Shown: positions 1 through 32,000 of the stretch, one piece after another
Numbering within the stretch: position 1 is the first letter of the stretch
Layout: each line of letters opens with the position of its first letter
Source of the DNA: Candidatus Methanoperedens sp.
GTDB taxonomy: Archaea > Halobacteriota > Methanosarcinia > Methanosarcinales > Methanoperedenaceae
Reading direction: 5' to 3'
Length of the DNA: 32,000 nt
Assembly (NCBI GenBank): GCA_027460535.1
Contig: JAPZAR010000027.1
Location: 240,001-272,000, forward strand
Translations under genes and position numbers: made by a program
Notes under the pieces: model-generated
What the model was told of the DNA's origin: nothing
Databases searched by the model: none
Seen by the model: only the letters and a program-made list of their open reading frames with translations

Positions 1-558
1 GGTCATGGGGTGTGCGGGTCTGACGGGATGAGGATAAATGGCACGAGCTCCCTCGCATGCCAGAAGCTGGTCAAGGATTTTAAAGAGAATGAGGAGGTGC
101 TGATCGAGCCCTTACAGGTGTTCAGGGTGCTAAAGGACCTGGTTGTGGATATGGATCCATTCTTTGAAAGATACAATTCCATCAAACCTTATCTTATCAT
201 AGCAACTCCTCCACCGGATAAAGAGCGGCCCCAGTCCATTGAAGAGCACCAGAAGTTTGAGGATGCCATCCGCTGCATTCTGTGCGCCTGCTGCACTGCT
301 TCTTGCCCTGTCAATCAGGATAAAGCCACGCAGGCGTATATCGGTCCTGCTGCGCTTGTCCGGGCATTTCGGTATCTTTTCGATTCAAGGGATGAAGGTT
401 CGAAAGAGAGGATCGCCCTGCTGGACGATAAGGACGGGGCGTGGGGATGCCAGACAAAGTGGATGTGCACAAGAGTATGTCCCAAGGAGATACCTGTTAC
501 GAAAGAGATATTCGAAGTCAAAAAGCGTATTCTGGAGAGCAGGGAAGTGAAAAAATAA
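1..558 (+). CDS. sdhB: Succinate dehydrogenase/fumarate reductase iron-sulfur subunit, 5'-truncated by the window edge
   Basis: Frame 1 is open from nt 1 (GHGVCGSDGMRINGTSSLAC, the 2Fe-2S region with the CGSDG Asp variant known from E. coli SdhB). It is followed by CILCACCTASCP (4Fe-4S) and CQTKWMCTRVCP (3Fe-4S) motifs. Stop at 556-558. Confidence 0.9.
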   Translation, partial: GHGVCGSDGMRINGTSSLACQKLVKDFKENEEVLIEPLQVFRVLKDLVVDMDPFFERYNSIKPYLIIATPPPDKERPQSIEEHQKFEDAIRCILCACCTASCPVNQDKATQAYIGPAALVRAFRYLFDSRDEGSKERIALLDDKDGAWGCQTKWMCTRVCPKEIPVTKEIFEVKKRILESREVKK

Positions 559-594
559 TTAAAAAAACCTGTCCGCGATTTCAAATGCCCCGGG

Positions 595-603
595 TTTTCT
601 TTT
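595..603 (+). terminator. Candidate oligo-T archaeal terminator after sdhB
   Basis: ttttctttt run directly after the short palindrome cccggg, about 40 nt downstream of the sdhB stop. Archaeal terminators are oligo-T tracts. Not tested. Confidence 0.25.
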
Positions 604-641
604 CGGAAAGTGTTTTCCCTGCCATGTATTCCAACCTCCGC

Positions 642-666
642 TTAACACGTGTTATTTTCGTGTTAA
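642..666. promoter_or_regulatory. 8-bp inverted repeat TTAACACG-n9-CGTGTTAA (contains the palindrome ACACGTGT) upstream of citrate synthase
   Basis: Read directly: ttaacacg tgttatttt cgtgttaa. It abuts the A/T-rich box ttaattaaatag (663-674), about 75-100 nt upstream of ATG 740. Candidate operator. Confidence 0.3.
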
Positions 667-739
667 TTAAATAGATTCTGTTCCGTATGATAAAACTTAT
701 TATCTGCCGAGTCCTTCTAAAAAGCAGGGGTGGTCATAC

Positions 740-1912
740 ATGCCGGAAACCAAAGATATCGGATTAAGGGGTGTCCCTGTTGCTGATACAAAAATAAGTG
801 CAGTGGATGGGGAAAAAGGGAGATTGATCTACCGTGGATATGAGATCGAGGCACTTGCTGAAAATTCAACCTATGAAGAAACAGTCTATTTGATGCTCTA
901 TGAGACCCTTCCCACAAGGAAAGAATTAGAAATATTTAAAGAGACCCTCGCTTCCGAAAGGCAGCTTCCGGCAGGGATCATCCGGCATTTGAAAAAGAGG
1001 AAAAAGACTGCCCATGCAATGGATGTTCTCCAATCCGTGATTCCAATGCTTGCAGATTTCGATGATACTACAAGGGCAAGCACAAAAGCCGCCCAGATAA
1101 AAACCTCTGTACGGCTTGTAGCCAAAATGGCAACTGTGGTTGCGTACTGGGACAGGATCCGTAAGAATCTTGATATAATGAAACCGGATGAAACACTGGG
1201 GGCGGCAGCAAACTTCCTGTATATGCTGAACGGGGAAATACCTGATAAGGAGACCGCAAAGGATTTTGATATCTGTCTTGTGCTTCATGCCGAACACTCC
1301 TTTAATGCCTCTACTTTCGCTGCGAGGGTGGTGGCATCGACACACGCCCATATGTATGCGTGCGCCGGGGCTGCACTTGGTGCGCTTTCAGGTGAACTCC
1401 ACGGGGGAGCCAATGCCCAGGTAATGAAAATGCTTTCTGATATCGACAGGTTGGACCGGGTCGAGAAGTGGATAAATTCAAAACTGGATGCTGGAGAAAA
1501 GATCATGGGCATGGGCCATGCGGTGTATAAGACCTGGGATCCTCGTGCAAAGATACTATCTGGCATTTCAGAAAAACTTGCGGAAAGGACAGGAAATACA
1601 AAATGGTTCGATCTGTCCCGGAAAATTGAAAGTGTAACCAGAGCGGAATTTAAAAAGCGCAAAGGAAAAGAAATCTATCCGAATGTGGATTTTTACAGTC
1701 CTTCTATTTACTGCATAATGGGGATTGATCCTGACCTCTTTACCCCGGTATTTGCTGTTTCAAGGATCGCAGGATGGTGCGCGCATATTATTGAAGAGAA
1801 ATTTGCCGAAGCGCAGCCAAAAGCCGTCATTTACAGGCCGGAAGCTGAATATATCGGAAGATATTGCGGGCTTGAAGGATGCAAGTACATGCCTTTAGAG
1901 AAACGCGAATAA
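740..1912 (+). CDS. gltA: Citrate synthase (390 aa, small archaeal/Gram-positive type)
   Basis: Full-length ORF with the citrate synthase signature [29 protein letters not shown] and a catalytic-region NVDFYS motif. SD-like GGGGTGG lies 7 nt upstream of the ATG. Confidence 0.95.
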
Positions 1913-1914
1913 GA

Positions 1915-2982
1915 ATGTTTCCAAATTTTAAAGCGAAAAACTTGATACTAAAATTTAAAGAAATTTTGAAAAATGAGGTGAGTGACCTTTACCCGGGTTA
2001 TTTTGCCTTTATCATGGCAACCGGCATAGTCTCCATTGCATCTTATTTACAGGGAATGTCTTCGCTGGCCAGGGCACTTTTTTTCATCAATATTTTGGGT
2101 TACGTGGTTTTGTGGATTCTCACTCTGCTTCGCCTCTTCTGGCACTTTCCCAAATTCTTTTCCGATTTAATTTCCCATATCCGCGGCCCGGGATTTTTTA
2201 CACTGGTAGCGGGTACGTGCATTCTTGGGAACGAGTTCGTGCTCATTTCACAGGATTTGACCACTGCATTTTTTCTCCTGATTATCGGAACATTTCTCTG
2301 GCTTATACTGATATACGGGTTCTTTACGGCTGTCATTGTACGGGACTCAAAACCCGATCTGGAAGCAGGGATCCACGGGGGGTGGTTCATTTCTATCGTA
2401 GCTACTCAATCCGTTTCGGTTCTTGGAGCTTTGGTCGCCTCCAGGTTTTTTCCATGGCAGGAATATTTCCTTTTTCTCTCGCTTGGCCTTTTCCTTCTTG
2501 GCTCCATGCTATACATAATTATTATAACTCTTGTCTTCTACAGGCTTACATTCTTTAACCTCACTCCCGAATCATTCATACCTCTTTATTGGGTAGATAT
2601 GGGCGCCGCAGCTATTACCACACTGACGGGAGGGAGGCTTATCCTTGCCTCCGGGAATTGGGCATTTTTGCAGGAAATCCTTCCATTTCTTAAAGGATTT
2701 ACCCTGTTTTTCTGGGCCACAGCAACATGGTGGATACCCCTCCTGTTGATCCTGAGCTCATGGCGCCACCTGTACAAACGGTTCCCCCTGAGCTATGACC
2801 CCCAATACTGGAGCCTTGTATTTCCTCTGGGCATGTACACAGCGAGCACTTACGTATTTGCAGAGGCTACAGGACTGGCGCCGTTATACCTGATTTCCCG
2901 GTATTTCATATACGCGGCTTTACTTGCATGGTTCGTTACTTTTATCGGGATGGTGAGAAGGATTGTGAATGAAATTTATTGA
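1915..2982 (+). CDS. TDT-family (TehA/Mae1/SLAC1-like) C4-dicarboxylate/anion transporter, about 10 TM helices
   Basis: 355-aa, very hydrophobic ORF with about 10 hydrophobic segments. Pattern typical of the tellurite-resistance/dicarboxylate transporter family ([44 protein letters not shown]). I place the start at ATG 1915, 3 nt after the gltA stop, rather than at track start 1879, which overlaps gltA. Confidence 0.7.
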
Positions 2983-3127
2983 GCCCGCAAAAATAAGAGA
3001 GTTTCAATCGCTGCAAACATTTCAACACAGAATATGACGCGATAAACATTTTCAGTAATCCATGCGGACGATGTCCATAAGTCTTATATGAAGTGCACTC
3101 CTATATTAAAATGGGAGTGAAAAAATT

Positions 3128-3562
3128 ATGGTACAGCAAGATAACCTCCAATTAATGAAAACGTTGGACGATGCATGGAATTCCCAGGACTGGGAAATAT
3201 TTGGCAAACGTCATGCCGAAAATGTCGCAGTATACTGGCCAGGTCAACCAAATCCAACAAAAGGACGAAAGGCACATCACGATGAGGCTGTGGAGTTTTT
3301 CAAGACATTTCCTGATAACCATATCGTGAACAACCCTTATAAGATTCTTTTCGGTCAGGGTGACTACACATGCTCAGTAGCTGAATTTACAGGCACAATG
3401 AAAGGACCCATGAAGGGTCCCGGCGGCAAAATGATTCCATCCACGAACAAAAAATTCCGGGTAGAGTTTTGCACGGTCGCCCACTGGAAGAATGGGGAAA
3501 TCATCGAGGAGAAGCTCTTCTACGATCTGGTGGGATTGATGAGGCAGATTGGACTGGGTTAA
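3128..3562 (+). CDS. SnoaL-like / NTF2-fold protein (predicted ester cyclase family)
   Basis: 144 aa. N-terminal LMKTLDDAWNSQDWEIFGKRHAENVAVYWPG and C-terminal FCTVAHWKNGEIIEEKLFYD match the SnoaL/ester-cyclase NTF2-like pattern. SD-like GGGAGTGA upstream. Confidence 0.65.
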   Translation: MVQQDNLQLMKTLDDAWNSQDWEIFGKRHAENVAVYWPGQPNPTKGRKAHHDEAVEFFKTFPDNHIVNNPYKILFGQGDYTCSVAEFTGTMKGPMKGPGGKMIPSTNKKFRVEFCTVAHWKNGEIIEEKLFYDLVGLMRQIGLG

Positions 3563-3591
3563 ATGGTGCATCATTATAACAAAAGATCTTT

Positions 3592-4176
3592 ATGAACAAA
3601 ACCGAAATAAAATCACGGATTTTTAATGGACTGCTTTTTCCGATACCAGGGGAGTATGCAATTGACCCCATACACAGCTTCACCTGCTTTATTGCACAAC
3701 ATCTTATGGTCGGGCAGATATGGGGATGCTTTGACTCGTTCAAAGGAAAGATCGTGATAGAAGACGATCCAACACTGTCATCTCTTGATATCAGTATTGA
3801 CACAGCGAGTATCAGCACCCACAACCCAAAACGCGATGAGGACATCCGCAGTGCAAGTTTCCTGGACGTGAAGAAATTTCCAACAATGACCTATCACAGC
3901 ACCAGTGCTACAGCTGAACCCGGAGGGCATTTGACGGTTGAAGGTGAACTGACAGTTCGCGATGTCACGAGGCCGGTACCCCTTGATGTAGTTTTTAATG
4001 GCATCGTTGACGATCCCTGGGGCAACACCCGAATTGCTTTCATCGGGAACGCAAAGATTAGCCGTAAAGACTTTGGCCTGATGACCGAATTGAATCGGGA
4101 AACAGGCGGGTTTCTGGTCGGAAAGGATATTATTATTAACATTGCCACTGAACTCCTGCCCCAAACGAACGCATGA
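3592..4176 (+). CDS. YceI-like polyisoprenoid/lipid-binding protein, no signal peptide
   Basis: 194 aa with YceI-family blocks: IDPIHSFTCF, SASFLDVKKFPTMTYHSTS, GELTVRDVTRPVPLDV and KISRKDFGL. The N-terminus is not hydrophobic. Confidence 0.8.
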   Translation: MNKTEIKSRIFNGLLFPIPGEYAIDPIHSFTCFIAQHLMVGQIWGCFDSFKGKIVIEDDPTLSSLDISIDTASISTHNPKRDEDIRSASFLDVKKFPTMTYHSTSATAEPGGHLTVEGELTVRDVTRPVPLDVVFNGIVDDPWGNTRIAFIGNAKISRKDFGLMTELNRETGGFLVGKDIIINIATELLPQTNA

Positions 4177-4201
4177 CGCTTGTATTCAGGTTTTGGTCAT
4201 A

Positions 4202-7030
4202 ATGTCAAGTAAAGTGATAGCAAAAGAACCGGGGAAAGATGACCAGCCCGAATCTCTAAAAAAGGCATCATCAGCACCATCGACAGAAACCCTGGCGGCG
4301 AGGCACGATCGTGCCCGAGCTCTCCTTGAGCGGGGGGCGCAGGCAGCAAAGCATGCATTGTCACTTGACCTTCTGGAAAAGGTACATGACCCTGTTGGTG
4401 AATATCCCTACAGGGGATGGGAAACGCTGCACCGTGAGCAGTGGAAATACGATTCTTTTGGCAGGACCACACATTCGATCAACTGCACAGGTTCCTGTAC
4501 GTGGAAGGTCTATGTCAGGAACAACATTGCATTCAAGGAGGAGCAATACGCTGATTATCCGGATATCAACTCAACTCTTCCCACCTACAACCCGAGAGGA
4601 TGCCAGAAGGGCGCAAATTACAAAGAATATGTTTACGGCCCGCAGCGGGTGAAGTATCCCCTGATACGGACAGGCAAAAGAGGTGAAGGAAAATGGCGAA
4701 AAGCCTCATGGGAAGAAGCTCTGAATTACATTGCGGACAAGATTGTTTCTGCCATATCCAATCACGGCCCCGATACAGTGACTTTCTATTCAGCCAATCC
4801 CGCAAAGTTCCTGGTTTCCTATGCCGCAGGCGCGCGCCTGGCAAACCTCATCGGCGGCGTGGTATGCACGTTCTATGATTGGGTTTCCGACCTGCCGCCC
4901 GGCGAGCCAATGACATGGGGTGTGCAAACCGATTCTTGCGAAGCAGCAGACTGGTTTAATTCAAAATATATCATAATCTGGGGTTCAAACCTGCTCGAGA
5001 CAAGGATTCCTGATGCTCATTTTGTGACCGCAGCACGAATGCATGGGACAAAGATAGTTTCTATCTCTACTGAATATAATCCCGTCTCGATACATGCGGA
5101 TATATTCATCCCGGTAAAACCCGGAACTGACGGCGCCTTGGCCCTTGGCATGGCAAATGTCATAGTGAACGGGAAGTTATATGACGAGAACTACCTGAAA
5201 CGGTTCACCGACATGCCAATGCTTGTGAGGACTGATAACGGGAAGTTCCTCAGGGAGAGCGACGTCGTACCTGGTGGAAAGACGGGTAATTTCTATTTCT
5301 GGGATGAAAACACACAAAAACCTGAACTGGCTCCCGGTACAGTTGATTGCCTGGAAAAAACCCTTGACCTTGGCGCAATAAATCCTGCACTTGTTGGAAC
5401 TTTCATGGTAGATACACTTTCAGGGAATGTAGAAGTAACAACTGTTTTTTCACTTCTCAAACAGAAACTCAATGACTACGAACCCGCAAGCGTTTCCAGC
5501 ATTACAGGAGTTGACGCTGACCTCATCATCCAGGTGGCCCGCGAGTTTGCAGGTGCAAAACCTGCCAGGATCATCGAGGGTGCAGGTGTAAACCACTATT
5601 ATCACAATGATCTTATCAACAGGAGCATGATCCTGCTTGCTGCCCTAACAGGTAATGTCGGCATCCCCGGCGGGGGGTTTGATCACTATGTAGGCCAGGA
5701 AAAATTCTGGTGCGAGGAGGGATTTTTCAAACTTGCTTTTCCTCTTGGCAATAAAAAGCAAAGATTCCAGCCAACCACACTGTGGACATACGTACACTCG
5801 AACATAGAAGCAGACCCGGAAAGCCATGACCTCTGGCCGCGCCCCATCAAAGAATACATACGCGAAAGTGTGGATAATGGCTGGATGCCGTTATATCCCG
5901 GAGGAACTCTTGACAACGGTAACACTCCCCGCGTCCTTATCGTATGGGGGGCCAACTTTCTTAACCAGGCCAAAGGTGCAGAATCCATACTGGCCAACCT
6001 CTGGCCCAGGCTTGACCTTGTAGTGGATATTGACTTTCGCATGAACACGACAGGTTTATATGCGGATGTGATACTGCCTTCTGCAAGCATGTTCGAGAAA
6101 TGGGATCTGAGTACAACTGACCTTCACTCCTACATCAACCCGTTCACTCCAATAATACCTCCGCAGCTTGATAGCAAAACAGACTGGCAGATATTTTCGC
6201 ATCTTGCCCGTGCACTTTCTGACACAAAATTCTCTTTTACAGATACGATGCCCGATGGTTCCATCACCAATCGTGATTTTTCATCACTTGTGAATGATTT
6301 CACTGCAAATGACACGCTTGCGGAAGACAAGAACGCAGGGCAGTTCATCCTGGATAATTCATTGGAAACAAAAGGTATGACAATGGATATGCTGAACGAG
6401 CAGCCCAGGCGTTTTGTGGCTACTGATAAAGGGTGGACGAGCGATATAAAAGAAGGGGAAGCCTACTACGCTTTCCAGAGGATGTACGAATTGAAACGAC
6501 CTCTTAGCACACTTACGGGACGGCAGCAGTTCTATATCGACCATGACTGGTTTTTGAGAGAGTTCCATGAGGAACTGCCCGTATACAAACCGCCTGTGGA
6601 CGGGAAAAAATACCCGCTTCGCTTTCTCACCCCGCACGGGCGGTGGAGCATTCATTCCCTGTGGCGGGATGCAAAATATCAGCTGAGGTTGCAGAGGGGT
6701 TATCCCATCGTGTACTTAAACCCGGATGATTCTTCGGCCCGCGGACTTTCGGACAACGATCCTGTTGAAATCTACAACGACTGCGGGACAATGATTGCAC
6801 ACCTGTGCATTTCGCCGCGGATGCCGAAAGGCCTGGCATTAATGTATCAGGGCTGGGAGCGCTACACATTCAATGAGGGCGGCTTCCAGAGCCCCATGAC
6901 TATCCGCATCAAGCCGACCCAGCTTGTGGGAGGTTACGGGCAGCTAAAGTTTAAGCCAAATTACTGGGGGCCTACCGGGAACCAGAAGGATACCCGCGTG
7001 GAAATCCGAAAATCCATGGAGGTTCAGTGA
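4202..7030 (+). CDS. narG: Type II DMSO-reductase-family molybdopterin oxidoreductase, alpha subunit (NarG/EbdA-like, 942 aa); substrate not assignable from sequence
   Basis: RTTHSINCTGSCTWKVYVRN is the H-x3-C-x3-C FS0 cluster motif (E. coli NarG has STHGVNCTGSCSWKIYVKN). TFYDWVSDLPPGEPMTWG matches the NarG block carrying the Asp Mo ligand. The size is that of the short type II clade. Start set at ATG 4202, because track start 4142 overlaps the YceI gene. No RR Tat motif. Confidence 0.9.
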   Translation: MSSKVIAKEPGKDDQPESLKKASSAPSTETLAARHDRARALLERGAQAAKHALSLDLLEKVHDPVGEYPYRGWETLHREQWKYDSFGRTTHSINCTGSCTWKVYVRNNIAFKEEQYADYPDINSTLPTYNPRGCQKGANYKEYVYGPQRVKYPLIRTGKRGEGKWRKASWEEALNYIADKIVSAISNHGPDTVTFYSANPAKFLVSYAAGARLANLIGGVVCTFYDWVSDLPPGEPMTWGVQTDSCEAADWFNSKYIIIWGSNLLETRIPDAHFVTAARMHGTKIVSISTEYNPVSIHADIFIPVKPGTDGALALGMANVIVNGKLYDENYLKRFTDMPMLVRTDNGKFLRESDVVPGGKTGNFYFWDENTQKPELAPGTVDCLEKTLDLGAINPALVGTFMVDTLSGNVEVTTVFSLLKQKLNDYEPASVSSITGVDADLIIQVAREFAGAKPARIIEGAGVNHYYHNDLINRSMILLAALTGNVGIPGGGFDHYVGQEKFWCEEGFFKLAFPLGNKKQRFQPTTLWTYVHSNIEADPESHDLWPRPIKEYIRESVDNGWMPLYPGGTLDNGNTPRVLIVWGANFLNQAKGAESILANLWPRLDLVVDIDFRMNTTGLYADVILPSASMFEKWDLSTTDLHSYINPFTPIIPPQLDSKTDWQIFSHLARALSDTKFSFTDTMPDGSITNRDFSSLVNDFTANDTLAEDKNAGQFILDNSLETKGMTMDMLNEQPRRFVATDKGWTSDIKEGEAYYAFQRMYELKRPLSTLTGRQQFYIDHDWFLREFHEELPVYKPPVDGKKYPLRFLTPHGRWSIHSLWRDAKYQLRLQRGYPIVYLNPDDSSARGLSDNDPVEIYNDCGTMIAHLCISPRMPKGLALMYQGWERYTFNEGGFQSPMTIRIKPTQLVGGYGQLKFKPNYWGPTGNQKDTRVEIRKSMEVQ

Positions 7031-8058
7031 TGCCCGTACAAAAACAGATAAGGATGGTGGCTGACCTTAACAAGTGTCTTGGTTGCCATACCTGTACCAT
7101 GGCATGCAAGACCATGTGGACTGACAGGAACAGCGGCCAGATGCATATGTACTGGAACAATGTGGAAACCCGGCCCGGCAATGGTTACCCGAAGAACTGG
7201 GAAACCCAGGGAGGATGGTTTGATACAAAGGACAAAAACAGCATACCGCTTCCAAGTATTAACGAAGGCTACGGCGCGCCCTGGGAATATAACTATGGCG
7301 ATGTATTGAAAACCGATGGAGGAGATGCCTCAGCATCGGCATTGATCCCAAAACCCAAACCTTCAGGATACGCAAGCAACTGGGACGAGGATGTGGGCGA
7401 TGGAACCTTCCCCAATTCCTATTATTTTTACCTTCCGCGCATATGCAACCACTGCAGCGACCCCCCATGCGTGGATGCCTGCCCGCGCCAGGCGGTCTAC
7501 AAGCGCAAGGAAGACGGGATCGTCCTTGTTGATCAGAAACGATGCAGGGGTTACCGTTATTGTATTAAAGGATGCCCCTATAAAAAAATATACTATAATC
7601 CGGATGAAAAAATAGCCCAGAAGTGCATATTCTGCTATCCCAGGATCGAGCAGCATAAAGGTAACTTATGCGCAACCCAGTGTGTTGGACGGATACATTA
7701 TGTAGGCTTTGCAGACGATACTGCCAGCAGCGTGTATAAACTTGTGAATACATGGAAAGTGGCTTTGAGGCTGCATCCTGAATTTAAAACCGAACCTAAC
7801 GTATTTTATATTCCACCTCTTTCTCCGCCTGCTTATACCAGGGCAGGCAAGCTTGCAGAAGAGCCACGCATTCCTGTTGAGATGCTTGCAAAATTGTTCG
7901 GTGACACGCCAGACCAGACCCTCGATAAGCGCGCAGAGAGAATTACAGAGATATTTTACATCATCCAGACCGAACGGGAAAAAGTGGCAAAAGGTGAAAG
8001 TTCGGAATTGATAGACCTATTAATTCCGCATTCTGAAGCTGATAGGATCCAGGTGTGA
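7030..8058 (+). CDS. narH: Type II DMSO-reductase-family iron-sulfur beta subunit (NarH/EbdB-like, four Fe-S clusters)
   Basis: Four Cys groups: CLGCHTCTMACK, CNHCSDPPCVDACP, CRGYRYCIKGCPYKKIYYN (E. coli NarH has CRGWRMCITGCPYKKIYFN, the 3Fe-4S site) and CIFCYPRIEQHKGNLCATQCVGR. ATG 7030 shares one base with the alpha stop (TGATG). Confidence 0.92.
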   Translation: MPVQKQIRMVADLNKCLGCHTCTMACKTMWTDRNSGQMHMYWNNVETRPGNGYPKNWETQGGWFDTKDKNSIPLPSINEGYGAPWEYNYGDVLKTDGGDASASALIPKPKPSGYASNWDEDVGDGTFPNSYYFYLPRICNHCSDPPCVDACPRQAVYKRKEDGIVLVDQKRCRGYRYCIKGCPYKKIYYNPDEKIAQKCIFCYPRIEQHKGNLCATQCVGRIHYVGFADDTASSVYKLVNTWKVALRLHPEFKTEPNVFYIPPLSPPAYTRAGKLAEEPRIPVEMLAKLFGDTPDQTLDKRAERITEIFYIIQTEREKVAKGESSELIDLLIPHSEADRIQV

Positions 8059-8105
8059 ACGAAATATGAAAATTTATCCTTCATTTAGAAATCCATAGGA
8101 GGTTC

Positions 8106-8756
8106 ATGCCGCCAGGCGAGACATCTTCAACAATTACGGTCGCATTTGTATCAGGGTCGAAAGCTCTTGATCCGGTGGATCCAGCCTGGGCAGTTGCTCC
8201 TGAAGCCACAATAGATTTCAGCAGGAGGCTCAACGAAGCTGGTGCAAGAACCACATTCGGGCCGGATGAGATCAGGCATGCAAAAGTGAAAGCGGTGCAT
8301 AACGGAACTGATATTTTTTTCTTCTATCAATGGAACGCTGTTACAGAAAATAATTCAGTAGCTGATTATCCCATCTTTGCGGATGCTTTTGCCATGGAGA
8401 TCCCTCTCTTCACAGAAGATAGTCCTCTCTGGATGGGTGCCATGGACAAACCTGTCAACATCATTTTCTGGAGAGCCGATCTGCCGAGGCCCGAGAATAT
8501 TGTCGCCGGCGGAATGGGGACCACCCAAATCAGCCCTGATGAAGCTTCCCAGAACATCAGGCATTACCAGAAATGGGAAAATGAAACCTGGAGCTTGATC
8601 ATAACCCGGCCGATGGCCCAAGCTTCAGAAAACCAGGTCTCCTTTATCCGCGGGAGAAGTTACAGGATAGCCTTTGCTAATTGGAAAGGCGGAGTGTATG
8701 CAGAAAGGGGCGGGCACAAAATAGTTTCGGAGTGGCAAAATCTTTCTATCCAGTGA
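8106..8756 (+). CDS. EbdC/DdhC/SerC-like gamma subunit (heme-b-binding EB_dh domain), lacking a signal peptide
   Basis: 216 aa in the position of the third operon gene. Mature-domain-like start (ALDPVDPAWAVAPE), and candidate Met/Lys heme ligands in FADAFAMEIPLF and ANWKGGVYAERGGHKIV. GGAGG lies 5 nt upstream of ATG 8106. An in-frame TGA at 8067-8069, with no start codon in between, rules out a longer N-terminus. Confidence 0.7.
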   Translation: MPPGETSSTITVAFVSGSKALDPVDPAWAVAPEATIDFSRRLNEAGARTTFGPDEIRHAKVKAVHNGTDIFFFYQWNAVTENNSVADYPIFADAFAMEIPLFTEDSPLWMGAMDKPVNIIFWRADLPRPENIVAGGMGTTQISPDEASQNIRHYQKWENETWSLIITRPMAQASENQVSFIRGRSYRIAFANWKGGVYAERGGHKIVSEWQNLSIQ

Positions 8757-8766
8757 TTCGATCAAT

Positions 8767-9456
8767 ATGTCTCAGACATCCATTAATACCCATACAGACC
8801 CCATTATTCGAAGCAACGTATACAAATTACTCTCGATCGGCTTCCGTTATCCTACGCCCCTACTCTTCAAAACGTTTCAGAATGGAAGATTCTTAGATGA
8901 ACTCATGCATAACATATCCTCAATTCCCGGGCTCAATAACCTTATCCTGGAAAGCTCTCCCATGGCAGGTCGTGAAAAAGATGCTATGAAAGGAATGACC
9001 CTGGCTGAATTCGAGATAAAATTTACCCGGACATTCGACGCTGGTACACCCATACCCCTATGTTCACCGTACGAGGGCCATTATTGCGATAAGCCAAGGA
9101 GCATGGTCATGCTTGAGGTAAGTGAATTCTACAATTTTTTCGGCCTGCACATGAGCCAGGAAGAAGGTAAACGGGAATTTCCCGATCATATCTGTGCAGA
9201 GCTTGAATTCCTGCATTTCCTGACCTTTAAGGAAGCCTTAGGAGAAGGCAAGGGCGAAAAACTCAAAGGATATCTTATGGCGCAGAAGGATTTTCTGGAA
9301 CGACACCTGATACAATGGATTCCTGAATTTTGCCTTAAACTTCAAGATTCAGCAAGTCTGCCTTTCTATGCCTGGCTTGCTCAAATTACATCACGGTTTA
9401 TCTCCTTTGAATTTGAACTGATTACTGCAAATTTAGATGAGTTTAATGAAAAATAA
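8767..9456 (+). CDS. NarJ/TorD/DdhD-family molybdoenzyme maturation chaperone (delta)
   Basis: 229 aa in the fourth position of the operon. Helical, with TorD-family features (YKLLSIGFRYP, FTRTFDAG, EFPDHICAELEFLHFL, FLERHLIQWIPEF). Confidence 0.75.
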   Translation: MSQTSINTHTDPIIRSNVYKLLSIGFRYPTPLLFKTFQNGRFLDELMHNISSIPGLNNLILESSPMAGREKDAMKGMTLAEFEIKFTRTFDAGTPIPLCSPYEGHYCDKPRSMVMLEVSEFYNFFGLHMSQEEGKREFPDHICAELEFLHFLTFKEALGEGKGEKLKGYLMAQKDFLERHLIQWIPEFCLKLQDSASLPFYAWLAQITSRFISFEFELITANLDEFNEK

Positions 9457-9528
9457 GGAATATTTTTTAAAAATATGAATCCGGTCTTTGGATAATCATT
9501 AAGTACTATCCATCCAATAAAATCAGGT

Positions 9529-10503
9529 ATGTTCCCGACAACGCGCATGCGAAGATTGCGCTCATCAAAGTTCCGCCCCATTGTGAGGGAGACGCAGCTT
9601 GAAGTCAAGGATTTGATATGCCCTGTTTTTGTGGATGAGACCATAACGGAACCATCTGAAATAAATTCCATGCCTGGCTATTATCGCCTTCCGCTTGATA
9701 TGGTTGCGGATGAGGCTCAATGCATCCTGGATCTGGGAATTCCGTCAATCATCCTTTTTGGCATACCCGGAGAGAAAGACGAGACCGGGACTCATGCCTA
9801 TGGCGAAAATGACGTAATCCAGAAAGCGATCCGTGCCATCAGGAAGGAGGACGGGGAGGATATTATTATTATGACCGACCTGTGCCTGTGCGAATATACA
9901 TCGCATGGTCACTGCGGAGTGGTGAGCGAAACGCATGAGATCCTCAATGACCCCACGCTTGAGATCCTGGGGATGGCCGCAGTGAGCCATGCGAAAGCGG
10001 GCGCGGATATCGTCGCACCTTCCGGAATGATGGACGGCATGGTGGGTGCCATACGCCGTGCACTCGATGGGAATGGTTTCACGAACACGCCCATAATGTC
10101 CTATGCAGCAAAGTACTGCTCTGTATTCTACGGCCCTTTCAGGGAAGCAGCCGGCTCGGGCTTCTCCTTCGGGGACAGGGCATCATACCAGATGGACCCC
10201 GGGAATGCGGATGAGGCAATGCGTGAAGTCGCGCTTGATATCGAAGAAGGCGCAGATATTATCATGGTCAAACCAGCGCTGCCTTACCTGGACATTGTTT
10301 ACCGTGTGAAAAAGAAGTTCAGGATGCCGACTGCGGCCTATCATGTCAGCGGTGAATATTCCATGATAAAAGCCGCCGCTGCGAAGGGCTGGCTGGATGA
10401 GCGAAAGGCTGTGCTTGAGTCGTTGCTGTCCATAAAACGAGCAGGAGCGGATATGATCCTGACGTATTTCGCCAAAGACGCTGCGAAAATGCTTGGTGAA
10501 TAG
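9529..10503 (+). CDS. hemB: Porphobilinogen synthase (delta-aminolevulinate dehydratase), Zn-type
   Basis: 324 aa with canonical MRRLRSSKFRPIVRET, the Cys-rich Zn site DLCLCEYTSHGHCG, the active-site Lys blocks IMVKPALPYLDI and SGEYSM, and YFA near the C-terminus. Confidence 0.97.
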   Translation: MFPTTRMRRLRSSKFRPIVRETQLEVKDLICPVFVDETITEPSEINSMPGYYRLPLDMVADEAQCILDLGIPSIILFGIPGEKDETGTHAYGENDVIQKAIRAIRKEDGEDIIIMTDLCLCEYTSHGHCGVVSETHEILNDPTLEILGMAAVSHAKAGADIVAPSGMMDGMVGAIRRALDGNGFTNTPIMSYAAKYCSVFYGPFREAAGSGFSFGDRASYQMDPGNADEAMREVALDIEEGADIIMVKPALPYLDIVYRVKKKFRMPTAAYHVSGEYSMIKAAAAKGWLDERKAVLESLLSIKRAGADMILTYFAKDAAKMLGE

Positions 10504-10506
10504 GAT

Positions 10507-11133
10507 TTGGGAAAGTATTATATTCTGGTAATCTCGGCTTTTTTGCTGTTTTCAGGATGTATAGATGAGGCCAATGTCGCTCAACCGGTAGCTGAACAAC
10601 AGGTAACTGAAGTAACCCCCGCCCCATCTCCAACTTCGATCAACCTTCCACCCGCGACTGTCCAGCCGACTACGACAGTTCCAAAACCTGACGAGACGGT
10701 CCAGGGATTCAAGAATAATTCCGTTGCGGCAGAAGTCAATTACAGAAATTACGTCGACTGGTTCACTCATATTAATGTAAATATCAGGGCTTATACACCG
10801 GAAGAATATGTCTGCGGGCAGTATACTGTAGACATGATTAACGCTTCAGAAAAAGCAGGCTTTGTGGCGTATTTCGCAGCGGTGACATTTTCGGATGGCA
10901 CGGGACATGCGCTTGTATCGTTCAAATCAACTGTCTTCGGAACAACCTCGTGGTATTTCTTTGAACCTCAGACCAATAAACTGATGACACCGGAGACGCT
11001 TTCACAGGTGCTCAACCGGAATCTGGGTGAAAATGTCAAAGAAGTTACTGTGTACCGTTACTTCGATGATGCCGGGGACAAAGACCCCACAACATGGGAG
11101 TTCGCCTATCCTCTATTCAATAAAAAATATTAG
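10507..11133 (+). CDS. Lipoprotein with a Pro/Thr-rich linker and a Cys-His (transglutaminase/papain-like) core candidate
   Basis: TTG start 4 nt after the hemB stop gives (M)GKYYILVISAFLLFSGC, a well-formed lipobox. The linker is PAPSPTSINLPPATVQPTTTVPKP. Then come YVCGQYTVDM ... GTGHALVSF ... FFEPQ, which look like a Cys/His/acidic triad. Confidence 0.6.
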   Translation: MGKYYILVISAFLLFSGCIDEANVAQPVAEQQVTEVTPAPSPTSINLPPATVQPTTTVPKPDETVQGFKNNSVAAEVNYRNYVDWFTHINVNIRAYTPEEYVCGQYTVDMINASEKAGFVAYFAAVTFSDGTGHALVSFKSTVFGTTSWYFFEPQTNKLMTPETLSQVLNRNLGENVKEVTVYRYFDDAGDKDPTTWEFAYPLFNKKY

Positions 11134-11565
11134 CTACTGTATCGTAGCTTTCAGGATCTTATCGCCTTTCCTGATATTCGAGGCAACGCTCTGGCCTTCG
11201 ATAACCTGTCCGAAGACCGCATAATTCTTATCAAGGAACTTTGCATCCTCGAGGCAGATATAGAACTGCGAACTTGCGCTGTTCGGGTCCTGCGATCGCG
11301 CCATGCCCACAGCGCCTTTCTTATGCGTGAGCGAGGGTGAGATTTCAAGAGGAATCGTCTTCGACGAGCCTCCGGTACCATTCCCTTTCGGGTCGCCGCC
11401 CTGAATAACGAATCCCGGCTCGACACGGTGGAAAATAAGGCCGTTATAGAAACCTTTTTCTGCCAGGTCTATGAAATTCTTTGTGGTGATGGGGGCTTCC
11501 TTTTCGTGAAGTTCGAATTTTATCGTTCCTTTTACTGTTTCCAATACTGCTGTTCTGTTTGGCAT
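11134..11565 (-). CDS. ppiB: Cyclophilin-type peptidyl-prolyl cis-trans isomerase
   Basis: 143 aa with [22 protein letters not shown] and SQFYICL motifs. Convergent with the lipoprotein gene, with no spacer between them. Confidence 0.93.
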
Positions 11566-11678
11566 AAGTATCGAGGAAGCTTAGAGTAGGTCATGGTATA
11601 ATTGCTTTTTGAAATAAACCAAATTATAGATAAAGCTGGCAGTCAGGGAAAAGAAAATAATGATCGGGACTTCGAAAA

Positions 11679-12107
11679 TCACTCTATGATCCTGGCCACT
11701 ATCCCATCAAACCCGCCATCGAAACTTGCCAGGTGTTCGATATCCCTGCTGTTCATCAGTTCTATGGTTGTGCAGTCTGTAAAACTCAGCTTCTTATTGG
11801 CATATTTCACAAAAATATTCCATCCTTTGTTAAGCACTTCTTTATCCACAAAAAGCAAGTTCATGAATTGCGGCATGCCCTTCTCTTTATCTCCCAGTAT
11901 CAAATCCCTGGCTCTTGAAGCATTCCTGACATCTCCCGTTTTGTAAAGCAGGAAAGTCACGACTTCATCAAAAACCGCATTCGAGGTAAATGCAGCTCCA
12001 TGCTTATTTTCCATAATACCGTCAATAAGGTCAGAGGCTTCAGAATGAAGCTTGTCCTTCTCATTTACATAGGCAATGTATATGCCTGCATCGATGAAAA
12101 TGCTCAT
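11679..12107 (-). CDS. vapC: PIN-domain ribonuclease toxin (VapC family)
   Basis: 142 aa. The acidic PIN quartet is in context: FIDAG, FDEVV, SFTDCTT and SFDGGFD. The start overlaps the upstream small gene by 4 nt (ATGA). Confidence 0.85.
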   Translation of the reverse strand: MSIFIDAGIYIAYVNEKDKLHSEASDLIDGIMENKHGAAFTSNAVFDEVVTFLLYKTGDVRNASRARDLILGDKEKGMPQFMNLLFVDKEVLNKGWNIFVKYANKKLSFTDCTTIELMNSRDIEHLASFDGGFDGIVARIIE

Positions 12108-12382
12108 CTTTTGGCCCCGTAAACTACCATGTCTATTTCTTCTTCACTCGTCTCGACGCCCATGTCGCACTGGAGACTTCTTATTTTCTTTTTTTCTTTC
12201 TCTGATAAAGGTAGTTTAGAGAGCCTGCCAAAGAAATTATCCTTTTTTGACCTCACAAATTCGATGAGCCACGAGAACAACTCCTGCTGGGTTATTTTCT
12301 TACCAGTCTTGAGCGTTAATTCAGCTTGAAGCATATCGAATACGTGCTTATCTTTTTCGTAGATTTTGATATTTTCACTCAT
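12104..12382 (-). CDS. vapB: VapB-type antitoxin candidate (92 aa)
   Basis: Small ORF immediately upstream of vapC with a 4-nt overlap. I place the start at ATG 12382 (MSENIKIYEK...) because a TATA-like box sits about 26 nt upstream of it. Track start 12484 would lie upstream of that box. Confidence 0.6.
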   Translation of the reverse strand: MSENIKIYEKDKHVFDMLQAELTLKTGKKITQQELFSWLIEFVRSKKDNFFGRLSKLPLSEKEKKKIRSLQCDMGVETSEEEIDMVVYGAKR

Positions 12383-12402
12383 AAGTAATGAGATAATTTT
12401 AT

Positions 12403-12412
12403 CTTTTATATA
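12403..12412 (-). promoter_or_regulatory. TATA-like box for vapBC (leaderless geometry)
   Basis: The minus strand reads TATATAAAAG, centred about 26 nt upstream of ATG 12382. Confidence 0.35.
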
Positions 12413-12540
12413 CTTTTCTACAAAAATTCGCACCGCCATCTTTGCGGTCTTTGCACCATCTGCGGGAACGCATTGGAGAGCCACAATAAACGTCTTATTA
12501 ATAATAATGTTTCAAATGATTGGGCGAGAACGCTGATAGG

Positions 12541-12548
12541 TATATAAT
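12541..12548 (+). promoter_or_regulatory. TATA-like box for sppA (leaderless geometry)
   Basis: tatataat, centred about 27 nt upstream of ATG 12572. No SD in between. Confidence 0.35.
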
Positions 12549-12571
12549 ATTCAAGAACTATAACTATCTGT

Positions 12572-13405
12572 ATGCAAATCCGTGAATATGCCGGAAAATT
12601 GAGCGATTCAAGGCCTTTTCTGTTGGTCATTTCTGTGGTTGTGGGCATTGTTCTATTCAATATATTCATCGGGATCCCAAAAGTGGGAATAATCACACTC
12701 AACACTCCATTCATGGCGGAAGATACAAAGAGCGATATAGTCAGTATGCTGAAGTACGCGGGGGACGATCCTTCTATTAAAGCCGTAGTTATTAACATGG
12801 ATTCTCCGGGGGGCGAAGTTTCTAAGATCGAGGAAATATATCTTGAGACCCTGAAATTAAGGGCAAAGAAACCAGTTGTGGTCTCTGTGGACAGCAGCGC
12901 ATTGTCCGGAGGATATTATATTTCATCTGCGGCAAACTTCATCTATGTCAAACCGTCATCGGAGATAGGCAACATTGGCGTAATTTCGACATTGCCTGAG
13001 CCCTGGAAACCCGACAGTGTGCAAATAACCACAGGCCCATTCAAGATATCAGGAAAGTCCCAGAAAGATTATACTGCCCAGGTGGAGACCATAAAACAAG
13101 GATTCCTGATGGCGGTGATATCGCAGCGCGGGGATAAACTGCACGTTGATTCGGAGCGCTTATCCCGCGCCGAGATATTCCTCGGATCTGAGGGAGTAAA
13201 ATACGGCCTCGCTGATTCGCTTGGAACAGGGTCAGACGCAATCCGGAAAGCCGCAAGCATGGCAGGCATCGCAAATTACGATACCCTGAACATAAACAAG
13301 GCTATGAACATCTCTTTCAGCGGGAATTTCCACGGTCTTGCCGGACTGAATAAAACCGTAACTCCTGTTAATTACTACATATATGAGGAGACAGAGGAGT
13401 CATGA
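12572..13405 (+). CDS. sppA: Signal peptide peptidase SppA (S49 family, 36K type), N-terminal TM anchor
   Basis: 277 aa. TM segment PFLLVISVVVGIVLFNIFIG, followed by S49 blocks VVINMDSPGGEV and ALSGGYYISSAANFIYV. Confidence 0.85.
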   Translation: MQIREYAGKLSDSRPFLLVISVVVGIVLFNIFIGIPKVGIITLNTPFMAEDTKSDIVSMLKYAGDDPSIKAVVINMDSPGGEVSKIEEIYLETLKLRAKKPVVVSVDSSALSGGYYISSAANFIYVKPSSEIGNIGVISTLPEPWKPDSVQITTGPFKISGKSQKDYTAQVETIKQGFLMAVISQRGDKLHVDSERLSRAEIFLGSEGVKYGLADSLGTGSDAIRKAASMAGIANYDTLNINKAMNISFSGNFHGLAGLNKTVTPVNYYIYEETEES

Positions 13406-14268
13406 ATAAGACACGCTTTGCCCTTGTGGTTATCGCTGTTGTATTCCTGGCGCAGCTTTTGTTCTTCTACAGGGGCATATATCTCCCGCCCCCTGTCAAG
13501 GAACCTGATTTTTTAAGCATCAATGTGATTTCTTCCATTCCGGTCGAGATAAAGGAGAACTTCACGAAAGGCAGCGGGACAGTTCTAATAGATTTATCCC
13601 ACGGAAATAACCTCAATGCAGAGGATTTGAATCTTCTCTTTTCCGGGATAATAGAGAGAGGATACAGCATTGAATATGTCAAAGATGGTTCCAACCTGGC
13701 AAAGAACCTGTCGAATTCCGCTTCCTTTGTGATCATCTCACCCTCAACTCCATTTTCATCGTCAGATGTAAAGGCGGTAAAAGACTTCGTAGCCGGAGGC
13801 GGCCGGATGCTTATGATCTCAGAACCGATAAAGAAAAGTGAAATAAACTCTCTCGCCACCGAATTCGGTATGTTGTTCTGGAACGATTATCTGTACAATC
13901 TGAAAGAGAATGAAGGGAATTTCAAAAATATCTATCTCACGGAATTCGCAGGGAACAATATCACGAGAGGTCTGCATAAGGTCGTTTTTTTCACGTCGGG
14001 TTCTGTTTTCGGGAAAGGTATAATATTTACTGATAACAACACGTATTCTTCTAGCAAGGGAGAAAAGGGGAGATACTCGGTCGCAGCAATGAACGATGAA
14101 AAGAATGTCCTTGCAATAGGGGATGCAACCTTTATGTCCGAGCCTTATGATGTAATGGATAATAAGAGGCTGGTCTATAATATCGCGGATTTCCTTGCCC
14201 CGCCATCGGGTCCAATATCACCTGGCAATGCGAGTGGGAATGCAACCTCCAATGTTACCCGGAAATAA
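13402..14268 (+). CDS. Membrane-anchored DUF4350-like / GATase1-like-fold protein
   Basis: 288 aa. ATGA overlap with the sppA stop. N-terminal TM helix FALVVIAVVFLAQLLFF. Then a pattern like DUF4350/GldG-type domains: VLIDLSHGNN, FVIISPSTPFSSSDVKAVKDFVAGGGRMLMISEP and NVLAIGDATFMSEPY. The C-terminus carries NAS/NAT/NVT sequons. Confidence 0.5.
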   Translation: MNKTRFALVVIAVVFLAQLLFFYRGIYLPPPVKEPDFLSINVISSIPVEIKENFTKGSGTVLIDLSHGNNLNAEDLNLLFSGIIERGYSIEYVKDGSNLAKNLSNSASFVIISPSTPFSSSDVKAVKDFVAGGGRMLMISEPIKKSEINSLATEFGMLFWNDYLYNLKENEGNFKNIYLTEFAGNNITRGLHKVVFFTSGSVFGKGIIFTDNNTYSSSKGEKGRYSVAAMNDEKNVLAIGDATFMSEPYDVMDNKRLVYNIADFLAPPSGPISPGNASGNATSNVTRK

Positions 14269-14303
14269 TAGTCATTAATAAGTGTATAATGGGGATATAA
14301 GAA

Positions 14304-14885
14304 ATGGTCGGAAATGACAAAGCTATAATACCACTTCACAGACCCGGTCTTAAAGAAAAACTTTTTTTCGTTTTCTCAGGTATTATCGTGAGCATACCTC
14401 TCACACTCTTCGTTGATGCATTCTCAAGCCATCTATGCTTCTTTATCCCAATAATTTATTCTGAAATTTGTACATCTTCCATTTTCGTACCATTTATTGA
14501 AGAATTTGCAAAAGCTTACCCTCTTTTCTACCGCCATGGGGAAACCGAAAGATCAATTTTTACTCTTGGATTCCTGACCGGCCTGGGATTCGGAATCACA
14601 GAGTTTTTCTTCTATGTTTTCGGTTCAGGGGCTTCGGTATATGTCAGATTACCTGCCGTACTGTTCCATGCATCCAGCACATCCATTACTGCCTACGGGA
14701 TAGCCACAAGACAACCGATGTTATTCTATCTCATCGCCGCGTTACTGCATCTTTTGAACAACTTTTTCGCTATCGCCGGCTCGATCTGGTTTATAGGAGG
14801 ACCGGCTGTCCTGATAATAACGTATTTCCTTTCCCTGTATCTGTACGGCAAAACATCTGAACGGATCGTATCAGAGGGGTCATAG
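14304..14885 (+). CDS. PrsW/CPBP-superfamily intramembrane metalloprotease candidate
   Basis: 193 aa with about 6 TM segments. Motifs occur in the PrsW order: FIEEFAKAYPLF (EExxK), GLGFGITEFFFY, VLFHASSTS and LLHLLNNFFA (HxxxN). Confidence 0.6.
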   Translation: MVGNDKAIIPLHRPGLKEKLFFVFSGIIVSIPLTLFVDAFSSHLCFFIPIIYSEICTSSIFVPFIEEFAKAYPLFYRHGETERSIFTLGFLTGLGFGITEFFFYVFGSGASVYVRLPAVLFHASSTSITAYGIATRQPMLFYLIAALLHLLNNFFAIAGSIWFIGGPAVLIITYFLSLYLYGKTSERIVSEGS

Positions 14886-15284
14886 CCCTTCGAAATCATA
14901 AGGATATGTGTCTGCAGGGTCATACTCATCCCTGGAAAAGTGAACGAGCTGTGAGTACTCAAGTGCTAAAATCACATGGGCGCATTCCGGGAGCACTGTG
15001 ACCTTATCGCCTGCTTTCATTATTCTTATCAGGCGTTCTTTTGTGCCGGTATGCTCGAATACCGCTTTAACAGTCCCGCTGATAACGTAAAAAGTTTCCT
15101 CGTGATTGATATGATAATGCTTCCCCCTGAAAAACCCTTTTTTGATATCTATAAAAACCAGGTGCCTGAAACATTCCCCGTTCACTATCTGGGATAATTC
15201 CCCGCGTTCTTCCACCATCCTTCGTTCATCTCTCTGGTTCTGGGATGAAGCAAGTGTTTTGAAATGAAGAAATTTTTCCAGCAT
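14880..15284 (-). CDS. Cupin-domain protein
   Basis: 134 aa. The two cupin motifs are spaced as GKHYHINHEETFYVISG and GDKVTVLPECAHVILA. Convergent with the PrsW-like gene, with a 6-nt overlap. Confidence 0.7.
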   Translation of the reverse strand: MLEKFLHFKTLASSQNQRDERRMVEERGELSQIVNGECFRHLVFIDIKKGFFRGKHYHINHEETFYVISGTVKAVFEHTGTKERLIRIMKAGDKVTVLPECAHVILALEYSQLVHFSRDEYDPADTYPYDFEGL

Positions 15285-15319
15285 CGATCACCAGGATAAA
15301 AAGAGTCTCAGTTCGTTTG

Positions 15320-15772
15320 TCAATTTATTTTCTTCACGAGAGGTATCTCATCACATTCGGGGAACTTGGGGCATTTGATGCACATGCTCCAAATCTTATG
15401 CGGCAGCGTGCTCTTCTTTACTCTTACAAAACCCTGCTTTTCAAAGAACTCCGGCGCATAGGTCAAAGTGATAAGTTTATTCAATCCAAGGGTCCGTGCT
15501 TCCTCCTCGCATGCTTTGAGTATCTTTGAACCTATCCCCTGCCTCACCTTTGAAGGCTCGACCGCAAGGGAGAGGATCTCACCGTAATCCTCCCACGTTA
15601 TATGAAGCGCCCCGCAGCCCACCATCTGGTCATTTTCTATGACCACGTAAAAATCTCTCAGGTTCTCATACAATTCGCTAAGTGAGCGGGGAAGCATTAT
15701 GCGCTTATCGGCGTAATTGTTGACAAGTTTCCATATCTTTTCAACGTCTTTGATGGTGGCTTTTCTTAACAA
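15320..15772 (-). CDS. GNAT-family N-acetyltransferase (ArgA-short / COG1246-like)
   Basis: 150 aa with the acetyl-CoA-binding motif VRQGIGSKILKACEEEA and a C-terminal CIKCPKFPEC. The start codon at 15770-15772 is TTG. Confidence 0.8.
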   Translation of the reverse strand: MLRKATIKDVEKIWKLVNNYADKRIMLPRSLSELYENLRDFYVVIENDQMVGCGALHITWEDYGEILSLAVEPSKVRQGIGSKILKACEEEARTLGLNKLITLTYAPEFFEKQGFVRVKKSTLPHKIWSMCIKCPKFPECDEIPLVKKIN

Positions 15773-15775
15773 ATA

Positions 15776-17113
15776 TTATCCTCTTTTTTTAAGCTTTTCG
15801 ACAAGGGATTCCACCTGTTCTACTGCCGTACCTATATAGTTATCCGGCTCCATTATCCTGATTATATCGTTCCCGGACATGTATTTCGACACAGTTTCAT
15901 TTTCGGCCAGAATATCTTTCATGTGCCTTCCCGTTTCACGGGCCGACATGGCGCATTGCCGTACGATCTCATGGGCTTCCTGCCTTCCCACGCCTTTCTT
16001 GCCCAGTTCCATCATTATTGCCTCACCCATGTTCAGGCCGTTGAGCAGGTCCAGGTTCTTCCTGATATTCCCGGGGTAGAAGCGCAGGTTCTGGATAATG
16101 CTTGAAGTCAGGCGTATCACATGGTCAGTAAGGATGCAGGATTCAGGAAATACCACACGCTCGCACGAGGAATTGGTGAGATCCCGTTCATCCCAGAGGG
16201 TGTTATTGCAGAGTTCAGGTTCTACCATCGCCCTCACAATTCTTGCCAGCCCGCAGACCTGTTCCGACTTTATGGGATTGCGCTTATGCGGCATCGTGGA
16301 AGAACCCACCTGCTTCTTGCCAAAACTCTCTTCCACTTCAGCTATTTCGCTCCGTGCAAGGCTTCTTATCTCGATGCATATCTTATCAAGGGTTGTGACA
16401 GTATTCGCCATCCACATCACGAATTCCGCATGCCTGTCCCGCTGTATTATCTGATTCGAAACATCCGCGGCATGGACCCCCAGGAATTCCATTGTTTTTT
16501 TCTGTATCTCAATGCCTTTTTTCCCAAAAGCTGCCTGGGTTCCCACGGCCCCGCTCATCTTGCCAGCTGTGGCCCGCGGCATTAACTGGTCAAGGCGCTC
16601 GATGTGCCTGTCGATCTCGGATGCCCATATCGCAAAACGCAGGCCGTAGGTGGTAGGAATACCGATCTGCCCGTGAGTGCGGCCTGCGCATACCGTGTTC
16701 TTATGGGATAACGCCATATCAAGAAGCAGCGAGCGTAATTTTACCGTCTCTTTTCTAAGGATCAAAACTGCATCTTTTATTTGAAGAGCCGTGGCAGTAT
16801 CCAGGATATCATTGGAAGTGGCGCCGAAATGAACCCATTTCCCCGCATCCCCGGATTGCTCTGCCAGCGCGAGTACCACCGCCATCACGTCGTGGTGGAT
16901 CTCATCCTCTATCTCTTTCACCCTCTCAAGTTTTACTTTTCCTGCGCCCGGGGCTATTTTCTCATCTATTCCTTTGGGGACATAACCTGCGAGCGCCTCA
17001 GCTTTTGCCAGTGCTGCTTCAACAGAAAGCATTTTTTGGAGGCGGTTCTCTTCGGTCCATACCGCTTTCATTTCAGGATGCCCGTAGCGGTACTCGATAG
17101 GGTGGATTGCCAT
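15776..17113 (-). CDS. purB: Adenylosuccinate lyase
   Basis: 445 aa. Fumarate-lyase-superfamily signature GSSTMPHKRNP and the PurB N-terminal YRYGHPEM, TSNDILDT and HGQ blocks. Confidence 0.96.
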   Translation of the reverse strand: MAIHPIEYRYGHPEMKAVWTEENRLQKMLSVEAALAKAEALAGYVPKGIDEKIAPGAGKVKLERVKEIEDEIHHDVMAVVLALAEQSGDAGKWVHFGATSNDILDTATALQIKDAVLILRKETVKLRSLLLDMALSHKNTVCAGRTHGQIGIPTTYGLRFAIWASEIDRHIERLDQLMPRATAGKMSGAVGTQAAFGKKGIEIQKKTMEFLGVHAADVSNQIIQRDRHAEFVMWMANTVTTLDKICIEIRSLARSEIAEVEESFGKKQVGSSTMPHKRNPIKSEQVCGLARIVRAMVEPELCNNTLWDERDLTNSSCERVVFPESCILTDHVIRLTSSIIQNLRFYPGNIRKNLDLLNGLNMGEAIMMELGKKGVGRQEAHEIVRQCAMSARETGRHMKDILAENETVSKYMSGNDIIRIMEPDNYIGTAVEQVESLVEKLKKRG

Positions 17114-17130
17114 GGGAATACTTATTGGCT

Positions 17131-17141
17131 TTTTATTAAAA
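17131..17141 (-). promoter_or_regulatory. TATA-like box for purB
   Basis: The minus strand reads TTTAATAAAAA, about 23 nt upstream of ATG 17113. Confidence 0.3.
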
Positions 17142-17316
17142 GAAACTATCGATATTTGATGACATTACTTGCATACTAGCAGATTTAGTTACACTGACGA
17201 GAGGGACGGAGATAAGTGCAGCGATCGCAAGGATGTAGGGAGGTGGCGCAGGGTTGGTTTACGTATCTCAAATAATTAATAATTATAATTAATCTGTGTT
17301 GGATAAAATAGAAATG

Positions 17317-17326
17317 TTTTTATATT
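17317..17326 (+). promoter_or_regulatory. Candidate TATA box for the giant gene
   Basis: tttttatatt within a very A/T-rich block (17270-17340). It would give a leader of about 170 nt containing the G-run cluster. Several alternative A/T boxes are nearby. Confidence 0.2.
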
Positions 17327-17462
17327 TGTTATAAACTCGTCATGAATTGTAATCGTTCAAAAAGAGCGAGCCGTGCAGTGGATTATGGTGGTAATAACGG
17401 TAACTAATAACATACTCAGTGGGCGTAAGCTTAAGAATAAGGGTGATGGCAATATTATGCGC

Positions 17463-17520
17463 GGGGCTGGGGCGCGGGATGGGTATGCGGGGGGCTGAGA
17501 TGATGGGAGGAAATAAGGGG
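17463..17520 (+). promoter_or_regulatory. G-run cluster (potential G-quadruplex) on the coding strand just upstream of the likely start of the giant gene
   Basis: Read directly: GGGG ct GGGG cgc GGG at GGG tatgc GGGGGG ... GGG agg ... GGGG, ending 3 nt before ATG 17524. The first five runs satisfy G3+ with loops of 1-7 nt. Confidence 0.5.
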
Positions 17521-17523
17521 TCG

Positions 17524-20500
17524 ATGAAATTAAGTTTGAAGTTAATGATATCTAAAAATTATAGGAAAATCGTAACTAAAAGATTTCCTAAAATAATATA
17601 TATTTTATTTTTGATATTTACGATTATTCTATTAAGTTCTGGAAATGCCTACGGTTATGACTGGCCTATTAAGAATGCTCATCCAATAACTGCTGTTCTT
17701 GGAGAGTATAGGACTGGACCTCCTAAACATTTGCATACGGGAATTGATATTGGAGGAGCTGAAGGTACAGAAGTATATTCTGTAGAAACTGGCAAAGTTA
17801 CAAAAGTATCGATTAGTGCTGATAAAAACTCATATATCACAATAGGCAATTTCAAATATCAACATATTAAAGAATATATTTATAAAGATTTTGTAGAGGT
17901 TTTATCGGATGGAAGTGAAGAGGAATATCATATTGGAACATCGATAAAAATACAAACTGATTCGAGTCATAAAAATGACGTGGAAATTGTAGCCGCTAAT
18001 TCTGGATTACTCAAAAAAGGTTTACCAACTCTCTATGAATCAGATAAGATTTTTTATGTTCCAATTACTCAACCTATTGCAGTAACCAGAGATTATCCAG
18101 ATTCAAATGGAAATCTGGGCACCTCGGCAGGAGATCATCTACATTTTGAAGAAAACGAAGGGGGATTAAATCCATTAAGGATTGGGGGATTACAATCTTT
18201 TTCAGATACTTCAAAACCCAAAATCAATAATATTGAGATAGTAGAACAAGGGAGTGGTAATGCTCTTGGAAATTCAATTTATGGCAAAGTTGACATCAAA
18301 GCAGATGCTAAGGACTCAATTAGTGGAGGCAGTCAAACAGTGGGTGTTTACAAGATTGGATATCTTATTCAGAATTCCAATACATATCAAATCAATCAGG
18401 ATTGGACATACAATATTGAATTTGATAAAATATCTGGTTATAACCTTGATTTAATTTATGATAGTGGATCTACTAGTTCTAAATATATTTATTGGGTAAC
18501 AAACACTCCTTATGAAAACAAATTTTGGAATACAAAGCAAAAATTGAGCGGAAGCGAAACGGATGATGCCCAAAATAATCAGGAAGCTAAGTTTCCTGAT
18601 GACGTCTATTGGATATGGGTAGATGCACGGGATATAAGTGGGAAGGATGATGTAGATAATATCGAAAAAAGAGTGGATAACTTTCCACCTCAAATAAAAA
18701 ATACATATCCAGATTCAAATGAAATCAATGTTCCTGTTGATGCAGATATTAAAATAACATTTGATGAAGAAATGGATAAAAATTCGATATCTCTATCAAT
18801 TTCTCCCAACATTGCTGGAACTTTCAGTTGGAGCAATAATAATAGAAATCTGGTTTTCGAACCAACTGTAGAACTCCGACCAGCAACTGAGTATACTGTG
18901 AAAGTGGATGGCAAGGATACTGTGAGTAAAAGTATTGATGGGGATAAGAATGGAAACGAAGGTCCATCATATGAGTTTAAATTTAAAACCTCTACCTGTA
19001 CAATAAAAATAGACCATCCATTTTATAATATTCCAGATGGTCAAACTCAGACTCATCATATAAAAGTTAAAAATGAAGGGATTCCTTCAGCAAAACTGCC
19101 CATAACTCTTAGTACAGTCATCAATAATGCCGGTCAATGGACTGTAATTGACGGAGTTAATGGTCAGCAAGTAAACATTCCTATCGGTCAAGAATCCCAA
19201 GAATATCCTATCGTTGTAACAAACAATGGAGCATCGCACGACCTTGATATGACAATCAAAGGAGATGCCAACGGCTTCTCATGCACATATGAATTATACG
19301 ATGGAACCCCTGCCACTGACCACATCGCCGACCACCCCGACGACAGCTTCATAATCTCCGGTTCCAACTACCCCACACCCTGGCTTGTTGACACCGAATC
19401 CAGCACAGGCATCCTCAAGACCGGATGGGGAGAGGGAATGGGTCATGTGCTGGGCAAATATAACATCAGCACTGCCATTGTCAAACCAGATCTCACAATC
19501 CTTAATGAGCCATACCGCGAGCTTAATGATCTCAAAGTGCTGCTCGTCGGCTCAGCAGGTCTCACCGGTCTTGATAGTTCTCCAACTTTCAGGAAGAAGC
19601 TTGCAGACTTTGTCGATAACGGAGGCACGCTTGTAGCGCTTACGAGCCAGAACGGATATGAGTTCAATGCGCTGCCGGGCGGGGAGGTTTCGGGATATGG
19701 GTGGAACGAGGATCAGAGCTGTCAATACCAGTCGGTTTCTCTGAACACTTATCATTCTGTACTCTCTGGTCAGGAATCAACCACGCCGAGCATCAACATT
19801 GATGGTTACTTCACAAAATGGCCTAATAATTCCAAAATACTGCTCACAAGAACTAAAAACGGTATGCCTGCAATGATAATGTACGACTATGGAAGAGGGC
19901 ATGTCGTTGCGTCAGCAATGTATGATGATTGGGCATATGGCACATCAGGAGCCACAAATGATGGAATGAATCTTATCAGGGACGTTGTGACCTGGGCGAA
20001 AAATCCTGTGGAACTTGTAGATTATGCGCCTTCTGACATGGTTAACATAACTGTAAATGTTACAAATAGATTGGATTCAAATGTCAGCAATGTGAGCTTG
20101 AGATTGATCGATCCTGAAAGAAAATTTGTCGGGACAGTCAATGCTTCTGTTTTTATAGCATCATGGGATACCGTGCCTGTTAACTTCACCTACATTGCGC
20201 CTTCTAAACTTGGAATTTACACTATCGATTACTTGCTGAGCAATGAATCAGGAGCGATGGTGCAGGAAGAATTTGACGCAGCCAGCTTTTCAGTTTCAAA
20301 ATTCAAATCCAATCCATCCGGCTTTACGAATCAGGGCAGTAAACTCCAGATATGGGCAAATGCGCCTGAAAAAGCTGCAAAAGGGTCTGAGATATTATTC
20401 CGCATATATGTGCGAAATGATGAAGAAACTGAATTCAAAGGAAATATCGCTATAGGCGGTCATGAACAGGGAGGTCTCTTCTGGAGATATTACACCGCAT

Positions 20501-23500
20501 TGCGCGACATTTCAGTACCTCCTCATTCTGTTGGGGAGTTTACCTATACATATGATATCATGTTGTCCACGAGCTTTTATTTCGGGCTTTACAGGCAGGG
20601 CGCTAACTATGAAAACCAGTGGTTCCATTCAGGTTCAATTGCATCGAGTGAAAAAGGAGTATGGGTTTTTAATCCGCTTGTTGATGTTGAATTGCGAACT
20701 GATATGAGCCAGTACGGGAAAGGAGATGAGGTTTTTATATTTTCAGACTTCATTAATAAGCAAGGCTCTGATTATAACTTATCTGCCAATTTCAAGATTC
20801 TTGATCCGGATAATAGTATTATTTTTGAAAATACTACTGATTTGAACCTTTCCTCATATGAAACAAAATCATTATATTTTAATTATTCTCTTCCAAATAA
20901 ATCAAAATCAGGTTTTCATGTGATAAACGTTGAGGTCTTCAGGAATAACGAAAAGATCGGATACGGCTCAACATATTTTGAGGTTGGATCTGCTTATTTA
21001 AAAATTAATATTTCAAAGCCTGAGATGATAGTTCCAGGGGCAATCAACACCTTTTTCTTCAATATAACCAACATTGGATTAGGAAATGCATCTGATAGCA
21101 GGCTGAATATAACATTATTGAATCCTGCTGGAAATGCTATTTTCAGCAACAGCACGTTTCTCAATATTTCGATAAATCAGAGCGTCATATACTCCATAGA
21201 TGTTCCTGTGAATGAAATTGACTTCGGGAAATATGTATTAAAATACTCGTTGAATCAAGAAAAACTGGACATAAAAGGTGAAATACCTCTGCAAAATTCC
21301 GACATCATTACACTTAATTTCGATAAGCCATCTTATCGAATAAGAGATGATCTCGGTGCAGTTTTAAGCATAGTTAATAAAGGGTTATTTTACCAGAATC
21401 TTTCCGTGAACATCTCGATACCTGATGCCAATTTCTCAAAAAATGAATCGTTCGAAATTCAGCCGGGCAAGACTTTAACAAATGATCTAAATCTGACACT
21501 GCCAGATAATTTAACACTTGGAAACTATCCTGTAAATGTCACACTTGCCCTCAATAATACATTCTCTAAAGCCTTCACTTTTAATATACCTGAGTCTAAC
21601 CTGAAAGCATCGTTTGAAGTCCTCAATGTGTCCGCAGGAGAAAACTTGAGCGTAAACATAGAGAATACCGGAGGCGTGGATACTACTGTAAATTATACTC
21701 TTACTTTGAATGGAAATGGCTACTACAACTCTACAAACGGCAGTATCACGGTTTTGGCAAATGTTTCAAGTAATGTTAATTTACCACTTCATTCGGGTCT
21801 GAAAAATGGAAACTATATCTTTGCTTTGACTTATAAGAATTCAAGAACCGGAACATGGGATTACTTGAAAAAACAGGTGCATGTAAATGGGGTTGAAGGA
21901 GATGTAAAAGTCTCAAATGATCGAAGAATTTATTTAACTGATAATGTTATTGAGTCACTTTCAAATCTTACAAATCTCAATAAGACTAACATTAATGGTA
22001 CGCTGAATCTCAGGATATATTCTCCTGATAAAATAGTTACTCCAATCCCATATTCAGCATCCGCTGACATCGGACTCAACAAGAATTTCATAGTACAAGT
22101 TGATAATGACACATTGAGTAGCGGTTGGTATTATCGCAATTTTAATTATCATATTTATATGAACAATATCGACGATTCCAGCGACACAATTCTGTCTGGT
22201 CTCAGGTTCAGCGTGCGAGCAGATAATATTACGAATGTCGGATCGCAGCAGTATGCAACATGGAATGAGACATCAGTGGACTGGATATTTCCTCCTGACC
22301 AAGTCATACAGGAAAACGATGGTTTTAGCACGGGTTTTGATGTTAATTATCCAGAATCGAAATACTTGAATGTCAACATGGGTAGATGGATGAACCAGAC
22401 AGAATTTAGTTCAACTGGCTATCAGCTTGCGATGTTTAATGTTACTTTTGAGGATACTGACTTTATGTGGGTTAATGGTAATATCTGGCCCGGAGTCGGT
22501 TGGGGAGTAAATGCATCTATTGTTCCCGGTACATTCATCACTGATGCCCCTGTACGCAACGTCGTTGAAAGGGAAAATAATGTCATGATTGAGTTCGATA
22601 AACAACGAATCGAAACTGGAGTTACATACAACTTCTCCGTTATCATTAGAGTAGAGCCTCCAAACGAGAGGACAGTAGTATTCTATAAACCATCATTCAA
22701 TATCGATATGGGTTATTCCCATGTCAATGTACCCGGAGGATTGGGATTTACTGCAGAAATACCTTCTTCTATGCTTCCAGAGCATGTAAGTTCTATTTCT
22801 GCATCAACAAACATCTTTAATTCGTGGCAGAGTATATGGGTCAATGACTACGAAGTTATCGGATGGCTCAATAGTGTTGCAAGAACAACAACAATAGGAA
22901 CAAGTCTCCCCAATACGGATCATGAAACTGTGAGATCTACGTACTATGGATCGACATCAACCCCAACACTCACCGCCGCGCTCTCCAACTCCGGTGGCAG
23001 TACCTGGCAGTTTTATGCAGATATAACGATAAACAACACAGGCGGTGCGTTGAGCGCTTACCAGGTGCCAGTTAGTCTCAACGGCAGCAGTTTCCCAACA
23101 AATGTGCAGAACAGCGGCGCAGACATCAGGTTCACAGATGCAAACGGTGCTGAGTTGAGCTACTGGATTGAAAGCTGGGATTATGCAAACAAACGCGCCA
23201 AAATCTGGGTGAATGTCACGAGCATACCTGCGAGTGGAAGCACGACCATAAGAATGTGGTATGAGAATCCAGTCGCAACGAGTTCAAGTAATGGAAAAGC
23301 CACATTTGTGTTTTTTGATGATTTCGAGAATGGTAATCTGAATGATACATGGGTTTCAGGTGATATATGTGATGGCAATACAATAACTGTCGAGCAAGGA
23401 AGAGTTAAATCAACAAGCAATTGTGATTTTATAGAGACTTTACAACAGTTTTCAGGAAATCTGGCAGTAACAGTAGATGTTGAAAAAGTTTCAATCGCGA

Positions 23501-26500
23501 ATAGTGGGTGCTGGGACTTTCATCTCAAATGGAATGGTAATAATGCACAAGGTGCGTTAAGATTCGATCAAGATGGAGTTGATGGAATAAGTATTGGTAA
23601 TAACTGTGGGAATGAATATAATATTCCTGCCTCTAATCCAAACAAAGGAAATATAACTTTATTTGCAGAAGGGGGGAACTATAAATTCAAATACACTGAC
23701 TTAAATGGCGTTTCATTGGTCACAGACGATTATCCAGCAAGTTCATACTTAGGAAAGTTAAAAATAGACCTTGCAGGATATGAATCTGCGCCCCGCTATG
23801 TAGATAATGTCAGGATTCGTAAATATACCTCACATGAACCGACATTACCAGGCGAATACTCAACGGCAGAACCTACTTATACACCCCTCCCAACACCACC
23901 AGCGGACGTTTGGATACAAAATCCTGCGAACGAGCACTATTATAAAATAATAACGTCCATGAATTGGTCAGAAGCAGAAGCCCAGGCAGTGACATGGGGA
24001 GGGCATCTTGTTACTATAAATGACAGAGAAGAGGAATTATGGTTGAAAAATCAGTTTGGAGAGGAGGATTTTTGGATAGGGTTTAATGACATACAGGGAG
24101 AGGGGAATTGGGAATGGGTTAGCGGAGAACCTGTAACTTATACAAACTGGGCTCAAGGAGAGCCAAACAATAATGGAGTAGGAGAAAATGCCGCAGTTAT
24201 GAACTGGGGTACAGACGGAGATAGCTGGAATGATTTACCAGAAGAAGGCAATAGTCGAGGTATTGTTGAAAGAATTACAGTTCCCCCCAGTACAAATCCA
24301 AACCAAAGTTATTTCGTCTGGAATACCACCATCCCCGTTGACATCCCACCTGAAGGCATGACCATTCCGGTAAGTGTAAATATTGCTTCAGCTTTGAATA
24401 AAACCACTGGCAGGCTTGTGCTGGAGGCAGTGCTATATTCTAATTCCAGCCAGGTATTAAGCTCTTCCAATTACACTTTTTACGTATTCGATACAAATAC
24501 CACAATATCGCTTGAAACAGATAAAGAAGTTTATAGACCCGGGGAATCTGTGGTTATCAGCGGGGAGATCAAGAACTGGGCAGATGCTCCTACATCCAAT
24601 CTAAATTTTGTGCTGGATGCCGATGGTAATGAACTTCTCACTGAAACTTTCCTGCTCGCTGCTGGGGAAACAAGAAGTTTCAGTTCGGTTTATTCCTCTA
24701 ATACTTCATTTAATATCAATGCAGGCATTGGTGATATTAAAATATCCCAGCCTGTTGAGGTTGAAGCGCCTCTTCTTGTGGTTAACATCACTTCGCCAGA
24801 TGTCGCTGGCAGAGGGGAATTTATTGTTGCCGCTCTCCTTGAGAATCCCGGCAAACTGGTCATTAATGAGACTCTGGACGTTGAAGGAAATATCTACAAT
24901 GTAAGCATTCATGGAGGAGAGAGTAAACTAATAGAAACTCCTTTTATTATAAACAAGAATAAAACAATCAACATAACTTTGCTTGGCGATGTTGATCTCA
25001 CACTTTCCCGATTCGTAATATTCGGGGAAAATGCAAGCCTGAAGGTATCACCAGAAATATATTCCCCTGGACATTTTGAGGTGCCTTACAATATTGAGAA
25101 TACTGGCAGTTTGGAGACAGAGTTCAATGCAAACTTCAGCCTTGAAGATAAAATAATTGAAAAAGCAGTATATCTTCCTGTGGGTGGAAACTTCTCAGGA
25201 AGCCTGATTTTTAATCTTTCTGAAGGCAATTATATTTTAAATTATACAACGCCCTTCGAGACAGGAAACGTCAGCTTTAGAGTTGCAAAGATGGATATTG
25301 CAGGAATGAATGCTACGATTCCTGAGAAGGCAATCGGGAATATTCTTGCTGTTGTGGTTAATGTCTCTAATATGGGTGCCAACAACTTTACAGGAAATAT
25401 TGAGATAGACACAGGCTTTTATTCAAATAATAGTTTATTGGTCCTCAATGTCAGTGAGAAACGAAGTCTGATTTTAAAAGTTCCAACATTAATCCCGGGC
25501 GTGTTCAATGCTACTGTAAGACTGCTTCACAATGGCAATATCATAGAGGAAAAAGTTGGAGAGTTTGAAGTTCTCGGCCCTGAATTTACAGTAACAAGCG
25601 CGCCCACAAACCTGAACTACAGGCTTGGGGAGAATGTAACTATGAGCTTTGGTGTTTTAAACACCGGAGGTATGGAAGGTACAGCAGGACTCAACCTGAC
25701 TATCCCGGGCATCTACGAGAATAACAATAATTCCTGGGTCGCGCCCGGTGAAGTGAAGAACTTGAGCTTTAGCTTCATCCTGCCTGAAGACCTTGAAGAA
25801 AAGAGCTACAAATTCTTATATGGCTTTAACGGTGACATGCAGGAAGGAAGCTTCTTTGTCAAGGGCGCCAGCATTTCGGTTGAAGCTGCGCTTGATAAGC
25901 CTTTTTATAACGAAGGCGATACTGCGGTTTTAACATTACCTGTTAAGAACAACCAGGACTTTGACTTGCCTTTATTCTCCAGAGTGAAATTCAATGACTA
26001 TGATAATATCACCTATTTCAAGCTCTCAGGCTCAGGCAGCGAGACTTTGACCTTTAATGTTCCCGTTCATTTCACTGGAGATAAGATATTCTACAGCGTT
26101 TACATGGCTTCGGGAAGATCTCTCTATATCAATTCCATGTATGCCTATGAAAAGCCAAAAGATGACAGCGGTATAACCCTTTATACAGACAAGCAGGTAT
26201 ACTTAACAGGTGAAACTGTAAATGTGTTTGTCAACGTCACCGGAGACGGTACATTAAACATGACAGCACCGGGCTTCAGTACCACAAGGTCATTGACAGC
26301 AGGCGATTCTACAGTAATTAGCTTTACCCTGCCTGAGCTTAAGTCTGGCACATACTACATCGAATATACATTTGGAAACTTCTCTTCATCCTATCCATTT
26401 GATGTTGACGGCTATTCAGCAAAGATACTTGAGTTCACTCTGGATAAAGAAATCTATGATATCGGCGATACCATGAACATGAAAATGCTTGTGGATGCGA

Positions 26501-27531
26501 ACAAGGACTTCGCAGGCACTGTAAAGATGTGGGTGTATGGCAATAGCGCTGAGGACAGCTTTGAGTTCAGCAGGGAATTTGTAAAAGGTGAGAACAGGGT
26601 AGAGGTTAACAGGACTTTAAATACAAGCTGGTCTGGCATTCACTCAGTAGCATATGGTGTGTATGCCGATATACCAGGTCATTCTCTTGTACTCCTCGCC
26701 TCTGGAGAAGAGTACTTTGATGTAGTGGATCATGTGCCTCCTTTGATCACAATAACCTCGCCTCAGAATATTGAATACACAACGAGTTCAGTACCTCTGA
26801 TCTTTAGCATAGAAGATACAAGCGATATAGAGTGGACAGGTTATAGCCTGGACGGCGCAGAGAATGTAACGATCAGCGGAAGTAGTCTATTAACAGACCT
26901 GACAAACGGCAACCATAGACTAATTGTATATGCAATGGACTCGGCGGGAAATACAGGTTCAGCATCGACTGACTTCATAATTGGTAGCACACTGCCAAAA
27001 GAGGCGCATGCAGAAGCGGTCATCATGTTCGACACGGCATCGAAGGATATCAATGTGTATAACAACGGAACTGGAAGCGAGGTAAGCTACGTCATATTGC
27101 CATCGAAGAAAGAAAAGAATGATAAGAAAGAACAGGATAAGGCCGATGATAAAGGCTGGGAACTGAGACAGTATACGCTCAAAGATATTTCCGATAACTC
27201 GCTTGTGCTTGTTTTAAAACACAAGACGGAGGGAAAGGAAACAAAGATCGAAATCGTCAGCATGCAGTACAACAGCGAAGCAATAATCGAGACAGCAAAG
27301 AATACGATACAGGCTCAGTACTCTGAAGAGAAGAATGGCATGTTCAAGGAATTGGAGCAGAAGATCGAAGTCGATAAACTCCTGAAAGCTGAGACAAAGT
27401 ACAATGCCAAGAAAGATGAAACGGAAATAAAGGTGAAAATGGAGGGAGAGAAAGAGCAGAAAGAAAACAGGGCAGGCAATGTGATATTGGAGTTGTTTAC
27501 TGAAAATGGTATCTTAAAGCTCAGATACTAG
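17524..27531 (+). CDS. Giant (about 3335 aa) N-terminally anchored/secreted multidomain surface protein: M23 peptidase, Ig-like (Big_5), GATase1-like, CARDB-like arrays, DUF2341 plus LamG-like, C-type lectin, C-terminal Ig-like and Lys/Glu-rich tail
   Basis: A single uninterrupted 10-kb ORF. Start placed at ATG 17524 ([44 protein letters not shown]: basic n-region plus a hydrophobic core). The 35 upstream codons from GTG 17419 are Gly/Arg/Met-rich and encoded by the G-run cluster. Domain evidence is given in the sub-features below. Confidence 0.9.
   Translation: [3335 protein letters not shown]
17650..18200 (+). other. Domain: M23 (LytM/lysostaphin-type) zinc metallopeptidase
   Basis: HxxxD motif [10 protein letters not shown] (His at 17734) and HxH motif [10 protein letters not shown] (18133-18150), with the usual GxxVxAxxxGxV strand ([15 protein letters not shown]) between them. 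Confidence 0.8.
18685..18990 (+). other. Domain: SbsA/Big_5-type Ig-like domain
   Basis: [35 protein letters not shown]...[13 protein letters not shown] is the typical Big_5 pattern: P-x-V/I-x-x-x-x-P, then I-x-I-x-F-x-E-x-M/V, then T-x-Y-x-V. Confidence 0.65.
19531..20000 (+). other. Domain: GATase1-like / DUF4350-like module
   Basis: [40 protein letters not shown] ... [14 protein letters not shown] ... [10 protein letters not shown]. The layout matches that of the 13402-14268 protein. Confidence 0.4.
20001..22100 (+). repeat. Array of diverged CARDB-like beta-sandwich modules (first block)
   Basis: A recurring [VI]-x-N-x-G signature about every 100-120 aa ([31 protein letters not shown]). 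An earlier instance, [10 protein letters not shown], lies at about 19060. The repeats are at protein level only; I saw no DNA-level repeats. Confidence 0.55.
23005..23830 (+). other. Domains: DUF2341 followed by a LamG/concanavalin-like lectin fold
   Basis: [25 protein letters not shown]...[51 protein letters not shown] is a near-textbook DUF2341 pattern. The following [17 protein letters not shown]...VDNVRIRKY is typical of Laminin_G_3-type domains. Confidence 0.75.
23911..24270 (+). other. Domain: C-type lectin-like domain with Ca/sugar-site motifs EPN and WND
   Basis: [45 protein letters not shown]...[34 protein letters not shown]...WNDL. EPN is at 24160-24168 and WND at 24226-24234. The WIGL/F-D and W-x-W blocks are present. 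Confidence 0.8.
24300..26730 (+). repeat. Array of diverged CARDB-like beta-sandwich modules (second block)
   Basis: Recurring x-N-x-G signatures: [40 protein letters not shown]. Also repeated 'TDKxVYxxGExV' module starts: [59 protein letters not shown]. Confidence 0.55.
26736..26985 (+). other. Domain: C-terminal Ig-like module
   Basis: [48 protein letters not shown]...[20 protein letters not shown] is a pattern common in archaeal and bacterial cell-surface Ig-like repeats. Confidence 0.5.
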
Positions 27532-27733
27532 TTTTGCTCAATTTTTAAAATATATGCTACTGTAAGCCCCATGGCTCCGTACCGAGCATTTCGCCTTTTT
27601 CTTCAGGTTCTTTCCACTTTTGAAAATTTTGAGGAATTGATGTGCATTCTCGCTTCTACACGAATTATTTATAGTTAGATCGGCATGTACGCTTAGCATT
27701 TCGCCATATCCTTATTTACTCATTATTTATATT

Positions 27734-28405
27734 ATGAAAAAAGAATACATCCAGAAGATGTTCGCTGGCATTTCACGCCGCTATGATTTTCTCAATCACC
27801 TGTTGAGCCTGGGGCGTGATATGCGCTGGCGGCGGTTCGCAGTTTCTAAATTGCCGCCAGGTCTCATCCTGGATGTATGTTCGGGAACCGGAGATGTGGC
27901 AATCGAAGTTTCGAACAAGAGCGAGGTCGTATCTGCTGATTTCTGCAAAGAGATGGTGCAACTGTGCACCTTGAAACTCAAAAAGCTGGATAATAAGAAA
28001 GTCCAATGCATCCAGAACGATGCCGAAACCCTTTCCTTCAGGGACGAAACATTTGATGGTGCTATCGTTGCTTTTGGCATCAGGAACGTTGCTGATATAA
28101 AAAAGGCATTGTCTGAGATGCGGCGTGTTGTCAAGAAAGATGGGAAGGTCGTTATACTGGAATTCTCCCAGCCTGAAAACCGGGTTTTCAGAGCGGCATA
28201 CTATCTCTATTTCCAGAAAATGTTACCTTTCATAGGTGCGTTGATATCGAAAAATACGGGCCCGTACAGCTACCTTCCTTCTTCTGTCATGGCTTTCCCT
28301 AACAGGAATGAGTTCGCGGGATACATGAAAGATTCAGGATTAAGAGATATAAGATTTTACGACCTCACATTCGGAATAGTCACGGTTTACACAGGAGTCA
28401 AATAA
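27734..28405 (+). CDS. ubiE: Demethylmenaquinone/ubiquinone-family C-methyltransferase (UbiE/MenG/COQ5 family)
   Basis: 223 aa. Family-specific N-terminal FAGISRRYDFLNHLLSLGRDMRWRR, the SAM motif ILDVCSGTGDVA, and VAFGIRNV. Confidence 0.9.
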   Translation: MKKEYIQKMFAGISRRYDFLNHLLSLGRDMRWRRFAVSKLPPGLILDVCSGTGDVAIEVSNKSEVVSADFCKEMVQLCTLKLKKLDNKKVQCIQNDAETLSFRDETFDGAIVAFGIRNVADIKKALSEMRRVVKKDGKVVILEFSQPENRVFRAAYYLYFQKMLPFIGALISKNTGPYSYLPSSVMAFPNRNEFAGYMKDSGLRDIRFYDLTFGIVTVYTGVK

Positions 28406-28449
28406 GGCTCGCTAACTCTTAAATATAGACAAGAGAATAAGGACAGAAA

Positions 28450-29373
28450 ATGAATAAACAGGACGTCTGCATATTAATTCCCGCCCTTAACGAGGGAAAA
28501 GCAATAGGTGGGTTGGTCACAGAATTCAAATCCATGGGTTTTTCTGATATCCTGGTCATCGACGGTCACAGCACCGATAATACCGCAAAGAACGCGGAAA
28601 GCGCAGGTGCCAGGGTGATAATACAGAGCGGCACCGGAAAAGGACAGGCTGTGAGCCAGGCGTTCCAGTCCATCACCAGTAAATATATCGTAATGATCGA
28701 TGGCGACGGGACGTATCTTCCGGAAGAGATTTATAAGCTTCTAGAACCCGTTACCACGGGCATTGCAGATCACGTTATAGGGAACAGGTTCGCGAATTAC
28801 CAGAAAGGTGCATTCACCCGCTTGAACCTTTTCGGGAACAAGATATTGAACAAGATATTCGGATTTGCATACGGTGTCTGGCTTCAAGATATACTTTCAG
28901 GTTACAGGGCGTTCAAAGGCAAAGCTGTCAAACAGATCGAACTGAACAGGACAGGGTTCGAGGTCGAAACGGAAATTACGGTCGAGTGTGTAAAAAAAGA
29001 TATAAGAACGATCGAAGTCCCGATAACCTATCTGGCAAGAACCAGCGGGGCGGCGACAAAGCTCAAACCTTTAAGGGACGGCTTCAGGATAGCATCAACT
29101 ATATACCTGCTCGCAAAGACGCACAATCCCCTTTTTTATTTTAACATTATTGGTGCATTCTTATTGATCATCGGCGTGGCCGTTGGTATCTATGTCGTGG
29201 ATGAATGGCTCAGAGACATAACTCATATACCCCTGACCATCCTTGCCACGCTTCTCATTGTGATAGGGATCCAGATGTTCATTTTCGCAATCCTGAGCGA
29301 CCTGATCGTTTCTGTGCACAAAGAGAACATGCATATGATGCGCAAGGTCCTGAAGGAAAAGGAGAATTTATGA
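28450..29373 (+). CDS. Family 2 glycosyltransferase (dolichyl/polyprenyl-phosphate sugar synthase-like) with two C-terminal TM helices
   Basis: 307 aa with CILIPALNEGKAIG, IDGHSTDNT and the DxD motif VMIDGDGTY. The C-terminal hydrophobic segments are FNIIGAFLLIIGVAVGIYVV and LTILATLLIVIGIQMFIFAILSDLIV. Confidence 0.85.
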   Translation: MNKQDVCILIPALNEGKAIGGLVTEFKSMGFSDILVIDGHSTDNTAKNAESAGARVIIQSGTGKGQAVSQAFQSITSKYIVMIDGDGTYLPEEIYKLLEPVTTGIADHVIGNRFANYQKGAFTRLNLFGNKILNKIFGFAYGVWLQDILSGYRAFKGKAVKQIELNRTGFEVETEITVECVKKDIRTIEVPITYLARTSGAATKLKPLRDGFRIASTIYLLAKTHNPLFYFNIIGAFLLIIGVAVGIYVVDEWLRDITHIPLTILATLLIVIGIQMFIFAILSDLIVSVHKENMHMMRKVLKEKENL

Positions 29374-30026
29374 AAATAGCAATACTGGGAGGCACAGGCA
29401 GCATCGGGGAGGGATTTGCACTCCGGTGGGCGGAAAAACACGACATATCGTTATGTTCGCGTGAAGTCGACAGGGCCGTCAGCGCAGCGAGTGAGTATAC
29501 CGACACGCTTTTGAGCAAAAGTATGGTTTGCTGCGGAATTACCGGATGCACGAACGAGGTAGGAATTAAGGATGTGGATGTTGTTGTGCTTTCCGTGCCG
29601 TATCATGGCGTAATAGACCTCTTGAAAAATCTCAAGCCTTATTTTAAAGACCAGATCGTGATCTCACTGGTGGTACCCATGAAAAAGAACCGCTGGTTTG
29701 AATACACGCCACCTAAGCAGGGAAGCGCGGCCCTTGAGATCAAAGACATTCTTCCCGCGAGCGTGAAAGTGGTTTCAGCATACCATAATGTATCCGCGAA
29801 GAAGCTGGCAAATATCGAATTGAGCCTTGATTATGATGTCGTGGTATGCGGGGATGATGAAGATGCAAAGAGCACTGTGATGGAACTGACAAAGGAGATC
29901 AAGAACCTGCGCCCCCTGGACGGCGGAGGCCTTTCTTCGTCTTACATGATCGAGTCCCTGACGCCTTTTTTGATTAACCTCGCGATCAGGAACCACCTCT
30001 CCGATCTTGGCGTAAAGTTCATATGA
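29370..30026 (+). CDS. fno: F420H2:NADP+ oxidoreductase / NADPH-dependent F420 reductase
   Basis: 218 aa from ATG 29370 (MKIAILGGTGSIGEGFALRWA, a Rossmann GxGxxG). The overall pattern is that of archaeal Fno/NpdG. The ATG overlaps the GT2 stop (ATGA). Track start 29205 lies inside the GT2 gene. Confidence 0.85.
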   Translation: MKIAILGGTGSIGEGFALRWAEKHDISLCSREVDRAVSAASEYTDTLLSKSMVCCGITGCTNEVGIKDVDVVVLSVPYHGVIDLLKNLKPYFKDQIVISLVVPMKKNRWFEYTPPKQGSAALEIKDILPASVKVVSAYHNVSAKKLANIELSLDYDVVVCGDDEDAKSTVMELTKEIKNLRPLDGGGLSSSYMIESLTPFLINLAIRNHLSDLGVKFI

Positions 30027-30051
30027 AAAACTTTAGGAAAGTTTTATCAAA
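30022..30051 (+). repeat. Direct repeat A, copy 1 (30 bp, exact)
   Basis: tatgaaaaactttaggaaagttttatcaaa. Contains the hairpin aaacttt-agg-aaagttt and the fno stop codon. Confidence 0.95.
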
Positions 30052-30106
30052 TGAAGGGGATGTTTCACATCCCCTATACGTCATAAAGGGGCGTAACCCT
30101 TTATGA
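30023..30106 (+). CDS. Unannotated small ORF 1 (27 aa), translationally coupled on both sides
   Basis: Hand translation: MKNFRKVLSNEGDVSHPLYVIKGRNPL. The ATG overlaps the fno stop (ATGA at 30023-30026). Its TGA (30104-30106) overlaps the next ATG (30103). It is below the 60-aa cutoff of the ORF track and is made entirely of repeat/hairpin DNA, so its coding status is uncertain. Confidence 0.35.
   Translation: MKNFRKVLSNEGDVSHPLYVIKGRNPL
30053..30092 (+). repeat. Direct repeat B, copy 1 (40 bp, exact)
   Basis: gaaggggatgtttcacatcccctatacgtcataaaggggc. Contains the hairpin ggggatgt-ttc-acatcccc. It is extended by ataaaggg-gcgtaa-ccctttat. Confidence 0.95.
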
Positions 30107-30131
30107 AAAACTTTAGGAAAGTTTTATCAAA
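30102..30131 (+). repeat. Direct repeat A, copy 2 (30 bp, exact), followed by a degenerate third unit
   Basis: Identical 30-mer located 80 bp downstream of copy 1. It is followed directly by the related unit aaacctttgaaaaaggtttatcaaa (30131-30155), which has its own hairpin. Confidence 0.95.
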
Positions 30132-30255
30132 AACCTTTGAAAAAGGTTTATCAAACGACGGGTATGGCACGCCATACCCGGACACGCCCTCCCGAGGCGT
30201 GACTCGGGAAGGGGATGTTTCACATCCCCTATACGTCATAAAGGGGCCTTTATGA
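30103..30255 (+). CDS. Unannotated small ORF 2 (50 aa), a paralogue of small ORF 1 with internal insertions
   Basis: Hand translation: MKNFRKVLSKTFEKGLSNDGYGTPYPDTPSRGVTREGDVSHPLYVIKGPL. It has the same first 9 residues as sORF1 and shares the 13-residue C-terminal block EGDVSHPLYVIKG. Its TGA (30253-30255) overlaps ATG 30252 of the next gene. Confidence 0.35.
   Translation: MKNFRKVLSKTFEKGLSNDGYGTPYPDTPSRGVTREGDVSHPLYVIKGPL
30159..30180. repeat. Perfect palindrome with 10-bp arms: cgggtatggc-ac-gccatacccg
   Basis: Read directly. It lies in the segment unique to sORF2. It is followed by two mutually exclusive hairpins, cacgcc/ggcgtg (30183-30201) and tcccgag/ctcggga (30190-30209). Confidence 0.9.
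30208..30247 (+). repeat. Direct repeat B, copy 2 (40 bp, exact)
   Basis: Identical 40-mer located 155 bp downstream of copy 1. Both copies end a few nt before a ...ctttATGA junction. Confidence 0.95.
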
Positions 30256-30851
30256 TAGATATATATAATAAATTACTTGACAAACTCGGTCCTAAGAACT
30301 GGTGGCCGGCTGAAACTCCTTTTGAAGTGGTCTTAGGCGCCATACTTACACAGCAGACAAAGTGGGAGAACGTCGAGAGGGCGATTAAGAATTTAAAGGA
30401 TAGAGGGCTTCTCGAAGCTGAATCCCTCTCCAGGATTGAATCAGGAGAACTGGAAGAACTTGTCAGGTGCACGGGATTTTACAGGCAGAAGGCAAGAAGG
30501 TTGAAGGATATTTCAGCATTTTTTTCGGAGAATCCCGATATACTCCGAAAACCGAAAGATGAACTCAGGGATGTTCTCCTTGCATTGAACGGCATTGGAG
30601 AAGAGACGGCGGACAGTATCATTTTGTATGCTGCAGACAAGCCGAAATTCGTTATCGATGCATACACAAAGAGGTTATGCAGGTGCGTGGGAGTTGAAGG
30701 CGATTATATGAAATTGCAATCCATATTTGAAAATTCCATCCCGCAGGAAGTTCCCCTGTACAAGGAATTCCACGCCCTCATAGTCGAGTACGGAAAGCAG
30801 TTCTGCGGGAAAAAACGATGTGATGAGTGCATATTTGATGAACCCGTCTAA
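30252..30851 (+). CDS. HhH-GPD superfamily protein, endonuclease III-related (COG2231-like)
   Basis: 199 aa with AILTQQTKWENVERAIKNL, the helix-hairpin-helix LNGIGEETADSIILYA, the Asp block FVIDAYTKRL, and a C-terminal Cys cluster CGKKRCDEC. Confidence 0.8.
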   Translation: MIDIYNKLLDKLGPKNWWPAETPFEVVLGAILTQQTKWENVERAIKNLKDRGLLEAESLSRIESGELEELVRCTGFYRQKARRLKDISAFFSENPDILRKPKDELRDVLLALNGIGEETADSIILYAADKPKFVIDAYTKRLCRCVGVEGDYMKLQSIFENSIPQEVPLYKEFHALIVEYGKQFCGKKRCDECIFDEPV

Positions 30852-30886
30852 AAAGGATTGAAATATTATTGGGTAACCGGTAGAAA

Positions 30887-31891
30887 ATGGCAAAACGTAA
30901 CAATATCCTCATAAGGAATATACCTCTTTTTGGCTGCATCGCGTTCGGTATCATCGACCGAGGTACGAATGTGCTCCAGGTCCGCCCAATAAGTGAGTGC
31001 CCTCTGTCATGCATTTTCTGTTCCACGGACGCCGGGCCACGCTCGGGACGGAGGATATCTGAGTATATGGTAGACCTCGAGCAATTGGTTTCCGCATTCG
31101 AATGGGCTGCAGCATACAAGGAAACAGATGAAATAGAAGCTCATATCGACACGGTTGGGGAACCTGTTATGTACCCTAAACTTTCGGAACTTGTGGAGAG
31201 GTTATCGGGGAATAAGCACGTGAGCACCGTTTCCATGCAGACCAATGGGACTCTGCTGAACAGAAAACTCATAGATGAACTGGATGCAGCAGGGCTTTCA
31301 CGCATCAATATATCCATCGAATCGCTTGACCCTGACCTCGCGAAAAGGATAGCGGGTACTGAAAGTTACAGCATAGAAAGGATCATCGAAAGCGCTGAAT
31401 ATATTGCCGGGAGCACGGACATCGACCTTCTCATTGCGCCCGTTTGGCTGCCAGGTATTAACGATGCCGAGATTCCCGGATTGATCGAGTTCGCTCTCAG
31501 GATAGGCGCAGGAAAAAAATGGCCTGCTCTCGGGATCCAGAAATTCCTGCCCCACAAGTATGGAAGGAAACCAGATATCACGGGAATGGGCTGGGAATTC
31601 TTCTATTCGCAGCTCAAAAAATGGGAGAGGATATATGAAACAAAGCTTATCCTGAAACCAGAGGATTTCGGGAGTTTTGAATGCAAGCCCCTGCCTCGTG
31701 TATTCAAGAGATATGAAAAAGTGAAAGTCAATGTGGTCGGCCCGGGCTGGATGAAGGGAGAGAAACTTGCAGTGGCGCATGACAGGGTTATCACGATCGT
31801 GAACGCTGAAAGAATCCCGGTCGGGGCCGAGGTATTTGTGAGGATGGAAAGGGTGGTGGATGGGATATATATGGCAAGACCCTGTACATGA
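30887..31891 (+). CDS. Radical SAM protein (archaeal COG2100-like) with a C-terminal beta-barrel (TRAM-like) region
   Basis: 334 aa. CxxxCxxC motif ECPLSCIFCSTDAG, GEP motif TVGEPVMYP, and SMQTNGTLL. Function unknown. Confidence 0.8.
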   Translation: MAKRNNILIRNIPLFGCIAFGIIDRGTNVLQVRPISECPLSCIFCSTDAGPRSGRRISEYMVDLEQLVSAFEWAAAYKETDEIEAHIDTVGEPVMYPKLSELVERLSGNKHVSTVSMQTNGTLLNRKLIDELDAAGLSRINISIESLDPDLAKRIAGTESYSIERIIESAEYIAGSTDIDLLIAPVWLPGINDAEIPGLIEFALRIGAGKKWPALGIQKFLPHKYGRKPDITGMGWEFFYSQLKKWERIYETKLILKPEDFGSFECKPLPRVFKRYEKVKVNVVGPGWMKGEKLAVAHDRVITIVNAERIPVGAEVFVRMERVVDGIYMARPCT

Positions 31892-31903
31892 CTGAAATCT
31901 CTT

Positions 31904-32000
31904 ATGAAGCCATACTGCCCGAAGTGCGGTTACTCGAGCCGCGAAGCCTTCCGGCAGATGACACCTAAAGTTGGGGACTGCTGCATATTCTGTTCGTATG
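31904..32000 (+). CDS. 5' end of a zinc-ribbon-type ORF, truncated by the window end
   Basis: MKPYCPKCGYSSREAFRQMTPKVGDCCIFCSY: CPxC ... CxxC spacing. Only 32 codons are visible. Confidence 0.3.
   Translation, partial: MKPYCPKCGYSSREAFRQMTPKVGDCCIFCSY

What the first reader, a model, noticed from the sequence alone, without database searches (positions are those of the whole stretch)
4202..9456. NarG/EbdA-like alpha-beta-gamma-delta molybdoenzyme with no Tat signal, no Sec signal on the heme-b gamma subunit and no membrane anchor
The four genes have the composition of periplasmic type II DMSO-reductase-family enzymes (Ebd, Ser, Ddh, Clr, Pcr, pNar and some Nxr): an alpha with FS0 H-x3-C-x3-C and the Asp-ligand block YDWVSDLPPGEP, a four-cluster beta, an EbdC-like gamma and a TorD-like delta. 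In those systems alpha carries a twin-arginine signal and gamma a Sec signal. Here the alpha N-terminus (MSSKVIAKEPGKDDQPESLKKASSAPSTETLAARHDRARALLERG...) has no RR-x-F-L-K. The gamma starts at the mature domain, and an in-frame stop at 8067-8069 excludes an upstream extension. No NarI-type or other membrane subunit is encoded. This predicts a soluble cytoplasmic enzyme, so the usual label 'respiratory nitrate reductase' may be wrong in location, electron partner or substrate. hemB immediately downstream fits the heme-b requirement.
Basis: partly seen in the sequence, partly recalled or inferred. Interest (0 to 1): 0.6.

Follow-up and report, generated by a model that had tools for sequence, protein, structure and literature searches.

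The report
Nitrate-reductase-type enzyme moved into the cytoplasm
A methane-oxidising archaeon (Candidatus Methanoperedens) and anammox bacteria (Candidatus Brocadia) share a nitrate-reductase-like molybdenum enzyme of a type that normally works outside the cell; here it has lost both export signals and sits beside an anion transporter, so it most likely works inside the cell with an unknown electron donor.

Summary
Window 4202-9456 encodes alpha, beta, an EbdC-like heme-b gamma and a TorD/NarJ-like delta of a type II DMSO-reductase-family enzyme.

Among the 120 best alpha homologues, every full-length sequence outside one clade has an RRxF[L/I] Tat motif. The 15 clade members examined here (the window, Methanoperedens-type sequences, Brocadia) have only a charged, helical remnant. 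This clade is monophyletic and nested within Tat-bearing bacterial enzymes, so one loss explains it.

Their gamma subunits start at the first strand of the mature fold. Bacterial homologues carry Sec-type signal peptides. No NarI-type anchor is encoded.

New here: a SLAC1/TDT anion-carrier gene travels with the operon. Its homologues lie directly after canonical narGHJI in a BLZ2-like Methanoperedens genome and in 4 of 4 bacterial contigs sampled. Three Brocadia genomes have a CLC transporter there instead. Exported sister operons have no adjacent transporter.

Best reading: a cytoplasmic oxyanion reductase, most likely for nitrate, matured through a remnant Tat leader, with an unknown electron donor.

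The enzyme was published as "NarG_LFLS/PcrA_LFLS" (PMC8561730), without mention of localisation or transporter linkage. hemB adjacency is not conserved.

The parts
1915..2982 (+). SLAC1/TDT (TehA-like) anion carrier. It is a proposed nitrate/nitrite carrier serving the cytoplasmic enzyme.
   Evidence: It matches PF03595 at 7.8e-44. The start at 1915 agrees with the database protein P0225 of 355 aa. Homologues occur in 14 of 53 Methanoperedenaceae genomes: 9 of the 13 operon carriers plus a remnant beside alpha in a tenth, both canonical-NarGHI carriers, and two incomplete genomes (G027, G041). They are absent from the four genomes that hold the exported Nar alone. Homologues lie directly downstream of narGHJI in L041 and in L063-L066. 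dN/dS is 0.15-0.18.
3592..4176 (+). YceI-like protein with no signal peptide. It is an optional neighbour of unknown role.
   Evidence: It matches PF04264 at 3.8e-38. Its N-terminus runs straight into the mature YceI domain. It lies next to alpha in only 3 genomes: the window, G020 and G038.
4202..4387 (+). Remnant (decayed) Tat leader of alpha, residues 1-62. It is the proposed docking peptide for the delta chaperone.
   Evidence: It aligns position for position with TRREFLK plus h-region plus ALALDLL of the Tat-bearing sister sequences, but the RR is lost and the h-region carries 7 basic and 2 acidic residues. AlphaFold2 predicts a helix at residues 28-53 (pLDDT about 42-51) and disorder at 1-27. 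For residues 26-62, dN is 0.03-0.30 against dS 0.6-2.8.
4202..7030 (+). Alpha subunit: Mo-bisPGD catalytic subunit with the FS0 cluster. It is of the pNar/PcrA type.
   Evidence: TIGR03479 scores 1081.6 bits, above its cut-off. The best solved relative is PcrA 4ydd/5e7o (E 1e-262 to 1e-263), 50.5% identical. H91, C95, C99, C134 and D230 are invariant. The gate is F224-Y225 plus E500, where PcrA has Trp461. Clade-specific changes are I199N, Y228V, N611D, A618G and V624I.
7030..8058 (+). Beta subunit: four-cluster iron-sulfur electron wire.
   Evidence: TIGR03478 scores 458 bits. The Cys groups are at 16-26, 139-151, 172-182 (a three-Cys group, so [3Fe-4S]) and 199-218. Its start overlaps the alpha stop (TGATG), with GGAGG upstream.
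8106..8756 (+). Gamma subunit: EbdC/NxrC-fold heme-b protein without a signal peptide.
   Evidence: It matches PF09459 and TIGR03477. The model has pLDDT 83.9, and strand 1 is residues 9-14. Foldseek gives TM 0.82 to EbdC 2ivf_C and 0.81 to NxrC 7b04_C. M110 and K205 are invariant. The 12 bacterial homologues aligned carry N-terminal signal peptides, and the 14 clade members aligned do not.
8767..9456 (+). Delta subunit: TorD/NarJ-family maturation chaperone.
   Evidence: It matches PF02613 at 3e-22 and TIGR03482 at 142.8 bits. dN/dS is 0.15-0.2.

Best explanation
The operon encodes a cytoplasmic descendant of an exported ('periplasmic', pNar/PcrA-type) type II DMSO-reductase-family enzyme.

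In one ancestor the Tat leader of alpha decayed into a charged helical tail, and the Sec signal of the heme-b gamma subunit was lost. The alpha-beta-gamma complex therefore stays in the cytoplasm, soluble or at most peripherally attached to the membrane.

The delta chaperone (NarJ/TorD family) most likely still binds the conserved remnant leader to hold alpha for insertion of Mo-bisPGD and FS0. E. coli NarJ does this with the vestigial leader of NarG.

The substrate is an inorganic oxyanion, most likely nitrate reduced to nitrite. It crosses the membrane through the linked SLAC1/TDT carrier, or through a CLC transporter in some Brocadia.

Electrons would run from heme b (gamma) through FS4 to FS1 (beta), then FS0, to Mo (alpha). 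The donor to heme b is unknown.

What is shown: the gene content, the cofactor ligands, the loss of both signals, the monophyly and nesting of the clade, the transporter linkage and purifying selection.

What is inferred: the cytoplasmic location (my estimate about 0.85), nitrate as physiological substrate (about 0.55), delta binding to the tail, and the direction of electron flow.
For: Export signals.
- All full-length homologues P0019-P0124 carry RRxF[L/I] and an uncharged run of at least 11 residues. The 15 clade members examined carry neither, with a longest uncharged run of 8 or fewer.
- The clade is one branch (FastTree 100; IQ-TREE SH-aLRT 100) nested under Tat-bearing nodes with support 98 and 100.
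- The 14 clade gammas aligned begin at the mature strand 'ITAxYVxG'. The 12 bacterial homologues aligned have signal peptides. The model places residues 9-14 in strand 1.
- As an internal control, the same genome's other EB_dh protein has a clear signal peptide, and two TatC genes are present.

No anchor. No NarI-type protein reaches the Pfam cut-off, and the only other molybdopterin enzyme is a FwdB-size protein.

Transporter linkage.
- TDT lies beside the operon in two different arrangements: co-directional in the window, G038 and G043, and divergent in G017 and G018.
- TDT homologues follow canonical narGHJI in a BLZ2-like genome and in 4 of 4 bacterial contigs sampled.
- A CLC transporter precedes the operon in three Brocadia genomes.
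- The three Tat-bearing sister operons examined have no adjacent transporter.

Chemistry. The Asp ligand and FS0 are intact. Glu at the PcrA Trp461 position is the NarG/Haloferax-pNarG state.

Selection. dN/dS is 0.06-0.2 for all genes, the remnant tail included.
Against: - There is no experimental or expression evidence.
- SignalP, TatP and DeepTMHMM were not available. Signal calls rest on motif and hydrophobicity rules and on comparative alignment.
- The substrate is inferred from gate residues and gene linkage only. The Tat-bearing sister enzymes are themselves uncharacterised.
- Tyr228, otherwise invariant and two residues before the Mo ligand, is Val in this clade. This could signal altered chemistry.
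- The host genome has no NrfA or FNT channel, so the fate of cytoplasmic nitrite is unclear.
- A channel-type carrier would favour anion efflux rather than uptake.
- No cytoplasmic electron donor for a heme-b gamma subunit is known.
- One Brocadia MAG (L054) has no adjacent CLC.
- Three operon carriers (G020, G044, G040) have no TDT match. Two of them are incomplete genomes.
Confidence: 0.6

Rival explanations
1. The enzyme is cytoplasmic, but nitrate is not its physiological substrate. It could reduce chlorate or perchlorate, selenate or another oxyanion, perhaps for detoxification. It could also run oxidatively, as nitrite oxidoreductase, DMS dehydrogenase or ethylbenzene dehydrogenase do.
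For: - The closest solved relative is perchlorate reductase PcrA.
- pNar-type enzymes are promiscuous towards chlorate and perchlorate (PMC8301774).
- The authors who first saw this enzyme raisedchlorate, because nitrate was undetectable at their site (PMC8561730).
- There is a clade-specific Y228V change next to the Mo ligand.
- CLC and SLAC1 carriers also move chloride.
Against: - The PcrA-defining Trp461 is Glu.
- The genome has no chlorite dismutase.
- The linked TDT subfamily is found specifically behind narGHJI operons.
- The EbdA equivalog scores 399 bits against a cut-off of 2000.
- The SnoaL and YceI neighbours that hinted at a hydrophobic substrate are present in only 2-3 genomes.
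Confidence: 0.25
2. The complex is still exported to the pseudoperiplasm by a non-canonical route. It might hitch-hike on an unlinked Tat substrate, or use an atypical archaeal signal.
For: - Beta subunits of this family are normally exported without a signal of their own, by hitch-hiking.
- The Tat machinery is present.
- The conserved tail could in principle be a recognition peptide.
Against: - None of the four subunits has a twin arginine or an uncharged h-region.
- Alpha and gamma use different pathways in relatives (Tat and Sec), yet both lost their signals in the same clade.
- The same losses are seen in Brocadia, a bacterium with canonical Tat and Sec signals.
- An anion carrier was acquired only by the signal-less clade.
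Confidence: 0.07
3. The operon is a decaying relic of an exported enzyme and is no longer functional.
For: - Both signals are lost.
- The distribution is patchy: 13 of 53 family genomes.
- Two relatives show an in-frame stop or a split in alpha.
Against: - dN/dS is 0.06-0.2 across all four genes at dS up to about 2.
- All cofactor ligands are invariant.
- The operon is conserved between an archaeon and a bacterium.
Confidence: 0.02

Closest known systems
Archaeal 'periplasmic' nitrate reductase pNarGH with Orf7/NarC-type heme-b subunit (Haloferax mediterranei, Pyrobaculum), and type II DMSO-reductase enzymes generally (TIGR03479 group: Pcr, Ser, Clr, Ddh, Ebd)
   Same: - The alpha-beta-gamma-delta composition is the same.
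- The Mo ligand is Asp, and FS0 has the H-x3-C-x3-C...C pattern.
- The gate residues are Phe-Tyr...Glu, as in Haloferax NarG.
- Gamma has the EbdC fold with Met/Lys heme ligation.
- A TorD-like chaperone is present.
   Different: - Alpha has no Tat signal and gamma has no Sec signal.
- There is no Rieske/cytochrome b, NarM, NapH or cytochrome c partner.
- An anion carrier is linked.
- Tyr228 is Val next to the Mo ligand.
Bacterial membrane-bound cytoplasm-facing NarGHJI, whose NarG keeps a vestigial Tat leader bound by NarJ (the 'remnant signal peptides' idea of Ize and colleagues, 2009; recalled from my own knowledge, not read here)
   Same: - The active site faces the cytoplasm (predicted here).
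- A remnant N-terminal leader is paired with a NarJ-family chaperone.
- A dedicated nitrate/nitrite carrier is needed.
- The same SLAC1/TDT subfamily is linked to both enzyme types.
   Different: - Alpha is 942 aa, against about 1210-1250 aa.
- The NarG equivalog model is failed (597 bits against a cut-off of 1084).
- The third subunit is a soluble EbdC-like heme-b protein instead of the di-heme membrane protein NarI, so there is no evident quinol link.
- The relocation happened independently.
Perchlorate reductase PcrAB (Azospira; PDB 4ydd, 5e7o)
   Same: It is the best solved relative: E 1e-262 to 1e-263 and 50.5% identity over 853 aligned positions. It shares the Asp ligand and the Phe-Tyr gate pair.
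   Different: - PcrA Trp461 is Glu here.
- PcrA has a Tat signal.
- Pcr uses a multihaem PcrC rather than an EbdC-like gamma (recalled from my own knowledge, not checked here).
- There is no chlorite dismutase in this genome.
'NarG_LFLS / PcrA_LFLS' of Little Forest Legacy Site Methanoperedens MAGs (Vazquez-Campos et al. 2021, PMC8561730), and possibly the 'Unk' CISM clades that group with Brocadia proteins in Leu et al. 2020 (PMC7327174)
   Same: For NarG_LFLS it is the same enzyme clade: the LFW-24 and LFW-280 MAGs are direct hits at 78-86% identity. It was already assigned to TIGR03479 and placed near Haloferax NarG and PcrA. No chlorite dismutase was noted there either. Identity with the 'Unk' clades of Leu et al. 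is only my guess from their description and was not tested.
   Different: In the text searches made here, the 2021 paper holds neither 'TAT' nor 'cytoplasm', and no passage read in either paper mentions the missing Tat and Sec signals, the predicted cytoplasmic location, the carrier linkage or the clade-specific active-site change.

Membership tests
Type II DMSO-reductase family enzyme (TIGR03479/03478/03477/03482) | The alpha subunit matches the family model above its curated cut-off. | tested here: met
   1081.6 bits against a cut-off of 984.75.
Type II DMSO-reductase family enzyme (TIGR03479/03478/03477/03482) | Alpha has an Asp Mo ligand and the FS0 pattern His-x3-Cys-x3-Cys...Cys. | tested here: met
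   D230, H91, C95, C99 and C134 are invariant in 39 sequences.
Type II DMSO-reductase family enzyme (TIGR03479/03478/03477/03482) | A four-cluster beta, an EbdC-like heme-b gamma with Met/Lys ligands, and a TorD-like delta. | tested here: met
   The Cys pattern is as expected. M110 and K205 align with EbdC M108 and K201. The gamma fold gives TM 0.82 to 2ivf_C. The family models are the best hits but fall slightly below their cut-offs: 458 against 480.7, 149 against 169.9, and 142.8 against 152.3.
Type II DMSO-reductase family enzyme (TIGR03479/03478/03477/03482) | A twin-arginine signal on alpha. | tested here: not met
   There is no RR motif, and the longest uncharged run is 7 residues. All full-length homologues outside the clade have the motif.
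Type II DMSO-reductase family enzyme (TIGR03479/03478/03477/03482) | A Sec signal on gamma. | tested here: not met
   Only 8 residues precede strand 1. An in-frame TGA lies 13 codons upstream.
Respiratory nitrate reductase NarGHI (cNar) | A NarG equivalog (TIGR01580) and a NarI di-heme membrane subunit. | tested here: not met
   Alpha scores 597 bits against a cut-off of 1084. There is no PF02665 hit above cut-off in a 99.8%-complete genome.
Respiratory nitrate reductase NarGHI (cNar) | A cytoplasm-facing active site served by a nitrate/nitrite carrier. | tested here: inconclusive
   This is predicted from the loss of signals and from linkage to a nar-associated TDT carrier. No localisation or transport assay was possible.
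Perchlorate reductase PcrABCD | The aromatic gate Phe-Tyr-Trp461, a chlorite dismutase partner and a PcrC cytochrome c. | tested here: not met
   Trp461 is Glu (E500). PF06778 is absent from the genome. The operon has no cytochrome c gene.
Ethylbenzene dehydrogenase EbdABCD | EbdA, EbdB and EbdC equivalog models. | tested here: not met
   The scores are 399 against 2000, 349 against 740, and 78 against 400 bits.

The most novel reading that the evidence does not exclude
A second, independent repeat of the evolutionary move from outward-facing to cytoplasmic nitrate reductase. It produced a soluble alpha-beta-gamma enzyme whose heme-b subunit takes electrons from a cytoplasmic carrier of reverse methanogenesis (F420H2-, ferredoxin- or thiol-linked) rather than from quinol or cytochrome c. 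Nitrate would be supplied by a previously unrecognised SLAC1/TDT-type nitrate/nitrite carrier. If so, Methanoperedens species now classed as metal reducers could couple methane oxidation to nitrate without exporting electrons. The module would have passed between archaea and anammox bacteria that share the same habitats.
Probability: 0.25. Interest if true: 0.75.

Novelty: new variant of a known kind. Interest (0 to 1): 0.58.

Why it matters
- Physiology. Where nitrate is reduced decides how, and whether, the reaction conserves energy, which transporters are needed and where toxic nitrite appears. The accepted model for Methanoperedens places nitrate reduction outside the membrane, behind a long electron-export chain. 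In the 53-genome survey, the genomes carrying this enzyme lack both that exported Nar and the canonical NarGHI. A cytoplasmic reductase would therefore change the predicted physiology of a quarter of the family, and of some Brocadia.
- Evolution. It offers a natural experiment for the 'remnant signal peptide' hypothesis: a Tat leader kept only as a chaperone handle.
- Open biochemical question. It is not known what donates electrons to an EbdC-type cytochrome b inside a cell.
- By-product. A SLAC1/TDT subfamily emerges as a candidate nitrate/nitrite carrier of nar operons.

Tried and rejected
- hemB link. I looked for hemB next to the operon in relatives and found no match in the stretches fetched for 11 other Methanoperedens genomes and Brocadia. 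The heme-supply argument is dropped.
- Hydrophobic substrate. The SnoaL and YceI neighbours were tested as a hint towards a hydrophobic substrate. SnoaL is adjacent in one other genome and YceI in two, so they are not core components.
- Alternative starts. The alpha frame opened from 4142 adds no RR. The 12 codons upstream of gamma would read ...HRRF, but they contain no start codon and the RR is the GGAGG ribosome-binding site. Both were rejected as hidden Tat motifs.
- Perchlorate or chlorate respiration. There is no chlorite dismutase and the gate Trp is replaced by Glu.
- DNRA partner. NrfA gives only sub-threshold multihaem matches. There is no FNT nitrite channel. One small NIR_SIR/ferredoxin-type protein exists, but its role is untested.
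- Glutamate dehydrogenase. It lies next to the operon in three relatives. I took this as shared chromosomal neighbourhood (sdh, citrate synthase) rather than evidence for assimilation.
- Literature. Searches for a described cytoplasmic type II enzyme in Brocadia or Methanoperedens found none.
- Alpha model. Distances of the clade-specific substitutions from the Mo site could therefore not be measured.

Full report
**What is there.** The window comes from a 99.8%-complete Candidatus Methanoperedens genome. Positions 4202-9456 hold four co-directional genes:

- alpha, 942 aa;
- beta, 342 aa, whose ATG shares one base with the alpha stop (TGATG) and lies behind a GGAGG;
- gamma, 216 aa, behind another GGAGG;
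- delta, 229 aa.

Alpha passes the curated cut-off of TIGR03479, the type II DMSO-reductase molybdopterin subunit (1081.6 bits against 984.75). It fails the NarG equivalog (597 against 1084) and the EbdA equivalog (399 against 2000). Beta, gamma and delta have the matching type II models as best hits, each just under its cut-off.

The cofactor sites are intact:

- The FS0 ligands H91, C95, C99 and C134 and the Mo ligand D230 are invariant in 39 sequences.
- Beta has the NarH/EbdB cysteine pattern of three [4Fe-4S] clusters and one [3Fe-4S] cluster.
- Gamma M110 and K205 align with the EbdC heme ligands M108 and K201 and are invariant.
- An AlphaFold2 model of gamma (pLDDT 83.9) superposes on EbdC (TM 0.82) and on Kuenenia NxrC (TM 0.81).

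The best solved relative of alpha is perchlorate reductase PcrA (E 1e-262 to 1e-263, 50.5% identity). However, the PcrA-defining gate Trp461 is Glu here. That is the state found in E. coli NarG and Haloferax pNarG.

**The missing export signals are real, clade-wide and derived.** I screened the 120 best alpha homologues. Every full-length sequence from P0019 to P0124 has an RRxF[L/I] motif followed by an uncharged run of at least 11 residues. The window, P0005-P0017 and Brocadia have no twin arginine, and their longest uncharged run is 8 residues or fewer.

The archaeal tail still aligns with the bacterial leader. 'AARHDRARALLERGAQAAKH-ALSLDLL' lines up with 'TRREFLKTAAAAAGTLVATD-ALALDLL', so it is a decayed Tat signal and not a new sequence.

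Trees were built without the N-terminal columns. The signal-less sequences form a single branch (FastTree 100, IQ-TREE SH-aLRT 100). That branch is nested under two Tat-bearing nodes (support 98 and 100), with PcrA as outgroup. One loss suffices.

Gamma tells the same story. The 14 clade members aligned (205-233 aa) begin a few residues before the first strand, 'ITAxYVxG'. The 12 bacterial homologues aligned (240-278 aa) carry a basic n-region and a hydrophobic h-region in front of it. The model puts residues 9-14 in strand 1 at pLDDT above 90.

The in-frame TGA at 8067-8069 is confirmed. The 12 codons after it contain no start codon, and their 'RR' is the ribosome-binding site.

Two controls come from the same genome. 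Its other EB_dh-family protein has a plain signal peptide and a C-terminal anchor. Two TatC genes are present. The signals are therefore missing from this enzyme and not from the organism.

**No anchor, and no other nitrate reductase.** The genome has no NarI-type protein above the Pfam cut-off. Its only other molybdopterin enzyme is a FwdB-size protein. Across 53 Methanoperedenaceae genomes:

- the operon is in 13;
- open frames of about 1157-1172 aa, read as the published exported NxrA-like Nar, are in six;
- canonical NarG is in two of those six;
- neither type occurs in any operon carrier.

The published Methanoperedens Nar is a different cluster. Its order is NarG-NarH-NarJ-Orf7-HCOII-NapH-HCOII, with signal peptides on NarG and Orf7 (PMC4683180; PMC5690323).

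**The same module is in anammox bacteria.** Brocadia genomes carry alpha-beta-gamma-delta in the same order. Alpha is 74-76% identical and gamma 65% identical to the window's proteins. Brocadia alpha also lacks a Tat motif, and its gamma lacks a signal. Brocadia is sister to the Methanoperedens sequences within the signal-less clade. A transfer between domains therefore followed the loss, but the direction cannot be rooted.

**A linked anion carrier points to a cytoplasmic active site and to nitrate.** A SLAC1/TDT gene (1915-2982) accompanies the operon in two arrangements:

- co-directional, in the order citrate synthase, TDT, (YceI), alpha, in the window, G038 and G043;
- divergent and immediately upstream of alpha, in G017 and G018.

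TDT homologues are found in 14 of 53 family genomes:

- 9 operon carriers, plus a remnant beside alpha in a tenth;
- both genomes with canonical NarGHI;
- two incomplete genomes.

They are absent from the four genomes that hold the exported Nar alone.

In the BLZ2-like genome the order is cytochrome c, narG, narH, narJ, narI, TDT. I also sampled four bacterial homologues of the TDT protein, 58-62% identical. All four lie directly downstream of canonical narGHJI, and one is followed by an FNT nitrite channel.

In three Brocadia genomes a CLC transporter with CBS and TrkA_C domains precedes the operon instead. A fourth Brocadia MAG lacks it.

The three Tat-bearing sister operons I examined have the same gene order, gamma subunits of signal-bearing length (240-273 aa) and no adjacent transporter.

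An enzyme that works outside the membrane needs no anion carrier. Two unrelated carriers were recruited only by the signal-less clade, and one of them belongs to a subfamily otherwise tied to cytoplasm-facing Nar. This is the strongest functional evidence available here.

**The operon is functional and not decaying.** dN/dS is 0.06-0.10 for alpha and beta, 0.09-0.15 for gamma, 0.15-0.2 for delta and 0.15-0.18 for TDT. The remnant tail (residues 26-62) also evolves under constraint. AlphaFold2 predicts the tail as a long polar helix (residues 28-53) after a disordered start. This fits a peptide that is bound by a partner. By analogy with NarJ and NarG (established knowledge, not tested here), that partner would be the delta chaperone.

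**What differs in the active site.** Five positions are fixed in the clade but invariant for another residue in at least 102 of the 104 Tat-bearing relatives. They are I199N, Y228V (two residues before the Mo ligand), N611D, A618G and V624I. I could not measure their distances to the metal. Y228V is the main reason to keep the substrate open.

**Mechanism proposed.** Nitrate or a related oxyanion enters, and nitrite leaves, through TDT or CLC. A soluble or peripheral alpha-beta-gamma complex reduces it at the Mo-bisPGD centre. Electrons pass from heme b through FS4 to FS1, then FS0. Delta matures alpha through the remnant leader.

The donor to heme b is unknown. The genome offers no NrfA, FNT channel or chlorite dismutase. 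Nitrite is therefore most simply exported.

**Relation to the literature.** Vazquez-Campos et al. 2021 (PMC8561730) already reported this enzyme in Little Forest Methanoperedens MAGs as 'NarG_LFLS/PcrA_LFLS'. They assigned it to TIGR03479, placed it near Haloferax NarG and PcrA, and noted the lack of chlorite dismutase. My genome scan recovers those MAGs directly. Leu et al. 2020 (PMC7327174) noted unclassified CISM clades that group with Brocadia proteins; whether these are the same clade was not tested. In the text searches made here, the 2021 paper holds neither 'TAT' nor 'cytoplasm', and no passage read in either paper discusses signals, localisation or carrier linkage. The enzyme's existence is therefore known. 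The cytoplasmic relocation, the concerted loss of both signals, the Brocadia link and the nar-type carrier are new inferences.

hemB adjacency is not conserved. The SnoaL and YceI neighbours are sporadic. The window's YceI also lacks a signal peptide.

**Limits.** No dedicated signal-peptide predictors were available. The sister clade is uncharacterised. Related genomes are not independent samples.

Noticed in passing
window 1915-2982; L041 9115-10170; L063-L066 9001-10100: A SLAC1/TDT (TehA-like) subfamily sits directly behind canonical narGHJI in a BLZ2-like Methanoperedens genome and in 4 of 4 bacterial contigs sampled (one an Anaerolineae MAG, the others unnamed). It is a candidate nitrate/nitrite carrier family, usually annotated as 'tellurite resistance/C4-dicarboxylate transporter'.
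   Followed up: partly
L004 1345-2508 (-) = G000:C15: A second EB_dh-family protein of 387 aa has a clear N-terminal signal peptide. Its C-terminal Thr/Ala-rich linker is followed by a hydrophobic anchor ending in RRR (PGF/PEF-CTERM-like). It is probably a surface heme-b protein, and no molybdoenzyme partner gene is in the genome.
   Followed up: no
window 3592-4176: The YceI-like protein lacks the usual signal peptide. It lies 25 nt upstream of alpha here and is also adjacent in G020 and G038. It could be a cytoplasmic isoprenoid- or quinone-binding protein.
   Followed up: partly
L049 about 9830-10055 and L057 about 9870-10090: In two relatives (G039, G038) the gamma frame is open through the conserved N-terminal domain. 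However, it has no ATG, GTG or TTG before residue 64 or so. This suggests a non-canonical start codon or a sequence error.
   Followed up: no
L031 7983-10782 (G018) and L014 (G049): In G018 alpha is split into pieces of 846 and 93 aa. In G049 one in-frame TGA is reported inside the alpha match. Either could be a pseudogene or an assembly error.
   Followed up: no
L044 (Geobacter pickeringii CP009788.1): Two tandem copies of the Tat-bearing sister operon are flanked by PEP-CTERM-domain proteins and a 1318-aa fn3-type protein. The function of this widespread bacterial sister clade is uncharacterised.
   Followed up: no
L021 2380-3654, L027 13211-14485, L030 6533-7816: Glutamate dehydrogenase lies beside the operon in three Methanoperedens genomes. 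In most genomes the operon sits in a conserved neighbourhood of succinate dehydrogenase and citrate synthase genes.
   Followed up: partly
L034 4106-6148 (Brocadia): The CLC transporter upstream of the Brocadia operon has an unusual selectivity region: 'GVAGVME' where E. coli CLC has GSGIPE, and 'GPEDP' where it has GREGP (E. coli motifs recalled from memory). Its anion specificity is unknown.
   Followed up: no

Follow-up and report, generated by a model that had tools for sequence, protein, structure and literature searches.

The molecular basis of archaeal antagonism of bacteria has come into view only recently, in the form of small M23 and other peptidoglycan hydrolases (PMC12352652). According to that report, archaeal M23 peptidoglycan hydrolases kill bacteria, and Woldo of Halogranum salarium is composed of an M23 domain and two PG_binding_1 domains. 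M23 homologues are described there mainly from Halobacteriales and Nanoarchaeia, and Methanoperedens is represented, among the entries listed in the supplementary data, by PG_binding_3+GH108 only (PMC12352652). An extracellular M23B was also noted in a DPANN archaeon (PMC8561730). The SPEARE proteins of Nanohaloarchaeota are very long extracytoplasmic proteins that combine a protease with laminin-G/adhesion domains; they were proposed to act on the envelope of another cell and have their best matches among bacterial adhesion proteins (PMC6642349). The Archaeovorins and other giant multi-domain extracellular proteins of Omnitrophota have further been implicated in attaching to the wall of another organism and degrading it (bioRxiv 10.1101/2023.11.21.568195).

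Here, a 32,000-nucleotide window of Candidatus Methanoperedens DNA was analysed. This archaeon performs nitrate-dependent methane oxidation in dense mixed communities. A giant gene in the window provides a concrete candidate for its contact with, competition with or defence against bacteria, namely an intact M23 head and an EPN lectin on a very long, predicted-glycosylated fibre. Like the Woldo-type proteins, its product places an M23 domain of bacterial ancestry in an archaeon without peptidoglycan, and domain shuffling is evident. However, the Woldo-type proteins are small and contain recognised peptidoglycan-binding domains, whereas the protein described here has 3335 aa and none of these domains, but a lectin, DUF2341 and Ig-like stalks. 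Compared with the definition of a modular archaeal peptidoglycan hydrolase (PMC12352652), the catalytic M23-type domain is present and the recognised cell-wall-binding domain is absent. The SPEARE proteins differ by their serine protease, their transmembrane anchor and their cytoplasmic type III restriction-enzyme region, none of which occurs in the giant protein, and no homology was detected. The Archaeovorins exceed 10,000 aa, are bacterial, have other domain sets and would direct a bacterium against an archaeon; the likeness is one of concept, and no homology was seen.

The giant gene and its M23 head

The plus-strand frame is open without interruption from 17419 to 27531, and the ATG at 17524 yields a product of 3335 aa (gene 17524-27531, ~364 kDa); all features described below lie on this strand. 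The giant ORF proposed in the initial annotation is confirmed by this intact frame and by an identical protein in NCBI ('DUF2341 domain-containing protein [Candidatus Methanoperedens sp.]'), whose start lies 26 codons upstream. It is encoded there on two Methanoperedens contigs, one of 166 kb, which is 100% identical to the window across 16 kb, and one of 303 kb. The context is the same, with chromosomal housekeeping genes as neighbours. Neither internal repeats in the protein (self-BLAST) nor tandem DNA repeats able to collapse in assembly were detected, indicating that the modules of the giant protein are old and divergent. Rfam gave no match in the window. Pattern scans with six exact peptide patterns retrieved no close relatives of the whole protein from GTDB species genomes or JGI metagenomes, and the gene may thus be strain-specific; because the scans were limited to these six patterns, the absence of orthologues is weak evidence.

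The protein starts with a Sec-type signal peptide (aa 1-44; 17524-17655) that has a basic N-region and a hydrophobic core at aa ~16-45. This stretch (aa 16-45) is the sole TM-like window in the protein, in agreement with the N-terminal signal or anchor suggested earlier. In 12 relatives, the motif Y(D/Q/N)WP(I/V) directly follows the signal peptide, and the alignment with them places the probable cleavage site after ...NAYG, leaving YDWPI as the mature N-terminus. Next comes a head with the features of an M23 (lysostaphin/LytM-type) zinc endopeptidase (aa 45-215; 17656-18168), assigned from motifs, a partial Pfam match and PDB alignment. The zinc ligands of the HxxxD motif correspond to H71 and D75 in HTGID, which aligns to HNGID/HYGID of solved M23 enzymes, while the catalytic and zinc-ligand histidines of HxH correspond to H205 and H207 in DHLHFE, which aligns to GPHLHFE of 9gy1. 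The second catalytic histidine, that of the YxH motif, is H114 in FKYQHI; it is aligned with FRYYH and similar sequences in most relatives, and two relatives align ambiguously at this position. In the 13-sequence alignment of the head family, H, D and HxH are invariant.

By profile search, DUF2341, the C-type lectin domain and Big_5 were strongly recovered from the giant protein, whereas M23 remained under the Pfam cut-off. The M23 profile (PF01551) scored 20.3 bits with the whole protein and 25.4 bits with the segment, compared with a gathering cut-off of 28.7, and its alignment spans only profile positions 2-40 of 96. This partial, sub-threshold match is due to an insertion of ~55 aa between the YxH and HxH motifs, which is unique to the giant protein. 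Both halves of the head align to the solved M23 peptidases 9gy1 and 5kqb, and relatives pass the cut-off (31.4 bits for the L003 ORF, E 7e-27 for P0021; P- and L-numbers are in-house labels of relatives, where P0002 is MDD5353813.1, P0004 is MEW6607027.1, and L002 and L003 are contig ORFs). The M23 assignment is therefore supported by the catalytic and zinc residues, the alignment to solved enzymes and the relatives, but not by the protein's own Pfam score. Compared with lysostaphin, LytM and zoocin A (MEROPS M23), the head has HxxxD, YxH and HxH in common and both of its halves align to solved M23 enzymes, but it carries the ~55-aa insertion, scores below the cut-off, lacks an SH3b or wall-targeting domain and is known from its sequence. 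With all five catalytic and zinc residues intact, an active M23 peptidase is plausible; the insertion could alter or block the substrate groove. The AlphaFold model of the head, made with the 13-sequence alignment, had a pLDDT of 44.8 and was not used for a fold search. A phage-lysin origin of the head is not supported, as a tblastn search with it against phage genomes gave no match.

In all relatives of the head, this M23 type is followed by a conserved beta-rich region (aa 216-384; 18169-18675) with the motifs GVYKIGY, YWVTN and YWNTKQ, which is predicted to be mostly strand (pLDDT 50-77). When Pfam was run on ten sub-segments at E<=5, no match was obtained for this region, and nothing was added for aa 230-390, 630-870, 1525-1800 and 1940-2140.

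Bacterial relatives of the scaffold

The giant protein does not stand alone as an archaeal innovation, which changes the earlier picture. For the M23 head, the GATase1-like domain and both stalks, the only relatives are parts of giant proteins from uncultured bacteria, and the named relatives of this scaffold are all bacterial (WOR-3, Elusimicrobia or unclassified). Among these YxWP-headed bacterial giant surface proteins, all of which are uncharacterised, L002, L003 and P0004 show the same order of signal peptide, M23 head, beta-rich region and Big_5, although the identity to the bacterial giants is only 26-38%. The L002 ORF (>2339 aa, CBFDSV010000001.1) is collinear with aa 28-1054, its match running on through the GATase1-like domain into the stalk; P0004 matches aa 42-452, P0002 matches aa 396-1499 and 2295-3143, and the L003 ORF (>2312 aa) comes from Elusimicrobia HGW-Elusimicrobia-2. 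The Big_5 Ig-like domain (aa 385-489, E 5e-13) and a further beta-sandwich-like module (aa 490-597, recognised from xVxNxG motifs only) together occupy 18676-19314, and this region is collinear with P0002, P0017 and the L002 ORF.

The following domain (aa 598-830; 19315-20013) starts with DHPDD and is an M23-associated alpha/beta domain, for which a GATase1-like fold is predicted with moderate confidence. Although no Pfam or PDB sequence match was found, the earlier GATase1-like assignment receives fold-level support from a medium-confidence AlphaFold model (pLDDT 58.5, pTM 0.65). Foldseek against the PDB matched this model to the GH42 trimerisation domain, STM1381, STM3548 and GMP synthase A (E 2e-6 to 5e-4, TM ~0.45), and the PDB matches include 3rht, 2a9v and 2nv0. 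Eight relatives with 41-59% identity were found, and homologues showed weak Glyco_hydro_42M and DUF4350 matches. The Cys-His-Glu triad is missing, as no Cys or His column is invariant in the 9-sequence alignment, and amidotransferase activity is therefore not expected. The domain co-occurs with M23 in bacterial secreted proteins, such as the 421-aa P0021, one of the eight relatives, which consists of a signal peptide, a canonical M23 domain and the GATase1-like domain and whose gene neighbourhood was uninformative. A relationship to a neighbouring DUF4350-like protein (13402-14265) was considered and dismissed, the hhalign comparison being not significant (probability 2%).

Most of the remaining protein consists of two stalks. 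Stalk A (aa 831-1499; 20014-22020) contains ~6.5 predicted beta-sandwiches of the MG2/CARDB type and ends with the first half of a split module; matches to an in-house profile lie at aa 834, 1059, 1171, 1266 and 1371. Stalk B (aa 2260-3150; 24301-26973) comprises the second half of the split module and ~9 predicted beta-sandwiches, the last of the Big_13/OmpL47 type (weak matches), with profile matches at aa 2332, 2518, 2698, 2790, 2888 and 2973. With this iterated profile, 11 MG2/CARDB-like modules were detected (E<=3e-8, Z=100), whereas shuffled sequence gave none. The CARDB label given to these spacers was not recovered (PF07705, E 0.01-0.05, 14-17 bits vs a cut-off of 22.7). MG2 (PF01835) reached 38.6 bits (E 1e-9, cut-off 32.8) summed over the protein, with no single stretch above the cut-off. 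Adding other beta-rich stretches to the 11 modules gives an estimate of 19-20, consistent with the count of about 20 beta-sandwiches proposed earlier.

In P0002, the stretches homologous to stalk A are aa 690-1105 and 1507-1831, and stalk B corresponds to aa 2506-3400 (31% over 909 aa); in P0003, the homologous stretches are aa 805-1273 for stalk A and aa 1807-2059 for stalk B. The giant protein, P0002 and P0003 have both stalks and the insertion slot within the split module in common: the left flank (stalk A) and the right flank (stalk B) align in all three proteins, and the inserts are unrelated. As payload, the bacterial giants carry propeller-like regions, Kelch among them, FG-GAP repeats or other inserts, whereas the payload here consists of archaeal domains and a lectin. 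The C-terminus of P0002, a FlgD-Ig/T9SS-like domain, is also unlike that of the giant protein. Judged from these sequence relationships, the giant protein is a cross-domain mosaic and a clear case of inter-domain module exchange, with a common insertion slot and different payloads in the bacteria and the archaeon.

The codon composition also changes from module to module. GC3 is ~0.2 in the first ~575 codons (head), compared with 0.45-0.59 in the flanking genes, and further alternations follow; it is host-like in the GATase1-like domain (0.53) and in the C-terminal region (0.55). Codon composition and glycosylation sites point to different ages of the parts. In our evolutionary reading, the archaeon would have acquired a bacterial type of giant scaffold, in which an Ig-like stalk bears an M23 head and an exchangeable payload; the stalks would then have gained glycosylation sites, and the payload slot would have been filled with native modules.

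Payload, glycosylation sites and C-terminus

The payload of 760 aa is nested mid-protein in the split stalk module and has three parts, of which two are surface modules of the Methanoperedens type. The first, previously labelled an unassigned segment at 22100-22900, turned out to be a single copy of an archaeal surface-protein domain of ~250 aa (aa 1520-1775; 22081-22848), identified through its relatives. This family has no Pfam entry; 147 cluster representatives were retrieved at E<=1e-3, of which 100 reach E<=1e-10, and a protein may contain as many as 3 copies. Named members come from Altiarchaeales and Bathyarchaeota and include MCZ7404449.1, a Methanoperedens 'S-layer protein domain-containing protein' of 3838 aa, whose two copies are 50-52% identical to that of the giant protein. 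Together with the M23-associated GATase1-like domain, it represents one of two sizeable uncharacterised domain families delineated here.

The second part is a DUF2341 cassette (aa 1818-2130; 22975-23913), in which the DUF2341 domain predicted earlier was readily recovered (PF10102, aa 1865-1943, E 1e-26, 93.3 bits vs 23.4) and is followed by a module of ~185 aa that starts FFDDF...W and ends VDNVRIRKY. Over 320 aa, the whole cassette is 44% identical to the mature N-terminus of the stand-alone surface protein P0134, and its relatives carry annotations as DUF2341 proteins of Ca. Methanoperedens or as PGF-CTERM protein. By this similarity, the DUF2341 unit is a Methanoperedens surface-protein cassette. 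The corresponding Methanoperedens DUF2341/PGF-CTERM proteins have ectodomains 38-44% identical to the cassette across its full length; unlike the giant protein, the DUF2341, PGF-CTERM and S-layer proteins of this archaeon are anchored at the C-terminus by a TM segment or PGF-CTERM, and they lack M23, lectin and GATase1-like domains. A LamG-like module had been claimed for the second half of the cassette, but aa ~1945-2125 had no Pfam match up to E 5, LamG/ConA-like families such as PF13385 and PF02210 included, and no PDB sequence match. The sole LamG-like support came from a weak 3keto-disac_hyd match (E 0.002) in the equivalent region of the relative P0114, and this half is possibly a ConA/LamG-like jelly roll.

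The ~250-aa domain and the DUF2341 cassette both lie within the conserved slot, and the third part is a cysteine-free C-type lectin domain (aa ~2128-2250; 23905-24273). Its earlier identification is firmly supported by Pfam (PF00059, aa 2145-2238, E 2e-13, 51.3 bits vs 22.6) and by a PDB sequence search, in which animal lectin domains, including those of DEC-205, mannose receptor, collectin, mincle, langerin and DC-SIGN, matched with E values down to 4e-34. The motifs of calcium site 2 and sugar binding are present (EPN at aa 2213, the Glu in GENAAV and WND at aa 2235), and from EPN the sugar class that the lectin would bind should be predictable. Its significant sequence similarity to the calcium-dependent C-type lectins of animals (mannose-binding protein, DC-SIGN, langerin, mannose receptor) extends over the whole domain, with EPN and WND at the expected spacing. 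In contrast to these lectins, all canonical disulfide cysteines are missing (no Cys within aa 2128-2250 or anywhere between aa 2029 and the C-terminus), and the domain is embedded in a prokaryotic stalk. A diversity-generating retroelement acting on the lectin domain was discarded: no template/variable repeat pair was detected, and no reverse transcriptase occurs among the neighbouring proteins scanned with Pfam.

The whole protein contains 87 N-x-S/T sites, compared with 50+-6 in shuffles. Stalks A and B account for 36 (z 7.6) and 35 (z 6.9) of them, respectively, and the M23 head for none. Such enrichment was not observed in the homologous stalks of the bacterial relatives (z -1.5 to 1.7), unlike in the giant protein, while Methanoperedens surface proteins, including MCZ7404449.1, have a similar site density, and a native surface protein of this archaeon reaches a z of 14.9. 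The best reading of the signal peptide and this enrichment is that the giant protein is exported as a heavily N-glycosylated fibre.

The C-terminal region (185 aa; 26974-27531), ending ...GILKLRY, contains no membrane anchor. No hydrophobic segment occurs beyond aa 45, and no Pfam or NCBIfam match to PGF-CTERM was found in the giant protein (the relative P0125 matched PF18204), so that the earlier statements on a missing C-terminal TM segment and PGF-CTERM hold. The last 135 aa are indeed 33% Lys+Glu, as described before, but by eye the tail has the look of alternating beta-strand sequence and not of a plain charged extension. The C-terminal region had no family match, no PDB match and, by pattern scan, no relatives in metagenome contigs. 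Since no anchor was identified, a stalk pointing away from the cell is a conjecture.

Candidate functions

The anatomy described above fits the exported stalk with glycan-binding and peptide-cleaving heads that the initial annotation had envisaged, but the LamG and CARDB labels attached to it are not confirmed. Our preferred reading, held with moderate confidence and derived from sequence, is an exported, glycosylated, glycan-binding fibre that carries a working M23 endopeptidase, with bacterial cell walls as the probable target. Its most likely use would be to grip neighbouring cells and to attack or remodel them; lysis of bacterial neighbours, remodelling of a matrix and recognition, put forward earlier, are candidate roles. 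The protein may be attached at or near the cell via its C-terminal region or lectin-glycan contacts, with the M23 head at the far end. The lectin-type modules would bind glycans on neighbouring cells or matrix, and the head would cut peptide cross-links, most likely those of bacterial peptidoglycan, for antagonism, defence or nutrient release. To our knowledge, Methanosarcinales do not make peptidoglycan; M23 enzymes can also cut other substrates.

A more elaborate version of this reading, which we consider speculative and rather unlikely, is a cross-domain 'plug-and-play' weapon. In this version, the giant M23-headed Ig-stalk proteins of uncultured bacteria would possess a conserved split-module slot open to different target-binding payloads, and the scaffold captured by the archaeon would have had its stalks adapted to archaeal N-glycosylation, its slot loaded with native surface modules and a calcium-type lectin, and a fresh low-GC M23 head swapped in, giving a contact-dependent lysin against bacterial neighbours or predators, with the GATase1-like domain as a hitherto unrecognised obligate partner of this M23 type.

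An alternative that we regard as possible, though doubtful, is a self-directed adhesin or matrix scaffold that glues Methanoperedens cells to each other, to partners or to exopolymer, where the M23 domain would trim the cell's own surface or matrix proteins, or the protein itself, and no bacteria would be attacked. This idea is consistent with a payload made up mostly of native surface-protein modules and a lectin, with a glycosylation-site enrichment typical of structural envelope proteins such as P0028, and with the Pfam search, which detected no peptidoglycan-binding domain (LysM, PG_binding, SH3 or similar) in the giant protein. However, conserved counterparts of the head and of its partner domain occur in secreted proteins of bacteria, for which peptidoglycan is the obvious substrate, and we know of no M23 substrate in a Methanosarcinales-type envelope, which also counts against a self-directed role.

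It is improbable that the M23 domain of the proposed fibre is a non-catalytic, LytM-factor-like binding or regulatory module, which would make the protein a pure binding fibre. Many LytM domains are degenerate (PMC9662197), and the sub-cut-off Pfam score and the insertion within the domain would suit such a role; but degenerate LytM domains lose metal ligands, whereas H71, D75, H114, H205 and H207 are all kept here, and the invariance of H, D and HxH across the head family points the same way.

Finally, an assembly chimera between organisms, or decaying or recently acquired, unexpressed foreign DNA, appears very unlikely: although the sharp GC3 steps are real, the head lacks N-x-S/T sites, the six-pattern scans retrieved no orthologues and the two gene-bearing contigs, being identical, may not be independent, the reading frame continues unbroken over 10 kb through at least five changes in composition, the main junction is spanned in the same domain order by L002 (aa 28-1054), P0002 (aa 396-830) and P0017, the low-GC3 block is bordered on both sides by host-like sequence, so that two mis-joins would be needed, and the glycosylation sites in the stalks indicate long selection in the archaeal host.

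The gene and the bacterial relatives of its head and stalks

The + strand of the window holds a single ORF at 17419-27531, in which translation from ATG 17524 gives a 3335-aa product (the giant protein; residues are counted from this ATG) whose N-terminus has a basic region and then a hydrophobic core. The uninterrupted 10-kb reading frame described in the initial annotation was borne out, and a search covering 5.8 billion proteins returned an identical protein, the NCBI entry 'DUF2341 domain-containing protein [Candidatus Methanoperedens sp.]'. Two contigs, of 166 kb and 303 kb, encode this protein in the gene context of the window; over 16 kb, the window and the 166-kb contig (GCA_027460495.1) match at 100% identity. 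The start annotated by NCBI lies 26 codons upstream and adds window 17446-17523 (MAILCAGLGRGMGMRGAEMMGGNKGS). Judged by eye, this segment is likelier to be 5' leader than to be translated, because it is G-rich and precedes the signal peptide, and a TATA-like TTTATATT near 17320 would imply a leader of ~175 nt.

The giant protein comprises a head (signal peptide, M23 domain and adjoining N-terminal region) and two beta-sandwich stalks, A and B, which enclose a 760-aa payload. Methanoperedens, an ANME-2 archaeon, belongs to the Methanosarcinales; the named relatives of the head and stalk parts are all bacterial (WOR-3, Elusimicrobia and unclassified). In BLAST comparisons, aa 28-1054 were collinear with a giant ORF on CBFDSV010000001.1 (L002), aa 42-452 matched the uncharacterised giant bacterial protein MEW6607027.1, aa 396-830, 980-1499 and 2295-3143 matched another, the 4079-aa MDD5353813.1 (P0002), and parts of both stalks matched a third, P0003. 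Both GTDB loci found with the head encode proteins of >2300 aa, one of which bears a Kelch propeller; their lengths are lower bounds (L002, 5893-12909, >2339 aa; L003, in HGW-Elusimicrobia-2, 4934-11869, >2312 aa), as both frames are open at the end of the fetched locus. By homology, the giant protein belongs with a family of bacterial giant stalk proteins with M23 heads, as yet uncharacterised; it is the only archaeal example found and its payload is archaeal. No characterised protein with this architecture was found, in keeping with the initial annotation. SPEARE proteins and giant proteins from predatory Omnitrophota resemble it in concept, but their defining domains are absent from it and no homology to either was detectable.

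The CARDB label proposed for the stalks was marginal in the Pfam profile search. An in-house beta-sandwich profile, built from six DKxxYxxGE-type seed modules and iterated over the giant protein and two homologues, found 11 modules (0 in block-shuffled controls). Together with a Big_5 domain (aa 385-489, Pfam E 5e-13), a Big_13/OmpL47-like end module and unassigned beta-rich intervals, the total comes to ~19-20, which makes the earlier figure of about 20 a fair estimate with direct sequence support for only about 13. Several weak MG2 stretches summed to a Pfam E of 1e-9.

Between head and stalk A lies the GATase1-like module (aa 598-830), which had eight close relatives and no Pfam or PDB sequence match. 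Its medium-confidence model (pLDDT 58.5, pTM 0.65) matched the GH42 trimerisation domain, STM1381/STM3548, 3rht, GMP synthase A and Pdx2 (E 2e-6 to 5e-4), which supports the proposed assignment at the level of fold. The alignment of its relatives contains no invariant Cys or His, and the glutaminase triad is thus absent. Since a 421-aa relative, P0021, consists of a signal peptide, a canonical M23 and a GATase1-like domain, and the L002 giant also carries both, the two domains travel together.

An archaeal payload at a nested insertion site

Among the three stalk homologues (the giant protein, P0002 and P0003), the region corresponding to aa 1499-2260 shows complete divergence between two flanks that both align. 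The first ~50 residues of one module form the left flank, and the rest of that module forms the right. The stalks thus contain a nested insertion site, occupied by different payloads in different organisms. The payload of the giant protein has three parts, namely an archaeal 250-aa domain, a DUF2341 unit and a lectin domain. In an exhaustive HMMER search, aa 1520-1860, spanning the segment previously left unassigned, matched 147 cluster representatives, 100 of them at E<=1e-10, which share a domain of ~250 aa (aa 1520-1775) present in up to three copies per protein and covered by no Pfam family. Its named members are archaeal (Altiarchaeales, Bathyarchaeota and Methanoperedens). The Methanoperedens member, MCZ7404449.1 (P0028, 3838 aa), annotated as an 'S-layer protein domain-containing protein', has a C-terminal anchor and two copies of the domain, which are 50-52% identical to that of the giant protein; encoded on another contig, it is a second giant surface protein with long internally repeated regions.

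The DUF2341 domain (aa 1865-1943) was recovered as claimed (Pfam E 1e-26), and its unit aligned with the whole ectodomain of small surface proteins at 44% identity over 320 aa; the named relatives of the latter are Methanoperedens DUF2341 and PGF-CTERM proteins. The LamG-like label given to the following module found no profile or PDB sequence match, its sole support being a weak ConA-clan match in one relative. The C-type lectin domain (aa 2145-2238, Lectin_C, Pfam E 2e-13) was upheld; among PDB sequences, animal lectin domains matched it at up to E 4e-34. It reads WAQGEPNNNGVGENAAVMNWGTDGDSWND, in which the EPN, Glu and WND residues of the calcium/sugar site are in place, and it contains 0 cysteines.

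Export, possible retention and the M23 head

Judged from its sequence, the giant protein is shown to be exported, with an M23 head that looks intact, a lectin whose calcium/sugar site is intact, surface modules of native type and long stalks rich in glycosylation sites. Its signal peptide would be cleaved before YDWPI. As initially observed, the C-terminal end is Lys/Glu-rich (33% of the last 135 aa) and neither a second hydrophobic segment nor a PGF-CTERM was found in the protein; retention may be non-covalent, through the C-terminal region or glycan binding. The lectin would bind glycans on neighbouring cells, its EPN motif predicting a preference for sugars of the mannose, GlcNAc or glucose type. 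The M23 domain would cut peptide cross-links of bacterial peptidoglycan, as family knowledge (PMC9662197) and the precedent of bacteria-killing M23 hydrolases in archaea (PMC12352652) suggest. We give this composite model, an exported and retained glycan-binding fibre whose M23 cuts bacterial peptidoglycan, about even chances. A self-directed adhesin or matrix role is a possible but clearly less probable reading. An extracellular M23B has been noted in a DPANN archaeon (PMC8561730), and a Methanoperedens genome appears in a supplementary table with another modular peptidoglycan hydrolase (PMC12352652). No paper was found that connects Methanoperedens to DUF2341 or to any M23 protein that it encodes.

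The M23 domain itself scored 20-25 bits against a Pfam cut-off of 28.7, with the alignment limited to the first 40 profile positions, and the AlphaFold model of the head reached a pLDDT of 44.8. The low score is explained by an insertion of ~55 aa, absent in 12/12 relatives, that splits the YxH from the HxH motif. Relatives of the head passed the cut-off, solved M23 enzymes aligned with both halves, and the functional residues are all present (5/5: H71 and D75 of HxxxD, H114 of YxH, H205 and H207 of HxH). On this evidence the M23 claim was accepted and the domain is probably catalytic; a non-catalytic M23, which the sub-threshold score might suggest, is unlikely.

Composition and chromosomal setting

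GC at third codon positions (GC3) is 0.45-0.59 in twelve flanking genes and differs module by module within the giant ORF. It is ~0.2 in the head (aa 1-575), steps sharply at aa ~575-600 (peaks of 0.6-0.7) to 0.53 in the GATase1-like domain, and is 0.35 in stalk A, 0.35 in the lectin domain, 0.42 in stalk B and 0.55 in the C-terminal region. The DUF2341 cassette is split into DUF2341 at 0.5-0.6 (22891-23358) and the LamG-like module at ~0.25 (23356-23898), though its homology to Methanoperedens surface proteins extends over its whole length. An assembly chimera had been named as what might undo the 10-kb protein, and these shifts are real; yet the frame is open across every step, single homologues with the same domain order span the main junction, and host-like sequence bounds the low-GC block on both sides. 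Assembly errors are therefore an unlikely source of the steps, and an artefact is very improbable.

The N-x-S/T sites of the giant protein (87 observed versus 50+-6 expected) are unevenly placed, with 36 in stalk A (z 7.6), 35 in stalk B (z 6.9) and 0 in aa 1-600 (z -3.0). They are not enriched in the homologous stalks of P0002 and P0003 (z -1.5 to 1.7) and are enriched in the native P0028 (187 sites, z 14.9). This pattern suggests that selection has long acted on the stalks as parts of an extracellular glycoprotein of an archaeon, while the head may be a recent, un-ameliorated replacement or may be kept glycan-free.

The neighbours of the giant gene are chromosomal housekeeping genes, including those for citrate synthase, a NarGH-type molybdoenzyme cluster, ALAD, adenylosuccinate lyase, a UbiE-type methyltransferase and a GT2 glycosyltransferase. 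Consecutive genes at 4142-9456 encode a NarG-like molybdopterin subunit (962 aa), a NarH-like 4Fe-4S subunit, a haem subunit of the ethylbenzene dehydrogenase type and a NarJ-like chaperone; they form a cluster of the type II DMSO reductase family that would match the nitrate reductase Methanoperedens is expected to have. The ALAD gene is followed by a 208-aa ORF (10507-11133) without a Pfam match. Three adjoining genes at 12572-14885 encode an S49/NfeD-like peptidase, a 288-aa protein and a PrsW-family intramembrane protease; the 288-aa protein gave weak DUF4350/ABC_transp_aux/GIFT matches (GATase1-like clan) and no significant relationship to the GATase1-like domain of the giant protein. In the intergenic region before an HhH-GPD gene, the hairpin GGGGATGTTTCACATCCCC lies within two perfect 40-nt copies (30053-30092 and 30208-30247), alongside a 30-nt palindromic element present in two perfect copies (30022-30051 and 30102-30131) and a third at 70%. 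These repeats (30022-30247) could be a repeated regulatory/terminator element or a small mobile element.

Follow-up and report, generated by a model that had tools for sequence, protein, structure and literature searches.

The spacer between an fno-like gene and an HhH-GPD gene of Candidatus Methanoperedens sp. consists of two tandem copies, a canonical one of 80 nt and a longer one of 149 nt, of a repeat that is dispersed in some Ca. Methanoperedens. The reading that we regard as probable is that both are insertions of a non-autonomous repeat into ATGA, that the peptides readable from them have no function, and that expression of the downstream gene is preserved by a relay of translation. The element appears to be previously unreported, no published description of it having been found in the literature searched for it. 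Positions are those of the window, which is the whole 32,000-nt stretch of DNA that was analysed.

29370..30026, + strand: fno-like gene (F420-dependent NADP oxidoreductase, PF03807; Pfam on the identical locus L001)
30023..30106, + strand: Unit 1, canonical copy, 84 nt including both ATGAs (80-nt period); 108.9 bits, covariance model R1
30027..30045, + strand: hairpin 1, AAAACTTT-AGG-AAAGTTTT
30055..30075, + strand: hairpin 2, AGGGGATGT-TTC-ACATCCCCT, −13.4 kcal/mol
30081..30106, + strand: hairpin 3, TCATAAAGGG-GCGTAA-CCCTTTATGA, −14 kcal/mol
30103..30255, + strand: Unit 2, intermediate-length copy, 153 nt including both ATGAs (149-nt period)
30107..30149, + strand: copy of hairpin 1 (30107-30125), then a covarying second copy, AAACCTTT-GAA-AAAGGTTT (30131-30149)
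30159-30180, + strand: Unit 2 internal module, hairpin CGGGTATGGC/GCCATACCCG
30187-30212, + strand: Unit 2 internal module, hairpin CCCTCCCGAG/CTCGGGAAGG
30210-30230, + strand: second copy of hairpin 2
30236-30255, + strand: shortened hairpin 3, TCATAAAGG-GG-CCTTTATGA, −6.2 kcal/mol
30252..30851, + strand: HhH-GPD (endonuclease III-like) gene, its ATG being that of the 3' ATGA of the array
30019..30239, − strand: mirror ORFs (30081-30239, 52 aa; 30019-30084, 21 aa)

Organization of the Spacer

The first-pass annotation of this DNA had described two small ORFs chained by ATGA overlaps in the spacer, and these are present as described: an ORF of 27 aa at 30023-30106 (MKNFRKVLSNEGDVSHPLYVIKGRNPL) and one of 50 aa at 30103-30255 (MKNFRKVLSKTFEKGLSNDGYGTPYPDTPSRGVTREGDVSHPLYVIKGPL), both on the plus strand. 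The ATGA tetranucleotides, which are stop/start overlaps of the kind that characterises termination-reinitiation pairs, are at 30023, 30103, and 30252, with ATG-to-ATG spacings of 80 and 149 nt, and the stop codon of the fno-like gene (TGA, 30024-30026) lies inside the first of them. The duplication that had been noticed corresponds to two exact repeats, A (29 nt, at 30023 and 30103) and B (40 nt, at 30053 and 30208), with 0 expected in shuffled sequence in each case, and the absence of the ORFs from the original ORF track extends to the matching public assembly, in which no gene is called in the spacer. As a whole, the spacer consists of nine short hairpins in succession, with an RNA fold of −110.3 kcal/mol (z = −10.3), and the mirror ORFs on the minus strand arise because its DNA is palindromic.

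Hairpin 1 of Unit 1 can be extended through TGA:TCA pairing, and therefore the 5' ATGA also lies in a stem. The outer GGGG/CCCC of hairpin 2 is constant, and its inner 4 bp and loop differ among copies with compensatory changes. In hairpin 3 the next ATG is base-paired, and there is one stop codon for each reading frame (TCA TAA, GCG TAA, and TTA TGA). The AAAGGGG run had been noted as SD-like; it forms the 5' arm of a hairpin and the next ATG is in the 3' arm of the same hairpin. Unit 2 contains additional internal hairpin modules, is related to the long forms L005, L006, L010, L052, and L053, and ends in the shortened hairpin 3, which holds the HhH-GPD start codon. It should be noted that Unit 1 can also be read as the 27-aa ORF, as Unit 2 can be read as the 50-aa ORF.

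Structure and Borders of the Dispersed Element

The core motif occurs 51 times over the window and 43 loci. The canonical form has a length of 80 nt and three hairpins, and the element ranges from 80 to 236 nt; 23 different canonical copies, each of 84 nt (borders included), were counted, together with five variants of 83 nt and one of 85 nt, and all of these have ATGA at both borders. Every complete copy has ATGA as its 5' border, the pattern of a fixed 4-6 nt target. Because the tetranucleotide flanks both sides, a 4-bp duplication and a terminal ATGA carried by the element would give identical sequence. In the alignment of copies, base pairing is maintained in 99% of cells, and the four inner pairs of hairpin 2 may be UA, AU, CG, or GC in different copies, giving a covariation score of 0.19 as compared with 0.038 in shuffles (0/500 reach it). 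A comparison of the ends (AAAACTTTAGG... and ...GCGTAACCCTTT) identified no terminal inverted repeats, whatever border was chosen; hairpins 1 and 3 are instead terminal palindromes, and the element is too short to encode a transposase.

A search of the window against Rfam 15 gave no match at gathering thresholds, the best sub-threshold score being 22 bits against a cut-off of 81, and neither a plasmid/phage BLAST search with the array nor a scan of viral contigs gave a match. Several specific roles for the structured repeat were considered and rejected. A guide-like function of the variable hairpin 2 would require complementarity to the flanking target DNA, of which there is one chance-level match of 5 nt, and inspection of the copies revealed no conserved motif of a C/D-box or H/ACA sRNA or of a hammerhead-like core, for which Rfam also gave nothing.

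Empty Sites and Insertion Sites

The assignment of ATGA as the target is based on three comparisons of filled and empty sites (fno/HhH-GPD, UDP-sugar dehydrogenase, and GT2) and one ORF restoration (an IS110-family transposase). At the fno/HhH-GPD junction of L044-L049, from five related genomes, the site is empty and a single ATGA is shared by the stop and the start codon. The UDP-sugar dehydrogenase gene is uninterrupted in L050 and L051, whereas in L013 and L018 it contains ATGA-(76 nt)-ATGA; deletion of exactly 80 nt restores its reading frame, as it does that of the transposase ORF. For GT2, the intact paralog on L010 represents the empty site.

The 3' ATG is the start codon of a downstream ORF in about 13 of 17 independent sites, including GvpK|GvpL, rmlA|rmlC, ArsR-like|HTH, and MarC|pterin-binding, as well as a site with an SD sequence (GGAGGTGA) before FlpD and one promoter-proximal start. 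The window has 367 ATGA tetranucleotides, only about 1% of which are stop/start overlaps. Some copies are intragenic, out of frame, or antisense.

Coding Potential of the Element

It had been proposed that the two ORFs are real small proteins, duplicated and diversifying; the observations on the copies do not support this. Stops or frameshifts in the frame concerned, the observation named in advance as refuting that proposal, do occur in homologous copies. Loci L006, L007, L010, L027, and L028 read the same DNA in other frames, and early stops are present after 17 codons in L033 and L040 and after 4 codons in L019. The ATG-to-ATG periods include values that are 2 mod 3 (80, 149, 236, 104, and 74, the last being the L002 allele, which may be a k-mer collapse), 0 mod 3 (156, 81, and 129), and 1 mod 3 (106), so that frames a, b, and c are all in use and the copies do not conserve strict ATGA-to-ATGA chaining. 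The variation itself is at the level of base pairs, consisting of paired Watson-Crick swaps in the stems that produce radical residue changes, with codon positions otherwise invariant. There is also no coding-strand asymmetry, since one minus-strand frame of the canonical element is without any stop. In an open-frame test, the approximately 11 hairpin 2 variants without stops correspond to p of about 0.2, and among about 12 non-canonical forms from the DNA search the ATGA-chaining frame is present in 5, as compared with 4 expected; these values therefore provide no support for selection on the frame.

That the ORFs represent a real, duplicated, and diversifying small-protein family, translationally coupled in the operon, consequently seems to us extremely unlikely. 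In its favor, both frames are open and ATGA-chained, and related ORFs, 52-90 aa in length, have been annotated by gene callers in public assemblies. However, the called ORFs read identical hairpin modules in different frames, and where both partners of a pair change the peptide becomes DVSH, DVAR, VSQI, VCAI, DIKY, or VLKE. No Pfam domains are present, and protein searches, for which a 54-aa concatenate served among the queries, recovered only 30 cluster representatives among 1.84 billion proteins, 29 of them being ORFs of 36-122 aa and the other a weak match of 731 aa. In addition, the opposite strand is as open, and copies are found within genes, out of frame, and antisense. The peptides are better viewed as by-products, because the element inserts exactly at an ATGA stop/start overlap.

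Proposed Insertion and Translation Relay

In the preferred reading, the element would integrate at ATGA and leave ATGA on both sides, having entered in this instance the ATGA in which the fno stop overlapped the HhH-GPD start. After insertion, fno would keep its TGA and the HhH-GPD gene its ATG, and the small ORFs would be the readout from each regenerated ATG, the peptides themselves being functionless. Whatever signal formerly started translation at the original ATG (the candidates are termination at the TGA that overlaps it, a Shine-Dalgarno (SD) motif, and a leaderless 5' end) would now act on the 5' ATG of the element. Ribosomes would then translate the element, melting the 3' hairpin in which the true start codon is paired, stop on that codon or within 19 nt upstream, and reinitiate; the insertion would be survivable through preservation of downstream expression by this relay. 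Mobilisation would probably be by an enzyme with specificity for hairpins and a tetranucleotide target, as in elements of the IS200/IS605 type (PATE-like). It should be recognized that 364 kb of sequence yielded neither a transposase nor a parent element with such ends, and that an approximate IS608 TnpA query gave no tblastn match in the same 364 kb. The two terminal hairpins are also unlike each other and have the ATGAs within their stems, which differs from characterised IS200/IS605 ends.

Each of the three frames has its stop within or at hairpin 3, at the 3' ATG or not more than 19 nt upstream of it. That the 3' ATG is mostly a gene start, is paired at −14 kcal/mol, and has stops of all frames close by makes a termination-reinitiation relay into the downstream gene plausible, and strict coupling of this kind at ATGA overlaps has been demonstrated in an archaeon (PMC6728339). 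The other possibility raised in the first-pass annotation, that the frame is kept open for coupling to the downstream gene, is likewise plausible from the sequence and fits the placement of copies on start codons; the openness of the frame is statistically unremarkable, one minus-strand frame being equally open. Ribosomal frameshifting by −1 or +1 through the 80 nt was considered separately and rejected, as every frame stops in or at hairpin 3 and two stop also at the 5' end.

Conservation of the Element and Alternative Explanations

Two sets of observations are real puzzles: the near-perfect conservation at orthologous sites and a split dehydrogenase under selection. The element is identical at 83 of 84 positions between the window and L004, whereas the flanks are 76-77% identical with synonymous sites saturated, and in a second orthologous comparison the element is identical at 82 of 84 positions versus 81% in the flanks. 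This conservation (about 99%) includes loops and linkers, and a hairpin 2 variant specific to the fno locus is common to four lineages with saturated dS. In the UDP-sugar dehydrogenase, the element splits the central domain of the protein, and yet ω is 0.11 between two element-carrying lineages (dS 0.41), the same as in uninterrupted homologs; if the enzyme is made as two polypeptides, the N-terminal half would carry the tail KNFKKVLSKQGVCAIPLYVIKGRNPL and the C-terminal half would be separate. A purely selfish element does not explain either the 83/84 identity with saturated flanks or the ω of 0.11. Removal or skipping of the element between its AUGA borders, or its maintenance by the host as a translation-control cassette with a dedicated factor, would account for the low ω, the orthologous conservation, and the start-codon placement, and we consider this pair of options together to be distinctly unlikely.

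The extreme conservation at orthologous sites, the fno-only hairpin 2 variant, and the positions of copies on start codons are what would be expected of a cis element in mRNA or DNA that is used by the host, is recognised sequence-specifically, perhaps as the binding or processing site of a trans-acting protein, and has been spread by transposition and kept by selection, with a role in translation start or in mRNA stability or cleavage across many operons. Nevertheless, the neighbouring genes have no common functional theme, some copies lie antisense, within a transposase gene, or in GT2 fragments that have decayed, related lineages do without the element at the fno/HhH-GPD junction, and there is no Rfam match; a host role of this type is possible but unlikely. 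Post-transcriptional removal, by intron-like excision or by ribosome bypass between the two AUGs, would allow interrupted genes to yield intact proteins; it would accommodate the domain-split dehydrogenase with its ω like that of uninterrupted homologs, the resemblance of the identical AUGA borders to matched take-off and landing sites, and the ultraconservation of the element. We nevertheless judge it very improbable, because the 5' AUG is followed by a normal AAA codon rather than a stop, there is no match to a ribozyme or intron family, and inspection revealed no bulge-helix-bulge geometry from conserved sequence: the only complement of the ATGA at the end of the 5' exon is a TCAT situated 22 nt away from the 3' border, and no bulge interrupts the perfectly paired stems. 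The transposase insertion, which is out of frame, and the GT2 copies with frameshifts or truncations have the appearance of plain gene disruption, the GT2 paralog that is intact lacks the element, and the bias toward in-frame ATG sites argues for restart instead.

The archaeal TATA consensus is TTTATATA, and TTTATCAA, which precedes the 3' ATG by about 55 nt, matches it at 6 of 8 positions, so that GGAAAG-TTTTATCAA in hairpin 1 might be a BRE/TATA box through which the element acts as a mobile promoter for the downstream gene; promoters are known from other small repeats, for example Correia elements. This also is highly unlikely, since in a transcript from an internal start hairpin 3 would continue to sequester the start codon and the sole SD-like run, and the covarying hairpins and ATGA borders are left unexplained.

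Recognition of the repeat removes a false lead, in that the spacer ORFs are not new small proteins, and it accounts for the "hypothetical genes" of 52-90 aa called inside Methanoperedens operons. The element targets the same tetranucleotide that couples operon genes. If the relay is true, it would be a natural transposon that keeps operon translation running after insertion and a ready-made portable coupling cassette.

Comparison with Known Systems

PATEs (palindrome-associated transposable elements), which are grouped here with terminal-only remnants of the IS200/IS605 type in haloarchaea, have no terminal inverted repeats, have near-terminal palindromes and a targeting sequence of 4-6 nt, reach lengths as small as 52 bp, and lose core sequence by repeat-mediated deletion (PMC3119063). 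The present element is likewise too small for a protein gene, lacks terminal inverted repeats (in contrast to a MITE, in which they are related to a transposon), has palindromes at or near both ends, and integrates beside a fixed sequence in this size range, with short and longer versions coexisting and with loss of the core through deletions from one repeated palindrome to another, of which the 155-nt difference separating the window from L002 is an example. Unlike the PATEs, however, it yielded neither a parent IS605-type transposon nor a TnpA in the sequence searched, its end hairpins are dissimilar, its target tetranucleotide is paired in the terminal stems and present at both borders, and its survival is strongly biased to start codons. 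The bacterial REP/BIME (REPIN) sequences are also short conserved palindromes between operon genes, often clustered, with maintained hairpins and long-term conservation of a family master sequence, but REPs are located after stop codons in true spacers, regenerate no stop/start overlap, and have no ORF through them. Rickettsia palindromic elements and the enterobacterial RU/ERIC repeats in ORFs (PMC2759123) are similarly small, palindromic, mobile, and readable as peptide; they insert in frame, as a multiple of 3, and join the protein, whereas the present element, with its 80 nt, terminates the upstream frame, supplies a codon for restart, and therefore splits the gene.

Bypass elements (T4 gene 60 and the mitochondrial "byps") are, like the element, short hairpin-rich inserts in coding sequence between identical codons, but here the take-off codon is not followed by a stop or by an unusable codon, and insertions favour restart-competent positions. 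The principle proposed for the relay is that of coupling at ATGA (Huber et al. 2019, PMC6728339), in which a ribosome stopping at UGA restarts at the overlapping AUG, and in short-uORF coupling (the iraD leader, PMC5574718) a short ORF likewise hands ribosomes on to a start codon that is masked by structure. What would set the proposed relay apart from known coupling is that its ORF derives from a mobile insertion and that the coupling would be chained up to three times, from fno through ORF1 and ORF2 to HhH-GPD.

Organization of the fno/HhH-GPD Spacer

The DNA between fno and the HhH-GPD gene carries two small ORFs in the same orientation.

29370-30026, +, fno
30023-30106, +, 27-aa ORF (unit 1 of the element, canonical form)
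30103-30255, +, 50-aa ORF (unit 2, longer form)
30252 (start), +, HhH-GPD gene

Each of the three junctions is an ATGA, successive ATGs are 80 and 149 nt apart, and the 29-nt (A; at 30023 and 30103) and 40-nt (B; at 30053 and 30208) stretches common to the two ORFs are exact repeats, of which none is expected in shuffles. The sequence thus agrees with the first-pass annotation, which described two small ORFs chained by ATGA overlaps with this spacing and with shared repeats, but missed that the spacer is made up of nine short perfect hairpins in series. The RNA fold of 30003-30275 has an energy of −110.3 kcal/mol, versus −61.9 for shuffles (z = −10.3). The AAAGGGG run that had been called SD-like is present, but it forms the 5' arm of the hairpin TCATAAAGGG-GCGTAA-CCCTTTATGA, with the next ATG in the 3' arm. 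Two mirror ORFs (52 and 21 aa) lie on the minus strand of the same DNA.

Where the GT2 gene (28450-29373) overlaps fno, at 29370-29373, there is an ATGA without the element, just 650 nt upstream of the filled site, and a further plausible ATGA overlap is found at 13402. The majority of potential targets are therefore unfilled. A 3370-aa ORF (17419-27531), upstream and in the same orientation, has Big_5, DUF2341, and lectin C-type domains (Pfam, identical locus) and probably encodes a giant surface protein. A 35-nt spacer (30852-30886) separates the HhH-GPD and radical-SAM genes; in element-free lineages (L044-L049) their called coordinates overlap by 14-53 nt.

The HhH-GPD protein is 100% identical on contigs of the Candidatus Methanoperedens MAG GCA_027460495.1 and two other assemblies, and the 225-nt spacer is identical in two of these assemblies. 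A Logan assembly of the same strain (L002, 9927-10003) has one 74-nt unit where the window has a 229-nt array (30023-30255), matching the window with precisely the 155 nt that separate the two B repeats removed; this short allele reflects either repeat-mediated deletion or k-mer assembly collapse.

Architecture and Insertion at ATGA

A genome scan with the B hairpin matched four other Methanoperedens MAGs. In three of the four the element, in short or long form, is at the same fno/HhH-GPD junction; in the fourth (L007) it occupies another junction and precedes a UbiA-family gene. A metagenome scan with the 21-nt core added 36 contigs, some with two or three copies, and copies aligned on the core have a single common architecture.

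5' part: ATGA - AAAACTTT-NNN-AAAGTTTT - ATCAAA-NN-A
3' part: AGGGG-[4 bp + 3-nt loop + 4 bp]-CCCCT - ATACG - TCATAAAGGG-GCGTAA-CCCTTTATGA

Canonical copies span 84 nt with both ATGAs included and occur in 23 distinct versions, and long forms (104-236 nt) contain additional hairpin modules between hairpins 1 and 2. Tandem arrays are frequent, as expected if every copy supplies fresh ATGAs for the next. A related but different repeat (L011, 2160-2221, minus strand) has the same hairpin 1 and linker, hairpin 2 as GGGC/GCCC, a different 3' hairpin (TAAACTGA..TTTCAGTTTA), and no ATGA borders; the spacer in which it lies is rich in CACGGAT repeats.

Filled and empty versions of the same sites can be compared directly. 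Five Methanoperedens contigs have the same GT2-fno-HhH-GPD-radical SAM operon without the element, the fno stop and HhH-GPD start being contained in a single ATGA, and a covariance model search of four empty-site loci (∼82 kb) found no copy. The UDP-sugar dehydrogenase gene is uninterrupted in L050 and L051 (GCATTG ATGA ATGAACTGG) but reads GCATTG ATGA[76 nt]ATGA ATGAACTGG in L013 (element at 2563-2646) and L018 (1730-1813), and the element is also present in this gene in L021, L024, and L030; the Pfam central domain straddles the junction and both halves are intact. On L010, an intact GT2 paralog has an empty ATGA, whereas GT2 fragments on the same contig are filled. In an IS110-family transposase gene (L037, 506-589; L043, 3820-3903), the element lies out of frame near the 3' end and the upstream frame stops in the hairpin 1 loop; deletion of exactly 80 nt restores the complete ORF. 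These comparisons therefore indicate that the element adds 80 nt at an ATGA and is flanked by ATGA on either side. It lacks terminal inverted repeats and has no Rfam match, copies were not found in viral contigs, plasmids, or phages, and literature searches aimed at it found no published description. The element is a lineage-restricted, ATGA-targeting hairpin repeat.

Base Pairing versus Peptide

In an alignment of 22 distinct copies, pairing is kept in 99% of the stem cells of the three hairpins. Hairpin 2 has four inner pairs, which are UA, AU, CG, or GC depending on the copy, with both-sided changes in 46 cells and one-sided changes in none; the covariation score is 0.19, versus 0.038 in shuffles (0 of 500 reach 0.19) and at most 0.07 for slid partners. 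Hairpin 1 also contains an A-U to C-G swap. The “residues” encoded by the variable hairpin 2 are unrelated (DVSH, DVAR, VSQI, VCAI, DIKY, and VLKE). Selection is on base pairing, not peptide. G-U intermediates are absent from the 22 copies, which fits a constraint on both strands (DNA hairpins) or a strict Watson-Crick requirement and does not decide between DNA- and RNA-level constraint.

As one of two options, the first-pass annotation proposed that the ORFs encode paralogous small proteins. This is unsupported: besides the covarying pairs and unrelated residues, the frame is not kept among homologous copies, an outcome that the annotation itself had named as refuting. The ATG-to-ATG periods include values of 2 mod 3 (80, 74, 149, 236, 104, 212, and 191), 0 mod 3 (156, 81, and 129), and 1 mod 3 (106), and the ATGA-chaining frame occurs in 5 of ∼12 non-canonical forms from the DNA search, where 4 are expected by chance. 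In L006, L007, L010, and L027 the ORF from the 5' ATG enters the B part in another frame and ends at the hairpin 3 loop TAA, 6 nt upstream of the ATG, and that of the second unit of L028 ends at TCA TAA, 19 nt short of the ATG with which an intact downstream gene begins; early stops occur after 17 codons in L033 and L040 and after 4 in L019. Gene calls in public data, 36-122 aa long, translate these modules in differing frames (e.g. GYAKHTPT versus GMQSIPQH), and only 30 of 1.84 billion representative proteins matched in a profile search, all such short ORFs except one weak 731-aa match. Openness of the ATG frame is by itself not significant; one minus-strand frame of the canonical element is entirely stop-free.

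Where Copies Survive

The copies represent ∼17 independent sites, and in ∼13 of these the 3' ATG of the element is the start codon of the downstream ORF, ∼9-10 being stop/start overlaps.

Positions of the element at the independent sites
Stop/start overlaps: fno/HhH-GPD; GvpK/GvpL; rmlA-like/rmlC-like; PF09824 ArsR-like/HTH; same PF09824 ArsR-like/DHDPS; MarC/pterin-binding; DUF1616/Rce1-like; 771-codon ORF/next ORF; others
Start codon with strong SD (GGAGGTGA) upstream: FlpD (L036)
Promoter-proximal start: L027
Internal in-frame Met codon (n = 2): GT2; UDP-sugar dehydrogenase
Out of frame (n = 1): transposase gene
Antisense (n = 1): L025/L042

Because only 2-4 of the 367 ATGA tetranucleotides in the window are stop/start overlaps, this bias is very large. 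Either targeting or survival could produce it, and survival is the one suggested by the copies that lie out of frame or antisense in dispensable DNA.

A segment of ∼0.6 kb (the 5' part of GT2, the element, and ∼130 nt) recurs on many contigs (L010, at 213, 1675-1914, and 5745, with the empty site at 3940; L012, L019, L020, L023, L026, L029, L032, L033, and L038-L040); it ends after “...CAMLGMNDPL”, beyond which the DNA is unrelated. The pattern resembles gene fragments that were duplicated and now border inserted cassettes. The PF09824 ArsR-like gene with the element (L014, L028, and L035 versus L017 and L034) is followed by the HTH gene in some contigs and DHDPS in another, and in L034 the 3' end of HhH-GPD, elements, and DHDPS are joined. 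Recombination between copies may have reshuffled these neighborhoods.

Conservation at Orthologous Sites

Identity at orthologous sites is much higher in the element, loops and linkers included, than in the coding flanks: 83/84 versus 92/120 and 91/120 (window and L004), 82/84 versus 97/120 (L014 and L028), and 84/84 versus 107/120 and 114/120 (L013 and L018, gene-wide dS 0.41). Synonymous sites are saturated between the window and L004 (pS 0.68-0.77). A hairpin 2 variant, ATGT-TTC-ACAT, is common to the window, L004, L005, and L006 and is seen only at the fno site, which argues for inheritance plus constraint, not re-insertion. At the same fno junction as 30023-30106, L022 (1065-1148) has a different linker and hairpin 2 (AC + TATC-GCA-GATA), identical at unrelated loci in L010 and L016, which suggests that this copy was replaced by conversion or re-insertion.

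Such conservation leaves room for the element being a recognition element used by the host or, less likely, being removed at the RNA or ribosome level. Either would also account for the split UDP-sugar dehydrogenase, for which omega is 0.11 between two filled, mutually closest lineages, the same value as in uninterrupted homologs, so that the split gene is still under selection if the insertion is ancestral. However, truncation or frameshifts have reduced many of the filled GT2 copies to fragments, the intact paralog being the empty one.

A Possible Translation Relay and Comparison with Known Elements

After insertion, the former start signals of a gene's ATG (overlapping stop, SD, or leaderless 5' end) would adjoin the 5' ATG of the element, and the true ATG would be 80 nt further downstream, held in the stem of hairpin 3 (−14 kcal/mol, or −6.2 where the hairpin is shortened, at 30236-30255) and lacking an accessible SD. 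The ATG frame has no stop before the terminal TGA, the other two are closed by the 5' TGA and by a stop in the hairpin 1 loop, and all three stop in or at hairpin 3. Because of this stop placement, a ribosome starting at the 5' ATG would unfold the hairpins and reach a stop codon at the true start or ≤19 nt before it, an arrangement that would suit termination-reinitiation, which couples translation strictly in Haloferax and Escherichia coli (PMC6728339). To judge from the sequence, such a relay is probably how the element works. In the window it would occur three times consecutively and probably lowers HhH-GPD expression; next to filled sites, HhH-GPD and fno evolve under purifying selection (omega 0.04-0.12), so the downstream gene is presumably still expressed. 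The other proposal of the first-pass annotation, a frame kept open for coupling into the HhH-GPD gene, is plausible as part of a larger picture than was then visible.

How the element moves can be suggested only tentatively. A tblastn search of 364 kb with an approximate IS608 TnpA query found no transposase. Lack of terminal inverted repeats, terminal palindromes, a fixed tetranucleotide target, very short and longer versions, and loss by deletion between repeated palindromes are all seen in the element and also define PATEs and IS200/IS605-type elements (PMC3119063), and mobilization of that kind might apply here. Unlike those, the two end hairpins of the element do not resemble each other and its ATGAs are inside the stems. 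PATE or REP-like elements are the closest relatives in kind.
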